From: Candidatus Kapaibacterium sp. | GTDB taxonomy: Bacteria; Bacteroidota; Ignavibacteria; Kapaibacteriales; UBA2268 | Reading direction: 5' to 3' | Assembly (NCBI GenBank): GCA_963665665.1 | Contig: OY762428.1 | Coordinates: 1,184,001-1,248,000 of the forward strand | DNA: 64,000 nucleotides | Shown here: piece after piece, positions 1 through 64,000 of the stretch | How the letters are laid out: every line of letters begins with the position of its first letter | Numbering within the stretch: position 1 is the stretch's first letter | Position numbers and translations under genes: made by a program | Notes under the pieces: model-generated | The model's input: the letters and a program-made list of their open reading frames with translations, nothing else | What the model was told of the DNA's origin: nothing | Databases searched by the model: none

Positions 1-739
1 TAATATCAGAAATGTCAAAATCAGCTTTTCTAAGAAGCTCAATAATTATTTTTTTGTCTAGAATGTTTTCATCCAGTCCGCCTGAAATATTAGGATATAG
101 TGGAGACGAAGGCTCAACAATTGGTTTAAGCAGGTTATTAAACCAATCTGATACATTCTCCAGTTGTTCAATATAAATATTTGTTTTCAGATAGCCGCCA
201 AGCACCGTATTATTAGTCAATGTATTGGTTTCGAGAACATTTTTAGCTTCCTTGCTAATACTTATCTTACTTCCAAAGGAAATTTTTGATATCATTTTTA
301 ATGTATCAGTTGTCCGGTTAAATACAATCGCCTTATTTGGATCATGGAAAAGAAGTGATTCTTTTACAATAGAAGTTTGATTAAATTCTAAATAATAGGT
401 GTATTTTATTCCCTTATGAATAAAATCTATACCTAATTTAGTGTTTGCCTTTGACGTTACCGCGTTAAACAGAAAAGGTTTGTAGTAAAGTAAATCATTT
501 TTCTTTTCAAGCGGTTGAGTTACAAGAACTCTAAGTAGTTCAATGGCCATTAAAATATTAGTTTTTCCCGATGCATTGGCCCCGTATATCAAGCCAAATT
601 TTAATATCCTGATCTTCTTTCCATTTCCGCATTTTAAAATATAATAATCTTCGAGATCTTTTGACCTGTCTGCTTCAAAAGACAAGACAATCTCTTCCTT
701 AATCGATTTGAAGTTCTCAACTCTAAAATTTAATATCAT
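1..739 (-). CDS. AAA_21/AbiEii-RloA-like ATPase, 3' end runs off the window
   Basis: Manual translation from ATG at 739 gives MILNFRVENFKSIKEEIVLSFEA...GLIYGANASGKTN (Walker A), a typical AAA_21 N-terminus. Absent from the ORF track because it is truncated. Confidence 0.85.
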   Translation of the reverse strand, partial: MILNFRVENFKSIKEEIVLSFEADRSKDLEDYYILKCGNGKKIRILKFGLIYGANASGKTNILMAIELLRVLVTQPLEKKNDLLYYKPFLFNAVTSKANTKLGIDFIHKGIKYTYYLEFNQTSIVKESLLFHDPNKAIVFNRTTDTLKMISKISFGSKISISKEAKNVLETNTLTNNTVLGGYLKTNIYIEQLENVSDWFNNLLKPIVEPSSPLYPNISGGLDENILDKKIIIELLRKADFDISDI

Positions 740-988
740 TTTTTATCTAATATTTGTAAATCAATTACATATATCAATATAATTATTATAATATAAAGAA
801 TATTTGTTAAAATACAATGATTATTTCTACAAATTATCACAATAAAAAATATTTTATTTTCCATTTTTTCAGTTTCTTCTATTTGACTGATTTTACTATT
901 CCTATTGTGAAATATTAAATTATTTTGATATTTTTGATACTTGATTGATAATCGGAAAAAAAACTATAAAACTGATTAGAATAAAACG

Positions 989-1555
989 ATGACATACAAC
1001 GGAGCAAAAATGATAAGGCCAGACTGGGATCAATTATACATTACAATGTGCTACCTTGTTGGTATGCGAAGCAGGGATTCACATACTCATGTGGGCTCGG
1101 TAATAGTGGATTCGGATAATGTTTTGGTATCCACGGGGTACAACTCCCTGCCACGTGGAATTGAAATAGACAACGAGGAAAAAAGGCTTTCCAGGGAAAA
1201 CGGTGAAAAATATTACTGGCTGGAACATGCCGAAAGAAACGCGATTTACAACGCTGCCCGGCGGGGAACCGTGCTAAAGGGATGCAAACTTTACGTACCG
1301 TGGACTCCTTGTGCCGATTGTGCCAGGGGTATCATCCAGTGTGGTATTTCCGAGGTAATTATCCATAAGAACGGCCAGGATTTTTACGATGAACATACAA
1401 ATGGCAAATGGGTTGCCCAGCACGACAGAACCAATGAAATGTTCAGTGAAGCAGGCGTGAAAGTTCGTATGCTTGAATGTGACGTAGTAATACCGGAAAT
1501 TTATATGAATGCGAAAATCCACGATGCACAGGTATATCTTAATAAACAGACTTAA
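989..1555 (+). CDS. dCMP deaminase (ComEB/deoxycytidylate deaminase family)
   Basis: Zn motifs HAERNA and PCADC; STGYN motif; N-terminal RPDWD. Confidence 0.92.
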   Translation: MTYNGAKMIRPDWDQLYITMCYLVGMRSRDSHTHVGSVIVDSDNVLVSTGYNSLPRGIEIDNEEKRLSRENGEKYYWLEHAERNAIYNAARRGTVLKGCKLYVPWTPCADCARGIIQCGISEVIIHKNGQDFYDEHTNGKWVAQHDRTNEMFSEAGVKVRMLECDVVIPEIYMNAKIHDAQVYLNKQT

Positions 1556-1576
1556 ATTTTATTTGAATTTGATATT

Positions 1577-1609
1577 AAAAACGGGACTTTTTAAAAGCCC
1601 CGTTTTTTT
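1577..1609. terminator. Bidirectional intrinsic terminator
   Basis: aaaaacgggactttt-t-aaaagccccgttttttt hairpin between convergent genes. Confidence 0.8.
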
Positions 1610-1615
1610 AATTTT

Positions 1616-4600
1616 TTATCTGACTATAAATTTTGATACTTTGAAATTCTTTCCTGATGAGACCCTTATAAAATATATCCCGGGGGAAAGCTTTAAGTTC
1701 AGGTTTTTGGAATAAACCAAATCCAACTTTTTAAATTTACCCTTATCAATAATATATCCTTTTAAATCAGATATTTCATAATGAATATCACCAATAAACC
1801 CATTAGATAGTTTAAGCGCAAATTCACCATCATTAGGATTGGGAATTATTTCAATATCACTATTTGATTGAAGATTATCTTCAACACCCAAAATATAATC
1901 ATAAGCCTCGGATTCTGCATCACAACCATTTTCATCATAAATTACTACCGTAACCAGGCCACTACTTTGAGGCTGAAAGGTAGATGACTCCTCACCCTGA
2001 ACCGGCTCGCCGTCAAGATTCCACTGATATCCGGTTGCCGGAGTAGAATAAAGAACCCCGTCGGTTTCCGATATTTCTGGTTTATCCGGGTTGGGAACCA
2101 CCGTCACTTCCAGGCTGTCAATAGCTTTACAGCCATCTTTTGTCCAGGCCGAAAGAGTATATATACCTGCTTCAGTAATAAATCTTTTTTTATCAGTAGA
2201 GCCGTCCTCCCATTCGAAATCAATAAATCCAAGCCCGGATTGCAGCATAAGGGTATCTCCTTCACACAATGGATTATTGCCATTTGTCCGGATTTTTAAT
2301 TCAGGAACGCCATAAACAGTTACGTGGATAGTTTCTGACTTGGCAAAACAGTTTTTCTCGTTAGTGATCTTAACATTGTAAAGTCCGTTATCTTTTACAA
2401 CAATCGACCTTGTCGAGTCGCCTGTTGACCATTCAAATACCAGGTTATCAATATCATCGCGATCTGCAATATCAATTACCAGGCTGTCGCCTTCACAAAA
2501 ATCAGTTTCCCCGAGAAGTACAAGTTCCGGAGCATCAAGGTCGCAGTCAATAATCTCTGTTTCCCAAACTCCCCTGCCAAATGTAGCAGCTCTTAATTTT
2601 CCGGAACCATAGTGAATCTCAACTTCATTAACAACAACAGATGGCATACCATCGAAGAACGGTTCCCAATCCGAGGAATTATTATCCCTGTAAAACACTC
2701 CAATATCAGTACCTATATAAAGCCTGTCATCCGAGCTCTTCTCGTAAACAATAGAACTAACAGGAATATTCGGAAGTGTTCCTGTAATATTTATCCACTC
2801 GCTGCCATCATATTCAAAAACTTTATTTATTGCCGAGAACCCAGACAGGCAAACCCAAAGGCGCTCCGGATTCTCAGGATGAACTGCTATCTGAGAAATA
2901 TTGCCGGGAGGAGTAAACAATACTTCCCAGCTATTGCCACCATCACTTGTATAATATAGCCTTGAACTATTAGCTGCAAAAATATACTCAGAATTTGAAG
3001 GAGCTACAGCCAAAGCAGCCATAGTACGGCTCTGATTCAGATCGGATATCTTTTCCCAGTTATTCCCACGGTTTGTCGATTTCCAGACATTTTGAAAACC
3101 TGCGTAAATTATCCGGGGATCGGATGGGTCAATTAGAAATGGTGTAATCCATGCACCATTTTCATTAGTAATATTTCCGTTTAGAATCCCGGTTGCACTA
3201 TAACCGCCGTCAGTTGTTCTGGTAAGATTACCATAATACTGGGCATAATAAGCAATTTGCGAATTAGCCGGATCAACAGCACATTCCATACCGTCTCCAC
3301 CGACAATATGTGCCCATTCACCGTTGGAATATCTCTGCACACCATTGTCCTGTGTTCCGCAATAAATTATGCTTTCATCTGTAGCAGCATTGCCAAACCT
3401 GTATATCTGATGAATACTCATCCCGTCAGTAATATCTTCCCAATTTTTGGCATTATCGGAAGTTACATATACGCCGCCATCATTGGAATTGAAAAGTTCA
3501 TTAGTTCCCGGCCTGAATTCCAGGTAATGCTGATCAGCATGAACATAGGGCCTTTTGCTGCCCGTCCAATGAGTAACACTTTCCCAGCTGCCTCCGCCAT
3601 CCTGTGTTCTCCAGATATTTATTCCGCCAACATAAACAACATTATCTTCAGTTGGAGAAGCCGCAATGCAAAGATCATAGAACCCCTGCCCACCATCGTC
3701 TCCCCCGTTCCTGTTCCTGCCAAGAATATTGGGTTCAGTAGCTGTAACAGCCCAGGTATCACCGGCATCAGTAGAACGCACAAAAGAATGAAAACCCGAA
3801 TCATAAGAATTGGCTATAACAGCAAAAAATTTATCAGTGTCGAACGGACTTGAAGTCAACTCAATCCTTGAAGCTCCATTTGCCTGAAATATATGATCCC
3901 ATTCCACTCCTCCGTCAGTTGACTTAAAAATGGCACAATTACCTGCATTATAAGATACAGTGGCAACAATAATATTCGGGTCGTCGGTTTTGAATTCCAT
4001 ATCTTTAAAAAATCCGGCAGATGAGCGCTGCTCCCATGAATCACCACCATTTGTCGAACGGTAAACACCACCCTTACCCCCGGCAAGAATAATATCAGGA
4101 TCATCCGGGTTTATCAACAATCTTGCTATCAAATGGCCATCATCTATTTCTCTCTGCAAGCCTGTTAGCTTCCAGGTCTGTCCGCCGTCTGTCGATTTGA
4201 TAACACCAATGCTGTAGCCACGCGTCATGGAATACCCGTTTGCATCGCCTGTGGCAATATAAATTTCATCTGAATTATCAGGATTAATGGCAACATCAGT
4301 AATTCCCATAGCAAGAAAATCAGTTGTAGGCAGCAGTTCCCAATCCTGCCCGAGATTTGTTGAACGCCAGCAACCTCCGCCAGCCGAACCTGCATATAAA
4401 ATATTATTATTGTTAGGATCAAACCTTAACACATTTACCCTGCCAAGCCCGGAAGATTGATACCCCAATTTATTAACCGGCACATCAACAGGCCCGATCT
4501 CTTTCCAGTCAGCCACTGAGGATAATTTAGATTCTTTTCTTTTCTTCTGCATGTAAGAATCTATTTCCATCTTCACACTGAGCATATCAGGAAAAGAACC

Positions 4601-4828
4601 ATCAGGCAACAAACGCTGGCTCCAGAACCATTCCCATCTTTTAAACTGCTTCCAGCCTTTGCCTTTCTGAATTTCTTTGTCTTTAAAAAATTTGTTGAAC
4701 GAACTACTGATTTCCTGGAAATTTTCTCTCTGGTCGGGGCTGATATTGTAATACCAGCTTTGGCCGAAAGAATAAGAAAAAAAGCTAAAAAAGAAAACGA
4801 TTATCAATAAACTTGTAATTTTGGTCAT
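1616..4828 (-). CDS. Secreted VPS10/BNR-repeat beta-propeller protein with Ig-like repeats and T9SS type A CTD
   Basis: Signal peptide; KQFKRWEWFW N-terminal motif; many SxDGGxTW Asp-boxes; C-terminal IIPNPNDG...PGIYFIRV...KFIVR. Confidence 0.88.
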   Translation of the reverse strand: MTKITSLLIIVFFFSFFSYSFGQSWYYNISPDQRENFQEISSSFNKFFKDKEIQKGKGWKQFKRWEWFWSQRLLPDGSFPDMLSVKMEIDSYMQKKRKESKLSSVADWKEIGPVDVPVNKLGYQSSGLGRVNVLRFDPNNNNILYAGSAGGGCWRSTNLGQDWELLPTTDFLAMGITDVAINPDNSDEIYIATGDANGYSMTRGYSIGVIKSTDGGQTWKLTGLQREIDDGHLIARLLINPDDPDIILAGGKGGVYRSTNGGDSWEQRSSAGFFKDMEFKTDDPNIIVATVSYNAGNCAIFKSTDGGVEWDHIFQANGASRIELTSSPFDTDKFFAVIANSYDSGFHSFVRSTDAGDTWAVTATEPNILGRNRNGGDDGGQGFYDLCIAASPTEDNVVYVGGINIWRTQDGGGSWESVTHWTGSKRPYVHADQHYLEFRPGTNELFNSNDGGVYVTSDNAKNWEDITDGMSIHQIYRFGNAATDESIIYCGTQDNGVQRYSNGEWAHIVGGDGMECAVDPANSQIAYYAQYYGNLTRTTDGGYSATGILNGNITNENGAWITPFLIDPSDPRIIYAGFQNVWKSTNRGNNWEKISDLNQSRTMAALAVAPSNSEYIFAANSSRLYYTSDGGNSWEVLFTPPGNISQIAVHPENPERLWVCLSGFSAINKVFEYDGSEWINITGTLPNIPVSSIVYEKSSDDRLYIGTDIGVFYRDNNSSDWEPFFDGMPSVVVNEVEIHYGSGKLRAATFGRGVWETEIIDCDLDAPELVLLGETDFCEGDSLVIDIADRDDIDNLVFEWSTGDSTRSIVVKDNGLYNVKITNEKNCFAKSETIHVTVYGVPELKIRTNGNNPLCEGDTLMLQSGLGFIDFEWEDGSTDKKRFITEAGIYTLSAWTKDGCKAIDSLEVTVVPNPDKPEISETDGVLYSTPATGYQWNLDGEPVQGEESSTFQPQSSGLVTVVIYDENGCDAESEAYDYILGVEDNLQSNSDIEIIPNPNDGEFALKLSNGFIGDIHYEISDLKGYIIDKGKFKKLDLVYSKNLNLKLSPGIYFIRVSSGKNFKVSKFIVR

Positions 4829-4904
4829 TTTTCTGCCCGGTTAATTGTAATACTCCCTGCTAATTGTTCCCTTCGAATATCAGATGGCACCTGATATCAT
4901 ACTT

Positions 4905-4941
4905 AAAAATTGCCGTCCGAATAATATTATATCCGGACGGC
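4905..4941 (-). terminator. Hairpin / probable terminator between the two BNR paralogs
   Basis: gccgtccg...cggacggc stem, followed on the minus strand by a short U-rich tract. Confidence 0.55.
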
Positions 4942-4959
4942 TGATAACTAAAAGATTAT

Positions 4960-7900
4960 CTATTCTTTCACAAATCTTGTATTCAACAGTTTTGAACCTG
5001 ATTCCAGGATAATAATATAAACACCCGGCTCCAGATTCGATATATCAATTTTCTGCCTGATCATCTGAGAATTAGAATTGTACTCTCCGCTATAACAATT
5101 CTTGCCCAGAATATCAGTTATTCTGATCCGGTAATTATTAATACCATCAGCAAATGATTCAACAGTTATCTGTTCGGATGCCGGATTCGGCCTGACCACA
5201 AGGTAAGAACTAACTACTTCCTGATCATCTACCGAGGAAACGATTACCTCCATTGGTTCAGATACTGCCTTGCAGCCGTTTTCAGAACTTATTTCCACGT
5301 AATATATACCGTTTTCAATTACTGTATAATCACGGGATGTAGCTCCGCTGATTTTTTTGCCGTCTTTGTACCACTGATAGGCTTGTGCTTCTGAACTTGT
5401 AAGAGTAGTTTCATTCTTAGTAACAACCGGTTTGTCCGGAGCATCAAGCATTTCAACCATAATTGTATCAATTTTTATACAGCCGGCATCTGTTGTTCCT
5501 TTACAGCTATATTCTCCGGGCTGCCAAACTTTAATATTTCTATCTGTTTCACCTGTTGACCATAGAAACTCTTCAAAGGAAATACTGGCTGTAAGTGTGA
5601 TTGTATCACCCTGGCAGAATGGATTTCCGCCAAGTGCCCTTAGCTTTAAGTCCGGAACGGGATTAACCGTAACTGAAACTGTTTCCGTACTGGCTTTGCA
5701 GTTTTGATTATCTGTAACAGTACAATAATAATCTCCGGTTTCATCAACAACAATCGAATTAGTTGTTTCACCGTTATTCCATTCATAAGATTTATAAATA
5801 TCCGGAACGGATAAAGTTGTTGTTTCTCCTTCACATAAAGAGGTTTTTCCCTGAATTTCCACATCCGGTGCTTGAAGGCTGCAATTGGATACAGGAACTT
5901 CCCATAAGCCGCGGCCATAAGTTGCCGCCCTCATAACACCATTTGAATAAACAATATCAAGGTCGTTAATTACTACATTCGGAAGATTAACCCCATACAG
6001 TTCCCAATCTTCCATATTGTTATCTTTATAAAGAACACCAATATCAGTGCCGATATAAAGCCTGTCGGGTGTATCATTCTGATAGGCAATACAGTTTACC
6101 GGAACATTAGGTAATGATCCTGATACATTCACGAATTCAGTTCCGGTAAATTCATATACTTTTTCCCCATCTCCGTAACCGCCAAGAGTAAACCAGAAAT
6201 GCTCCGGTGATTTAGGATCAACAGCCACGGAGCTGAAAGGAAGCCCTGCTGTTATTAAAATACCCCAATTCCGGCCTCCGTCAGTTGTCCTGATCATTTT
6301 ATAACTCTCCCCATCCCAATTCATCAATACATATATAAAATCGGAGTTGGAAGGTGCTACAGAAATATGCCTGACAGTTGTGGGCAGACCAAAATTTGAT
6401 AACCTTTCGCCTGTTTCTCCCCTGTTTTCCAGTTTAAAAATATTCTGATATCCAATGTAAATAGTTTTTGTATCCTGAGGATCGAACACATAAGGTGTTA
6501 CCCAGGCACCCGCTTCATTAACAGCAGCCTGGTTTACCAATGGCAGAAAGCTGTCGCCACCGTCAGTGGAACGCCAGACAGAACCATAATAAAGCGATGT
6601 ATAAATATATCTTTCGTCTTCCTGATCTATCAGGCAGTCCATTCCGTCACCACCAAGGATGGTTTTCCACTGCCCGTTTTTCAGCATACTGGTTCCGTTA
6701 TCCTGTGAGCCGGCAACAATTAGATTCTTATTTTTTTCTGTTCCGGTTGATTTATAAAACTGAGTTATCTCAAGGCCGTCAGATAAATCAGACCACGAAG
6801 TCCCCCTATCCGTTGTTTTATGAATTCCACCGTCATTTCCACTATATAAATTTCCATTGCTGTCAAATACAAGGCAATGCTGATCGGCATGAATCCAGGG
6901 AGCGCCTACCCCCGTCCATGATGTAAGGATACTAAAACTAACGCCGCCGTTAACAGATTTCCAGAGGTTAACGCCGCCAATATATACTTCATTTTCATTA
7001 TATGGAGAAATTGCTATTGCAAGATCATAAATACCCTGGCCGCCTTCACCACCTCCGTCAATATCACTATGAAGGTAATTTGGTGTTTCAGCGCCGTCAG
7101 CAACAACAAACCAGTTCTTCCCGGCATCAGTTGACTTAAGCAGGGAATGGAATCCCTGATCGTTGTTGGCATTCAGCATATACACATAATTTGCATTAGC
7201 TTTTGTAACTGCTATTTCAGGTCGTCCAACACCAGGAAGCGGCAGAGGATCGCTTACGCTCGTATTACTCAAATTCACAGTTCTGAAAGTGTACTGGTTA
7301 TTCTCGATAAAACAGGCGAACAGAGTAGTAGGGTCGTCAACCTTGAATTCCATGTCACGGCAGATACCCTGAACATACTGATACCAGTTAGAGCCGCCGT
7401 CCGTTGTACCAAGAATACCGGCATTTGATGCAATAAAAACAATATTTGGATTCGAGGGGTGTACTAACATCCTGTTAATAAGAAGGCCGTTTGCCGGTTC
7501 AATATTCAAATTAGTCCTTGTCCAGCTTGTACCGCCGTTAGTAGTTTTCATTACTCCAACACTAAAACCTCGAACAACACCAAAAAATCCTCCTGCATCG
7601 GAATCGCCTGTGGCTGCGTAAACAATGTTTGAGTTATTAGGTGCAATTTGTATATCAGATATTCCTATAGACATTATACTGGTAAAAGGAAAAGTAAACC
7701 AGTCGGTTCCGCCGTTTGTTGATTTCCATACTCCGCCTGTTGCAGCGCCGGCCCATATTATATTATCATTATCAGGATCAAATGCAATAGTATTTATCCT
7801 CCCCATACCAGACTGTGGTGTCTGAGGTTTCAAAGCAGGCCTTCTTGTAGGGCCGAGCAATGTCCATTCAGGCTCGTCATCAAGCAGCTGATCCTTTTTC

Positions 7901-8184
7901 TTTTTTGAATTCAGGAAGCTTTCAACTTCTTTGAAAACATCTATTTGATTGGGGAATTTGCCGTCAGCGCCAATTCTTTGCGACCAGAAATTCTCAAGTC
8001 GCTTGAATGGCTTCCAGCCCATTCCCTTGCCGGGAGACTCATTCCCCCAGTAATTAAAATAACTCTCACTTATTTCATGCATGTTCTTAGGTGAATTTTC
8101 AAATTCCATCCATACCTGCGAACTAAGGTTGGAATATGAAAAGAGAAAAAGCAATGTTGCCAAAATTGAAACAAATTTCATCAA
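4960..8184 (-). CDS. Secreted VPS10/BNR-repeat beta-propeller protein with T9SS CTD (tandem paralog of 1616..4828)
   Basis: Same architecture: KPFKRLENFW, Asp-boxes, GGDGMDC, VRPNPA...PGVYII...RFVKE. Confidence 0.88.
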   Translation of the reverse strand: MMKFVSILATLLFLFSYSNLSSQVWMEFENSPKNMHEISESYFNYWGNESPGKGMGWKPFKRLENFWSQRIGADGKFPNQIDVFKEVESFLNSKKKKDQLLDDEPEWTLLGPTRRPALKPQTPQSGMGRINTIAFDPDNDNIIWAGAATGGVWKSTNGGTDWFTFPFTSIMSIGISDIQIAPNNSNIVYAATGDSDAGGFFGVVRGFSVGVMKTTNGGTSWTRTNLNIEPANGLLINRMLVHPSNPNIVFIASNAGILGTTDGGSNWYQYVQGICRDMEFKVDDPTTLFACFIENNQYTFRTVNLSNTSVSDPLPLPGVGRPEIAVTKANANYVYMLNANNDQGFHSLLKSTDAGKNWFVVADGAETPNYLHSDIDGGGEGGQGIYDLAIAISPYNENEVYIGGVNLWKSVNGGVSFSILTSWTGVGAPWIHADQHCLVFDSNGNLYSGNDGGIHKTTDRGTSWSDLSDGLEITQFYKSTGTEKNKNLIVAGSQDNGTSMLKNGQWKTILGGDGMDCLIDQEDERYIYTSLYYGSVWRSTDGGDSFLPLVNQAAVNEAGAWVTPYVFDPQDTKTIYIGYQNIFKLENRGETGERLSNFGLPTTVRHISVAPSNSDFIYVLMNWDGESYKMIRTTDGGRNWGILITAGLPFSSVAVDPKSPEHFWFTLGGYGDGEKVYEFTGTEFVNVSGSLPNVPVNCIAYQNDTPDRLYIGTDIGVLYKDNNMEDWELYGVNLPNVVINDLDIVYSNGVMRAATYGRGLWEVPVSNCSLQAPDVEIQGKTSLCEGETTTLSVPDIYKSYEWNNGETTNSIVVDETGDYYCTVTDNQNCKASTETVSVTVNPVPDLKLRALGGNPFCQGDTITLTASISFEEFLWSTGETDRNIKVWQPGEYSCKGTTDAGCIKIDTIMVEMLDAPDKPVVTKNETTLTSSEAQAYQWYKDGKKISGATSRDYTVIENGIYYVEISSENGCKAVSEPMEVIVSSVDDQEVVSSYLVVRPNPASEQITVESFADGINNYRIRITDILGKNCYSGEYNSNSQMIRQKIDISNLEPGVYIIILESGSKLLNTRFVKE

Positions 8185-8324
8185 TTACTCCGTACAAATA
8201 TTAATCACAACACTCTATCAAATAAAACATTGCAGTTTAAGGAAATATTTAATAATATTCAAGGAATATCGGAAAATAATGACAGGATTTATATTAATAC
8301 CCGCAGTTAGCATTATAAACAAAC

Positions 8325-8352
8325 AAAAAAGCCCCGATTAAAACCGGAGCTT
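8325..8352 (-). terminator. Intrinsic terminator
   Basis: Minus strand aagctccg-loop-cggggctt followed by a T run, downstream of the 8388 stop. Confidence 0.7.
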
Positions 8353-8387
8353 ATAATATAAATTTTAGAATATTTCAGAATAAAATT

Positions 8388-9350
8388 TTATCTGCTGATA
8401 GAAAGTATTTCCTGCCTTGTAATACCGTTCATTTCCAGGTTCAAATAGTAAATACCTGTAGGAATATTCGGAGCCATAAGATTATATATATACTCTCTTC
8501 CCGTATTTTGAATATTATCTGACAAAATCAAGGTTCCGTAACTGTCATATAATTCAATACTGATATTACCCGGTTGCAATGTCTGTATGTTTAGTTTTGT
8601 ACTTCCGGTAAATGGATTGGGGGCTATAGTGCAGGTAAAGTTTTCACTTCTGTCAGACACGGAATTTATCAAATCCAATACCATTAAACTGATCTTTATT
8701 TCCTCACCGCTATTCATTTTAATAAACAACTGATATTTGTTAGCATAGCCATAATAGGGTGATTCGTCAATAAAAGGGCCATACAGTTCCGTAGAATCAG
8801 AATTTCCTTTTGCTTTAACCGCAATAATTACTTCGTCGTCATATACTCCCTGAACCCCTCGCGTTACTTTGAAGCTGTCAATTTCGGCTTCATAGATCGT
8901 ACCCCAACTGATTACAACTCTATTATCCTCTTTTTTCGGGAAAAAAATATTATGGCAGTCGAAAAACACATAATCAATATCAACCATCAATATTTCAGAT
9001 GTTTCAAAACTACCATCCTTATCATGAATTTCCAGTTTGTATGCATTTTCTGCTCCTGGAATAAAATCAGTATCATTAATAGTATATTCCTTTATCTCCG
9101 CACTTGACCCGGCAGCCTGAACTTCTGCAACAACTTCATAAGGCCCGATAGCTCCCTGCTCAGCAACTGCCCTTTTCACAACAAATTTATCAGTATTTTC
9201 TTCAGAATTTGTTGCCCAGTCAATTTTAACTGATTCGTCCTGCCAGCTTGCTTTAAAATACGATAGCTCCGCCGGACATATTTTCTTACCGTTTCCGGCA
9301 AATAATAAAAAGGGAATAAAGAAAAATATTAGCATTGTTAAATATCTCAT
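8388..9350 (-). CDS. Small T9SS type A CTD protein with two 'PVEL-type' Ig-like modules
   Basis: Start reassigned to ATG at 9350 (MRYLTMLIFFF signal peptide). Modules PAELSYFKA..W.T.SE.N and ISWGTIYEAE; CTD IAPNPF...TGIYYL. Confidence 0.8.
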   Translation of the reverse strand: MRYLTMLIFFFIPFLLFAGNGKKICPAELSYFKASWQDESVKIDWATNSEENTDKFVVKRAVAEQGAIGPYEVVAEVQAAGSSAEIKEYTINDTDFIPGAENAYKLEIHDKDGSFETSEILMVDIDYVFFDCHNIFFPKKEDNRVVISWGTIYEAEIDSFKVTRGVQGVYDDEVIIAVKAKGNSDSTELYGPFIDESPYYGYANKYQLFIKMNSGEEIKISLMVLDLINSVSDRSENFTCTIAPNPFTGSTKLNIQTLQPGNISIELYDSYGTLILSDNIQNTGREYIYNLMAPNIPTGIYYLNLEMNGITRQEILSISR

Positions 9351-9516
9351 TGTTCCTCGCTCCGGATAATTGTGATTGAAATCAATTCGTTTTATAAATG
9401 TAACAATCAAATTTATGAAAATAATTTTGTATAACAAAAATTCCTGATATACCAGCCACCACAATCTACAAATTCAGACGCAGAGCAGAGAAAGGATTTC
9501 CCGGGCCTTTTCAGAA

Positions 9517-9603
9517 TGTCATTCCCTGTCCCGCTACGGATAAATCCCCGATAAATCGTGTCAGGCAGGTTCAGGCTGCCGGAGCGAAACAACTGAAAAT
9601 CCC
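9517..9603 (-). repeat. Degenerate nested REP-like/MITE-like element
   Basis: Minus strand reads gggattttcagttgtttcgctcc-[insert]-ggaatgaca. The insert holds cctgcc...ggacagg and cgatttatcgggg palindromic pieces. It shares the ...aatgac terminus with 25728-25819. Confidence 0.45.
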
Positions 9604-9974
9604 ATATTCTATATCAGATAATGTTGAAGAGCGGACTGTAATCTTAGCTTAGTCAAAGATCCCGTTCTGTCGGGGAATAACAAACTGCTAAATGATCTGA
9701 ATAACAAAACATCCCGCTAAGAGTTTTAAGCCTTTTCCTGATACGAGCATTAGCCTGCCGGATTTTATGCTTTGTGCCGCATTTCCCAGTTTTGTTCCCG
9801 AATGCAATATTGAACCTTCCCCGCGAAGTCCCTGAATTCCTGCCCGAAAAAGCAAAATTATTTCTCATATATAAATTTTCCCGCTGCTGCACTTGCTCTA
9901 TGGCCTCCGGGATATTTAATTTCACCCTTGTATTTGCCATTGTTTGGCAGACATATCCAAGCTTTTCTGCAATA

Positions 9975-10470
9975 ATATAAATTCTAATATTTGAATAATT
10001 ATATTATTATTCCAAATTATACTATTATCTATATAAATTACTATATTTTATATTGTTATAATAATATAACCAATCAGTCTTACCCTTGATATAGTTCATC
10101 TAACTAAATTATTAATATAAATTATTATATAATTATTACATATTATTAAATAATATTTGTAATCGATATAATTATTGATTTATCCTATAAAATATATTAT
10201 TAATTTTATCATTTATATAGTATATCTTTTTTGTTAGATATATTGAGTATTTTATAATTTATGTTATTTATTTTATTGCTTTAATCAATAATCTTATAAT
10301 TTGTTATGATAATATTTTTGAATGCGTCAAATTAATTATTATATGGATCGCTAATATTCTAATTTATATCATTAATTCCATAATTAGTAATAATTATATT
10401 ATAGTTTGATTTAGATATTTTATTTGACAGTTCAAATATTTACTTATTTATATAACTTATTCGATATTAT
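9975..10470. other. Extremely AT-rich non-coding tract
   Basis: Hand count gives about 6-9 G+C per 60 nt in lines 10021-10320; no credible ORF. Confidence 0.85.
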
Positions 10471-10757
10471 TAATTCAGGAATCTGTATTGACAGGCAAAC
10501 AGAGATTATTACGAAGCAATACAAAGCCATTTTTTGTTCGAATTTTGCTGAAGTAAATGATCGGATCGATATTATATGTAAGGAAAATCCTGTACAAGGG
10601 AATTAATTCAATATTTTGGAACTTCTAAACGCATTGTTCTGACCTACGAATTATAATATACGTTGGATAAAAGACTTCCCAAGCCTTTATTTCTATCGGA
10701 TTAAATGATCGAAAGAGCTTTTAGTGTGAATAAATTCAACTTTCCTATACAATAACA

Positions 10758-10787
10758 GAAAACTTCCGACTGTTGCCGGAAGTTTTC
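10758..10787 (-). terminator. Hairpin / probable terminator downstream of gldA
   Basis: Perfect 11-bp stem gaaaacttccg-N8-cggaagttttc. Confidence 0.65.
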
Positions 10788-10889
10788 CATAAACTATCAG
10801 TAGGGATAATTCTATTTGCAGTCAAGCTTCAGAGCTTCGGCAATTTTTTCCCAGGATAATGTCAGCCACATGCCTTTTTACTTCTCATA

Positions 10890-11999
10890 TCAGAAAATTA
10901 ATCGGTTTTTCCTTTTCCTGCCAGTGGCGTCTGCTGCAATCAATGCATTCAAAACTTTATCCGGCGAAATAATTCCGGCTTCTTTATGAATTGATTCCTG
11001 TGGTTGGCATGCTTTTCGGGCAGCATCCGGCAATAAAGCCATTTTATCGCTGTTGATTCCAATTTCAGCAAATGTTGTCGGAAGGCCTAGTTCTTCACAG
11101 AAAGAATATACTTCCTCGATTTCTTCAATTGGCGCATCATTCAGATGCAATCCGGTAAGTGTTCCGAAGGCCACTTTCTCACCGTGGTAATAGTCCCGGG
11201 TTTCGGGAATTGCAGTTAACCCGTTATGAATTGAATGTGCAGCAGCAAGGCCTGAGCTTTCAAAACCAATACCGCTCAGCAGAATATTCGCTTCTATAAC
11301 ATGATCCAGTGCGGGAGTAACAATATTGTTTTCACATGCTGTTTTGGCTGCCGAACCATATTCAAGCAGAATATCATAACAAAGCCCGGCAAGATTCATT
11401 GCTGCCAGAGTGCTGTATCCACCGCATTCATTTGCAGATTTGCTACGGTTGCAGGAAGAAGCTTCGAACCATGTGGCCAGGGCATCACCCATACCGGCAA
11501 GAAGAAAACGCACCGGAGCCATAGCAATAACCTTAGAATCAACCAACACAACTTCGGGATTCATCTTCTGGTAATAAACCGATTCAAATTTTCCGTCCTC
11601 TGAATAAATAACAGCGCACCCGCTGCAAGGTGCATCCGAAGATGCAATTGTCGGAACAATAATGACCGGCAAACCGGCACGGTCGGCAACAATCTTAGCG
11701 GCATCAATAACTTTTCCGCCTCCCATACCGATAACAATATCTGCATTATTAGTTTCGATTACATTGCTGATACGTTGCAACTCACTCTCACAGCATTCTC
11801 CGCCAAAACCGGAATATACATTATTTGCCGGTAGAGTAATTTTAGGTAAAATATCTCTCATTACTGTCGGGGAGGCAATTGTTATCGGACTACTGCCCAG
11901 CAGGCTGATCAAATCGGGAAGCTGATCAATTGCATTTTCTCCCTGGATATACTTTCCTGGAAATGCTGCTTTGAATATTTCTCTGTTCCCTGATTCCAT
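10890..11999 (-). CDS. gldA: Glycerol dehydrogenase
   Basis: FPGKYIQG, GGGKVIDAAK, PTIASSDAPCS, GMGDALATWFEA, GLAAAHSIHNGLT, HGEKVAFG. Confidence 0.93.
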   Translation of the reverse strand: MESGNREIFKAAFPGKYIQGENAIDQLPDLISLLGSSPITIASPTVMRDILPKITLPANNVYSGFGGECCESELQRISNVIETNNADIVIGMGGGKVIDAAKIVADRAGLPVIIVPTIASSDAPCSGCAVIYSEDGKFESVYYQKMNPEVVLVDSKVIAMAPVRFLLAGMGDALATWFEASSCNRSKSANECGGYSTLAAMNLAGLCYDILLEYGSAAKTACENNIVTPALDHVIEANILLSGIGFESSGLAAAHSIHNGLTAIPETRDYYHGEKVAFGTLTGLHLNDAPIEEIEEVYSFCEELGLPTTFAEIGINSDKMALLPDAARKACQPQESIHKEAGIISPDKVLNALIAADATGRKRKNRLIF

Positions 12000-12025
12000 G
12001 ATGGTCTTTCAAAATTTATTAATTA

Positions 12026-12784
12026 TTAAATTGATTTTATTGCATCCGATGGCAGCCAGCCGACGTCTCCGTTTGCAAGTTTTATTTTCAGCCATTCATT
12101 CACCTTATCAAGAACTTTTACTTTAGCGCCCTCGTGCAGGATGAAAAGATCAGTACTATTCTCATCGGGAGAGCTCTTCACGTAAACGTTAACTGCAAAT
12201 ACAACGCCGCCACTGTTATCATTTTCAATCTGATTCGACTGATATCCCAGGTATGTTGAAATCCCGAAAAGCACTATCATCATAAAAGCTCCGGCAAAAA
12301 GTATTTTTTTAATCGCAGGCGACCAGATAAACATGAACCCGACGAGCATAAGGAATGCAAGCCATATAAATATAACAGCCGAAACGGCCCATCCTGTTGA
12401 AGACATCATACCAATAAATGATTCAAGCCACTCGGTAAGGAAGAATTTCGGTACGGGTGGAATTTTATCAATAGTACGAAGCATTGCCACATTTCTGTTA
12501 AAATCAATATCCTCATCTCCGGGAGATAGTTTTGCCGCTTTTTCGAAATATAAAATTGTCTCCGGAATTTTCCTCAGCCTGTAATAACAATTACCCATGT
12601 TATAATACAGATCAGCGGATTCTATCCCGTTTTTTTCAAGTTGGCTGTATAATTCCAGAGCCTGGGAATATTTGCCATCACTATAAAGATCATTAGCTTT
12701 TTTGAATGTATCAGTATTGCTTTCCGCTAAAAGCGAAACAGTAGCAAGTATTGTTATCAATATTATTATCAATGTGTTTCTCAT
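12026..12784 (-). CDS. batE: BatE (TPR + transmembrane + SH3)
   Basis: TPR (LYYNMGNCYY), two TM helices, C-terminal SH3 LFILHEGAKV...GWL; bat gene order. Confidence 0.88.
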   Translation of the reverse strand: MRNTLIIILITILATVSLLAESNTDTFKKANDLYSDGKYSQALELYSQLEKNGIESADLYYNMGNCYYRLRKIPETILYFEKAAKLSPGDEDIDFNRNVAMLRTIDKIPPVPKFFLTEWLESFIGMMSSTGWAVSAVIFIWLAFLMLVGFMFIWSPAIKKILFAGAFMMIVLFGISTYLGYQSNQIENDNSGGVVFAVNVYVKSSPDENSTDLFILHEGAKVKVLDKVNEWLKIKLANGDVGWLPSDAIKSI

Positions 12785-14589
12785 TTTAACCAGCCCTCCA
12801 TGTCAGTTATCAATGAAGCCGCGTTATCATAGGTTTTCTGCATAGCGCCGCTCTCACCGGAAGGTGAATAGCGAGCAAACTCGCATTCGTCAATTGTTTC
12901 CATATACAGTTCTGCTTTTTCGAGTGATACTTTGCGTTTATGCAATTCCTCCAGGGCAACATCTTTATTCAGATCGGCAAATTGAATTCCAAGTTTATCA
13001 CTTAGATATCCCCAGAGAGCTTTACTTGTCTCTTCATAAAATTTATCCCTGTCGTTTGCCGTCAGATGTTTCTTCGCGGCTGACAATCTTGCTTTCGCAA
13101 CTTTTGTAGCTTTTTTATTTCTTAAAAGGCTTTGATTCCTATTTTCTTCCTCTCGTTTTTTCCTGAAGAAAAACAGGAGAAAAAACAATGGAACAGGAAG
13201 CAGGGTGAGAATAATAAAGCCGAAAGATCCGAAAAATGATGGTTCCGATTTTGCTAAATCTGATGCATCAGTTTTAATAAACCTGATATCTTTACCAAGG
13301 TATTTCACATTTTCTTTCCGCACCCCTTCAACAACAGCCGATGAAGTACCGCCTTTACCTTTTGTAACTTTAATAGTAAATGGTTCGGAAGTGAGTGTAA
13401 CATACTTCTTTTTATCCAGGTCGAAATAAGTAAATTCTACAGGTTCAATATCGAACTCACCCGGATTGCGGGGAATCAGTAAGTATTCAAAAGTTTTATT
13501 ACCCTTGAAGCCGCCTGCAGAAACAGAAAGATTATCGGATTCCTTGGGTTCGTAGGATTCAATATCCGGTGGTAATTCAACTGCTATAGGGTCAATCAAT
13601 TTGATATTACCACTGCCGCTGATTCGGATTTTCAGGCTAACAGGCTCATTGGATTTTGTTTCGGTTTTGTCCAGCCAGGCTTTCATTTCAAGCCGGCCAA
13701 CACCGCCTGCAAAACTTGCAGGAGGATTATCAGGAAGTGGTTTAACCGTTATCGAACCTGCCCTGGAACGCACGGTATGATCAAAATTCTTATAATTCCT
13801 TGATCCGAAGAATGATTCAAACGGATCGCGAGACCTGCGGCCACCGTTTACCTGAAGCTGAGCCACGGCATTAAGTTCAACAGGATCGATAGACAATTTT
13901 CCAACCTGTTGCGGCAGAAGCATAACTTTCTGAATAGTAACAGCCTCATAACGTACTCCGTCAAGTACTTCAGCCCGCCAGTTCTGCTTTGCCCCCAGGT
14001 CCTGAGCCCAGAATCCGTTGAAAGCAGGCATTTTAGGAAGATCAAGATCTGCAAGACGCAAATCGGGATGCTTGTATAATGTGTAAGTTACCATAACAGG
14101 TTCGCCAAGATACACGGTCTTTTTACTTTGGCTGAGCCTGACAAAAAGATTATCTGCAATTATTTTCCTTGCCTGGCTGGTTTGATCCTTTTCCTGCTGC
14201 TGTTTTGCTATCTGAGCCTTCGTCGGGTCTGTTACCCGGATAGTTATTGAATTCGATCTGACAGTTTTACCATCAACTTTTACCGTAGCAGGTTTTATTG
14301 TATAAGTTCCCTTTTTGGGTGCCTGCAGGACATAAGTAAATGATTTCGACTGGCTCATCCTGCCGTTTATAATACTCGTACTCGAGGATTGGCTGGGCCC
14401 CATCAATACTTTGAAAGGCGAAAAGCGTGGCGGGCTGAAATTTGAGCCGTTCCCTTCAATATTAAAAGTCAATTGGAATCTTTCACCCTGCGATACCGGA
14501 TTCTTGCTGACCGATGCCGTGAATTTCGCGGCAAATAAATTGGTCAGAGCCAGTGTAAATATTACTAATATTAATGATAATCTTTTCAT
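12781..14589 (-). CDS. batD: BatD
   Basis: GPSQSSSTSIINGR, FNGFWAQDL, LIPRNPGEF, C-terminal TM and CEFARYSP. Confidence 0.92.
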   Translation of the reverse strand: MKRLSLILVIFTLALTNLFAAKFTASVSKNPVSQGERFQLTFNIEGNGSNFSPPRFSPFKVLMGPSQSSSTSIINGRMSQSKSFTYVLQAPKKGTYTIKPATVKVDGKTVRSNSITIRVTDPTKAQIAKQQQEKDQTSQARKIIADNLFVRLSQSKKTVYLGEPVMVTYTLYKHPDLRLADLDLPKMPAFNGFWAQDLGAKQNWRAEVLDGVRYEAVTIQKVMLLPQQVGKLSIDPVELNAVAQLQVNGGRRSRDPFESFFGSRNYKNFDHTVRSRAGSITVKPLPDNPPASFAGGVGRLEMKAWLDKTETKSNEPVSLKIRISGSGNIKLIDPIAVELPPDIESYEPKESDNLSVSAGGFKGNKTFEYLLIPRNPGEFDIEPVEFTYFDLDKKKYVTLTSEPFTIKVTKGKGGTSSAVVEGVRKENVKYLGKDIRFIKTDASDLAKSEPSFFGSFGFIILTLLPVPLFFLLFFFRKKREEENRNQSLLRNKKATKVAKARLSAAKKHLTANDRDKFYEETSKALWGYLSDKLGIQFADLNKDVALEELHKRKVSLEKAELYMETIDECEFARYSPSGESGAMQKTYDNAASLITDMEGWLK

Positions 14590-14624
14590 AATACCGATTC
14601 AATATTGATTGACAATAGTTGAAA

Positions 14625-15437
14625 TTACCAGTTCTTTTCAAGTTTTCTTTTATTACCTTTTTTCTTTTGCAGTTTTTTCAGAACATTTTTCTCATCCCTT
14701 TGCAATGCCTGGAGAATCCTGCGCGCTTCCTCGTCAGAGATTTTTTGATCTTTTCTTTCTCCCTGCTGAGCCTGCTGCTGGTCTTTCTTGTCTCCCTGCT
14801 GCTGTTGCTGCTGCTGCTGCTCTTTTTTATCCTGGTTTTGCTTGTCCTGATTTTGCTGCTGCTGGTCCTGTTTATCTTTATTCTGGTCTTTTTTATCCTT
14901 ATTCTGCTGATCTTTGTTCTGTTGGTCTTTGTTTTGATCTTTATTCTGGTCTTTTTTGTCCTGATCTTTCTGATCCTTATTCTGCTGTTGCTGCTGTTGT
15001 TGTCTCATTTTTTCAAGGGCATACTGAAGGTTATATTTCGTATCCATATCTTTGGGATTAAGTTTCAATGCATTTTTATATGCATCTATACTTTCCTTGT
15101 ATTTCTGCGCCTGTAAAAAAGAGTTCCCAAGATTATGAAATACTTTTGCTTTAGTATCATCATCAAGGTTGAGATTTGATACATTGGCAAAATGTTTTGC
15201 AGCATCCTCGTAATTTCCCTGCTTATAAATAGCGTCGCCCAGGTTGAAGGAACCTTTAGTATTCAACGGGTCTTCCTCCAAAGCCTTTCGGTATTTTATT
15301 TCCGCTTCATTGTATTTTTTTTCTTTATACTGCTTGTTGCCTTCGCTGATCTGGCTTTTTACTTCGTCAGCTTCGGCATAAGAAAACAGAATAAAAATTG
15401 ATAATAACACAGGAACAAATATTTTCATTTTACTCAT
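14625..15437 (-). CDS. batC: BatC (TPR protein with Q/D/K-rich linker)
   Basis: TPRs, KYNLQYA, low-complexity linker, C-terminal EKNW. Start set at ATG 15437, which follows aaggagg. Confidence 0.88.
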   Translation of the reverse strand: MSKMKIFVPVLLSIFILFSYAEADEVKSQISEGNKQYKEKKYNEAEIKYRKALEEDPLNTKGSFNLGDAIYKQGNYEDAAKHFANVSNLNLDDDTKAKVFHNLGNSFLQAQKYKESIDAYKNALKLNPKDMDTKYNLQYALEKMRQQQQQQQNKDQKDQDKKDQNKDQNKDQQNKDQQNKDKKDQNKDKQDQQQQNQDKQNQDKKEQQQQQQQQGDKKDQQQAQQGERKDQKISDEEARRILQALQRDEKNVLKKLQKKKGNKRKLEKNW

Positions 15438-16494
15438 TTTCTTCCCTCCTTTGATTACCACCTGCAAATACATTTAGTGCTGTCAGGTATTTGTTTCTCT
15501 TGTCGGAAACAACAAATTCAAAAACAATAAATACCAGCGCTGCCGCTATCGGATATTGGAATCGGTCTTCATATTCGGTAAACATTTTGGACCCGTATTC
15601 CTTCTTTTCCATTTTATCAATATCCTGAAGCAGTTTTTCCAGGTCCGGATCAGGGCCGTCGGCGCTGATAAACCTTCCGTTTCCGGCTGCTGCAACCTGC
15701 TGAAGCATTCCTGGATCAAGTTTAGTCAGAATGGTCTCCCCGTATTTATCTTTTCTGAATCCAACCCTGTTACCGCCTTTGTAAATCGGAATTGGCGCGC
15801 CACCGGCCGAACCCATTCCTATTGTATGAATAACTACTCCCTGCTCGGCGGCTTTTTTGGCAGTACCAAGGGCATCATCTTCATGATTCTCGCCGTCAGT
15901 AATAATAATCAGGACTTTATGCTTCTCATCATCCTTCTCGAAAGCGCTTAAAGCCGTTTCGATAGCACCACCAAGGGCTGTTCCCTGTGTTTCTATCATA
16001 TCCGTATCGATTGTTGACAGCAGAAGCTTTGCGGCACTGTAATCAGTTGTTAAAGGAAGCTGCATGAAGGATGTTCCAGCAAAAGCCACAATACCAATAC
16101 GGTCATTTCTTAACTTATCAATTAGCCTTGAAATTGATTTCTTTGCCCTTTCAAGCCTGCTTGGCTTTATGTCTTCGGCTTCCATACTATTTGATACGTC
16201 AAGGGCAATTACTACATCAACACCCTCTCTTTTTACTTCCTCCATCTTGGAACCTATCTGCGGATTGGCAATACCGAGAACGATAAATAATATCGTAATC
16301 ATAAGAAGAACAAACCTGAACCAGGGCTTGAATCGGGATACATCCGGCTGGAGCCGCCTTATAAGCCTTGTTTCACCATACTCTTCCATCAGTTCCCGCC
16401 TTCTGTGGCGAACAAAAATAAACAACAGAATGAAAAAGGGTATTAATGCCAATCCATAAAGGAAAACATCGTTTTCAAATCTGAATATGTCCAT
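15430..16494 (-). CDS. batB: BatB (VWA domain membrane protein)
   Basis: MIDAS DVSNSM, PSRLERAK, PLTTD, ITDGENHE, EDRFQYP. Confidence 0.9.
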   Translation of the reverse strand: MDIFRFENDVFLYGLALIPFFILLFIFVRHRRRELMEEYGETRLIRRLQPDVSRFKPWFRFVLLMITILFIVLGIANPQIGSKMEEVKREGVDVVIALDVSNSMEAEDIKPSRLERAKKSISRLIDKLRNDRIGIVAFAGTSFMQLPLTTDYSAAKLLLSTIDTDMIETQGTALGGAIETALSAFEKDDEKHKVLIIITDGENHEDDALGTAKKAAEQGVVIHTIGMGSAGGAPIPIYKGGNRVGFRKDKYGETILTKLDPGMLQQVAAAGNGRFISADGPDPDLEKLLQDIDKMEKKEYGSKMFTEYEDRFQYPIAAALVFIVFEFVVSDKRNKYLTALNVFAGGNQRREENE

Positions 16495-16654
16495 TAATTC
16501 TTTCTCCTATAATATACATTTATTATAATTGTCATAAACAGTTTTGCAAGTTATGAATATTCTAATAATAATAAAACACTCTGCTATCAAAAAGGATTAG
16601 CCTTTTTGCGTTATTTATGACGAAGATTTCTGCAAAAATGTTTTAAATTTTTTT

Positions 16655-16684
16655 TGTAACCAAACAGGATTTTCAAACGACATC
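16655..16684 (+). promoter_or_regulatory. Putative ECF-type autoregulatory promoter TGTAAC-N17-CGAC
   Basis: tgtaac at 16655-16660, 17-nt spacer, cgacatc from 16678; directly upstream of the ECF gene. Confidence 0.55.
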
Positions 16685-16714
16685 CTGATGTATTTGGAAT
16701 TAAGAGAATTGAAA

Positions 16715-17266
16715 ATGGATAATCCGGATTATACAAAGCAATTTTTTGACTTACTTGAACCGGTTTACAGAAAACTGGAAAGGTTCGCCCTGGCAATTTC
16801 GCGGGATGAACATCAGGCAAAGGACATTGTAAGCGAAACTGTGCTTACAGCTCATGCCGGCTTCTCGAAATTGAGAAACAAACAAGCCTTCCTCAGTTTT
16901 CTGTTTACAATAGCAAGGCGGGCTGTCGTGAATGAATTTAGAAAAAACAGGCCTGACAGGTTTGACTATGAAATCGAACCCGACAACTTTGCTAAAGATT
17001 CAATGCTTCCTGACGTAAGGACTGATATCACCCTGCTGAGAGAGGCAATTAATAAGTTGAAAACTAAGGACAGGGAAGCAATTGTTCTTTATGAAATAAG
17101 CGGTTTTTCCGTGAAAGAACTTGCTGACATTCAGAATTGCTCGCTAACAGCAGCAAAAGTGAGGCTGTTCAGGGCAAGAAAAAAACTGGCCGGAATTCTC
17201 GGTGTTCCGGATATTAAAAAGAATGAAACAATAACCTTACAGGCTGGCGCCGGAGGTAAAATATGA
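16715..17266 (+). CDS. ECF RNA polymerase sigma-70 factor
   Basis: Region 2 (AKDIVSETVL, FLFTIAR) and region 4 (REAIVLYEISGFS...KVRLFRARKKL). Start at 16715 preferred; 16688 is possible. Confidence 0.92.
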   Translation: MDNPDYTKQFFDLLEPVYRKLERFALAISRDEHQAKDIVSETVLTAHAGFSKLRNKQAFLSFLFTIARRAVVNEFRKNRPDRFDYEIEPDNFAKDSMLPDVRTDITLLREAINKLKTKDREAIVLYEISGFSVKELADIQNCSLTAAKVRLFRARKKLAGILGVPDIKKNETITLQAGAGGKI

Positions 17267-19227
17267 AAAACAAAAAAAATCTACAGACATATTTGAATAA
17301 ATTGAATAGTGAAATAGACAACAAAAGTCTTTTCACGCAAGATGAACTCCATGGATTAATTAGTGAAAACAGCGGTACCGCGACAAAAAGCAATAGAACT
17401 TTTAAAACAGGAAAATTTAAAATGATAACAAATTCGGGAATTTTTAAAATGTTAAGTATATCAGCTTTAATTGTCGCAGCAGCATCCTTCCTGACTTTCA
17501 ATGGTTTCTTTGGCTCGGGAAGCAACAATGAAAACACGGAAACCGGACCAACGGTAAAAATTCCGATAATCAAATTGTCGGAAAGCGAATTAAAAAAAAT
17601 TGGAATCACAAAAATTGAAAATGGCTACAGCTTTTTATCCCAAAGTTGCGCGGACGGCGCTGAAAGCTATGAGAAGGAAATGCTTATAAAGGGATACCCG
17701 TCCAATGACGATGAAGATATATTTCGTTCAACTGAAATACTGACCTTCACGAAAAAAGAATACTTTGATATGAGTGGCGGTATGATAGACTATGCTGGCT
17801 GGGATTTAAGAAAGCCATCTCCGATAATGCCCTTGGGGCTGAATTTTACTTATCATACTTCTGGCGGATGTGGTTCCGGCAGTTCATGCTTTGGATTTGC
17901 ACCTCTTATTGAGGAAAGAAGAGATTTCTTCAGAGAGATCGGTGATTTCTTTACCATTAAATTTATTAAACCAAAAATTAATCCCGAAGAAATTGAATTT
18001 CTTACTATAAATACAGAGAAAAATCCATACGCAGCTCAGATAATACCTGTATTTATTCCATTCTATGACGAAGACGGAAACAGGGGCGATTGCATACTGT
18101 GGTATCTGCCAACGCCGGAATTCGTTGATATGCTGCCCGAAAGATATTCTTCATATATTAGAGAAAATTTGAACATCATATCTTATCTTGAAGATACCGG
18201 CAGTGGCGACTTGGAGATAAAACCCGAAATGAACATGAATTACCAAAATCAAAAGGAAATTGCAGGTATTAAATATATTGAACTGAGTGAAAATGAATTA
18301 CTGCAATTGAATATCAGGTATAAAGACAATTCATGGCTGATACCGGCAAGACATCAGGAAGTTAAAAAATCCGAAACTGATGGGGCACTGCTTTCGGAAC
18401 TGAAAAAATCAGGTATTTCAATCAGCAGGGCAGTCCTGAATTTTGATGAAGTAATTTCTGCCGGCTTAAAAGAAAACAATACGGAATATATTTCATTTGA
18501 TAATAGTAAAACCAAAATTTTCCCTCTTGTAATATCATCATTAGGAAAGTTTTGGAACTACAGAAAAGATATCGACTACTGGGAACCGGCTTCGAGGCAG
18601 TCTGTAATTACCCTTCTTGACGAATATAAATCAGACGATGAAGAAATAAAGGCTGTAAATTCAGTAATTAAGAACAATGCGCTTAATTCAATCGCCGGAA
18701 TTGAAAATTTAATCAATGTCAGGATTTTAAAAAACTATTCTTCACCTGATGATAAAAAGCACCCTGTAATTCATGAAATAAACCTCTGGTATGAGATCAC
18801 TCCCGAATTCATCAACGCATTGCCGGACCGATACAAAGTACCATTATCAAAAGAGTTCAATATAATGAAGAAAATTGAGCAGGGAACTATCAAACCGGAA
18901 AAAGCCTGCGATGAATTGAATAATGATACTAGCTATATGAACGTATGCGAGACAGCAGCAGCAAAAGAATTCAAGCTCCTTGTTTCCCCTAACCCGGCTA
19001 CGGATAAAATTACAATAGGATTTCATCTTCCGGAAGCCTCAGGTATAAGTCTGGGATTGTACGAAATTACCGGTAATAAAATTATGGACTTCATTCCATT
19101 CGATAATATGAGTGCCGGCATTCATGATAGAAACTTCAACCTGAATGGTTTGAGTCAGGGAGTTTACCTGCTGATTCTAAAACTGGAAAACGGCAAAACT
19201 GCAATGAAAAAACTGATCATACAGTAA
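17263..19227 (+). CDS. Putative membrane-anchored anti-sigma factor with duplicated periplasmic domain and T9SS CTD
   Basis: ATGA overlap with the ECF stop and GGAGGT RBS. About 60 aa hydrophilic N-terminus, one TM, an internal repeat, then VSPNPA...QGVYLL...KKLIIQ. Confidence 0.75.
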   Translation: MKNKKNLQTYLNKLNSEIDNKSLFTQDELHGLISENSGTATKSNRTFKTGKFKMITNSGIFKMLSISALIVAAASFLTFNGFFGSGSNNENTETGPTVKIPIIKLSESELKKIGITKIENGYSFLSQSCADGAESYEKEMLIKGYPSNDDEDIFRSTEILTFTKKEYFDMSGGMIDYAGWDLRKPSPIMPLGLNFTYHTSGGCGSGSSCFGFAPLIEERRDFFREIGDFFTIKFIKPKINPEEIEFLTINTEKNPYAAQIIPVFIPFYDEDGNRGDCILWYLPTPEFVDMLPERYSSYIRENLNIISYLEDTGSGDLEIKPEMNMNYQNQKEIAGIKYIELSENELLQLNIRYKDNSWLIPARHQEVKKSETDGALLSELKKSGISISRAVLNFDEVISAGLKENNTEYISFDNSKTKIFPLVISSLGKFWNYRKDIDYWEPASRQSVITLLDEYKSDDEEIKAVNSVIKNNALNSIAGIENLINVRILKNYSSPDDKKHPVIHEINLWYEITPEFINALPDRYKVPLSKEFNIMKKIEQGTIKPEKACDELNNDTSYMNVCETAAAKEFKLLVSPNPATDKITIGFHLPEASGISLGLYEITGNKIMDFIPFDNMSAGIHDRNFNLNGLSQGVYLLILKLENGKTAMKKLIIQ

Positions 19228-19260
19228 AAAAACTGTTTCTTATAAAAAAATCCAAAGATT

Positions 19261-19291
19261 ACCCGGGATAATTTATTCCGGGTTTTCTTTT
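19261..19291 (+). terminator. Intrinsic terminator
   Basis: acccgggataatttattccgggt followed by tttcttt. Confidence 0.7.
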
Positions 19292-19402
19292 GAGTTTAAT
19301 GCATTCGCAGAATAAAATTGTTTTTTCTGTAAATTCTGATTATTTTTAAGTACGGATTCTGTTTAATCTGAATCCTTATAGTAGTAATCAAAAAGGTGAA
19401 TC

Positions 19403-21886
19403 ATGTCAGGTATAAAAAACAATCCGGAAAAAATTGATATGACTAAAAATATTGTTCCTGTTGCAAAGCTTAAATGGAAATGTCCGGCTTCAAAATTAAA
19501 ATTAAAATCAACTGAAGAAATTGAACCGCTTGATAAAATCGTTGGCCAGCCGCGAGCTATTAATGCATTGAAATTAGGCTCGGAATTATTTTCGAAAGGT
19601 TATAATATTTTTGTTTCCGGTATATCAGGTACCGGCAGGCTTACCACTGTAAAAAAACTATTGCAAAAGGTATCCACACATAACCCCGACCTGTTTGACT
19701 ACTGCTACGTGTATAATTTCAGCGCACCGGACCACCCGAGATTATTAAAACTAAAGAAAGGCGAGGCCTGTAAATTCAGAACCGCTGTTGAAGAAGCCGT
19801 TACATTTACCAAAAGACGCCTTCCCAAACTTTTTGAGGATGAAAATTTCAGAAGGAACAGGCAAAAAATAATTGAAGATTACCAGGAAAAAGAAAGGCAA
19901 ATATTAAATAAGTTCGATAAAAAAATTGAGCCTTTCGGATTTATAAGGGGCCAGATTGAAAATGAGAACGGAACCACACAGCCTGAAGTATTTCCGATTA
20001 TAAACGAAAAACCTATTCAAATCGAAGATATTGACCAGTTTGTTGAATCGGGTGATATTGATATTAACATTGCAAATGAAAAAAGAGAATTATACAGGAA
20101 ATTTCACAACGAAATATTTGATATTGCCCGCAAAGGTATGAAACTGATGCAGGAATTCCGCCGGGCAATATCCAAAAGTGATAAAAAAGCTGCATCTGTG
20201 GAAGTTGAAGCCGCCTTTGACGAAATACCCGATAATTTTAATTACCCTGAAATAGAGATATTTATTAATGAAGTAAAGGATCATATTCTTGATAATCTAA
20301 GCGTTTTTGTACCTTCAACCAACCCTTTCCCGCAGCTGTCGGATAACGGCAAAACCAATGTTGAAGATCATTTACACCTGTTCAATGTTAATATTGTTCT
20401 CGACAACTCATCTACATCTGCCGCACCGGTTGTGATTGAAACAACCCCATCATATAATAACTTGTTTGGAACTATCGAAAGAATTCTCGATTCACGGGGA
20501 TTCTGGAGGTCGGATTTCACAAAGATAAAAGCAGGTTCGATTCTAAAAGCAGATCAGGGCTACCTGATTGTCAGCGCTGGCGACCTGTTTTCGGAGCCCG
20601 GCGTATGGCAGGCGTTAAAAAGAGTGCTTTTATATGATAAATTGGATGTACAGCCACTTGATTCGTATTTCAATTTATCGCAGACTCATTTGAAACCGGA
20701 ACCAATAAAAGTAAATGTTAAAGTTATCATTATAGGCGGGCAAACGCTTTATAGGATGCTCTACCTGCATGAGAAAGGATTTAAGAAAATTTTCAAAATC
20801 AATGCTCAATTTGATTATGAAACCAGGCGAACTGATGACATGATTGAGCATATCAGCCGGTTTATCGCTAAAATATGCAGGGATGATAATCTTTGTCCGT
20901 TTGCCCGTGACGGAGTTGCATCAATTGTAGAGTGGGCTATTGCTCATGCCGGCAGCCAGGAAAGAATTACCCTGAAATTCTCAGACATTGCAGATATTAT
21001 AAGGGAATCAGCCTATGCATTCAAAAATTCAGGAGATAAGGATTTTATTACTTCCATTCATGTAGACAGAGCAATTAAAGAAAGACGCTTCCGGAACGAC
21101 CTGGTTGACGAAAAGGTTAAGCACCACATTCTAAACGGCAATACTTTTATTGATACAGAAGGCAGCAGGATAGGACAGATTAACGGCCTTACAGTTTATG
21201 ATACCGGCCTGCTGTCATTTGGCAAACCTGCCAGGATAACCTCCACAATTTCTGCAGGAAATGCGGGAATTGTTAATATCGAACGCGAAGCTGATATGAG
21301 CGGAACAATACACAACAAAGGTGTTCTGATTATCACAGGGCTGCTTCAGGAACGATTTGCTTATAAACATCCCTTGTCATTAACAGCATCAATTGCTTTT
21401 GAACAGTCTTATGGAGGTATTGACGGAGACAGTGCCTCGGCTGCAGAGATTTATGTCCTGCTCTCAGCCCTGACAAATACTCCGATCAAGCAGGACCTTG
21501 CAATTACAGGTTCGGTTAACCAAAAGGGAGACATTCAGCCTATTGGCGGAGTAAATGAGAAAATCACCGGGTTCTTCGAGATTTGCAGGGACAGAGGCCT
21601 TACAGGAAAGCAGGGAGTAATAATTCCATCTCAAAATGTGAAAGACCTGATGCTGACAGACGATATCCTAAACGCAGCAAAGAAAAAGAAATTTTTTATC
21701 TATTCAATCGAAAAAATTGAAGACGGAGTACCACTGCTAATGGGAATAGAAGCCGGAATAAGAGGCAATGACGGTTCTTATCCCAAACAAAGCCTGTTTG
21801 GGCTGGCAGAAAGAAAACTTGAAGAGTATTATAAGCTATCGCGAAATATTAAGGACAAAAATTCGAAAAAGAAAAAAAACAGTTAA
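19403..21886 (+). CDS. LonC-type (AAA_32) S16 protease
   Basis: IVGQPRA; degenerate Walker A GISGTGRLT; catalytic dyad region DGDSASAAE and IGGVNEKI. Confidence 0.9.
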   Translation: MSGIKNNPEKIDMTKNIVPVAKLKWKCPASKLKLKSTEEIEPLDKIVGQPRAINALKLGSELFSKGYNIFVSGISGTGRLTTVKKLLQKVSTHNPDLFDYCYVYNFSAPDHPRLLKLKKGEACKFRTAVEEAVTFTKRRLPKLFEDENFRRNRQKIIEDYQEKERQILNKFDKKIEPFGFIRGQIENENGTTQPEVFPIINEKPIQIEDIDQFVESGDIDINIANEKRELYRKFHNEIFDIARKGMKLMQEFRRAISKSDKKAASVEVEAAFDEIPDNFNYPEIEIFINEVKDHILDNLSVFVPSTNPFPQLSDNGKTNVEDHLHLFNVNIVLDNSSTSAAPVVIETTPSYNNLFGTIERILDSRGFWRSDFTKIKAGSILKADQGYLIVSAGDLFSEPGVWQALKRVLLYDKLDVQPLDSYFNLSQTHLKPEPIKVNVKVIIIGGQTLYRMLYLHEKGFKKIFKINAQFDYETRRTDDMIEHISRFIAKICRDDNLCPFARDGVASIVEWAIAHAGSQERITLKFSDIADIIRESAYAFKNSGDKDFITSIHVDRAIKERRFRNDLVDEKVKHHILNGNTFIDTEGSRIGQINGLTVYDTGLLSFGKPARITSTISAGNAGIVNIEREADMSGTIHNKGVLIITGLLQERFAYKHPLSLTASIAFEQSYGGIDGDSASAAEIYVLLSALTNTPIKQDLAITGSVNQKGDIQPIGGVNEKITGFFEICRDRGLTGKQGVIIPSQNVKDLMLTDDILNAAKKKKFFIYSIEKIEDGVPLLMGIEAGIRGNDGSYPKQSLFGLAERKLEEYYKLSRNIKDKNSKKKKNS

Positions 21887-21962
21887 TTGTCAGAAGGGCA
21901 ACTTTTTGTTAATTTGAACGTTGAATAAATGAGTATTTTGAAAATAATATTTGGAAAATATT

Positions 21963-22439
21963 ATGCCGGTTTTTGCAATTGAAAGCAACGGACGAATAGA
22001 AAAAACCGCTATTTATTATAACGGGGAACAGATTGGCGGTGTCAGAGAAATTTTCCTGAACCTTGACGAAGACGGTACTTTCGATGCCGTTATGCAATAT
22101 CAGGGCCACGACGGGGAAATATATACCAAACAGATATTTGCAGACAACCTGCCTAAACTTCGCTATGTGGAGCCTTCGTTTACCGAAGATGAAGCTCAAC
22201 ACCTTGTGCTATTCGAACTGGAAAGCGACGGAGATATTGAAAGCTGCCTTCTGTTACTGAATGAAGAAGAACTTGAAGGCGTTGTTAATGTTTTACTTCA
22301 TGTAAAAGCAGAGCCCGGAAAATCCGGTTTTGGGAACCTGTTTAAAAAAAGAAAAACCGAATCGGAAGAACCTGTTTTCAAGGCTCAGATAACTTATAGA
22401 AATGATGATGATTCAATTGAAACGGAGGATATATTTTAA
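21963..22439 (+). CDS. Hypothetical acidic protein with two-fold internal repeat
   Basis: FAIESNGRIE vs FELESDGDIE and FDAVMQY...KQIF vs FKAQITY...EDIF. Confidence 0.75.
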   Translation: MPVFAIESNGRIEKTAIYYNGEQIGGVREIFLNLDEDGTFDAVMQYQGHDGEIYTKQIFADNLPKLRYVEPSFTEDEAQHLVLFELESDGDIESCLLLLNEEELEGVVNVLLHVKAEPGKSGFGNLFKKRKTESEEPVFKAQITYRNDDDSIETEDIF

Positions 22440-23065
22440 TGAAAATGCTAAAATTCAGATTACCCGGAATAATGCTGATTATTGCCCTGATAATTTTATT
22501 TGTTGCTCCGGAATTTGCTGACGCAAGACGTGGCGGCAGAAGTTTCGGAGGGCGCAGAAGCACGTCAAAATCTTATAAAAGCAATACACGAAGCAAAACA
22601 AGTACGGCACGAAAACCTACAAGTTCGATGAATGCCAGTAAATCTACTAATCCTGCAAAAAGGACAAGTTTCGGCGGGAGCCGAATGACAAGTTCCAAAG
22701 CGTATACAAGCAAGTACGGCACCCCGAGAAAGAAAACCGAATATACCGGAACCAATGCTGCAGGACAACAGCAGCGCTATGTAATGCATGGTTATGGCGG
22801 TTACGGAAGCGGCCTTATGACCGGATATATGATGGGAACAACAAGCTGGATGTGGTCGATGCCATTCCACCCTGCTTTCTATTATTCCCGCCCCTATTAT
22901 GTAAACAATCCCGACGGAAGTATGGGGGTTTACCCTCCCACATTTTCATTTACCCGACTTCTGTTTACCCTGATTGTTGTAGCAATAATACTTTATATTA
23001 TAGTAAGGCTGATAAAACGCAAGAGCAGGAATTCACGTTCCTACTCGCAATCATCATTTTCATAA
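22439..23065 (+). CDS. Hypothetical membrane protein with signal-like N-terminus, basic S/R/K-rich segment and C-terminal TM
   Basis: TAATG coupling to the upstream gene; ADARRGGRSFGG; C-terminal TM followed by KRK. Confidence 0.75.
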   Translation: MKMLKFRLPGIMLIIALIILFVAPEFADARRGGRSFGGRRSTSKSYKSNTRSKTSTARKPTSSMNASKSTNPAKRTSFGGSRMTSSKAYTSKYGTPRKKTEYTGTNAAGQQQRYVMHGYGGYGSGLMTGYMMGTTSWMWSMPFHPAFYYSRPYYVNNPDGSMGVYPPTFSFTRLLFTLIVVAIILYIIVRLIKRKSRNSRSYSQSSFS

Positions 23066-23091
23066 TAATCAGCTGAAAAAAAATTTCTTAC

Positions 23092-23123
23092 AAGTTCCAA
23101 AGCCCCGCTTTGGAACTTTTTTT
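23092..23123 (+). terminator. Intrinsic terminator
   Basis: aagttccaaagc-ccc-gctttggaactt followed by a T run. Confidence 0.85.
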
Positions 23124-23520
23124 ATTTTATAAAATATTTCAATTTCCTGATTCTTTGAGAGTTTTTATTGCTATCCTGATTCTACCGGAAAGAATAGATT
23201 ATTAAACTTATTTGATAGTTCCAAACAAGTTCTTAGTACTGTTTGTCAATATCAATAATAGCGAATATATTGCGCGCTTTAACTATGAAAATAGTTTTTT
23301 TTGATTTCTTATCCTGCTGTATATATTAACATCCTGATTCATTTAATATTATGTTTTTTTATGAATTTTTCTTATCTTATAGAATATTTAACTATTTATA
23401 TAATATTAAAATTATTGTTCAATTGAATTATTATTTGAATATAATGATTTCATCAGGGTTCAATAATAAAAAGTAGCAACTACGCTAACAGAAATTTTCA
23501 ATATATATTGCAGGTAACAA

Positions 23521-25611
23521 ATGAAGACCGTAAAACTTTTATTTTTGGCAATATTTTTTCCGTCATTCTTATTTGCACAATACTCCGGTGGTAATGGTTC
23601 TTCAGATAACCCTTACAAATTATCTACTTGTGCTGATCTTGAAAAGCTTATGAATAGCAATTCTGATTGGAACAAGCATTTTATAATGACATCGAATATT
23701 GATCTATCCGGCTACACGCCAACTCAGGGTGGTATTAAACCAATTGGAGATGGTATCTCGGATTTCTCTGGCAGTTTTGACGGGCAATCCAAATGTATAT
23801 CAAATCTTGCAATAAATACTTCGTCTAATTCCTACGTCGGACTATTTGCTTGTACTGCTTCATCAGCAACAATTACTGATTTGTCACTTCAGAATATCAA
23901 TATTACCGGCAATAAGCGTATAGGCGGTCTTGTTGGTGAAAATTTTGGCATTGTGACAAATTGTTCCTCCAACGGAATAGTTTCAGGAAATGAACATACA
24001 GGCGGACTAATTGGTTACAATTATGGCTCTGTATCTAATTGTGATTTCACAGGTTCAGTTTCCGGAAAATCTGAAGTTACTGGCGGATTGGTTGGTTTTA
24101 ATAGCCGTTTTAATGGGTATGTGAGCAATTGTTATTCGGGAGGAACTGTTTCGGGAACATCCCATGTAGGGGGATTGATTGGTTATAATGATACTTTTGT
24201 AAGTAACTGCTATTCAACAAGTACTGTATTGGGAAGCTTAATATACACAGGCGGATTAATTGGAAGTAATCGTTCTACTGTAAGTTCTTGTCATTCTTCA
24301 GGTAACGTTGTCGGGATTGGCGAATATGTTGGCGGATTAATTGGTGCAAATGATTATGGTAGTGTTGAATTCTGTTATTCCACAGGTAATGTGACAGGTG
24401 ATGCCTATGTTGGCGGATTAATTGGTGAAAATATTGATGGTAGTGTTGATTTCTGTTACTCCACAGGTAATGTGACAGGTAGTTTAACGCGCTCTTATTA
24501 TACCGGCGGATTGATTGGCTATCATGAAGACGCTGAAGTAAGTAATTGCTATTCTACCGGAGATGTGACAGGATTATATTTTTCAGGCGGTTTTATAGGC
24601 CAAAATTATGGTGTTGTTGACAAATGTTATTCAACCGGAAGCGCTTCCGGTAGTTATGCCGGTGGTTTGATTGCTGATAATATTGGCCGGGTAAGAAATA
24701 GTTTTTGGGATACAGAAACTTCAGGAAATACTACAAGCTCCGGTGGCACCAGCAAAACTTCTGCTCTGATGAAAACACAATCTACATTTACCGGAGCCGG
24801 ATGGGATTTTACAAATGATTGGGCAATTTGCCAGGGATATCCTGAATTAATACACAACAGGCCAAAAAATACAGAGGCAGTATATATAAATAGCTCATAC
24901 ACTGAGGGCAGCACCGGAGGATATGTTTACAATTGTAATGCATTTTCAAATATTGAAAATGCAAAAGAAGTGCTTAGCCCTGGTGGTAAAATTTATATTT
25001 TTGGTAACTACGATTTTGAAACAGACCCTTCTCTTGATGGTTATCAAATTTATATTTCCGGATCCATCCTAAATGCTGACGAAGATAATTTTTTTAATCT
25101 TGGCAGTACCGGGTCGCTGACTCTTTCCACTGCAAGTCCTGTAACTTTTCCCGTCGGAACGGACGTAGTCGGCTACGCTCCTGTAGTAATTAATGCACCG
25201 TCCAGCAACACTTTTACAGTATCAATTACTGATAGCACATCGAATTATCTTGCCAAGGTATTCTATTCAAAATGCTGGTGGGATATTGAACACACAGGTG
25301 GTAACGATCCGACAGATATTGATTTCGTATATAATAAATCATTGTTTACACGCAGTAATCCGTTAAAGGCAAGTTATGTGCTGCACTTTGATGAACAATG
25401 GGAGAATCTCACTCCGGACGGAGCTGCTACTTTGGGCAATTGGAATGGGGACGAAAATTATTTCTGTACCAGTATAACCAATGTTTCTTCGTTTTCTCCA
25501 TTCTCAGTACACTTTCTGCCAAAAATTCCTTCTGTTTCGGTATGGGCTTTGATTATTCTTGGAATAACACTTGCTATAAGCGGTGGATGGATTTTGTGGA
25601 AAAGGTTTTAA
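23521..25611 (+). CDS. GLUG-repeat surface protein with IPTL-CTERM-like sorting signal
   Basis: YSGGNGSSDNPY start; repeated GGLIGxN...CYSTG; C-terminus IPSVSVWALIILGITLAISGGWILWKRF. Confidence 0.85.
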   Translation: MKTVKLLFLAIFFPSFLFAQYSGGNGSSDNPYKLSTCADLEKLMNSNSDWNKHFIMTSNIDLSGYTPTQGGIKPIGDGISDFSGSFDGQSKCISNLAINTSSNSYVGLFACTASSATITDLSLQNINITGNKRIGGLVGENFGIVTNCSSNGIVSGNEHTGGLIGYNYGSVSNCDFTGSVSGKSEVTGGLVGFNSRFNGYVSNCYSGGTVSGTSHVGGLIGYNDTFVSNCYSTSTVLGSLIYTGGLIGSNRSTVSSCHSSGNVVGIGEYVGGLIGANDYGSVEFCYSTGNVTGDAYVGGLIGENIDGSVDFCYSTGNVTGSLTRSYYTGGLIGYHEDAEVSNCYSTGDVTGLYFSGGFIGQNYGVVDKCYSTGSASGSYAGGLIADNIGRVRNSFWDTETSGNTTSSGGTSKTSALMKTQSTFTGAGWDFTNDWAICQGYPELIHNRPKNTEAVYINSSYTEGSTGGYVYNCNAFSNIENAKEVLSPGGKIYIFGNYDFETDPSLDGYQIYISGSILNADEDNFFNLGSTGSLTLSTASPVTFPVGTDVVGYAPVVINAPSSNTFTVSITDSTSNYLAKVFYSKCWWDIEHTGGNDPTDIDFVYNKSLFTRSNPLKASYVLHFDEQWENLTPDGAATLGNWNGDENYFCTSITNVSSFSPFSVHFLPKIPSVSVWALIILGITLAISGGWILWKRF
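24325..24480 (+). repeat. Near-identical 81-bp-period tandem duplication of a GLUG unit
   Basis: tatgttggcggattaattggtg...ccacaggtaatgtgacaggt occurs at 24325 and again at 24406. Confidence 0.85.
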
Positions 25612-25727
25612 CGATTTGAAAAATGAATATTGTTAGACTTGCTGGATGACTATATCAGCGACACTTGATAAAAAAGTTATTTTTCATATCTTTTAGCATA
25701 TTGCGTTATCTCATAAGATTGTAATAC

Positions 25728-25819
25728 TGTCACTCCCCGTCAAGCCGAGAGCAGTCTGAGCATAGTGAAAAGAGCATAAACTACATTAATACCGGATTCT
25801 TCGCTGTGCTCAGAATGAC
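25728..25819. repeat. REP-like/MITE-like inverted-repeat element with nested insert
   Basis: Left arm gtcact-[ccccgtcaagccgagagcagt]-ctgagcatagtgaa pairs with right arm ttcgctgtgctcagaatgac; lies between convergent genes. Confidence 0.65.
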
Positions 25820-25860
25820 CGCTTTTCTTGCTTTCAATGCAACCTGATTTTTTTACAACC

Positions 25861-26406
25861 TCAAATATCTACTGTCACATCTTCAAGGCCTTCGAGTTTA
25901 TTGGCAAACCTTGCAGCAGTAAAGAAATAATCAGATAATCTATTCAAATATTTTACAGGAATACTTCCAATATCCTGAGTAGCACTTAGTTTTACAGCCA
26001 GCCTTTCGGCTCTGCGGCATATTGTCCTGGCATGATGTAAATGAGCTGCAGCCCTGCCTCCGCCGGGAAGAATAAACTTTGTAAGTTTCGGAAGGCCGGC
26101 TGTATATTCGTCGATTTTATTCTCCAGCCAGTCAATACTACTTTCATCCATTCTTTTTACAGGAAATTTTGGTTCCGGATCGCGCGGTGTGGCAAGGTCG
26201 GTTCCAAGGCTGAAAAGAGTTTTGCTTACCTTGCAAAGATCCGACAGCAGGGGTTCCCCGGGTTTGGAGGCACATGCTATCCCGATTACGGAATTCAGCT
26301 CATCAACAGTTCCGTAAAGCTCCACTCTCGGGTTGAATTTTTCAACTCTCTGCCCGTTAAATAATCCTGTTTCTCCTTTATCTCCGGTTTTGGTATATAT
26401 TTTCAT
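25861..26406 (-). CDS. ATP:cob(I)alamin adenosyltransferase, PduO type
   Basis: MKIYTKTGDKGET, YGTVDELNS, FILPGG, RTICRRAER, YLNRLSD. Confidence 0.93.
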   Translation of the reverse strand: MKIYTKTGDKGETGLFNGQRVEKFNPRVELYGTVDELNSVIGIACASKPGEPLLSDLCKVSKTLFSLGTDLATPRDPEPKFPVKRMDESSIDWLENKIDEYTAGLPKLTKFILPGGGRAAAHLHHARTICRRAERLAVKLSATQDIGSIPVKYLNRLSDYFFTAARFANKLEGLEDVTVDI

Positions 26407-26552
26407 TTCATCCTTAATTATTATCAGCAACATCTTTGAATATAGAAAGACGTAAAATTAAAAAATCATTTTGATTAATCGTAATTTTTCCTGTTTTTTA
26501 GGGTTTGAGAAACATTTATTTTTGAATATATTGATATTTATTTGGATTATTT

Positions 26553-27830
26553 ATGAGAACTATCCCATTTCTTCTGATTCTATTACTTTCAGCCACAATA
26601 GTATTGTCTGAAGAAGTCCGGAAAGATACGAAGGTATCTGCGCTAATAAAGCAGATAAAACCGGCCGAACCAAGCCCGGGAGATACTATCAGGATACAGG
26701 GCCTTAATTTCGGGCAGGAGCAAACTAACAGAAAATTGAATTTCGGATCCGTGCAGGCAGATAACATCATGTCCTGGAGCGATACACTTATAACATCAAT
26801 TGTCCCCTTAAATGCCGAAAGCAATATCTTTATCAGCTGCCATGTCAGCAATGATTACGAAGCTGAAATTAATGATACTTTATTCATTGCAATATTGAAA
26901 TTCCTTATCAAAATTTCTCTGTTTATCACTGTTCTTTTTATCTACCTGCAGGTGAACAAAATATGGAAAAGAAAGCACGAGCAGGAAGTAGCTGATTCCC
27001 AGTCGCTGTCCGGGCTTTTCATCTATGTGCTGAACTGCATACTATGGGTGCTGTTCTATGTTTTCGTGGAATATAATGTAGAAAGTATTATCGATACATC
27101 CGTGTATATTTTCCAGGGCGGCATTTTATTCCTGATAGGAACGGGCGTGTTCGTGAAAGGGCTTAGCAGGAAGACATTTACCGACCTGATAAAACGCTCT
27201 CTGCGCATTGAACGAAACGAGGCGGACTACTTGTGGAAAAGGATGTTCCGTCCTGTGGATGCCAAAAAGATTCTCGTACTACTCCACCAACTGGCAATGA
27301 TTGACGATCACCTTGATAAAAAGGAAATAAAAATACTTAAAAAATTTGCCGATGAATGGGGACTTGAATATAATCCGGACCAGATAAACCAAAACAGGAA
27401 GAACGGATCGCATAATTTTATTCAACTCAGGAATGACCTGCGGGATTATCTCGAAGATTTTCCCCCGAAGGAGCAAATATCCCACTTGCGTGAAATGATC
27501 GAAAAACTGATAATGGCAGATAAAAAAGTCAGCGAGGAAGAAGAACTGATCCAGGCGGAACTGCTTGGCCTGATCGATTCTTACCTGAACGGGGGCAATG
27601 GAGGAGATCTTTTCAACGTGGTGATAATTCCCCAGCAAACCGGCGACGACCAATCAATCAAAGTTCAGTACCCGGAAGCCGTGAAAATTGATTTCTGCGG
27701 AGGATATGCTTATTCAGTAGGCGAGTATCATTCAAAGGAATATGCCGCTATGGTCTGTGACGAATACAAGAAAAACCGTTTTCTCAGCGTGGTTAAGCTT
27801 CCTTTTAACGGCAACGAGGGTGTGATTTAA
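26553..27830 (+). CDS. Membrane protein: IPT/TIG + PQ-loop-like helices + TerB-like + SPOR-like tail
   Basis: PGDTIRIQGLNFG...SWSDTLI (IPT); LQVNKIWKRK...LWVLFY; LAMIDDHLDKKE and IMADKKVSEEE (TerB); VGEYHSKEYA. Confidence 0.7.
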   Translation: MRTIPFLLILLLSATIVLSEEVRKDTKVSALIKQIKPAEPSPGDTIRIQGLNFGQEQTNRKLNFGSVQADNIMSWSDTLITSIVPLNAESNIFISCHVSNDYEAEINDTLFIAILKFLIKISLFITVLFIYLQVNKIWKRKHEQEVADSQSLSGLFIYVLNCILWVLFYVFVEYNVESIIDTSVYIFQGGILFLIGTGVFVKGLSRKTFTDLIKRSLRIERNEADYLWKRMFRPVDAKKILVLLHQLAMIDDHLDKKEIKILKKFADEWGLEYNPDQINQNRKNGSHNFIQLRNDLRDYLEDFPPKEQISHLREMIEKLIMADKKVSEEEELIQAELLGLIDSYLNGGNGGDLFNVVIIPQQTGDDQSIKVQYPEAVKIDFCGGYAYSVGEYHSKEYAAMVCDEYKKNRFLSVVKLPFNGNEGVI

Positions 27831-27882
27831 TGATTAATATTGTTGCTTAGAATTAATTTCTTCTTCGTTAAAGAATTTTTCC

Positions 27883-27919
27883 AAAAAATTGCCCGGCATT
27901 TTTAAAAACCGGGCTTATT
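27883..27919. terminator. Terminator between convergent genes
   Basis: gcccgg...ccgggc stem flanked by A and T tracts. Confidence 0.6.
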
Positions 27920-27948
27920 GAAAAATTAATATGAAACCTGAAGCTTTT

Positions 27949-28645
27949 TTATTCGCCGTAACCCTGGCCTTCGCACTCCCCATCCTCACAAGGTAATGGA
28001 TCGCCGGTAAGACAGTCGGTACATCCCGAATCAGAATCACATGTGGTTATTGATTCTACCACCGGTTCAGATACAGATGTTAATGTTTCGCCGGAAACTG
28101 CATCATAATACCTCGTACAATGATATACCCGGGCACAGCACTTATAACCGCATGTCTGCCAGTTATAAACATCCCAACACCAATGTACTTCTCCTTCAAC
28201 AATTCTTTGGGAATATTCTGCGTTAAATTCCGTTCCTTCGGAACAGCACGCTAATTGTTTATCTCCATCAAGCCTCATTACTGTTTTTACTTTGACTCTA
28301 CATTCTGAATAATAGTAAACCCTAACATCACAAGAATATGGGTCGGCATTATTTGGAACCAGATTTCGTACAGCTACTTCCTCAAGTAATTTTTTTAAAG
28401 CCAAATCAGGAGCAAAGTCCGAATCGTTATTAAATGATGTCCAATCCATTACGATTCTAAAACCATTATTATCGGTATTATAGAAGTAACCTACGTTTCC
28501 GCCGGAACCGCAATCATCAAAACCAAGATTAGCTGTTCCGTAATTCCAATTGGTAATGCCGGGAGGGCAGTCATCTTGCGCATTACAAATATTAAATGAT
28601 ATATAAATTATTAACCATATAATAAATAAACTTCGATACTTTCAT
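27949..28645 (-). pseudogene. Cys-rich secreted protein with a 1-nt frameshift just after the start codon (pseudogene or sequencing error)
   Basis: The frame of ORF 27949..28449 extends upstream as KYRSLFIIWLIIYISFNICNA-QDDCPP. The ATG at 28645 is one base out of frame (atgaaagtat). Paralogous to 30180..30860. Confidence 0.7.
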
Positions 28646-28662
28646 TACTATAAACCTTTAAA

Positions 28663-30171
28663 TTAATTATCTAATTTAATAAAATTCTCTGTTTTAATTT
28701 CACCTGCCGCGAACTGCAAGCGAATATAATAGCTCCCATCCGACAGGGAAGATATATCAATTTCAGAAGAGCGTGCTTTGCCCTCCAGCAGTTTTTCACC
28801 TATGGTATTAAATATCGAATAGGAATACTCCATACCCGAGCCGTTGATATTAATTATATCGCCAGCAGGATTAGGATAAAGCAAAGCTTGTACATTGGCT
28901 TTGTTTTCTTCCACGCCTGTAACAACGGATTTTGGCAATATAAGTATGCCGGATCCCAAAAGCAGCCAGAAAGCGTCGCCATGATCAATTAGTTTAATCC
29001 TTTTAGATTGAAGGGACATATCTTTGTAAAAAAACTCGAATGATTTTGTTAATGAAGCAATCCCTTCCTCTGTTTTATAGTAAGAATGAGACAGGATAAA
29101 CTCCGAATTGGCAATTATATCTTCCCAATTCAGTTCAATTAGCCTGTTACTCCTGTCGATATTATAAACTCTTTTTCTGCCAATAGCAAATAATCTATCT
29201 TCGTCAAGCCTTGCCATCATATATATTGGTTCTGTGGTTGAATCCTTGCCGCGTACAAGCCCGTCGGTTTCGTTGAATATTTTCCACGATCCGTCATCTC
29301 TTAACATTGACAATCCTGAGCAACAGCGATACACTCTATCCATTTGCAGAGATTTATAATAATACAAAGATCCCATGGCAAACCATATCTTGTTCTTGTC
29401 AGGGAATATCTGAGCCACTTTCCTGCTGTATAGCTTGCCTTCAGGCCATGTATCTGTTTGTAACCTCAGTCTTTGGAAACTGAAATCCTGGTTAATAAAA
29501 TATATATCATCGAGGATACCCTGTTGAATATCCTCGTCATCGTCGGAAAGTTTTCGGCTAAGAACAATTCGTCCGTCGGGCAGTGCGGCCATAACATAGC
29601 CAGAAAATCCGTCGGCGCCACATCTTTGAAAAATACCAGAGTTATTGATTCTTATAACTGTTTCAAACCGCTTCCCGTCGTAACGCAACAGTTCGCTGTA
29701 TTTCTCCGGTGATCCTGAACTAAAAATTTCGGTTGTCACCCAAACATTATTAAATTTATCAATACAAATTTCACCGTATGAACGGATATTCCTGAAACTG
29801 TCGTCAATAAATATCTCCCGCCATTTTCCATCATTATAATTATAAAGCGAATAACCGGAAACCCAGATACTTCCGGTTGAATCGTAATTAATCGTTGACT
29901 GAGAGCCGCTCACCTTTAAATACCCTACCGAATCGCCTGTAATAACATCTGAAGGAAGTTCAGTCCATTCATCATTTTTATTTATAATGACACCTCCCTG
30001 ATCAAATCCTGAATAATATTTCTTGTAAAATAAAACAGCTGTTTCTCCGCTTTTATATGCCATATTATAAAAACCGATATATTCAAGCCCATAATCAAGC
30101 ATTTTGGGTAATTGGCCGCAATTTAGAATTCCAAAACTCAAAAATAAAAATAAAATAATTATTTTATACAT
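28663..30171 (-). CDS. T9SS type A CTD protein with two-component-regulator-like propeller repeats
   Basis: Signal peptide; YDSTGSIWV, IDKFNNVWV, WKIFNETDGL; CTD LYPNPA...GSYYIRL...FIK. Confidence 0.82.
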   Translation of the reverse strand: MYKIIILFLFLSFGILNCGQLPKMLDYGLEYIGFYNMAYKSGETAVLFYKKYYSGFDQGGVIINKNDEWTELPSDVITGDSVGYLKVSGSQSTINYDSTGSIWVSGYSLYNYNDGKWREIFIDDSFRNIRSYGEICIDKFNNVWVTTEIFSSGSPEKYSELLRYDGKRFETVIRINNSGIFQRCGADGFSGYVMAALPDGRIVLSRKLSDDDEDIQQGILDDIYFINQDFSFQRLRLQTDTWPEGKLYSRKVAQIFPDKNKIWFAMGSLYYYKSLQMDRVYRCCSGLSMLRDDGSWKIFNETDGLVRGKDSTTEPIYMMARLDEDRLFAIGRKRVYNIDRSNRLIELNWEDIIANSEFILSHSYYKTEEGIASLTKSFEFFYKDMSLQSKRIKLIDHGDAFWLLLGSGILILPKSVVTGVEENKANVQALLYPNPAGDIININGSGMEYSYSIFNTIGEKLLEGKARSSEIDISSLSDGSYYIRLQFAAGEIKTENFIKLDN

Positions 30172-30179
30172 GAATCACC

Positions 30180-30860
30180 TCAATTAATTATCTCACAATT
30201 GGAATTACAAGGTATTAAATCGTCATTCAGACAGTCGGTATCACCATCCTCGCATTCATCAAAAGGATATTTTATGATATTTAGAATATCAACCCCAGCC
30301 AATCCGATGCCCTCGATATAATTGCACATTACAGAATATTGATACAAGCAACATTGGACATCACAAACTTCTTCATATTCAACTTTGTAGTACTTAGATC
30401 CGTCCTTTTCATACACAGTCATATCAGGCCCTGTCCAGCAATCGTCCTGGCATTCTATATAAGTATCATAGTATAACTTAAGGTAACAACGTTTTTTTAC
30501 AATACATGGGGTTTCCTCATAAAAAATAAATTCTTGACTTGGAAATGTGCAACCGGTAGAAAGTATATCCACAATTATTGCTTTATACATCATCTGCCTC
30601 AACTCATTATCAGTTAGATATGCTTTGTATTTGTTCAATTTCGACCAATCAACTATTACTTCAAATCCGTCTGAAAATTCCCTAATTTTAACATCAGAAA
30701 TTTCTCCAATTTTTTCAAGCGAATTTTCACCCAAGGTAACTGTTTCAATTACTTCCCACCCGGGATCACCTGATGACGGAGGACAATCCTGGGCAATAGC
30801 CGGATATGCACCCGCTACCAAAATAAAAAATAAACATACGACCGCAATTAGTTTTTTCAT
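30180..30860 (-). CDS. Cys-rich secreted hypothetical protein
   Basis: Signal peptide ending AIA-QDCPP; 14 Cys in the mature part. Confidence 0.8.
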   Translation of the reverse strand: MKKLIAVVCLFFILVAGAYPAIAQDCPPSSGDPGWEVIETVTLGENSLEKIGEISDVKIREFSDGFEVIVDWSKLNKYKAYLTDNELRQMMYKAIIVDILSTGCTFPSQEFIFYEETPCIVKKRCYLKLYYDTYIECQDDCWTGPDMTVYEKDGSKYYKVEYEEVCDVQCCLYQYSVMCNYIEGIGLAGVDILNIIKYPFDECEDGDTDCLNDDLIPCNSNCEIIN

Positions 30861-31079
30861 AAAAACCTCTTACCAAAAATTAATAAAATATTCGCCAAAT
30901 AAGGCAATTTATTATGTTAATATTTTCAATTTATATTATGTCTTCCCAAAAATAATTAGGTCAACAAATTCATAACAGCGCTTATTTCATAAAACGTTTC
31001 AATTATTTATTAAATATGATATTTAAGTTTATATGCATCAAATGTAATAAATATATTTCTATATAACAAGTATTTTGTT

Positions 31080-31865
31080 TTATAATCTTACTAATATCCT
31101 TTTAATCATTTTCATCAATCTTTTTATTATGCTTTTCTTCTTTTTTTCATAAACCAATTTACCGGGCCATGCCCTGCGTACCTGCATTTTCCCTTTTATC
31201 ACATTGATGTTTTCCGGCGGCAGGCCGTGAGAATGCCATATTCGTACCAGCCCGCTAATTCTTTCACCAAACCCCCGGTAGTTATATGATATCGACAAAG
31301 TATATGGGTTGAAATCAAGCAATTCCATTGCCAGGGTAAAGAATGGCTGGTCATGCCTGTATCTATCCCGGTAATTGCTTGCAAGTTCTTTCCACTTGCT
31401 CAGAACAGCAGATACTTCCGGAGCAACGCTAAAGAAAATAACGCCTGAATTGTATTGAAGCTGTCCCTTGCAATCAATGTTTTCACTTTTCATAACGAAA
31501 TCAAATTTCATAAAGTAATCCAGGCTGTAGGCAGGAGCAGGGGCAACTGCAATTCCGAATTTCTCGGCTTTCTCAAATCCCAGGCTAATATCCTCTGTAA
31601 CCTGTGTATCGCTATCCAATAATAAAAATGAATCGTAGCCGGATGGCAGAATATCTATCAATTCCGTTTTTCTTAAGTGCCCGGATTGCTTAAAATCCAC
31701 CCTGGCCACTTTGGAAAAATGATCCTCCACCCTGACTGTATCGCTATTTTTATCGGTAATCAGAATTGTATCATAATTATCAAGCCATCTGCTTTTGGCA
31801 GACAATGCCGCCTGATTAACAAATTTCTCTCCCCAGGCTATATATAATACCGCCCTTCTTTGCAT
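31080..31865 (-). CDS. GT-A fold glycosyltransferase-like protein (GT8/nucleotide-diphospho-sugar transferase-like)
   Basis: LLLDSDT (DxD), YNSGVIFF, HDQPFF, YNYR, IWH. Confidence 0.72.
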   Translation of the reverse strand: MQRRAVLYIAWGEKFVNQAALSAKSRWLDNYDTILITDKNSDTVRVEDHFSKVARVDFKQSGHLRKTELIDILPSGYDSFLLLDSDTQVTEDISLGFEKAEKFGIAVAPAPAYSLDYFMKFDFVMKSENIDCKGQLQYNSGVIFFSVAPEVSAVLSKWKELASNYRDRYRHDQPFFTLAMELLDFNPYTLSISYNYRGFGERISGLVRIWHSHGLPPENINVIKGKMQVRRAWPGKLVYEKKKKSIIKRLMKMIKRILVRL

Positions 31866-31869
31866 TATC

Positions 31870-32601
31870 TTATTTATCAAGGTTTAGTGTTTCAAGAATA
31901 TGATTTATCCTCAGTTCGTTATTTTTCTCGATATCGCCCTCGACAAACATCGGAACCTCCACAACATCATACCCGAAACGCTGATACATAGTTTTTGCCT
32001 GCTCAAATACAGACAATCTCTGCTCCCAGGTGAAATGCCTTGATTCAGTAATATCCGGAGCCGCAAGGTCCATACTTTTAACCGGGGCAACAAGGAATAC
32101 CGGGTTGGAGTAACGGATAGCCATATTCAGTTCATCATACCAGTCAGGAAGCTTTATTCCGGCAAAATGGCTGAGCAGCTTCCAGTGATGAAAACACCTG
32201 TCGAAAAAAGTAATGCCCTTTTCAGAATTAAAATACTTTTCCCGGTCGATTTCAACAATAGTCTCAAGCCATGCTTCCGGAGCCTTTTCAAAATCGAGGC
32301 CCTTCTCTGCAATTCTGACGTTTGCTTCGGCCACGGATTCATGTATACAGTGGTATCCTTTGCCAACCATGGTGTTATCGAAATTATCCCCGGATTCACC
32401 ATCCGAAATACCGAATAATACCGTTGATTTCCCCGATCCGGGAGGCCCGTCCAGCACGTAACGTTTAATGTCGGAGCCGTAATCAAACTTCATTCCGCAC
32501 TGCCGGCACACAGAAACAAACATTCCTGAAGCGTCCCGGCTGATAATATGCTCCGTATCGGAAGCGCATGAAGGACATTTTTTCACCAATGAAAATTCCA
32601 T
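31870..32601 (-). CDS. Zinc-ribbon + AAA_28 (NadR/Ttd14-like) P-loop NTPase
   Basis: CPSC...CRQC; GPPGSGKST; FFDR; YQRFGYDVVEVP. Confidence 0.78.
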   Translation of the reverse strand: MEFSLVKKCPSCASDTEHIISRDASGMFVSVCRQCGMKFDYGSDIKRYVLDGPPGSGKSTVLFGISDGESGDNFDNTMVGKGYHCIHESVAEANVRIAEKGLDFEKAPEAWLETIVEIDREKYFNSEKGITFFDRCFHHWKLLSHFAGIKLPDWYDELNMAIRYSNPVFLVAPVKSMDLAAPDITESRHFTWEQRLSVFEQAKTMYQRFGYDVVEVPMFVEGDIEKNNELRINHILETLNLDK

Positions 32602-32609
32602 TTGCTCTC

Positions 32610-33227
32610 CTAAAGTTTAAAAGAAAGTTTTATACCTTCAACAACCATTCCCGTTCCCATTATTGCAAGAATCAGGCCCATTAGTTTGCCGATAACCGTT
32701 ATAAGATTCTTGCCAATTGCCTTAACAATATACTCACTTAAAGAAAATGCAAGATATGTTAGAAATATCATAAGCGCAAAAACAGCAATTACAATACCAA
32801 GATGAACATATTCAGTATTGGGAATAAAATTCATTGCCGTAACAATTGTACCGGGCCCGGCAAGTATAGGAATAGCAAGCGGAGAAACCGCCACCCCGTC
32901 ATCAGCATCAACGTGATCCTGGCTGTGAACCTTTGACTTCTTTGCCACAAGCATCTCGAATCCGACATAGAATATCAGGATACCGCCGGTAAGTTTGAAT
33001 GCCGGGATAGTAATCCCGAAGAGTTCAAAAATATACTTCCCGAGTATCAGAAAAGCCGTTACAATCAAAAAAGCCGTAATTGTAGCCGTACGGGCAATCC
33101 CTTTACGGGTTTTTTCGTCTTTTCCCTGCACCAGCCCAAGGAAAATAGGCGTATTGGCAATGGGATTCATTATAGCAAAGAATCCGGTAAATACGGAAAT
33201 GGCAAAAGTCAGTAGATTGTCTGTCAT
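32610..33227 (-). CDS. MarC family membrane protein
   Basis: FAIMNPIAN, FGITIPAF..GGI, PLAIPILAGPGTI, KLMGLIL. Start moved to ATG 33227. Confidence 0.92.
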   Translation of the reverse strand: MTDNLLTFAISVFTGFFAIMNPIANTPIFLGLVQGKDEKTRKGIARTATITAFLIVTAFLILGKYIFELFGITIPAFKLTGGILIFYVGFEMLVAKKSKVHSQDHVDADDGVAVSPLAIPILAGPGTIVTAMNFIPNTEYVHLGIVIAVFALMIFLTYLAFSLSEYIVKAIGKNLITVIGKLMGLILAIMGTGMVVEGIKLSFKL

Positions 33228-33373
33228 CTCATTTCCCTGAATATTTTGAATAGTAATAACATACAGAACCTGCCCCAAAAGCAGACTGACATTAATATAC
33301 AAAAAATGGTGGTGGAGACGAAATTTAAATGGGTGGAAAGAGAATTAATTATTCTAACAAATTTTTTATTCAA

Positions 33374-33435
33374 GGGACCAAAGCCCGTCTGTTAATTTCT
33401 TATTTGCTAACCACGAGCTAAAACACGTGGCTACT
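33374..33435. repeat. REP-like palindromic element (degenerate)
   Basis: Short hairpins gggaccaaagccc and ccacgagctaaaacacgtggcta, resembling CCACG..TAAAG..CGTGGCTA REP units. Confidence 0.5.
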
Positions 33436-33662
33436 TTGAATATAATTATAGATAATACGTTCAGTTATATTCAGTACTTTCTATATTATTGTCATTTTGC
33501 ATTATTTATTTATCGATAAATTATAAATTCCGAATATTGGAAATAATAATAGATATGTTTAAATTAAACTGTGTTATAACAAAAAGTGTCTTTTAGGATA
33601 ATTAGCTTTATCTTTTCCGGATTGAAATAATGTATTATTTTTCATTTGAATTTGATCAATAA

Positions 33663-34674
33663 ATGAGTATTATAAATGCTTCAAATGATGAATCATTTCA
33701 ATTAATTCTTGATATGATCCAAGAATCGAGAGCAAAAGCATCGAGAGCAGTAAACCATGAATTAATTGACTTATACTGGAAAATCGGAAAGTATATTTCT
33801 GATAAATGCTCTGTTTCGGGTTGGGGAAGCAGTATTGTTGTAAATTTATCTGATTTTATCCATAAAGCCGAGCCAAAGTCCAGGGGATTTTCATCTCAAA
33901 ATCTGTGGCGAATGAAACAATTTTTTGAATCATACCGTGAAAATAAAAAACTCTCGCTAATGGTGAGAGAAATAAACTGGACAAATAATATGCTGATTGT
34001 AGGCCATGCAAAAAGCGATGAAGAAAAAGAATTCTATTTGCAAATGACGATAAGAGAAAAGTATTCGAAATCAGAACTACTACGTCAATTGGACAGTTCC
34101 CTTTTCGAACGAACCATGCTTTCCACTGAAAATATCTCGCCAATAGCGAGAGAAATTTATCACGGGATAAAGAATCATATCAGGGATTTTTATTCTTTTG
34201 AGTTTCTAAGTTTAGGAGATAATTTCTCCGAAAGCAGTTTTCAAAAGGCAATTCTTAAAAATCTGAAACAGTTCATACTTGAATTCGGGAAGGATTTTTT
34301 GTTTATCGAAGAGGAATACAGGATACAGGTTGGAAATACGGATTATTTCATTGATCTCCTATTCTATCACAGGGGACTGAATTGTCTGGTTGCAGTAGAT
34401 TTGAAGGTTGGCGAATTCAAACCCGAATTTATGGGAAAGATGGATTTTTTATCTTGGGGCATTGGACAAATATGTAAAAAAAGAGCATGAAGCCCCGAGT
34501 ATTGGTATAATAATGTGCAGAACAAAAAATGACAATATTGTTGAAATATCATTGAACAGAAGTTCATCACCGACAATTATCAGTCAGTACGAAACGAAAT
34601 TGATCAGCAGGGCATTGCTAAAAAGCAAAATGGACGAGTTATTTGAAAATTTAATAAATATGCTTAATTTATAA
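33663..34674 (+). pseudogene. YhcG/DUF1016 PD-(D/E)XK nuclease family protein, split by a 1-nt frameshift
   Basis: VNHELIDLYWKIG, GFSSQNLWRM, IDLLFYHRGL, KPEFMGKM. The conserved FYL...PSIGII continues in another frame after the T6 run at 34445-34450. Confidence 0.85.
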
Positions 34675-34707
34675 GTAATCAATCAGTTCTTTGAAATGTG
34701 CAGATTC

Positions 34708-34784
34708 AACCTTCGGAAGGTTTGTGTTTTATATCACCGGTATTATCAACGACATGTTTCTTAAATAGGAACCTTCCGAAGGTT
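34708..34784. repeat. Inverted REP pair AACCTTCGGAAGGTT / AACCTTCCGAAGGTT
   Basis: Two 15-bp quasi-palindromes at 34708 and 34770 that are exact reverse complements of each other. Confidence 0.75.
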
Positions 34785-34918
34785 TTGGCAAGCGTAGAAA
34801 AAAGGTTAAAGCTCATCCTTCGGATCCCGACAAGTAGTGGACTGGGCGGGATTGGAGAGGTCAGTAGATGAATTATATTTTATAACTATTATTTTTAAAA
34901 AAAATATAAGGCCAAACC

Positions 34919-35479
34919 ATGAAAAGAGCCATTTTAATTATATTTCTAATGCTTTGTTTTTCTTTGTCATTATATAGTGGCAGCCAGGATACTATTTCTT
35001 ACGGAGATACTGTATGGCAGACTACGTATGAAGAGTTATTAAAAGAAGACTCCACATACTACTCGTCAAATCCATTTAAGATATTCAATAAAATTAATAT
35101 TGGCATCATTTATGATCCCAATGAATATTATAACAAGGATTACGTGACCATATACTCGAATACAGTCTGGAATAAAGTTGTGGAGATAAACCCTTCTCTT
35201 AAATATCAACGTGTATTAAATATCGAAGATATTGAATATGATAAATTGTTTAAGAAAATTGAAGAGTCTGATTTCAAAGACCCGGTTTTTGACAGTACAA
35301 AAACAAGAAAATTGCATTTATCCATTACCACATGGGATGGAAAGTTTAAAAAGACTTACAGGTATAATTTACCTGAAAAATATGAATTACTGAAGGAAAT
35401 GTTCTGCTGTATAAAACATGAGAGGATAGATTTTTGCGAAATGATGACTCGACTTTTATCCCATTACTTCAAAGACTAA
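34919..35479 (+). CDS. Hypothetical secreted protein
   Basis: 186 aa ORF with a signal peptide; no recognisable motif. Confidence 0.65.
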   Translation: MKRAILIIFLMLCFSLSLYSGSQDTISYGDTVWQTTYEELLKEDSTYYSSNPFKIFNKINIGIIYDPNEYYNKDYVTIYSNTVWNKVVEINPSLKYQRVLNIEDIEYDKLFKKIEESDFKDPVFDSTKTRKLHLSITTWDGKFKKTYRYNLPEKYELLKEMFCCIKHERIDFCEMMTRLLSHYFKD

Positions 35480-35565
35480 TAAAATCCAATGACAACAAGG
35501 TAAAACATGAAAATAAAATAATTATATCGATTTTAGTTGCTTTTTCGCAGGGGTAGTACAGTTCT

Positions 35566-36153
35566 TTAATACCCAAAAACTTCGAAATATTTATGCCATA
35601 TAATCTTTTCATATTTTGTAGCATAATTTTCAGCATAGTCTTCACCCCTTTGAGAGGAATACCTGTCTTTTGTATTAATTCTGTCGTGGTGATGTCCTAA
35701 TTCATGAAGCAAAATATGCAATAATTGGTATGCCCTAATCTGATCTTCATTGAAATGACAAACAACTACTTCTCTTTTAACTTCATATTTAACTTCCAAT
35801 CGGTCAAACAATTCTTTGTGCTCAAGGAAATAATCCTTATCAAGTGATGACTTCATATTCTTATCCCATGCGCAAATACCAATCACTCCGTCACAATACC
35901 AGCCGTCATCACCGCCTCCCTTACTAAGTACTATAGCATCGAGTTCAATATCAATTTCCTCCCAGTTTGGCAGTAACTCCAGGAATTTGATAATATCAGA
36001 TTTCTTCAGGAAATGTTTATAACCCGCGCCCGGAGGATCCCGGTCGATAACAAGGTAGTCCTGTCTTGTATTCCAATAATTTGGCGTATCTCTGTACAGA
36101 TTTTTTTTCTGTACTTTTCCGTTCTTAACCTTTGGCGTTGTCTTTCTGTTCAT
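35566..36153 (-). CDS. Hypothetical protein with HEXXH zincin-like motif
   Basis: ILLHELGHHH followed by GEDYAENYA. Confidence 0.7.
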   Translation of the reverse strand: MNRKTTPKVKNGKVQKKNLYRDTPNYWNTRQDYLVIDRDPPGAGYKHFLKKSDIIKFLELLPNWEEIDIELDAIVLSKGGGDDGWYCDGVIGICAWDKNMKSSLDKDYFLEHKELFDRLEVKYEVKREVVVCHFNEDQIRAYQLLHILLHELGHHHDRINTKDRYSSQRGEDYAENYATKYEKIIWHKYFEVFGY

Positions 36154-36174
36154 ATCTAACCCCTAACATGAATA

Positions 36175-38961
36175 TCACCCAAAAAACTCCTTCAGCGCCA
36201 TTCCGGTGTAAGACCTCTTATTCTTGGCAATATCCTCCGGTTTTCCCTGGGCAACAATCAGCCCGCCGCGCTCGCCGGCTTCGGGCCCGAGGTCAATTAT
36301 CCAGTCGGCAGATGCGATAACGTGCATATTGTGCTCGATTATCACAACCGAATGCTTCTGCTTTACCAGCCTTCGGAAGCAGTCATTCAGTTTGGAAATA
36401 TCGTCAAGATGAAGCCCTGTTGTAGGCTCGTCGAAAATAAAAAGAGTATTGGAAATCTTGTGGGTATCCAGATGTCCGGCAAGTTTTATCCTCTGGGACT
36501 CACCTCCGGATAATATCGTACTCGGCTGGCCAAGCCTGAGATATCCAAGCCCGACATCGTGAAGTATCTGCAATTTTTTGGTTATCTTGGATACTCCTTC
36601 AAAGAATTTCAGAGCCTCGTCCACACTCATACTTAGCACGTCAACTACCGATTTCCCTTTGTACAATATATTCCGTACTTCTTTTTTATAGCGTGTACCT
36701 TTGCAAGCTTCGCATTCAAGCTGTATATCAGGCAGGAACTGCATATCCACCTGCACTGCTCCCTCACCGTCGCAAACGTCACACCTGCCCCCAGGAACGT
36801 TAAAGGAAAAATGCCCCGGTTTCCATCCAAGTTGCTTTGCAGCCTGTGTATGTGAGAACAATTCCCGAATATGATCAAATACTTTTACATAAGTTGCAGG
36901 AGTCGATCGCCTGGACTTACCAATTGGCGATTGATCAACCATTTCAATATGCTCAACATATTCCGATCCGTTAATTTTTTCAAAAGCTCCGGGCATACCA
37001 TTGAACCCGCCTTTTAGCTTTTTTAGCCCGGCATACAATATATCATGAACCAAAGTACTTTTTCCCGAACCCGAAACACCTGTAACAACAGTCATACAGC
37101 CGAGAGGAAATTCCGCTTTCTCAATATTAAGATTGTGCTGCCGCGGTTTCAAAACAGTAACTTTGTTTTCAGGTTTGACTCTTTTCTTAGGGATTTTCAA
37201 TTTCATTTTTCCTGATATATACTGCCCTGTCAAAGATTTTTTCGATTGCAGCATATCATAGAAATTCCCGCTGTAGATTATCTCTCCACCATATTCCCCC
37301 GCTTTGGGGCCAAGATCAAGTATATAATCCGCTTCCCTGATGATATCCGGATCATGCTCGACCACTACCACGGTATTACCGAGATCTCGTATTTTCTTCA
37401 ATATTTTTATCAGCCTGTCGGTATCCCTTTGGTGCATTCCTATACTTGGTTCGTCAAGCACAAACAAAGTACCAACCAGGGATGATCCCAGCGCAGTGCT
37501 AAGATTAATTCTCTGTGCCTCGCCACCGGACAGGGTATGAGTAAGTCGTTCAAGCGTCAGGTAGTCAAGCCCGATATCGACAAGCAACTGAAGCCGCCAT
37601 TCAAGTTCCCTCAATACCTGCGCTACAATTTTTCTCTGATATTCTGTAAGGTTTATACTTTTTACAAATTCGAGTAGTTTTTCAAGCGGTTGGATAATTA
37701 GCTCAGGAATGTTTTTTCCTCCCACGTAAACCTGCCTGGCAGAAGTCCTCAGGCGTGAACCGTTGCATGAGGTACATTTAGTATAGCCGCGATACCTGCT
37801 AAGCATAACGCGGTTCTGTACCTTATACATTTTGTCTTCAAGCATGGAAAAAAAGCCGTAAACACCCTCGAATTTTCCAAATCCGTTAAGGATTTTCTCC
37901 ATCTGCTTTTCATCATACCTGCTAACGGGTATATCCACAGGGAAGCCAATTTTATCAGCTTCCTTGATCAACTGGCGGTTAAACTTTGCATGGCCCGGAG
38001 AACGGAAGGGATGTATCGCCCCGTTTTTGATCGATTTGGATTTATCAGGAAACACCAGGTTCAGGTCAATACCGATTGTTCTGCCGAATCCCTGGCAGTT
38101 CGGGCAAGCCCCGTAGGGATCATTGAATGAAAAGAGCCTTGGTTCGGGTTCATAATATAGTATCTCGCAGGAAGCGCATTCAAATTTGGTTGTAAAAATA
38201 TTATTGGAATTATCTTTCAGCTTATGGATTATTGCCCTGCCGTCGCCGTGGATAAGCGCTGATTCCACGGATTCATGCATACGTGAGCGATTCTCGCTGT
38301 CATGCCGTATAGCCATCCTGTCCACCAGCACAAGTATATCTTCAGCCAAAGTACCCCGTGGTATGGATTCATTTTCCAGGTCAATCATTTTACCGTCTTT
38401 TTTAAGAACGATACGAAAGAACCCCTTTTTACTGAGTTTTGCAAGGGCATCTTTCATATTCAGATTACCCGGTTTGAATGGGAAAGTTATATAAACTTTT
38501 TCCCCTTCAGGCCAATCCATAATTTTATTAACAATAGTGTTCGGAGAGTCTTTTTTTACTTCCTCGCCGCATTTGTGGCAATAAGTGGTTCCCACACGCC
38601 CGAAAAGCAGCCTCAGGTAATCATATATTTCGGTGGAGGTTCCAACCGTGGAACGCGGGTTTTTCGAACTTGGCCTCTGCTCGATAGCAATTGCCGGCGG
38701 CAGGCCGTCGATACTGTCAACATCGGGTTTGGCCATTCTCTCAAGGAACTGACGGGCATAGGAGGACAATGACTGTACAAAACGCCGCTGCCCCTCGGCG
38801 TAAATAGTGTCGAAAGCAAGCGAGGACTTGCCCGAGCCGCTCACTCCGGTGATAACCGTCAGAGAGTTTCTTGGTATATCAACATCAATATTTTTCAGGT
38901 TGTGGAGCTTTGCGCCCCTTACTTTTATAGATTTTAAAGCCTGCCCGTTATTTCCTGCCAT
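36175..38961 (-). CDS. uvrA: Excinuclease ABC subunit A
   Basis: HNLKNID, GVSGSGKSSLAFDTIYAEGQRR, LSGGEAQRI, second ABC domain LSGGESQRIKLA, zinc fingers. Confidence 0.96.
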   Translation of the reverse strand: MAGNNGQALKSIKVRGAKLHNLKNIDVDIPRNSLTVITGVSGSGKSSLAFDTIYAEGQRRFVQSLSSYARQFLERMAKPDVDSIDGLPPAIAIEQRPSSKNPRSTVGTSTEIYDYLRLLFGRVGTTYCHKCGEEVKKDSPNTIVNKIMDWPEGEKVYITFPFKPGNLNMKDALAKLSKKGFFRIVLKKDGKMIDLENESIPRGTLAEDILVLVDRMAIRHDSENRSRMHESVESALIHGDGRAIIHKLKDNSNNIFTTKFECASCEILYYEPEPRLFSFNDPYGACPNCQGFGRTIGIDLNLVFPDKSKSIKNGAIHPFRSPGHAKFNRQLIKEADKIGFPVDIPVSRYDEKQMEKILNGFGKFEGVYGFFSMLEDKMYKVQNRVMLSRYRGYTKCTSCNGSRLRTSARQVYVGGKNIPELIIQPLEKLLEFVKSINLTEYQRKIVAQVLRELEWRLQLLVDIGLDYLTLERLTHTLSGGEAQRINLSTALGSSLVGTLFVLDEPSIGMHQRDTDRLIKILKKIRDLGNTVVVVEHDPDIIREADYILDLGPKAGEYGGEIIYSGNFYDMLQSKKSLTGQYISGKMKLKIPKKRVKPENKVTVLKPRQHNLNIEKAEFPLGCMTVVTGVSGSGKSTLVHDILYAGLKKLKGGFNGMPGAFEKINGSEYVEHIEMVDQSPIGKSRRSTPATYVKVFDHIRELFSHTQAAKQLGWKPGHFSFNVPGGRCDVCDGEGAVQVDMQFLPDIQLECEACKGTRYKKEVRNILYKGKSVVDVLSMSVDEALKFFEGVSKITKKLQILHDVGLGYLRLGQPSTILSGGESQRIKLAGHLDTHKISNTLFIFDEPTTGLHLDDISKLNDCFRRLVKQKHSVVIIEHNMHVIASADWIIDLGPEAGERGGLIVAQGKPEDIAKNKRSYTGMALKEFFG

Positions 38962-39153
38962 TTGCAAAACCCACGGTTTATTCCAATATCAATTTCACAA
39001 GAAAGCAATATAAGAATAATTATTGAAAAGAGGACGAATGAAGTTATAAACCTGAAATTTATAAATTCAACACATTCCTCATCAGTAATATATAATTTAT
39101 ACTCCCCATTTTCGTTTAAAGCTTTCGGAATTAGGATTATTTTGTATTTAGGA

Positions 39154-39594
39154 ATGGAAATGAAAAAAATCAAGGATATAAACGTAAGTACACTAAACGG
39201 AGAAACCGTTAACCTGATGGATGTTTATAAAAACAAACCAATGCTGATACTATTCTTCAACCTGAAATGCCTTGGCTGTGTCGGACGGGGCATTCCGCTT
39301 GCTTATGATTTCATGCAGGAATTCGTTGGCCTGAATGTTATGGCAATCCACAGTAAATTTACCGATGAAGTTTTTACTAAAGAAGATATTCTTGATATTT
39401 TCATCGATAATGCTCTCCCCTTCCCAATTTATTTTGATAATGAACACGATGTTTACGATCAGTTTGAATGCGAGGGCACTCCGCACTGGATAACAATAAA
39501 CAGAACTGGCGAGATTCACCGCTCGCTTTTCGGTTCGCAGGAAAACGCATCAAACCGCCTGGGCTATGTACTTCAAGACCTGATGGAAGGTTAA
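39154..39594 (+). CDS. Redoxin/TlpA-like thioredoxin-fold protein
   Basis: CLGC motif, FPIYFD, GTPHW. The upstream ORF-track extension from 38962 is judged spurious. Confidence 0.82.
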   Translation: MEMKKIKDINVSTLNGETVNLMDVYKNKPMLILFFNLKCLGCVGRGIPLAYDFMQEFVGLNVMAIHSKFTDEVFTKEDILDIFIDNALPFPIYFDNEHDVYDQFECEGTPHWITINRTGEIHRSLFGSQENASNRLGYVLQDLMEG

Positions 39595-39695
39595 TAATAA
39601 AAAGTCAAATACAAAAAATGATAAATTTCATCTTTGCCAAAAGACTTAATAGTATTAAATTGTGAGGTTTTTTGTGACTGAACGGATTATTGTTG

Positions 39696-40709
39696 ATGAA
39701 AAAACCGGATTTAAAAATTCATTTCACTGATTTCTGGCCTGTATTCAATCCGCAGGACAATCTCTTTGTTAAATTGTTGAGCAAAAAGTATAATTTATTA
39801 TTTGACAATCAAAATCCGGACATTCTATTTTATTCGGTTTTCGGATGTGAACATCATTATTACAATACAAAGAGAATTCAGTTCATCGGGGAAAATATCA
39901 GGCCCAACTTCAAGGAATGCGACTACGCATTTTCCTTCGATTATATTGATTCGGACCGCCATTACAGGCTGCCTCTTTACGCTCTATACATGGAAGAAAA
40001 TGATATCAGCTCAGTTTTTCGCGAACCAGATATTGATAAAATCCTTAATGAAAAAAAGCGCTTCTGCAATTTTATCTATTCAAATCCAGGACAAAAGAAA
40101 AGAAACGAATTCTTCAAAAAACTATCAAAGTATAAAAAAGTTGACAGCGGTGGCAGGTTATATCGAAATATTGACCGACCGATTCTTAATAAAATTGATT
40201 TTATTAAGGAGTATAAATTTACAATTTCCTTCGAGAACTCTTCTTACCCGGGATATACGACGGAGAAGATTTTCGAACCGATGATTGTTGGCAGCCTTCC
40301 TATATATTGGGGCAATCCCTTAGTCGATAAAGATTTTAATTCTAAAAGTTTTCTGAACTACTTTGATTATAACAACGATGAAGAGCTGATAGAACGTATT
40401 ATTGAAATTGACAATGACGATAATCTTCTCGCTGAAATTCTTAAGCAACCCTTCTTCCAGGGTAACAAAGTTAACGAATTCGTCAGTCATGATAATATTC
40501 TGAATAAACTAACAGAAATAATTGAATCGGATATCCGGCTTGTCAGTTCCGGTTCAAATGTATTTTCCAAAAATCCGCTACTTGCCAAAGCAGCAAAAAA
40601 TCAAATAAAGGCCTCCTGGCAGGCTTCTGTATATTATCAGAAAATGAAAAATTTTAAGTTTTATAAATTTAAGATCAAGCTTGATAAAATTATAAATAAG
40701 CCCCGGTAA
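39696..40709 (+). CDS. GT10 alpha-1,3-fucosyltransferase
   Basis: Alpha-1,3-FucT motif YKFTISFENSSYPGYTTEKI; PIYWG; GENIRPNF. Confidence 0.92.
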   Translation: MKKPDLKIHFTDFWPVFNPQDNLFVKLLSKKYNLLFDNQNPDILFYSVFGCEHHYYNTKRIQFIGENIRPNFKECDYAFSFDYIDSDRHYRLPLYALYMEENDISSVFREPDIDKILNEKKRFCNFIYSNPGQKKRNEFFKKLSKYKKVDSGGRLYRNIDRPILNKIDFIKEYKFTISFENSSYPGYTTEKIFEPMIVGSLPIYWGNPLVDKDFNSKSFLNYFDYNNDEELIERIIEIDNDDNLLAEILKQPFFQGNKVNEFVSHDNILNKLTEIIESDIRLVSSGSNVFSKNPLLAKAAKNQIKASWQASVYYQKMKNFKFYKFKIKLDKIINKPR

Positions 40710-40710
40710 G

Positions 40711-41757
40711 CTATTTCTCCAATAATTCCTTCATTTTTATAAATACATTTCCGGCTGTTATCGAAGTCATACATTCCAATGTACCGAGCGGGCATTCTTT
40801 GCTGCCATGTATTGCGCAAGGCCTGCATTTCAAATTTTCGTTCTGCATTATTGCATTTGTTCCGGACATTGGAGAAAATCCAAATTCAGGTACAGTAGGG
40901 CCAAAAATTGCTATTACAGGACATCCGGCAAGCCATGCAAAATGGGTGGGAGCGCTGTCGTTTGTTATCAGCAATTTTGATTTTGACAGCAAATTAATTG
41001 TTTCAGGTATCGTAGTTTTTCCGCACAGGTTAACAGCTCCGCTTTTAGAAGATATTAATTCACACACAGGTTCATCAGCCGCTCCGCCAATTAAAACCGG
41101 TATAAAATCATTAGATAATAATATGCCTGCTAATTCCGAGAATCTTTCTTCCGGCCATTTTTTTGTTTCCCATACGGATCCGGGAGCCAATACTATTAGT
41201 TTCTTATCATTATAAGGATTGATTTCCTTGATTATATTATCAACCTTACTTTCAATTTCATCGCTATATTTTACTAATCCGGTTAATACCGGCTCATCAG
41301 GACAATATTGCAATTTTTTTAATAATTCATAATTACGATAAATTTCATGCCGGTGAATTTTATATTTAGCTCTTTTAGTATATAAATATGATATTGATGC
41401 TTTGTTGAAGCCAATTTTTGCATCGGATTTGGTATGATAAGCAATTAATGTAGAGCGTAAAGACCTGTGTGGTACAATCAGGCATTCAGTTCCAAATTCG
41501 TCAATTTTTGCAGCAATATCCTTAATACCACTATACCCTTTTTGGGCTTTCCTTTTATCGAAACTTACTACTTCCCTGATAAAGGGAGACATTTTTGTAA
41601 TTGACGATGCGGCGGGAGTTGTAACAAACTGAATTCTCGCTTCAGGATTAACTGAAATAATTGTGGCAGGCAGATGCATTGTAAGTGCCACATCACCAAG
41701 AAAGGCCGTATTAAGTATTGAATAACTTTTATAATCGTAAAGGCTATTTTTTTTCAT
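40711..41757 (-). CDS. waaF: GT9 LPS heptosyltransferase (WaaF-like)
   Basis: TAFLGDV, APGSVWETKKWP, TNDSAPTH, FGPT, CRPC..HG..CP. Confidence 0.85.
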   Translation of the reverse strand: MKKNSLYDYKSYSILNTAFLGDVALTMHLPATIISVNPEARIQFVTTPAASSITKMSPFIREVVSFDKRKAQKGYSGIKDIAAKIDEFGTECLIVPHRSLRSTLIAYHTKSDAKIGFNKASISYLYTKRAKYKIHRHEIYRNYELLKKLQYCPDEPVLTGLVKYSDEIESKVDNIIKEINPYNDKKLIVLAPGSVWETKKWPEERFSELAGILLSNDFIPVLIGGAADEPVCELISSKSGAVNLCGKTTIPETINLLSKSKLLITNDSAPTHFAWLAGCPVIAIFGPTVPEFGFSPMSGTNAIMQNENLKCRPCAIHGSKECPLGTLECMTSITAGNVFIKMKELLEK

Positions 41758-42655
41758 TATTAACTCCCGGTGGTTGATGTTTCCATCTTCTGTGCTGCCA
41801 TGCCCAGAGTTCAGGTTTCTTCCTTATCTGGTTTTCAAGCTCCCGGACGTGCCTTTTAGTTAGTTCAAGGATTCCCTCGGTTGTATCTTCAAGATCATCG
41901 TGAGGTATTTCTTTCAACTCGACCATGTATCTTCCGTCATTCTGTCTTTCGGCAAATCCCATAATAATCGGTGTTTCAAACTTCAATGCCAGAGCAGCCG
42001 GTGATTCAAACGTTGATGCCGGCCTGCCAAAAAAATCAACAAAAACATCCTTATCTTTAGAAGCACTTTGGTCGGCAAGCAGAGCAACTGTCTCGCCTTT
42101 ACGAATTGTTTTCACAATTGTCATAGCCGCTTTGTACATTGAAACAATTTTATTACCCGAACGGGTTCGGAATTTATTCAGGTAATTGTCGAAATATTTA
42201 TTCTTCTGTGGTTTAACAATGATCGTACAGGGAATACCTGTGAATATTCCGGCAGAATATGCCAGTATTTCCCAGTTCCCATAATGTCCTGACAATAAAA
42301 TCAGGCCTTTACCCCGGGCATGAAGATTACGAACCATATCAATATTTTTATATTCAATCAGATTCTTCAGGCTATCATCATCCATATTCCTGAAAACAAG
42401 AGATTCAAGTAATACTATACCAAGATTCTGAAATGATTTTTTTGAAATAATTTCAATTCCGGATAATGCTTTTTCAGGAAAAGCCTTGGACAAATTATTA
42501 AAAGTAATCCTTCTTCTTGATGGTGAAATCAGGTAAAACACATTTCCCAATATCTTACCAAATGCTCCCGCAGCTTCAAAACCAAAAAATGATATTACTT
42601 TTCCAATAATCAATAATATATTCGTTATAAATATTTCCTGAAATTTTATTTTCAT
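41744..42655 (-). CDS. Lipid A biosynthesis acyltransferase (LpxL/HtrB family)
   Basis: SGHYGNWE, LLADQ, FFG, PELWAWQHRRWK. Confidence 0.9.
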   Translation of the reverse strand: MKIKFQEIFITNILLIIGKVISFFGFEAAGAFGKILGNVFYLISPSRRRITFNNLSKAFPEKALSGIEIISKKSFQNLGIVLLESLVFRNMDDDSLKNLIEYKNIDMVRNLHARGKGLILLSGHYGNWEILAYSAGIFTGIPCTIIVKPQKNKYFDNYLNKFRTRSGNKIVSMYKAAMTIVKTIRKGETVALLADQSASKDKDVFVDFFGRPASTFESPAALALKFETPIIMGFAERQNDGRYMVELKEIPHDDLEDTTEGILELTKRHVRELENQIRKKPELWAWQHRRWKHQPPGVNNEKK

Positions 42656-42657
42656 CT

Positions 42658-44085
42658 CTACAAACCATTGTCCTGTGTATCGTTATTATCGCGAAAGATC
42701 TGCACATTGTTTCTGAACCAATCCGGATCATACATTTCCCCGGTCATATTGGAATGAACCAGAAGATAATTACTTATTCCCTGCCTGTCCACAAAAAAGA
42801 ATTCCGAACCGCCCCTTAATTCAGCGTAGAACCAACGCTCGTAAGGCCTGTTGTTGCCTTCCTGTGGAAATCTCTCTATTTCAGTAGGTTGGCCATATAC
42901 TAACAATATCCTGCCCCGATCGGTTCTCCAGCCGTCTCTTAACTCACCAACTTTGAAAAACTTGTTAGCATAATCAATATTTCTTCTGTATTCAACCAAT
43001 TTTTCGTTAACAGGGGTCTGGTTATCAGTATCCCTTAGTTTCCAGAACCTGTAAAGAAATCTTTGTTTTGCCTCGGTGGTTTCAAGTATTTCAAATTTTT
43101 CTTTCTCATCTTTTGTTGCAAGATATTTTGCCTGCTGGAATTCAAGTTCCAGCCTGGCATCAGACATTGTGGAAAATTCACTTTGCTCGAAAGTACCACT
43201 TTCAATAAATTTTGTTAATTGTTCAGGCGGCATTTCAGGATTGATATAATAGAATCTTTTCTTTGTTCTAATTGTATCATTAGAATTTTTTGTTTTATTC
43301 ACTATACTTGCAGTAAGGAAATACAAGCCACTGGTTAATGGGTCGAGAGATAACTCAACTATTTGCCCCATACCGTCGGAATATGGCTTAAGTGATTTAT
43401 TTAAAGTAACTATTTCCTTATTCAGCGCATTGTCAAGCCTGTATGAAATCTCAATTTCATCACCACCAAAAGTTGCGGCATTGTAAATTTCGTAATAACC
43501 TCTTAATATGGGGTTATCGCCATAGAAAGTAATTTCCGGATTGGGAACAACATAAATATTGTTTTTAACAAACATTTTATTCCATGTATCATTTTTTGTT
43601 GTATCGGCACTGATGAACCTTGCAAGCTGTATCTGGCTTATTCCGATAGTTTTCTCCGGAAATGATTCGGCTGTAAACTTAAATTTTTTTTCGGCCTTAG
43701 TAGATGGATCATATACATCCCTTACCTTCAATACCACTTCATACTTGCCCGGGCTTACAGAATATTTCTTTTCGCCCATAAGGTCCTGCATCAACTTTTT
43801 CGATGGCGATTTTGTTGTATGCTTCAATTCCCAGGAATCAGTCAGCGTATCCAATCCTGATGATATTAACAGCAAATCAATTTTTAACCTGCCCTCGTAA
43901 TTGCCCTCGTTGACGTATTCATATTTCAGCAATGTATCCGGAAATGAATAATATATCTCCCAAATTAAATTTTTTCCCTCACCCCTGAACAAAGCGGCAT
44001 CAAATGATAAATTTACTCTTTTCGCCGGTACAGAATGAGCAAATGAAGATAATAAAAAAAGTATTAAGAAAATCGACCTTTTCAT
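42658..44085 (-). CDS. GWxTD domain protein
   Basis: FWKLRD..TPVNE...YANKFF...GWRTDRGRILLVYGQP; signal peptide. Confidence 0.9.
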   Translation of the reverse strand: MKRSIFLILFLLSSFAHSVPAKRVNLSFDAALFRGEGKNLIWEIYYSFPDTLLKYEYVNEGNYEGRLKIDLLLISSGLDTLTDSWELKHTTKSPSKKLMQDLMGEKKYSVSPGKYEVVLKVRDVYDPSTKAEKKFKFTAESFPEKTIGISQIQLARFISADTTKNDTWNKMFVKNNIYVVPNPEITFYGDNPILRGYYEIYNAATFGGDEIEISYRLDNALNKEIVTLNKSLKPYSDGMGQIVELSLDPLTSGLYFLTASIVNKTKNSNDTIRTKKRFYYINPEMPPEQLTKFIESGTFEQSEFSTMSDARLELEFQQAKYLATKDEKEKFEILETTEAKQRFLYRFWKLRDTDNQTPVNEKLVEYRRNIDYANKFFKVGELRDGWRTDRGRILLVYGQPTEIERFPQEGNNRPYERWFYAELRGGSEFFFVDRQGISNYLLVHSNMTGEMYDPDWFRNNVQIFRDNNDTQDNGL

Positions 44086-44148
44086 ATTAGCACCATAGTT
44101 AAAATATTAAACATATATATATCCGGCGAAACTTTAAAAATTTATTTT

Positions 44149-44185
44149 AAAAAAAATGCCGCCCTTTTGAATATAAGAGCGGCAT
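44149..44185 (-). terminator. Intrinsic terminator after the PorV-like gene
   Basis: Minus strand atgccgctctt...aaagggcggcat followed by a T run. Confidence 0.8.
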
Positions 44186-44206
44186 AATCAAAAATAAAAC
44201 TTCGGC

Positions 44207-45250
44207 TTAGTCCATTTTCATGCCAATTGAAATTCTGTGTACTGTTGTGAAGTCTTCCAATGGGCTTATTGAATAATTAACAGAACCGTTGAATCCGCCA
44301 CCAATATACTGGATACCAGCGCCGCCGGAGAATCCGAATGAATCCTGGCCAAGCAGGTAACCGGCGCGTAATGAAAGCAGATTGTGCCATGTATATTCTG
44401 CTCCGAGAGCAAACTGCTCGGGAACATCAGAATATGTAAAGAAGTCGGCAGCAACCAAAAGTTTGTGTTCATCTTCAATATTAATAATTTCCGATGACAA
44501 ACCGGCACGGAATATCAATGGAATGTTGTATGAACTGGAAAGATATTCAGCATCAAGCGGGCTTGCGTCAAGAGATGTGAACAACTGTTTTGTTGTCCTC
44601 AGGTCCTGACCCATGTACTGCATGGTTGTACCAAGATTAAAAATAGCAAAACCAAGAGTAATACCCTGAATACCGGTATAATATTTCGTTCCTACGTCAA
44701 ATGCAATACCGTCACTGGAAAGGCTTGCAAATGAATTCTGAATATACTTTGCTGTAATACCGAATGAGAACTGATCTGTGAGATAACCACTAAATGACAG
44801 CCCTACTTCAACATCACTTACAGTATATTTAGAACCTGTTCCCTGCTGTTCTTCCATTGTTGTAATCGGAATCGGGTCGGAAGAAAAGCTGATTGCGTGA
44901 GCAGCAACAGTAAAGCTTTCGCCAAGTGGAGCTGCAACAGCGGCAAAATTGTGTGAAAAATCAGCAAACCACTGAGTATAAGAGAAATTTGCCCCTAATC
45001 CTTTCACGTCGGCAAGGCCAGCCGGGTTCCAGAAAATTGATGTAATATCGTTTGCAACGCCTGTATAAGCGCCACCCATAGCATTTGCCCTGGCGCCAAC
45101 TCCAATTTTAAGGAACTGGGAGCCAGAGGCACCAATTTTTTCAAAATCACCTGCTGACGACCCGTAAACTACATTGTCAACAGCCTTTGCCTGGTAGCTG
45201 AATAAGATCAGCACGAGACTTAAACAAATAATTGAAAATAATTTTTTCAT
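44207..45250 (-). CDS. PorV/PorQ family outer-membrane beta-barrel
   Basis: QFLKIGVGARANAMGGA...FWNPAGLA; LRAGY; HRISIG. Start reassigned to ATG 45250. Confidence 0.88.
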   Translation of the reverse strand: MKKLFSIICLSLVLILFSYQAKAVDNVVYGSSAGDFEKIGASGSQFLKIGVGARANAMGGAYTGVANDITSIFWNPAGLADVKGLGANFSYTQWFADFSHNFAAVAAPLGESFTVAAHAISFSSDPIPITTMEEQQGTGSKYTVSDVEVGLSFSGYLTDQFSFGITAKYIQNSFASLSSDGIAFDVGTKYYTGIQGITLGFAIFNLGTTMQYMGQDLRTTKQLFTSLDASPLDAEYLSSSYNIPLIFRAGLSSEIINIEDEHKLLVAADFFTYSDVPEQFALGAEYTWHNLLSLRAGYLLGQDSFGFSGGAGIQYIGGGFNGSVNYSISPLEDFTTVHRISIGMKMD

Positions 45251-45290
45251 TTTATTACGTACTCCGATAATTTTTTTCAAATTTTTAAAT

Positions 45291-45320
45291 TCAGGCCGGT
45301 TTAATAATAATCCGGCCTGA
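45291..45320. other. Intercistronic stem-loop
   Basis: tcaggccgg-N12-ccggcctga; no U-tract on the coding strand. Confidence 0.65.
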
Positions 45321-45329
45321 TCATTAATA

Positions 45330-48300
45330 TTAATTATCATCAGATATAATCCTGAATCCACCAACTACAACAGAGAATTTCTTCACTGTCTGAGCTCCGT
45401 CCGGAGTTTTAATTAAAGCTACCAGAGTCTGACTTTCAATTCTTTGTTTATTTGTTGAAAGTAAATCCCAAACTTCAACTGAATGCCTGTCAACTTCGCC
45501 GGTTCTACCATCGTGCTCGATTGTCTGGATAAGATCACCGAGTACAGTATAAATTTCAATTGTACAAACAGGAGGAAGTTTTGTGAAATAGATTCTGCCG
45601 TCATAAGGTGATTTCTGTCCCTGGTGTGTAACATAATACGGGTTAGGAACAACCATCACATCATCCATCATATCGTCTGAATATTTACCATCAAGAGGCT
45701 GTTTCTGGCTAACAGTAAAGCGTACTTTTGCATTTGGTAAAGGAAGCCCGAGAGCACCGCCAAATGTTTTGAATGTAACTTTGTCGCCATCTTTAAAGTC
45801 AGGGCCGCCCCACTGGTATTCATCAACAGGAACAGAAAATGGCTCATCATTACCATATACATCATTCCAGTCATTATTGGAGGCAGTTTTGAAACGTGCT
45901 TTATTAGCATAATCCATTACAAACTGGCAACTGGAAACTACAACCCTGTGTGTAAAGTCAATAGTATCCTGTCCGTCTTCGGAAACTGCTGTAAGATAAT
46001 ATCTTCCCTGCTGTCCGATAATCGGGAACTGCTGTTCGGAAAGCCAGCCTGAAACAGGTTTTGCTATCTGCCTTGGAACTCTGATTGTTGTATTAACCCT
46101 TCTACCGTTAACAAAACCAACAGCAGAAATATTATATTTATCAATCATATCTTCACTATCAAAACCAAGTGTCTTTGGATGCGGATATGATTCAAGAGTC
46201 TCATTTCCATCCACAACAGTATCAATAGGAATATATTTGTGTTCCATTATATTCGGATATCTAACAGCAACAGAATCAAGTGAGTTCATTGATACAGGCC
46301 TGTTATAGGATATTACATTCTTAACAACCATATCAAGATATCTAACCTGGAATGTATTTCTGTCAGCGCCATTATTCCATGTAAGGTCCATTGTTTCAAC
46401 CCCGCCATTATCTACAAATTCAACTTCAACTTCGGCAGGGCCGTTATTGAATGAACTGTAAACAGGAACAGGATACCAGGAAGTACCAGTATTTAATGCA
46501 GACTGCTGAGCTACTTCCATTGTTGTGTAACACTCACTTGTGTACTCTAAAATATCTCCATCTTCAACTCTTTGACGATCGACATCAATAAATGATACAG
46601 GTGTGATAGCTTCAACACCAGAGTTCTTTATTGCTGTATCCGGCCTGTACCTTCCGCCCCACTGCTCTAAGCTGTAACGGAAACTGAATCCCATTGTGCC
46701 ATAAGCTTCGCGGGAGAAACTATAATTATAGCAGAAACGAGGAGTTCTGAAATCGCCTGTTTTGAATTCACCGGAACGATATCTTTTCTCCCTGTTATAG
46801 GGCCTTCCGAATGTAATTTCTTTATTTGAAATCGAGTCGATAATTACTTCGTCAGACAGGATGTATGAGTAAGAGTTCTCTGTGAAAGCACCCCTGTAAA
46901 GGAACTGGCAGGGAGATACTTCAAGAAGAGTAACACCGTCGAATAATACATCGTCTGTTTTTTCATTTTTAATAGTCATTCTTCTGCGGTAAAGGCCAAA
47001 TTCTCTTTCATTGTCTTCGCCAAAGCGAATTGTTGAAAGATCCCAGTAAGGATTAAACTCAAGAACCAGAGTATCACCGCCAAAGAGCTGTGTTACCCTG
47101 TCTTCGTCTATCGCGAAGAATTTGAAATCATAAAGGCCGCCAATAAGACTGGAGTCAACGCTGAGAATATTAAATTCAAGTTCTTCTCCAATTTCTTCAG
47201 CTTTTGGTATTGAAGTTACAACGTTAGGAGTCTGTGTGTTACCACTGTTAATCTTCACAGGTGTTTTCTGTGCGTAATCACCTTCGTCATAAGCAAGCAT
47301 TTTATAATAATAATCAACATTGTTGATAATTTTCTCGGTTTTTGCCGGATCATCGTTCAGGGAAATAACACCGTCAACATTATCATCACCGATATCAACA
47401 AATGTTCGGCCATTAGTCTGTTGTTCCATGTAAGGTTTAATTACACTGTCAAGAACATTAAATCCGCGGGATTCATCAACAGCATAAAGATCTGGAAATA
47501 TTAGCTTAACCGAACCATCCTCGATGAACTGATAAAGAGAATCCAGAGCAGCCTGAACGTGCGCGCTGTCAAGCATGCATTCTTCAGGATTTTCAAAAGG
47601 AGTTCTTGTATCAATTACCCATCTGTCGGCACCGTCAACTTCAATCTGCCTGTATGTATTCCTGAGATAAACTTTAATTATCTCGTTTGTTGTCTCGTCT
47701 TTTACAATACCGTTTTCAGGAAGTCCTGTGGTATCGTCAATAGTTTCAGTTTTCGAGTAGAAAAGCAATGGGTTGTAATCGATAAGAGCTGTATTAAGTT
47801 CAGCTTTACCAACCATAACATTTTCCATAATAAAATGATTCGGCTCATCTTCTCTCCAAATCATCGGTGTAGCGCCTTCTTCAACAAAACTGTTATAATA
47901 CGGACCCCATGGCCTGGAACTTGAAACCGTATCAAACATAGCAATGATCGGCGTATACAGACCAGCATTTAATACTCCGGCAAGTGAGTCGCCAAATACC
48001 CTTACACCCTGGCCAAGACGAAGAACACGAATTGAATTCATATCAACCTGTCCGTTTTCAATTACAGGGTAGAGAATTCTAAGTGAATCAATATACGGAT
48101 ACCCTGTTCCGGGTTCATTTCCGCCGGCAACATGAGAAGATTTCTGGAATGGAGTGGGTAACTGCCACTGAGCAATCTGTTTCCATCCAAACGGGCCTTT
48201 TCCTGAAGGATATGCCAGGTTGGCAGCTTCATTGTTTACGCTGAATGTATCAAGGTCATCCCTGCGTGCACGATATAGCCTGTAGCCAAGAAAATCAAGG

Positions 48301-49895
48301 CCGTCTTCTATTTTATCCTGTGATTCTTCTGATTTTTCGTCCCAATGAACAATTACGCCATTATTAATCGGACTATAAGTTAATTCACACCTCTGCGGCG
48401 GAGTAGGAGCGCGGAAGTTATTGTCGTAAACAGCCTGTGCAAATTTATCTCTTTCCACAAGGTCGGCAAGGTCTTCTTCCGATCCGTCCGTTTCATCCCT
48501 TACAGAAGCATTAGCAAGAACAATAGCAACCACAACACGAACAGTATCGCCCGGCCTCATGTGGAAGGGCCCGGTTGCCATCATAAATCGTTTATCACCA
48601 GGGCCGTTATCGCCGTCCCTCAGGCCTGACGACATAAAGTCGTACCTGCGATAATCCTCGTTTATATCATCTGCAATAGCCCAGTTACGGAATGTTCTCA
48701 AACCAAGCTGTTCCGCATTAGCATAAAAGCGTTTGTCCTTACGAACAAAATTTGTACTGTCAACAATTCTTTCAGCATAAGTTGTATCATAAACCCAAAC
48801 TGAATTAACAGAATCATAAGTTCTGTCAATTGTAGTGTCTATCACGTGAATAGTTGCAGGAGATTCCAGGAAGTCGAAACCAAGATATCCAAAGCCGTAG
48901 CCTTTTTCACCCTGGTCGTCGTTTGTCCACTGGAAAGCCATATTCAGTGTTGAATCTTCTTCATAATAACGAGTCCTGTCGTTAGCAGCACCATTCTGAG
49001 AGTTGGCGCCGCGGGCAATATCTACGTCCATAACCGGAGCCATCCAGCATTGCCAGAGTGTATCAGGCGAGAAGTTGATAATATCATATTTCAGGAAGAT
49101 AAAATCTTTATAATCGCCAAATCCCCATGAATAAATGGTTGTTTCAAACTGAAGGCGCATCGGGTATCCGCGGTCGAGCATTTCTGTAACACCACCGTCA
49201 AAGAAGTTAATATCAGTATCTTTGAATACTGCAATAATATCTTCACCGGAAATAAATGCGGGGCCTTTCGGGTGCTCTGCCACAGTCCTGAGTTCAGGAT
49301 CAGCTTCATAAGTACCGAAATAGCGGTTAAATTTAAGTGTATCGTTGGGGTCGTCGCTTGAATCCCAGATTGGCCATGCTTCCATGTCAGTATCACCGTA
49401 AGGTGTACCGTCGGAAGTATTAAAATCAGTAGAGAAATATGTTCTGTATTTTGTTGTTTCATCCTGATCTGCAAGGTCCTCATCATCATAAGCAATGTGG
49501 CCCGGCACCATCCAGGAACGTCCGTTATTCGGATTGTAGGAAACTTCAACATACTTTGTCATAACTGTATCTTCGGGAAGCCTGTATTTCTGCGAACCAA
49601 ACCAGATACCACCACCAAAGATGTACTGGTTCTGGGAGTTGCGCGGCCAATACCCGCCGCCACGTCCGGTGGCAACATTCAGGCCAAAGATACCATAGTT
49701 AGTTGTATAGAACTGTATATTACTTACAGTATTCTGCTGTAAATCAAAATATCCGGAATATGTTCTCTGAACCTGCTCTTTGTTTTTCTTTGCCACAGGC
49801 TCCACCGGAGTTTTTGTTTTCGCCATTAACTGAACTGATGATGTTGTAAACATCAGTACTGCCATGAAGAAAACAATTCTCTTAAATAATTTCAT
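45330..49895 (-). CDS. Large (1521 aa) secreted protein with divergent T9SS-like CTD
   Basis: Signal peptide; YIFGGGIWFG, GPFHMRPGDT, FLGYRLYR; CTD VVPNPY...IYFTKLP..CTIEIYT..GDLI...WDL. Confidence 0.85.
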   Translation of the reverse strand: MKLFKRIVFFMAVLMFTTSSVQLMAKTKTPVEPVAKKNKEQVQRTYSGYFDLQQNTVSNIQFYTTNYGIFGLNVATGRGGGYWPRNSQNQYIFGGGIWFGSQKYRLPEDTVMTKYVEVSYNPNNGRSWMVPGHIAYDDEDLADQDETTKYRTYFSTDFNTSDGTPYGDTDMEAWPIWDSSDDPNDTLKFNRYFGTYEADPELRTVAEHPKGPAFISGEDIIAVFKDTDINFFDGGVTEMLDRGYPMRLQFETTIYSWGFGDYKDFIFLKYDIINFSPDTLWQCWMAPVMDVDIARGANSQNGAANDRTRYYEEDSTLNMAFQWTNDDQGEKGYGFGYLGFDFLESPATIHVIDTTIDRTYDSVNSVWVYDTTYAERIVDSTNFVRKDKRFYANAEQLGLRTFRNWAIADDINEDYRRYDFMSSGLRDGDNGPGDKRFMMATGPFHMRPGDTVRVVVAIVLANASVRDETDGSEEDLADLVERDKFAQAVYDNNFRAPTPPQRCELTYSPINNGVIVHWDEKSEESQDKIEDGLDFLGYRLYRARRDDLDTFSVNNEAANLAYPSGKGPFGWKQIAQWQLPTPFQKSSHVAGGNEPGTGYPYIDSLRILYPVIENGQVDMNSIRVLRLGQGVRVFGDSLAGVLNAGLYTPIIAMFDTVSSSRPWGPYYNSFVEEGATPMIWREDEPNHFIMENVMVGKAELNTALIDYNPLLFYSKTETIDDTTGLPENGIVKDETTNEIIKVYLRNTYRQIEVDGADRWVIDTRTPFENPEECMLDSAHVQAALDSLYQFIEDGSVKLIFPDLYAVDESRGFNVLDSVIKPYMEQQTNGRTFVDIGDDNVDGVISLNDDPAKTEKIINNVDYYYKMLAYDEGDYAQKTPVKINSGNTQTPNVVTSIPKAEEIGEELEFNILSVDSSLIGGLYDFKFFAIDEDRVTQLFGGDTLVLEFNPYWDLSTIRFGEDNEREFGLYRRRMTIKNEKTDDVLFDGVTLLEVSPCQFLYRGAFTENSYSYILSDEVIIDSISNKEITFGRPYNREKRYRSGEFKTGDFRTPRFCYNYSFSREAYGTMGFSFRYSLEQWGGRYRPDTAIKNSGVEAITPVSFIDVDRQRVEDGDILEYTSECYTTMEVAQQSALNTGTSWYPVPVYSSFNNGPAEVEVEFVDNGGVETMDLTWNNGADRNTFQVRYLDMVVKNVISYNRPVSMNSLDSVAVRYPNIMEHKYIPIDTVVDGNETLESYPHPKTLGFDSEDMIDKYNISAVGFVNGRRVNTTIRVPRQIAKPVSGWLSEQQFPIIGQQGRYYLTAVSEDGQDTIDFTHRVVVSSCQFVMDYANKARFKTASNNDWNDVYGNDEPFSVPVDEYQWGGPDFKDGDKVTFKTFGGALGLPLPNAKVRFTVSQKQPLDGKYSDDMMDDVMVVPNPYYVTHQGQKSPYDGRIYFTKLPPVCTIEIYTVLGDLIQTIEHDGRTGEVDRHSVEVWDLLSTNKQRIESQTLVALIKTPDGAQTVKKFSVVVGGFRIISDDN

Positions 49896-49948
49896 AATTT
49901 TTTATCCTTTCGACAATACGCTGATAATTCAATTTTTAATAAATTACC

Positions 49949-49972
49949 GGGCCTGATGAAAAATTCAGGCCC
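49949..49972. other. Intercistronic stem-loop
   Basis: gggcctga...tcaggccc, between the TonB receptor and the giant substrate. Confidence 0.6.
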
Positions 49973-49986
49973 ATATCATACTAAAT

Positions 49987-52900
49987 TTAGAAATGGAAAT
50001 ATAGTCCGACCTCTGCTGTTCTCGGAGTCTGGTATCTGCCCCTGAACTGAACGAGAGTCCTGATATAATTAATATAGCTTTCATATTTTTCGAGCTGTGT
50101 TACAATACCGTTACGATCGTGATCGGAATTGATATTATAAAGCCTTTCGCCATAAAGATCATACTGATCGGAGCTGAATGTTTCTGCTATGGAGTAATCC
50201 GGCTCGTCATAGAATGATACGCTGCTGAATACACCAATACTGCGATAAATTGAAATACCATCGTCATCAGGATCGGATGTTGCAGGATAGTATCCTGTCG
50301 GTTCCTGTCTGTCAAGCAGGTTAAATATATTGAAATAAAGTTCAAGCTGTGAGTCGGCAGCCGATTCACCAAAAATATCTTTAAGATTAAATGTTTTTGA
50401 CAGCCTGAGGTTTATATTCCAGTAGGAAGGATTCCTTTCGCCGTTCTGTTCGCCAATAGCCACACCCGAAGAATTGATCTTCGTGTATGGGTAACCTGAG
50501 CGCCACAGTCCCGAGAAGTTTGCTCTTGTGTTTGCAAGAGGAAATACTCCGCCGATTTCAGGGCCTTCTTCGTCGTTAAGGAATAAATCAATAATAAAGT
50601 TAAACCTGTGCCTTACGTCATTGCTAAGAGCATAAGTTGAAAGCGGGAAAGCAAGAAGGTCAGTGTATGGATCCACCGGCGGGTTATAGTTTGAACCGGA
50701 ACCGGAAGATGTACCTTCAAGGTATCCCAAAGTATAATTAAGCCTGAAGCCGTAGTTGTCGGAATGCATTTTCCTGAGTGTAAGCTCAAGGCCTCTTGAA
50801 TTACCATATTCGTTCACAGCATACTGATAGAAAGGATCCGGAACCACTGCGTAATAAACCAAACCAACCTGGTTGTAAATATCACGATAATATAGAGTGG
50901 CAGAAATTGACATTTCATCAGTAAACTGATTTTCGTACTGTACCTGATACTGATTAGTTCTCTGTGCATCAATGTTAGGATCGCCAAGAACCTGATTTCC
51001 CCTGGCATCGTCTTTGAAGAAGTTATCATACAACAAGCCAACCTGAGGCATCTGGAAATACATACCGTAGTTGATAGATATATTTGAACTTGCTGTTATA
51101 GGATAAGCCACGTTGATCCTCGGGCTTACCTGAATTTTGGCATCAGAATCAACAAAAAGTGAATCGTCTGAAATACCAAGAAATACATCAGTACCTTCAG
51201 GCCTTGAATACAGGTTTGGATTGAAATAATCAAACCTTACACCAGGGCTGAAAATCACGCCTTTATAAGTAACCTGGTCCTGTGCGTAAGCAGACATTCT
51301 CCATGGTTTAACAGGCTTACTTGTTTTTTCGGCTGTTTCAAGATAATCCACGTAGAAGTTGCCGCCCCACTCGTCTGTGTAAACATCAAAAAAGGGGCTC
51401 TGCTCGGATGGTGATTGATTATAGTGACGTCCCATTTCATAAGTTCTGAATTCAAAACCAGTCTTGAAAATATGAGAGAATTCTTCGCCTTCACCTTCAC
51501 CAATTGGCGTAGTGAATAATTTTGTATAAGAACCTTCTATCTGGTAGTAGGATCCTCTTCTAAGCTGGAATCCGGATGATCCGTGAGTAACGAAGAAATA
51601 CTGTAGTCCGTAGGAATTCTTTGTACCACTTGAATTTCCAGGGCCTTCGAAATAACCTGTAAGAGGGTTTACAATTGGCATGGAACCGAAAAGATAACCG
51701 TCTGAAGTTGTCCTGAAAGCTGTAGGCTGCTGGTAGTGATCCACGGCACCGTCGCCATAACCAGTTCCTGCCCAAACCAGGCCGCTGTTCGAGAACCTGA
51801 TATTATCCTGAGGTATCAGGAAGTCAAAGCCGGTGAAAAATCCCGGGTCATCAGTATTTACTCTTCTTGCAGTTTCATCATTTGTTTTTGATGTAGAAAC
51901 TTTTAATTCGTAAAAGCTTTTTGAATCGATTGTATGATTCAATTTAATATATGCAGTTGACATCAATGAGTTAGAAACATTTTGCTTCATAACTCTTTCA
52001 GGAATGCCATTTGTTGTTTCAAGAATTTCTCCCTGCGAGGTTGTATCATAAAATACCCCGGGGTCGTCAGCAAAATACCAGTTCCAGGATGAGTTAGCCC
52101 AGCTTGTAAGGCCAAACTGGCCGCCAACGATAAGCTGAATATCCTGTGAAATTGAAAATTTCAAATTACCTGTAATATTTTTCATCCATATACCAGAACC
52201 CGGAATATCTGATATTGTCAAACCGGAAGGATCCTGGATATCATAACCTGAATTTTCAGTACGTGACTGATATTTTGTGGCAATATAAAATGTAGAGTTT
52301 TCAAGAACAGGAAGAGGCAGCGGGCCGCCAAAACCAATGTCGAACTGGTTTTCGTTTGATGAGAACAAATCAGCTCCACCATCAATCTGGATAATCTTCA
52401 GCTGATTTCCATCGCGGATAACATCTGCTGTTTCATCGTTCGAACCATAAAGAAGCCCGAAAGGCCTTGTCCAGTTGATAAAACCTTCATATTTATTATT
52501 ACGGCCGTGTTTAACCATTGTATTAACAATACCGCCAAGAGCATCGCCATATTCAGCAGAAAAACCACCGGTAAGAACCTGGATCTCTTCTGTTGCAAAT
52601 GATGAAACGATCGGGGCATAAGTCATACCTGCACCACCGGCACCACCAGTAAACTGATTACTAACATCAACACCGTCAACGCGGATCTGAGTTTCAGTAT
52701 TCCTGGCACCCCTGATAGATACACCACCGCCGCCTGTTACAGCACCGGCTGTGAAGCCGATAACCGACTGAACGCTGGTACCAACAGTCGAAGTGATCTC
52801 TTCGCTGCCCATTTGCTGCACCTTACCAACCGCGCCGTTGTTAACCATTACTTTAGCGCCGACAACTTCAATTCCTTCTGTTTCAGTAACTTTATTTGTC

Positions 52901-53205
52901 AATTCAACAGAAATATTGGAAGTCTGATCGGCAGAAATCGTAACCTTTACGTTGTATTCATTGAATCCAACAGAAGTTACTTTAACAGTATAAGTACCTG
53001 CCGGAATGTTCACAATTGTAAATGAACCGTTTTTGTCCTTAACGTAGGTACCTCGGGTAGTACCCTCGACCCTTACCGTCGCACCTATAACCGGCTTGCC
53101 TTCATCGTCCACGACTTTACCTTTCAGAATACCGTATATACCGGCATCCGAGGTGACGGGGTAAAGGAAGCAAGCTACCAGTAGTAGAATAAGCACTTTA
53201 CGCAT
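49987..53205 (-). CDS. TonB-dependent receptor with N-terminal carboxypeptidase-regulatory-like domain
   Basis: GKVVD..G.PVIGATV; plug IRGAR...VDGV...TGGFSAEYG; SPRI; terminal PRTAEVGLYFHF. Start ATG 53205 follows aaggag. Confidence 0.92.
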   Translation of the reverse strand: MRKVLILLLVACFLYPVTSDAGIYGILKGKVVDDEGKPVIGATVRVEGTTRGTYVKDKNGSFTIVNIPAGTYTVKVTSVGFNEYNVKVTISADQTSNISVELTNKVTETEGIEVVGAKVMVNNGAVGKVQQMGSEEITSTVGTSVQSVIGFTAGAVTGGGGVSIRGARNTETQIRVDGVDVSNQFTGGAGGAGMTYAPIVSSFATEEIQVLTGGFSAEYGDALGGIVNTMVKHGRNNKYEGFINWTRPFGLLYGSNDETADVIRDGNQLKIIQIDGGADLFSSNENQFDIGFGGPLPLPVLENSTFYIATKYQSRTENSGYDIQDPSGLTISDIPGSGIWMKNITGNLKFSISQDIQLIVGGQFGLTSWANSSWNWYFADDPGVFYDTTSQGEILETTNGIPERVMKQNVSNSLMSTAYIKLNHTIDSKSFYELKVSTSKTNDETARRVNTDDPGFFTGFDFLIPQDNIRFSNSGLVWAGTGYGDGAVDHYQQPTAFRTTSDGYLFGSMPIVNPLTGYFEGPGNSSGTKNSYGLQYFFVTHGSSGFQLRRGSYYQIEGSYTKLFTTPIGEGEGEEFSHIFKTGFEFRTYEMGRHYNQSPSEQSPFFDVYTDEWGGNFYVDYLETAEKTSKPVKPWRMSAYAQDQVTYKGVIFSPGVRFDYFNPNLYSRPEGTDVFLGISDDSLFVDSDAKIQVSPRINVAYPITASSNISINYGMYFQMPQVGLLYDNFFKDDARGNQVLGDPNIDAQRTNQYQVQYENQFTDEMSISATLYYRDIYNQVGLVYYAVVPDPFYQYAVNEYGNSRGLELTLRKMHSDNYGFRLNYTLGYLEGTSSGSGSNYNPPVDPYTDLLAFPLSTYALSNDVRHRFNFIIDLFLNDEEGPEIGGVFPLANTRANFSGLWRSGYPYTKINSSGVAIGEQNGERNPSYWNINLRLSKTFNLKDIFGESAADSQLELYFNIFNLLDRQEPTGYYPATSDPDDDGISIYRSIGVFSSVSFYDEPDYSIAETFSSDQYDLYGERLYNINSDHDRNGIVTQLEKYESYINYIRTLVQFRGRYQTPRTAEVGLYFHF

Positions 53206-53254
53206 ATTACTTCTCCTTTTATCAAACCGTGTTAGTAAAAAATTATTAATCATA

Positions 53255-55234
53255 TTATTTTACAATATTTAATATTTGTGTTTCCCTCTCGCCATTTACT
53301 GTCAATACGCAATAATATGCGCCTGAAACGAGATTATTAGTTTCTATCCTGATATTATGAAGTCCCGCAGTTACAAAATCATTATGCAGAACTTTTATTA
53401 TTTCACCCTGTACTGTATATAATTCTATTTTACAGTTTCCGGGATTATTAATATTAAAATGTAAGTTAGTATAATCAGAAGCCGGATTGGGGTAAACACC
53501 TTCAATCCTGCTGTTTTCTTTTTTAATATTATCTTCAACACCAACCACAACGTTGAAATGGCCGCAAAGCAGGTACTGAGGAGCATACATACTGCGGTAG
53601 CGGATAATCCTGTCCTGATCACTGTCATTTTCATTCGGAATACTCATCAGTTCAAGTATCGGAATTTCTTCAAGATTATTTGGCAAATAGTCAGGTATCC
53701 ATGTTATCCTGTGGTACACAAGGCTGTCATTTGTCAGGTTGGTAACATTCCAATCAGACTGCCCGACTTCCCTGCTGGCTATGAACAGGTCGTGATCGGT
53801 AAATGTAACTGTACCTTCATCAACATCATGATTGAACCCTTGCAGGTCAACCCATTTAACAAGAAGGTTTTCGCCGTCCAGAGTCCTTGATATCTGCATT
53901 TCATAATCCACCTGGTTCACATCGAAACGGAATGAACGCGTGTTATCTTCATCCCAAAGCGGCAGCCACAACGGAGCAACGTCAGATATTTTCCTCATGC
54001 CCCATACACCTGATTCGTTAAAAACTTCAACAAGATGATGCGGAAGTTCGTTATATGATAAATTGGCATTGCCTTCATAAAATTTTAATACGAAATAAAC
54101 ATCACCATTATCAAGAACAGTCATATCTTTACTTCCTGAGAAGAAAGCAACACTGTCAGGATTCATTCCCTCGTTCTGAGCATAAGTCCTGGCAAGTGAA
54201 AAATCAAAGTAATCAAGATCGGACCATGTTCTTCCGTGGTCTGTTGATTTGCAAAATGAAGGAACGAACCTGTTATTGTATTCAGATTCATTGAAAACGC
54301 AAAAAGCGCCCATGTAAATATCTTTATCTTCACCGGCAAAATGCAAACTGATTATTCTTGCTGTAGATGCGCTGTCCGAAGTAGGCTCTAAAAAGTTGGA
54401 AGCACTCCATGCTTCGGGAATAACATAATCCCAGGCGCCGAAGTCTTCTGTATACCTATAGGCCATATTACTATTATCATTATAAAGGCCGCCCCTGTTA
54501 CCACCCGGAGGCATTACACCGCCAATAGCAAAAGTGTATGGTTCTTCGTCAACCACACCGCCAAGCAATTTGGCATCTGTTCCCCAGCCGTAATTATTGC
54601 CTTCAATATCCAAAGAATAATTTGCCGAAAAAGTATTTATCGGCGCGCCATAATAGATTCCGTTCAGGAATCCCTGCCAGCCATCGCCGTCAGTTAATGG
54701 GGAAGTATATATATATACCAGGTCCTCTTCAAATATAAATGGATAAATGCTGGGATAACGTGCATAATACCTCGGCTGATCTGCCTTAGCATTGTAAACC
54801 AGCATAGGATCTGTCCAGCTGTAGCCCCAGTCATCAGAAGTCCTGTAAAAGAGGTTGTCAAGTGTATTGGTTCCCGCATCTTCATCATCCCTGGAAAGAG
54901 CGCCACGCTTAATAGTAACGAGGGTGCCCGTTTCCGGGTGATAAACAAATGGCTGCTGCCTGTAGCTGAAGTAGGAGAAGCCGTTCCATAGAGAATCCAA
55001 TATCATGTAATCAACTTCCTGGATTTTGTCTTTTCTCTTATCGTTAATTCTCGATATCAAAGAGGCATCAGAACTTACATCCGGGGATATTGGCACCAGC
55101 CCCGAATATTGATTCAAATATTCCGTATCTTCGATAAGTGGTTCCTGAGCGTTCGCTTCCGCTGTTCCTGCAAGCAGGATCATTACTGAAAAAACAACGG
55201 TTGTAAGAATAAAGCAAGTAAAATTACGTTTCAT
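53255..55234 (-). CDS. T9SS type A CTD protein with Asp-box (sialidase-like propeller) motifs
   Basis: RTSDDWGYSW, KSTDHGRTWS; CTD VYPNPA...SGAYYC...LNIVK. Confidence 0.82.
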   Translation of the reverse strand: MKRNFTCFILTTVVFSVMILLAGTAEANAQEPLIEDTEYLNQYSGLVPISPDVSSDASLISRINDKRKDKIQEVDYMILDSLWNGFSYFSYRQQPFVYHPETGTLVTIKRGALSRDDEDAGTNTLDNLFYRTSDDWGYSWTDPMLVYNAKADQPRYYARYPSIYPFIFEEDLVYIYTSPLTDGDGWQGFLNGIYYGAPINTFSANYSLDIEGNNYGWGTDAKLLGGVVDEEPYTFAIGGVMPPGGNRGGLYNDNSNMAYRYTEDFGAWDYVIPEAWSASNFLEPTSDSASTARIISLHFAGEDKDIYMGAFCVFNESEYNNRFVPSFCKSTDHGRTWSDLDYFDFSLARTYAQNEGMNPDSVAFFSGSKDMTVLDNGDVYFVLKFYEGNANLSYNELPHHLVEVFNESGVWGMRKISDVAPLWLPLWDEDNTRSFRFDVNQVDYEMQISRTLDGENLLVKWVDLQGFNHDVDEGTVTFTDHDLFIASREVGQSDWNVTNLTNDSLVYHRITWIPDYLPNNLEEIPILELMSIPNENDSDQDRIIRYRSMYAPQYLLCGHFNVVVGVEDNIKKENSRIEGVYPNPASDYTNLHFNINNPGNCKIELYTVQGEIIKVLHNDFVTAGLHNIRIETNNLVSGAYYCVLTVNGERETQILNIVK

Positions 55235-55389
55235 ATACTCCCTCCGGTTTAGAAACATTTGTTTCAAGGAAACAATTCAAGTTTACAATATAAAAAGATT
55301 TTTTCTAATTAGGTAAAATATTTGGAACAATCATTCGGAATGTATTGTTTATTACATGGAAATGAAAATTCCTTGAAATCATATTAACC

Positions 55390-56781
55390 TTATAACCTAA
55401 ATTGAATTCCATATACCAGGGATGCCGTCGATTTTAATTCACTGTATTTTTTCGATAGATTATACATCGCAGCCGTAAAAAGTCTCGCTTCGCCTCCTAA
55501 AGTTATATAAATACCAGACACAAGTTCATATTTTCCAAAAAATCTAAGGTATCCCAGCGGGCCGTCATTCGAAGCGCCGACACCAAGGCGTCCGTTCAAC
55601 GACAGGTTACTGGAATTCATCAGGGTTGCCTCGTAGAAAGCAGACCCCCAGAACATTTGTTTATCCCTGTCAATTTCCATGGGATAAGAGATCATATTTT
55701 CCCCGTCATCGGGATTAAATTCTTCAACCATATTGCCGGTATTTGCTGGTGGCACCTTCCCGGCAGGTACGCTGATAAACATTGTTTCCGAGTATGAATA
55801 CTCGGTATATCCAATTTCAATACCCATTCTTTTACTATCATTAATATTATAGGCCAGTGACTGTGAGAAATGGGATATCGCGGAATTATTCCTTGTATTA
55901 ATCCCTTTCCTGTAAAAATCACTACCGAAGAAAGAAGATATCTGAATTTCATCATTCAGCGAAATATTATCAAAGAATGCAAATCTTGCGGATTCACCGG
56001 GTGCACCCATCATTAAATCATTCATTGCGGAAATACCCGATGCCATTCCGAATCCATTATTGGAAAAGGTAGGCAGTACATTGGCACTTGTTTCGATTTC
56101 TTCAATATCGCTAACGTTAGAAAAGGATTCCGCAGCAAAATTCAAATTACCATTTAAGTTCTCTTCTTCGGGCATTTCAACAGCAACCATCAGGTTGTTT
56201 GAAATTGGTTCCGAATTTGCCCTGTTCATTAACTCATTTTCATTGTTTCCGAAAGCATCCTCTGCCATAGCCGGGCGCTCAACAGGGCCGGGCACCTGAG
56301 CAACAGCATTATCATTATTGTTTTCGGAAACAAATTCACCATCATTTTCCCTAACCTTTGCATCATTTTCATCCACGGACGTTCTGTTAATTTCCTGATC
56401 GTTCTGTATATTTAAGTTGTAGCTCATTATGGGGTCGGTTTCCAGCCTTGCCAAATCACTTATATTAAAAATGGTAAACAGCAGGAAAACAGCAACCATA
56501 GAAGCATAAACCGGGATGGGCCTTCTTTTGCGCGGGATAGGATTTTCATCGGGAAGCTCGCCCATAATCCGCATCATAATTTTATCTTCAGTAGCTCTGA
56601 AGATATCCTGCGGAGTTTCGATCGAAGCTGCATCTTCCCTGAAAGCAACGTGAAGGCTGACTGAGGAGTAAAATTTCTCCCTGGCATCATCATCGCTGGC
56701 AATCATCTGGCGAAGGTCTGCATCTTCGGCCTGGCTGAGTTCCCCATCGAGGTATTTCGATATAAGATCCTCAAGATTCAT
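55390..56781 (-). CDS. Putative dual-membrane-spanning anti-sigma factor (anti-sigma domain - TM - disordered linker - C-terminal beta-barrel)
   Basis: N-terminal LISKYLDGELS; TM YASMVAVFLLFTIF; N/E-rich linker; amphipathic strands ending YGIQFRL; overlaps the ECF gene. Confidence 0.75.
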   Translation of the reverse strand: MNLEDLISKYLDGELSQAEDADLRQMIASDDDAREKFYSSVSLHVAFREDAASIETPQDIFRATEDKIMMRIMGELPDENPIPRKRRPIPVYASMVAVFLLFTIFNISDLARLETDPIMSYNLNIQNDQEINRTSVDENDAKVRENDGEFVSENNNDNAVAQVPGPVERPAMAEDAFGNNENELMNRANSEPISNNLMVAVEMPEEENLNGNLNFAAESFSNVSDIEEIETSANVLPTFSNNGFGMASGISAMNDLMMGAPGESARFAFFDNISLNDEIQISSFFGSDFYRKGINTRNNSAISHFSQSLAYNINDSKRMGIEIGYTEYSYSETMFISVPAGKVPPANTGNMVEEFNPDDGENMISYPMEIDRDKQMFWGSAFYEATLMNSSNLSLNGRLGVGASNDGPLGYLRFFGKYELVSGIYITLGGEARLFTAAMYNLSKKYSELKSTASLVYGIQFRL

Positions 56782-57334
56782 AAAGTTCCTTACGCAATGG
56801 TTTCAATAGTTTTCTTAAAAGTACTCTGCCCCTGTGAACACGTACCTTGGCCAGAGAAAGGTCTATGCCAAGCACGTCGGAAATTTCCTGGTAAGTCAGT
56901 TCCTCGTATTCCCTCAGAATGATAGCTTCTCTCATTGCCGGCGGTAACATCTGAATAGCACTTTCGATATATTCTTTCATTCCAATATCGCTTTGCTTTT
57001 CAGTTTTTTTGCCGTGAAAAACTTCATCGAAGGAATCGTGGTCTTTACGTGCGCGGATAAAATTCAGGCAGGTGTGCCTTGCGATGGTAAACAGCCAGGC
57101 TGCGAAATTTTTCCCGTGGAAATCTTTCCTATGCTCGTAAACACGGATAAAAGTTTCCTGGAAAGCATCCTTTGCCTGAGCTTCATCGCCGAGCATTCTT
57201 AGGCAGAATCTGTAAACCTTGTTGTTGTACTTGGCATACAAAATCTGAAAAGCCTCGGCGCTACCCTTCTTCAGGTCTTTTACCGCCTGTTTCAGCTCGT
57301 CATCATTTACCCTATTTGCTCTTTTCCCAAACAT
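56771..57334 (-). CDS. ECF RNA polymerase sigma-70 factor
   Basis: AKDAFQETFIRV, FAAWLFTIAR, REAIILREYEELTYQEIS...KVRVHRGR. Confidence 0.94.
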   Translation of the reverse strand: MFGKRANRVNDDELKQAVKDLKKGSAEAFQILYAKYNNKVYRFCLRMLGDEAQAKDAFQETFIRVYEHRKDFHGKNFAAWLFTIARHTCLNFIRARKDHDSFDEVFHGKKTEKQSDIGMKEYIESAIQMLPPAMREAIILREYEELTYQEISDVLGIDLSLAKVRVHRGRVLLRKLLKPLRKELYES

Positions 57335-57373
57335 AATTTCCTGTTAGTTTCTCACAAGGAGCTTTTATTCGAA

Positions 57374-57400
57374 GACACTTTATCAGAAAAAAAAGTTACA
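57374..57400 (-). promoter_or_regulatory. Putative ECF-type autoregulatory promoter TGTAAC-N17-TGTC
   Basis: Minus strand tgtaac (57400-57395), 17-nt spacer, tgtc (57377-57374); 40 nt upstream of the ECF start. Confidence 0.55.
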
Positions 57401-57437
57401 ATAAAATAGCCTTGAAAAAAATAATTTTCAAATCAGC

Positions 57438-59135
57438 TTATTTCTGTCGAATTTCGGCAATTAATTCTATAAATTTTTCATATTCAAGTGTGTTAACAAC
57501 ATCTTTTTTTTCAAGGCCGGCTTTTCTTGCCACATCAACACCATAATAAATATCACTTAGCGTTGAAGTTTTATGCGAATCGGGATTAATCGCAATCTTC
57601 ACGCCCTTTTCTTTAGCATACATTGCATTTTCCCAGGATAAATCCAGCCTGTAGGGATTGGCGTTAATCTCAATAATTTTCCCGTAGTCAGCCGCAGCCT
57701 GAATAATATCTTTAACATCAACCTCGTAGGCAGGCCTAACAAGTATCAGGCGTCCGGTAACATGCCCGAGCATAGTAGTATAAGGACTCTTCAAAGCGCA
57801 GATGATCCGGGTTGTCATATCCTTTTTACTCATATTGAAAGAGGAATGAACTGATGCAACAACCATTTCGAAACCCGCAAGAGTTTCCTCATCGTAATCA
57901 AGTGAGCCATCCGAAAGAATATCGGCTTCAATTCCCTTTATAATTTTAATACCATGATTCTCTTCATTCAGCTTATCAATTTCGTAATGCTGTTTTTTAA
58001 CCCTGTCAGGTGTAAGGCCATTGGCATAAGAAGCAGCCTGGCTGTGATCGCAGATTGCAAAGTGTGTGCATCCGAGTTCTTTCGATGCCAGTGCCATTTC
58101 TTTTATACTGTTCCTGCCGTCGCTCCATGTGGAATGGCAGTGCAGCATCCCTTTTATATCATCATTCTTAATTAACTCAGGGAGCTCACCCTTTTCTGCT
58201 TTATGCAGGAATTTTGCTTTTTCCCTTAACTCGGGAACCACAAAATCCATTTTCATCTGACTATAAATATCTTCCTCGGAATTTATTCCTGTGAAGTATC
58301 CGAAACTGCCATACTTCGTTTCAATTAAATTATTAAATTTTTCAAGATATTCCTTAGAAGCAGAAAGCTCATGTATTTTCAGGTAGTAACTTCTATCCTC
58401 CTCCGGGTGGATATTTATCTTCAGGGCATCAATATCAAAATCTGCAAATTTTTCATTTCTTCTGATTTTTTCAATAATTTCATTCCTGACCGAATCAGAA
58501 TCAAATATTGTCGGTTCGGAAACCATAACAACAATATCTATACTGTCAATTGTTTCTGATTTTTTCTTATAGTCACCTGAAATCTCGAACTTTACAATAT
58601 CGGGATTATCAAATTCAATCTGTTCAATGAACTTTGTAATTTTCCTGGCCTCTTCCTGTCGTAGCCTTCCCTTACCAGCCTTAACATGCTGAATACTATT
58701 CAGAACCATTTCCTGGGATTTGGCGCTGAATCCTTTAATTTTCCTGAGCTCATCATCAACACATAGTTTTTCAAGGCTGTAAATATCTGAAACACCATGT
58801 TCAAAAAATAATTGTCCGGCTTTCTTTGGCCCGATATTAGCAATTTTCCTGATCGTTAAAACAGATTCCGGAATTTCAGAAGTGAGCTTTTTGTAATACT
58901 CCATTTCCCCGTTCAAAACATAATCCGAGATTTTTTCCTGAAGAGCCTTGCCAAAGCCTTTTATATCTTTCAGGGTATTTTCCTCTACTGCTTTTTTTAC
59001 ATCAATATTCTGCTCCCTGATAATCTCGGCGGCATTTTTATATGCTCTTGTTTTAAAATGGTTTTCACCTTTTATCTCGAGCAGAGATGCTATATTTTCA
59101 AGGATTTTTATCAGTCTTTTATCAGCCATATTCAT
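57438..59135 (-). CDS. polX: PolX-PHP family protein with degenerate polymerase site
   Basis: GENHFKTRAY, HhH motifs; PHP motifs HCHSTWSDG, CDHS, GIEADI, EINANPYRLD, NPDSH. Confidence 0.88.
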   Translation of the reverse strand: MNMADKRLIKILENIASLLEIKGENHFKTRAYKNAAEIIREQNIDVKKAVEENTLKDIKGFGKALQEKISDYVLNGEMEYYKKLTSEIPESVLTIRKIANIGPKKAGQLFFEHGVSDIYSLEKLCVDDELRKIKGFSAKSQEMVLNSIQHVKAGKGRLRQEEARKITKFIEQIEFDNPDIVKFEISGDYKKKSETIDSIDIVVMVSEPTIFDSDSVRNEIIEKIRRNEKFADFDIDALKINIHPEEDRSYYLKIHELSASKEYLEKFNNLIETKYGSFGYFTGINSEEDIYSQMKMDFVVPELREKAKFLHKAEKGELPELIKNDDIKGMLHCHSTWSDGRNSIKEMALASKELGCTHFAICDHSQAASYANGLTPDRVKKQHYEIDKLNEENHGIKIIKGIEADILSDGSLDYDEETLAGFEMVVASVHSSFNMSKKDMTTRIICALKSPYTTMLGHVTGRLILVRPAYEVDVKDIIQAAADYGKIIEINANPYRLDLSWENAMYAKEKGVKIAINPDSHKTSTLSDIYYGVDVARKAGLEKKDVVNTLEYEKFIELIAEIRQK

Positions 59136-59345
59136 AGTTTTCTAATTTACAATAATTCAACTTGCAAAATAGCCATTTTTACCGAGAGAACCATAATCCA
59201 ACGTCATCACAAACTCATCAATTCAAACAATAAAAGTAACAGATATTATTGATCTGAATTCAGCTGAATAACTGATATATTGCTCAATTTCCAAATTTAT
59301 TCCTAATATATTCAGTAATAACATTGAACTAAATCAAATAATCAT

Positions 59346-59353
59346 TAATTTTG
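59346..59353 (+). promoter_or_regulatory. Bacteroidota-type -7 element TAnnTTTG
   Basis: taattttg about 43 nt upstream of the 59396 start. Confidence 0.4.
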
Positions 59354-59395
59354 CAGATTACAGTAAGTGAAATAAATTAGAAAACCGGATAATAA

Positions 59396-61540
59396 ATGCT
59401 TCAGGTTGTGCAATATCAAAAAACAGGAAAAGTATCGGTGGAAGAACTGCCATCTCCGGGATGCCCGGAGGGCGGAGTTCTCGTCAGGACAGATTATTCC
59501 CTGATCAGCGCGGGTACCGAGAAAATATCAGTTACAAATACGAAATCTTCTTTAATTCAGAGAGCCAGAAAACAACCGGATCAGGTTAAATTAGTTATTG
59601 ATTTCCTGAAAAGGGACGGCGTAATTTCAACAGCCAAAAGGGTTCTTTCAACTCTGGATTCTTATAAAATTTTAGGATACAGCGCTTCGGGAACTGTTGT
59701 GGAATCAAGATGTGACGAATTTTCTCCGGGTGACATGGTTGCATGTGCCGGAGCGGGTATCGCAAACCATGCAGAAATGCTTGCCGTGCCAAAAAACCTT
59801 ACGGCCAGAATCCCGTCAAACGTTGACTCTGCTGACGCTGCCTATACAACCGTCGGCACTATTGCAATGCAGGGAGTGCGGCAGGCTGATGTAAGGCTCG
59901 GCGAAAATGTAGCCGTCATCGGGTTAGGCCTGATAGGGCAGATAACTGTTCAGCTTTTGAAAGCTTCGGGGTGCAGGGTAGCCGGAGCCGATATTGATAC
60001 ATCTCTTTTTGATCTTGCCAAAAAATCCGGCTGCGATGAAGTATTTCCCAGCTCTTTTGATTCTATTGATTCCATGTTGGCTTTCACGGGCGGTATTGGA
60101 TTTGATTCTGTGATAATCACAGCCAGTACGCCTTCGGATCAACCTGCTGAATTAGCATTGAAATTAGCACGAAAAAAAGGTAAAGTTATAATTGTGGGCG
60201 CTATTGGTATGAACCTGCCACGTTCCCCGTTTTATGAAAAAGAACTTGATTTAAGAATGTCATGCAGTTACGGCCCCGGACGATATGACGCAAATTACGA
60301 ACAGAGAGGACAGGATTACCCGCCCGCCTATGTTCGCTGGACTGAAAACCGCAATATGCAGTCATTCCTGCAATTAATATCTTCCGGCAGCATTGATATG
60401 AAAATGCTGACCACACATACATTTGATATTAATAAAGCCCCGGATGCCTACGGACTGATAACAGATAACACCGAACCTTACCTTGGCATTTTGCTACAAT
60501 ACCCGCAACGGGAAGGGGCAGACAAAAGAACAATAAATATAAAGACAGAAAACAGCAAAACTGACAAAGTAAAAATTACTTTCGTCGGCGCCGGCAGTTT
60601 CGCGAAGTCATTCCTGCTGCCACCGCTAAAAAGCCTCGGAACAGAGATGGTAGCTGTAAGTACTGCTACGGCAGTAAATGCGGAAACCATGGCAAGGCAA
60701 TACGGATTCGGCCAGGCATCAACTGATTCAAGCACAATCATTGCCGATAAAAATTCAAATACAGTATTTTGTGCAACTCAGCACGACACTCACGGACAGT
60801 ATGTTCTGGAAGCAGTAAATGCAGGAAAAGCCGTTTTCGTGGAAAAACCATTATGTACAAATACAGGCCAATTGAAAAAGATCAACGATGCGGTGGAGAA
60901 AAATAATGGCCGGGTTATGGTCGGCTTCAACAGAAGATTTTCTAAGTCTTTTGAATTAATCAAAGAGTTCTTTTCTTCCAGAAAAGAACCGATGAATATC
61001 ATGTACAGGGCAAATGCCGGTAAAATGCCGAAATCGCACTGGGTTCTTACTCCCGAAAACGGTGGCAGAATTATTGGCGAGGCATGCCATTTTATCGACT
61101 GCATGGCTTACCTGACCGGAGCAAAAGCTGTTAGTGTTTATGCTAAAGCCATCGGCGCAGTTGATACCGAAATTACCAACAGGGATAATGTATCGATTGT
61201 AATTTCTTTCGACGACGGATCAGTCGGTACTGTTTTATATTTTGCCGACGGTGCATCAACCATTCCCAAAGAGTACTGTGAAGTATATTGCGAAAAAGCT
61301 ACTGCCGTAATGAATAATTTCAAATCGGTTGAACTTCACCGGGCTGGTAAGATAAAAAAACACAGCCTTGACGGCAGAAAAGGACATGATGAAGAAGTAA
61401 AAGCATTTATTGAATCCTTAAGGCAGGGAAAAAATCTACCGATTGATTATTCAACTTTGCAAAATATTACACTTGCAACTTTTGCCGCCGAAGAATCTAT
61501 CAGTACTGGCAGAGTAATTAATATTAACGAGTTAATATAA
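59396..61540 (+). CDS. Bi-domain oxidoreductase (MDR/zinc-binding dehydrogenase-like + Gfo/Idh/MocA)
   Basis: SLISAGTE, GLGLIG, SCSYGPGRYD..YE, RWTENRN; second domain VFVEKP, VGFNRRF, IGEACHFID. Confidence 0.92.
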   Translation: MLQVVQYQKTGKVSVEELPSPGCPEGGVLVRTDYSLISAGTEKISVTNTKSSLIQRARKQPDQVKLVIDFLKRDGVISTAKRVLSTLDSYKILGYSASGTVVESRCDEFSPGDMVACAGAGIANHAEMLAVPKNLTARIPSNVDSADAAYTTVGTIAMQGVRQADVRLGENVAVIGLGLIGQITVQLLKASGCRVAGADIDTSLFDLAKKSGCDEVFPSSFDSIDSMLAFTGGIGFDSVIITASTPSDQPAELALKLARKKGKVIIVGAIGMNLPRSPFYEKELDLRMSCSYGPGRYDANYEQRGQDYPPAYVRWTENRNMQSFLQLISSGSIDMKMLTTHTFDINKAPDAYGLITDNTEPYLGILLQYPQREGADKRTINIKTENSKTDKVKITFVGAGSFAKSFLLPPLKSLGTEMVAVSTATAVNAETMARQYGFGQASTDSSTIIADKNSNTVFCATQHDTHGQYVLEAVNAGKAVFVEKPLCTNTGQLKKINDAVEKNNGRVMVGFNRRFSKSFELIKEFFSSRKEPMNIMYRANAGKMPKSHWVLTPENGGRIIGEACHFIDCMAYLTGAKAVSVYAKAIGAVDTEITNRDNVSIVISFDDGSVGTVLYFADGASTIPKEYCEVYCEKATAVMNNFKSVELHRAGKIKKHSLDGRKGHDEEVKAFIESLRQGKNLPIDYSTLQNITLATFAAEESISTGRVININELI

Positions 61541-61586
61541 AATGAACTTATACAATGAAATATTGACAAAGACAAACGGGAGAAAT

Positions 61587-64000
61587 ATGAATAAGAATAT
61601 TAACCTGAAATCGATCTCAAAATATTTTACAACAATATTTTTATTTATGTTGTTTACAATTCCCGGATTGGCACAGAGCAGTAAATACAAACCATTTTCT
61701 GAAAATGAACTTAAAAAAATCGTTCCTTCATCTACCAGGCTGATTTACAGCCTGGCGGGTAAATGGCAGAAGTCATTCGATGAATCGGAATGGACAAACG
61801 TCATTCTGCCTGCTTCCGAAAACCATGAAGAAAGAGTAGTATATAAAAGAACGATTAAAATTTCTTCCGAACTTACCGAACAGTATAACTGGCAATTATA
61901 TTTCCTCGGTATTGAAGACCACGTGGAAGTTTATGTAAATTCACAGTTTGTTGGCAGATACTTCGGGGGAATGACCCCATTCTATGTGAAACTTCCTGCA
62001 AGAATGGTAAAAGGCGGAACGAATGAAGTAAAACTGGTTGTAACCCCTGTTAGCAGTACTTCAAGGCAAATTCGCGCTCAGAATATATTCGGCCACAGAA
62101 TATATACAGGACTTCTTCGTGAAGCTCTTCTGATTGGAACGCCCCATATATGGATTAAGGATATCAGCTATACAACCAAACTGAAAAGCGGCGGCAATGC
62201 TCAAATTAATTTTAAAGCAAATATCAGCGCCGGGGAAATTGAAAGCCTTTTCAAATATGGAGCTTTTAGGGATTCTCTCGGCACTCCGGGAGCCGAAAAA
62301 TTACAGGTATCGCTTGAATACAACCTGAAAAGAAAAGATGCACCTGCCGAATCCATTCCAATTACAGGTACAAGAATTATTACTGTTGAAAGAGAAAGAA
62401 CTCAGGATTTCAATTTTAACCTGAATATTTCATCCCCAAAATTATGGGCCCCGGAATCTCCTGAATTATATGATCTTACCGTGAATTTAAAAAGAAACGG
62501 GCATTTAATTGATGACTTCAGAATCGATGTTGGTTTCAGAGATCTGCGAGTTAGTAATTCTGACAGCCCGGTTATATATCTGAATGGTAAGCCTCTTAAA
62601 ATCAAAGGTATATCATATATTGAAGATATATATTCCGGAGGACAGACCCTTAACCCGGCCCAGATGGAAAGGGATATAAGGAAAATTAAAACCTTGGGAG
62701 CAAATTTAGTAAGATTTAAAATGGCTCCCCCACATCCTTACCTGTTATCATTATGTGATAAATACGGAATTATGGCTCTTGTTGAATTACCCGTTTATGA
62801 TGTTCCCGCAGAAATACTGGACATGGATGAAATCAAGGTCAGGATGAAAAATATTTCCAAACGTTTTGTTTCTTCCTATTCCGGCAACCCAAGTGTTATT
62901 GCCTGGGGTATAAGTACAGGCATTCGCGAAAATACTGAACCTTCCGAAAGATTCAACTCGCAGATGATAAAAACACTTAAAAACTCCACCGATAAATTGA
63001 TTTATAAAGTTTCCTATTTCGGTGCAAATGAAAGCAATTTAAAAGATTTTGATTTTGTCGGTTATAAACCTGTCAGGGAAAAATACAGTTTCACTGATTT
63101 CAAAAACGAAGCTGCAAGGCTGATGTCAATTTCAGGAAAGAAACCCGTAATTTTTCTTTATGGTATCGCCATTCAGCCCAAAAACCATAATGGATTTTCC
63201 GATCCGTTGTCAATTGAATCGCAGGCATATTATATCAGGAATTCATTCCATATTGTAAACGAACTGAAAGCTGCCGGAAGCATAATTAATAATTTCAATG
63301 ACTACGAACTTAACGTACCTTTGCTGATTACAAATAACAGCCAGCGATTTGTATGTTCCGGCGGGCTTGTTTCCAGAACACGTGATCAAAGGCTGTCTTA
63401 TGAGTTATTACAGACTCTTTTCAACGCCGAGAAGGAACCACTGCTCAATGCGGGATCTTACAATGAAGAAACGCCTGTAATATTTATCATTACCGGCATC
63501 ATTCTTGGAATTATTCTTGTATTCCTTATAAACAGATTCAAACGTTTCAGGGAGTATCTTTTCCGTTCAGTGCTCAGGCCTTATAATTTTTACGCTGATA
63601 TCCGGGACCAGAGAATCATGTCCTCTGTGCAAACTATCCTTCTTGGCCTTGTCATTTCAGCAACAGCAGGCATTTTCCTGGCATCAATTTTCTATTACTA
63701 TCGCACGAACATTCTTGCCGAATACTTATATATGCTGGCAATACCCGGTAGTAACCTTCGGGAACTATTCTTCAGGCTGATTTGGATGCCTGAATTTCTG
63801 CTGATATTCAGTACATCGCTGATTTTTATCCTTGCAGTTATCTCGGCATTCTTTATCAGGATATTCGCATTCTTTACCAGGGCAAGAATATTTTATCGCG
63901 ATACACTTACGATAACAATCTGGTCAGCAGTACCCTTTCTGATACTTCTCCCGGTTTCGATTGTTCTTATTAGGCTTTTAGTTTATTCCGACCAACTGAA
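61587..64000 (+). CDS. GH2-fold protein with C-terminal multi-pass membrane domain, truncated by the window end
   Basis: Manual translation: signal peptide, LWAPESPELY, VGFR, LNGKPLKIKG, GANLVRF..PPHP..CDKYGI, then several TM helices. Not in the ORF track (no stop codon in the window). Confidence 0.85.
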   Translation, partial: MNKNINLKSISKYFTTIFLFMLFTIPGLAQSSKYKPFSENELKKIVPSSTRLIYSLAGKWQKSFDESEWTNVILPASENHEERVVYKRTIKISSELTEQYNWQLYFLGIEDHVEVYVNSQFVGRYFGGMTPFYVKLPARMVKGGTNEVKLVVTPVSSTSRQIRAQNIFGHRIYTGLLREALLIGTPHIWIKDISYTTKLKSGGNAQINFKANISAGEIESLFKYGAFRDSLGTPGAEKLQVSLEYNLKRKDAPAESIPITGTRIITVERERTQDFNFNLNISSPKLWAPESPELYDLTVNLKRNGHLIDDFRIDVGFRDLRVSNSDSPVIYLNGKPLKIKGISYIEDIYSGGQTLNPAQMERDIRKIKTLGANLVRFKMAPPHPYLLSLCDKYGIMALVELPVYDVPAEILDMDEIKVRMKNISKRFVSSYSGNPSVIAWGISTGIRENTEPSERFNSQMIKTLKNSTDKLIYKVSYFGANESNLKDFDFVGYKPVREKYSFTDFKNEAARLMSISGKKPVIFLYGIAIQPKNHNGFSDPLSIESQAYYIRNSFHIVNELKAAGSIINNFNDYELNVPLLITNNSQRFVCSGGLVSRTRDQRLSYELLQTLFNAEKEPLLNAGSYNEETPVIFIITGIILGIILVFLINRFKRFREYLFRSVLRPYNFYADIRDQRIMSSVQTILLGLVISATAGIFLASIFYYYRTNILAEYLYMLAIPGSNLRELFFRLIWMPEFLLIFSTSLIFILAVISAFFIRIFAFFTRARIFYRDTLTITIWSAVPFLILLPVSIVLIRLLVYSDQL

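Follow-up and report, generated by a model that had tools for sequence, protein, structure and literature searches.

Within the window, by which we mean the whole 64,000-nucleotide stretch of Candidatus Kapaibacterium DNA that was analysed, a gene for an ECF sigma factor is followed by a gene for a large partner protein. Coordinates of the features at this locus are collected in Table 1. Translational coupling joins the two genes into a single unit, flanked by an ECF-type promoter and a terminator, and all the elements of the self-contained unit described in an earlier sequence-only reading (promoter, ATGA overlap, GGAGGT and terminator) are present. The GGAGGT motif stands five bases ahead of the partner ATG, and the same ATGA overlap occurs in one of the paralogous pairs described below (L010).

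Table 1. Features of the ECF-partner locus, in positions of the window. Residue numbers (aa) for the head, helix, core and sorting domains are those of the partner protein.
Feature	Position	Strand	Details
ECF-type promoter	16656..16684	+	GTAACC 16656-16661, 17-base spacer, GACATC 16679-16684; read from sequence
ECF sigma factor gene	16688..17266	+	192 aa counted from first ATG
Translational coupling	17252..17266	+	GGAGGT 17252-17257; ATGA start/stop overlap 17263-17266
Partner gene	17263..19227	+	654 aa
Cytoplasmic head (predicted)	17263..17433	+	aa 1-57; helices aa 5-18 and 26-34 (AF2); proposed anti-sigma domain
Single TM helix (predicted)	17437..17496	+	aa ~59-78, N-in/C-out; hydropathy, charge bias, AF2 helix 60-78
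Core domain copy 1	17545..18198	+	aa 95-312, alpha/beta; jackhmmer E 2.6e-77; pLDDT mostly 80-95 (full model)
Core domain copy 2	18259..18972	+	aa 333-540, on to ~570; jackhmmer E 3.2e-28
Type A T9SS C-terminal sorting domain	18979..19224	+	aa 573-654; PF18962, TIGR04183
Intrinsic terminator	19261..19293	+	10-pair stem 19261-19283, 5 GC pairs, loop of 3, T-rich tail

By its domain content, the product of the first gene is an ECF (group 4) sigma-70 factor with regions 2 and 4 only. Pfam places Sigma70_r2 (PF04542, E 1.8e-11) at residues 23-88 and Sigma70_r4_2 (PF08281, E 1.2e-14) at residues 116-167, and the protein scores 70.9 bits against TIGR02937 (cut-off 42.9). Its score against NF058625 (sigma_PG0214), 74.3 bits, lies below the cut-off of 130. 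Because only about 4 bases separate the end of the promoter from the first ATG and the alignment with paralogous ECFs begins at M10, the true start is probably M10 at position 16715, giving a protein of 183 residues. Similar promoters (GTAACC, GTGACT or GGAACT, a 17-base spacer and an ACxTAC-like element) lie upstream of four paralogous ECF genes and of most orthologous ones, and the promoter in the window is probably autoregulated by its own ECF. When the genome was scanned with a crude matrix built from nine sites, only the ECF operons' own promoters were clear among the intergenic matches.

The partner terminates in what is, by profile matches and motif conservation, a genuine type A T9SS C-terminal domain (CTD). 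It scores 40.1 bits against Por_Secre_tail (PF18962, residues 575-653, cut-off 27) and 30 bits against TIGR04183 (cut-off 23), so that the CTD recognised in the sequence-only reading exceeds the cut-offs of both models. These are the partner's only family matches at E ≤ 1; neither Pfam nor NCBIfam matches residues 1-570 at that threshold. The modelled CTD is a beta-sandwich resembling PorU (6za2_B; Z 10.2, rmsd 2.1, 85 residues aligned), the mirolase CTD (8qb1_A; Z 10.0, rmsd 2.1, 77 residues aligned, 29% identity) and the CTD of NucA in a T9SS complex (8glk_D; Z 9.1, 27% identity). Macroglobulin and FN3-type domains also match, at Z 8-10, and unrelated sandwiches tie with the solved CTDs within 1 Z. 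Residues P576, N577, P578, G604, G619, G633 and Y635 are each kept in at least 90% of 123 family sequences. The genome encodes SprA (956.6 bits), PorU (853.4 bits) and, adjoining PorU, a PorV-like gene whose matches of 164.4 and 79.5 bits fall below the cut-off of 250. Of the 374 candidates for TIGR04183 in the genome 150 were scored, and at least 150 matches exceed the cut-off. T9SS cargo normally carries cleaved signal peptides. Another ECF operon in the window consists of an ECF gene, a separate anti-sigma gene and then a gene for a CTD cargo protein.

At its other end the partner is predicted to be a single-pass membrane protein oriented N-in/C-out. It has one hydrophobic segment, the best 19-residue window of which begins at residue 59, and charge is biased across it, with 10 Lys and Arg residues in the head versus 2 in the 30 residues past the segment. 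Together with the AF2 helix at residues 60-78, this agrees with the hydrophilic head of about 60 residues and single TM helix originally proposed. The motif L-D-K-Y-F-x-x-A-K/R ... P-L-F-S-x-D-E-L-R-S-I-L-E is conserved in 138 heads. Measured by mean top-residue frequency across 123 family members, the head is conserved to the same degree as the CTD: head residues 4-35 average 0.35 and the CTD 0.40, and the linkers lie at 0.11-0.19. No Pfam anti-sigma family (zf-HC2, RskA and others) matches the head at E ≤ 1. A search of PDB sequences with the head profile gave no significant match (best E 0.017), and an entry described as a 'putative ECF-type sigma factor negative effector' appeared at a non-significant E of 0.037.

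The large soluble region that follows the TM helix, as the sequence-only reading had it, comprises two copies of a 215-residue core domain detected with jackhmmer. Across the family the ectodomain consists of one or two copies of this domain and then the CTD. Copy 1 terminates in the motif LWYxPTxEFxxxLPxRY. Copy 2 is the family-defining module and has a conserved cysteine pair, C549 and C562, the former invariant in the 123 sequences, in at least 90% of which W509, L520, P521 and E531 are also kept; it additionally contains disordered inserts at residues 366-412 and 431-477. We found no known fold for the core domain among the predicted structures compared, which is distinct from claiming a new one. 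A Foldseek search with the whole partner model returned the CTD sandwich only and nothing at E ≤ 0.001, a weaker model of the core domain by itself (pLDDT 66.3) gave no fold match in the PDB (best Z 3.8), and the ESM Atlas gave no usable match for residues 95-312. Scattered similarities to PAS, GAF, longin and other sensor-domain folds (Z 2.4-3.5) were not trusted. In most family members the tether between the TM helix and the core is long, with a median of 96 residues (interquartile range 69-141; at least 60 residues in 84% of 137 members) and 73% polar composition. In the window's partner only 16 residues separate the TM helix from the first folded domain, and any spanning of the envelope by this protein would need to draw on its two domains and the disordered inserts, which speaks against a Dma-like tether here.

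The genome contains five paralogous ECF-partner pairs, including that of the window. The other four partner genes each directly follow an ECF gene, with gaps of -4 to +51 nt, and none of the five units contains a further anti-sigma gene. The genome has five NF033710 matches (PorV/PorP-like barrels), all of them away from the pairs. In 11 other genomes an ECF gene is directly upstream of the partner at 16 of 17 loci, and these ECFs match the profile of the paralogous ECFs at E 1e-34 to 1e-66. The seventeenth locus is cut by a contig start and frame-broken, leaving a same-clade ECF upstream at 16 of 16 evaluable loci. ECF and partner are therefore paired more than chance would allow (5/5 in this genome and 16/17 elsewhere), and the homologs are linked to ECF genes, as the earlier reading requires.

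Relatives of the partner are numerous and sparsely annotated. A word-indexed homolog search returned a single protein, 96% identical and recorded from M54 (601 residues), and a search for related loci with the partner sequence alone gave no relative. A profile from which the CTD had been left out, run against 1.84 billion representatives, matched 500 metagenomic clusters at E ≤ 1e-3; the count falls to 234 at a threshold of 1e-10 and to 23 at 1e-30. Among the best 150 of the 500 clusters, 149 have a CTD at the extreme C-terminus and 118 have a hydrophobic segment that begins at residue 30 or later, after a hydrophilic head. With a core-domain profile and a sample of the phylum, the family was found in 11 of 22 other genomes of the window's order and in 0 of 378 elsewhere. 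Members are named in databases only as 'T9SS type A sorting domain-containing protein'.

In a tree of the genome's 30 ECFs, the five paired ECFs group with a sixth in a clade supported at 100/100. We ran an HMM built from the 138 head sequences on the 30 proteins encoded downstream of these ECFs, and it matched exactly the six partners of the clade, five of them at E 2.8e-15 to 1.3e-9 and the sixth, P0151, at E 9.5e-5. This specificity bears out the expectation that the N-terminal head would be conserved in homologs. Among the other 24 ECF partners, longer heads of the classical kind prevail, with a TM helix near residues 90-100. On these profile matches, head type tracks the ECF clade and not the ectodomain. 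P0151 consists of the head, a TM helix, a tether or linker and a barrel-like C-terminus, a layout like that of the Dma proteins, and a word-indexed homolog search with it returned only P0151 itself. ECFs in other families that score 106-156 bits against the ECF profile have short-headed partners or, by the adjacency rule applied, no adjacent open reading frame, and no barrel was seen among them.

Anti-sigma factors hold ECFs inactive by sitting between sigma regions 2 and 4. We modelled the complex of the ECF with the head, and three runs gave ipSAE values of 0.83, 0.84 and 0.84, against 0.02 for the best of 3 controls; 58 of 80 solved complexes and 2 of 110 mismatched pairs attain the mark applied to this score. 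The runs share at least 80% of their contacts, with a partner pLDDT of 66-67. Head residues 4-37 contact ECF residues 16-56 and 110-177, so that a two-helix head of about 35 conserved residues is predicted to be wedged between sigma regions 2 and 4; the closest modelled contacts involve head residues 10, 14, 18 and 23 and ECF residues 117, 137, 35 and 45. Since sigma/anti-sigma complexes have already been solved, the score may partly reflect likeness to known structures. The model favours the anti-sigma role that had been assigned to the head from its gene order. We give a probability of roughly 60% to the reading that the locus encodes an ECF/anti-sigma pair whose single-pass anti-sigma factor bears, in addition, the tag of a T9SS substrate. 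The partner is best read as a single-pass anti-sigma factor that carries a T9SS tag in place of the Dma barrel.

The same gene could encode a shorter protein. Met residues at positions 54 and 63 precede the hydrophobic segment, and a start at either would yield ordinary T9SS cargo under ECF control, with a cleaved signal peptide and with the 53 upstream codons lying outside the protein. The 96%-identical homolog is indeed recorded from M54, and the window's other ECF operon, in which a CTD cargo gene accompanies a separate anti-sigma gene, provides a local precedent for cargo of this kind. We regard this reading as highly improbable, because the ATGA overlap and GGAGGT belong to the upstream start, an in-frame Met close to the hydrophobic segment is missing from 59 of 138 family members, and the head is conserved family-wide. 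The uncharged stretch of the segment has a family median of 23 residues, which is TM length; the five units lack any other anti-sigma gene; and the head is modelled as bound to the ECF (0.84 versus 0.02 for the best control). Hydropathy, charge bias, the conserved head and the 23-residue median point to an uncleaved anchor, and the choice of the upstream start over M54 or M63 in the sequence-only reading is upheld.

If the partner is an anti-sigma factor, its tag can be read in more than one way. The degree of conservation of the CTD suggests that it is still read by the T9SS machinery, and we infer that the partner is coupled to secretion. It is rather unlikely, in our estimate, that the partner is a genuine anti-sigma factor whose CTD has become a periplasmic Ig-like sensor or interaction module, which never enters the T9SS and leaves release of the sigma factor to ordinary ligand- or stress-induced proteolysis. 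Such a derivation would suit a beta-sandwich as common as this one, to which macroglobulin and FN3-type domains are similar as well, and would remove the difficulty of squaring an inner-membrane tether with export; PorA of Porphyromonas gingivalis is a precedent for a CTD protein that acts in signalling (PMC7712824). Against it, the domain passes the curated cut-off of either type A CTD model, its motifs are retained in at least 90% of 123 sequences, its position at the extreme C-terminus holds in 149 of the best 150 clusters, and the highest identities among the fold matches (27-29%) are to real T9SS CTDs.

For the preferred reading, a tagged anti-sigma factor, the following course of events can be envisaged. 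After Sec insertion, the CTD would be recognised in the periplasm by the T9SS (PorV/SprA). The ectodomain might then be made to reach or cross the outer membrane with the head still held in the inner membrane, producing an envelope-spanning tether like Dma1. Alternatively, engagement by the T9SS might make the juxtamembrane region accessible to proteolysis, first site-1 and then site-2, whereupon the ectodomain would leave as cargo, the head would be degraded and the sigma factor would be freed. The freed sigma factor would transcribe at least its own operon, and the five paralogs would constitute five channels with different ectodomains. Unless it is cleaved, an inner-membrane-anchored polypeptide ought to block a T9SS translocon. 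We put forward, as a tentative possibility, a T9SS-coupled checkpoint. When the translocon captures the tag, the juxtamembrane region would be pulled or exposed and intramembrane proteolysis would follow, with export of the ectodomain and release of the sigma factor. The five channels would then read whether the T9SS is working or saturated.

A simpler use of the same parts would be feedback. The head would bind the ECF, but the surface or secreted product would merely limit its own synthesis, each copy holding one sigma factor until it is processed and exported, with no external signal involved. That the ECF operons' own promoters are the only sites to stand out genome-wide would fit, as would an ectodomain that is large, duplicated and devoid of a known sensor fold. 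The promoter scan is crude, however, and five paralogous pairs with divergent ectodomains on a common head look more like parallel sensors; the sixth member of the clade, moreover, has a barrel and not a cargo-like ectodomain. We consider feedback of this kind quite improbable.

The proposed system shares features with several known ones. RseA/RpoE and RsiW/SigW are pairs in which a single-pass anti-sigma factor is removed by regulated intramembrane proteolysis. As in these, the partner gene is downstream of, and probably co-transcribed with, the sigma factor gene, and its product has a cytoplasmic N-terminal domain, here modelled between sigma regions 2 and 4, followed by one TM helix and an extracytoplasmic domain. 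It differs in that the head has only two helices and about 35 conserved residues, with no zf-HC2 or RskA-type match, whereas most of the other 24 ECF partners in the genome have heads of about 90-100 residues, and in that its ectodomain terminates in a secretion tag. With type A CTD cargo such as the gingipains, mirolase and NucA, the partner shares a C-terminal beta-sandwich that scores above cut-off and has the fold of solved CTDs, as well as a genome with SprA, PorU and a PorV-like gene. Unlike such cargo, it has no short N-terminal signal peptide but a conserved 50-residue head and a TM-length anchor, and its gene stands, within an ECF operon, in the usual place of an anti-sigma gene. FlgM offers the concept of anti-sigma removal tied to a secretion machine: release of sigma-28 is coupled to flagellar type III export, and FlgM itself is exported. 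The sigma-binding head of the partner, in contrast, would be cytoplasmic and barred from passage through the T9SS, and proteolysis or mechanical coupling would therefore be needed.

The closest parallel is with the Dma family. Dma1 and Reo extend across both membranes, and an N-terminal region keeps ECF21 sigma factors bound (PMC10927553). Dma proteins (PMC10927553; bioRxiv 10.1101/2025.09.27.678952) and the partner have in common a gene that adjoins its ECF, a short N-terminal sigma-binding region (modelled in the partner), one TM helix, a long polar tether (in most members of the partner's family) and a C-terminal module directed at the outer membrane. The Dma module is an eight-stranded OMP_b-brl_2 barrel targeted by BAM, whereas the partner has a type A CTD after one or two novel 215-residue domains and would be targeted by the T9SS; the likeness between the heads of Dma1 and Reo and that of the partner is one of layout. 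The parallel to Dma and Reo drawn at the outset is strengthened by the Dma-like P0151, which is paired with the sixth ECF of the same clade. PorA is likewise a CTD-bearing protein that feeds T9SS or cell-surface information to an ECF pathway (PorXY-SigP), but it is a surface protein acting via a two-component system, lacks a cytoplasmic domain and does not serve as an anti-sigma factor (PMC7712824). The literature searched, which extended up to but not into the per-group anti-sigma listings of PMC7826278, gave no description of an anti-sigma factor with a T9SS CTD, and the earlier statement that no described example was known stands for that literature.

How bacteria with a T9SS match transcription of their hundreds of surface and secreted proteins to secretion capacity is poorly understood, and the known link between the T9SS and transcription, PorXY-SigP with PorA, is indirect. 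The 500 clusters make up a large unannotated family, which brings with it a new periplasmic domain and a short putative anti-sigma head that is likewise new; both could be entered in family databases. [quoted passage not shown] If the checkpoint is also true, it would carry the FlgM/sigma-28 logic over to the Gram-negative outer membrane and would add to the Dma barrel a second way of connecting the cell surface directly with transcription.

All elements of the two-gene unit described in the sequence-only reading are present in the DNA: an ECF sigma factor gene, an ATGA overlap preceded by GGAGGT, the gene for the 654-aa partner (the proposed anti-sigma factor), and a terminator. Coordinates are collected in the table. 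The ECF protein contains Pfam domains Sigma70_r2 (aa 23-88) and Sigma70_r4_2 (aa 116-167) and scores 70.9 bits against TIGR02937 (cut-off 42.9). The promoter-like GTAACC-N17-GACATC ends about 4 bases 5' of the first ATG of the ECF ORF (16688), and the alignment of paralogous ECFs starts at M10; the true start is therefore probably 16715, making the first-ATG annotation 9 codons too long. A promoter of the GTAACC-N17-ACxTAC type is common to paralogous and orthologous ECF genes, and no targets for it were definable beyond the ECF operons. The upstream flank (12781-16494, minus strand) encodes several membrane, TPR and VWA-like proteins in a row, presumably akin to a Bat-type aerotolerance operon, and an 827-aa Lon-like protease ORF lies 3' of the terminator (19403-21886, plus strand); both were judged by eye from their translations.

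Features of the ECF-partner unit, the partner protein and other relevant loci
Feature	Position	Strand	Basis or remark
ECF promoter-like site	GTAACC 16656-16661, 17-base spacer, GACATC 16679-16684	+	upstream of ECF gene
ECF sigma factor gene	16688-17266	+	ORF, 192 aa
GGAGGT before partner start	17252-17257	+	sequence
ATGA start/stop overlap of ECF and partner genes	17263-17266	+	sequence
Partner gene	17263-19227	+	ORF, 654 aa
Terminator hairpin, 10 pairs, then T run	19261-19293	+	sequence
Partner: head helices	aa 5-18, 26-34		AlphaFold2 model
Partner: TM helix	aa 60-78		AlphaFold2 model
Partner: well-modelled alpha/beta domain	aa 97-310		AlphaFold2 model
Partner: second region, with disordered inserts	aa 335-570		AlphaFold2 model
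Partner: beta-sandwich	aa 573-654		AlphaFold2 model
Type A CTD match	1619-1849	-	39.4 bits
Type A CTD match	4963-5190	-	41.4 bits
Type A CTD match	53276-53497	-	38.7 bits
Second operon: type A T9SS CTD protein, 670 aa	53255-55267	-	PF18962 35.9 bits
Second operon: classical long-headed anti-sigma-like protein	55390-56781	-	zf-HC2 18.6 bits, weak, below cut-off; TM near aa 89
Second operon: ECF	56771-57334	-	187 aa
Sixth clade ECF and P0151 unit (L050/L079)	G000:C1:2132319-2134896	-	outside window

The only family match of the partner at E<=1 in Pfam and NCBIfam is a type A T9SS sorting domain (CTD) at aa 574-654, and aa 1-570 have none. The CTD scores 30 bits against TIGR04183 (cut-off 23) and 40.1 bits against PF18962 (cut-off 27). 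Hydropathy analysis bears out the single TM that had been proposed, with one hydrophobic segment whose best 19-aa window is at aa 59. The N-terminus should be cytoplasmic, since the head (aa 1-57) contains 10 Lys and Arg residues versus 2 in the 30 residues after the segment. An AlphaFold2 model of the whole partner, built from a 123-row alignment, has a mean pLDDT of 75.3 and a pTM of 0.57. The top structural matches of its C-terminal sandwich are solved T9SS CTDs, led by PorU (6za2_B, Z 10.2), mirolase (8qb1_A, Z 10.0, 29% identity) and the NucA CTD in a T9SS complex (8glk_D, Z 9.1, 27% identity), with unrelated Ig-like sandwiches falling within one Z unit of these matches. Iterative profile searches show that the 215-aa periplasmic core domain is present twice in the partner, at aa 95-312 and at aa 333-540. 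Across 137 family members it occurs once in 69, twice in 58 and three times in 10. Foldseek found no known fold for this domain using the whole-partner model, a model of the domain alone (pLDDT 66.3) gave a best structural match of Z 3.8, and the ESM Atlas returned no match. The first core domain is separated from the TM by a polar tether whose median length over the 137 members is 96 aa (IQR 69-141); it reaches 60 aa or more in 84% of them and is only 16 aa in the window's partner.

The host genome is a single contig of 5.46 Mb with 38.6% G+C. It encodes four further proteins whose similarity to the partner (E 4e-24 to 2e-12) begins at query aa 478-505, well ahead of the CTD; each lies directly 3' of an ECF gene with a gap of -4, +13, +49 or +51 nt. 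All five partners are built alike: the head and a single hydrophobic segment (aa 50-60) lead into a variable polar stretch, after which a conserved module closing with LWYxPTxEFxxALPxRY precedes a Cys pair and the CTD. A profile of these five without the CTD, scored against 1.84 billion cluster representatives, matched 500 proteins at E<=1e-3, of which 234 reach <=1e-10 and 23 reach <=1e-30. Among the best 150 of the 500, a small CTD model detected the domain in 149, and the hydrophobic segment starts at aa 30 or later in 118. Of the remaining 32, 26 lack a strong segment in their first 150 aa and 6 have one that starts before aa 30; many of them are clearly truncated or annotated with an internal Met as the start. 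The only family member with a source name comes from a Chlorobi/Chlorobiota MAG and is called 'T9SS type A sorting domain-containing protein'. Run over 401 genomes sampled evenly across the phylum, with at most three candidates scored per genome, the profile matched 12 including the host. All 12 belong to the host's order (11 of the 22 sampled there besides the host, against 0 of 378 in the rest of the sample). Homologs are linked to ECF genes, as the proposal implied: among 17 loci from those 11 genomes, 16 have an ECF gene immediately upstream, which the profile of the paralogous ECFs matches at E 1e-34 to 1e-66. The 17th, L036, is no counterexample because the contig begins inside the N-terminal part of the protein and a frame break is present. 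Its two frames (L036:3-2170, plus strand) split near 950-971, inside the LWYxPT-type motif, reflecting a frameshift, pseudogene or assembly error.

The head is conserved and specific to one group of sigma factors. An alignment of 138 heads, delimited from 171 family sequences, shows two conserved blocks, approximately L-D-K-Y-F-x-x-A-K/R and P-L-F-S-x-D-E-L-R-S-I-L-E. Over aa 4-35 the most common residue at each position has a mean frequency of 0.35 among the 123 aligned sequences (occupancy 93%), compared with 0.40 for the CTD, 0.42 for the C-terminal core motif and 0.11-0.19 for linkers. The genome has 30 ECF genes above cut-off, and a head HMM matches exactly six of the 30 proteins encoded downstream: the five CTD partners (2.8e-15 to 1.3e-9) and P0151 (9.5e-5), the partner of a sixth ECF. 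A maximum-likelihood tree of all 30 unites the six cognate ECFs in a single clade, supported at 100/100 and set on a long branch. Most of the other 24 precede proteins of the classical anti-sigma layout, which have a longer head and a TM near aa 90-100. Were translation to begin at M54 or M63, the N-terminus could resemble a signal peptide and the head would lie outside the protein; P0001, a 96%-identical database homolog of 601 aa, is indeed recorded from the M54 equivalent. However, the coupling signals sit at the upstream start, 17263, the head is conserved and ECF-specific, and 59 of the 138 members lack any in-frame Met within 12 residues of the hydrophobic segment. At a median of 23 aa (IQR 21-25), the uncharged stretch is as long as a TM and unlike an h-region. 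These observations point to an uncleaved TM preceded by a cytoplasmic head. As the P0001 record illustrates, gene callers can overlook this head, making such proteins resemble ordinary signal-peptide cargo.

We modelled the ECF protein (alignment of 19 sequences) together with partner residues 1-57 (alignment of 123). Three runs gave ipSAE values of 0.83, 0.84 and 0.84, and the best of three controls gave 0.02. Of 80 solved complexes 58 reach the tool's mark, as do 2 of 110 mismatched pairs, a calibration that holds only roughly here because we supplied our own alignments. Contact agreement between runs was at least 80%, with a partner pLDDT of 66-67. In the model, head residues 4-37 contact ECF residues 16-56 (region 2) and 110-177 (region 4), a sandwiched arrangement that is that of ECF/anti-sigma complexes. 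Since such complexes have already been solved, the pass may partly reflect likeness to known structures. The model supports binding of the head to the ECF sigma factor.

In P0151 (418 aa), a family-type head and a TM are followed by a polar linker that leads into a C-terminal region of about 170 aa, whose last residue is aromatic. Free-standing proteins of 200-250 aa that match this region are encoded in 28 of 200 other genomes from the phylum. Its nearest ESM Atlas clusters consist of Bacteroidota proteins, 29-50% of which carry OMP_b-brl_2 (score 0.93), a lead only. The P0151 gene is followed by a free-standing 248-aa paralog of its C-terminal domain. [quoted passage not shown] P0151 has the same layout with a predicted barrel, and its unit is, judged by sequence, a Dma-like unit in a non-Bacteroidia lineage. 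The suggested parallel with Dma/Reo thus gains substance, since the same head type occurs on Dma-like P0151 with an ECF of the same clade. At L084, a locus from the same order (2079-3326, plus strand), a clade ECF (183 bits) is followed by a protein of 416 aa whose head is short, whose TM lies at aa 43 and whose Por_Secre_tail match scores 34.6 bits. This protein lacks the 215-aa core domain, so the head and CTD design is not tied to one ectodomain. Three more distant genomes encode short-headed ECF partners with other ectodomains, and the host's six partners carry a core domain and CTD in five cases and a predicted barrel in one. In this distribution the head tracks the sigma clade and the outer module varies.

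The genome encodes a T9SS core, with SprA (956.6 bits), PorU (853.4 bits) and a PorV-like gene adjoining PorU. At least 150 TIGR04183 matches exceed the cut-off (150 scored of 374 candidates), including the three type A CTD matches tabulated for the window, so the five ECF-coupled CTD proteins are a small special subset of a large cargo set. About 25 kb from the ECF-partner pair, a 385-aa ORF resembles PorV weakly (44603-45139, minus strand), scoring 56.6 bits against NF033710, whose cut-off of 250 is far higher. A second ECF operon in the window (49987-57334, minus strand), which also holds a 1088-aa ORF, has a layout unlike that of the pair: its predicted anti-sigma factor and CTD cargo are separate genes.

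In silico, then, a single-pass protein fills the anti-sigma position of an ECF operon, carrying a clade-specific, predicted sigma-binding head and a C-terminus predicted to be a bona fide T9SS tag. A full-text literature search found no published description of an anti-sigma factor with a T9SS CTD; the T9SS is not mentioned in the main text of either Dma paper (PMC10927553; 10.1101/2025.09.27.678952), and the main text of the ECF reclassification paper cites it for SigP only. Dma-like and single-pass anti-sigma factors are themselves a known kind, and what is new here is the secretion tag and new ectodomain. The tag would be read by the T9SS in the periplasm. The partner might then bridge the envelope, as Dma1 does via its barrel. 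Alternatively, T9SS engagement could lead to cleavage near the membrane, export of the ectodomain, site-2 proteolysis and release of the sigma factor, and this cleavage and export route seems more likely for a translocon substrate. The freed sigma factor would at least autoregulate through its GTAACC-N17-ACxTAC-type promoter.
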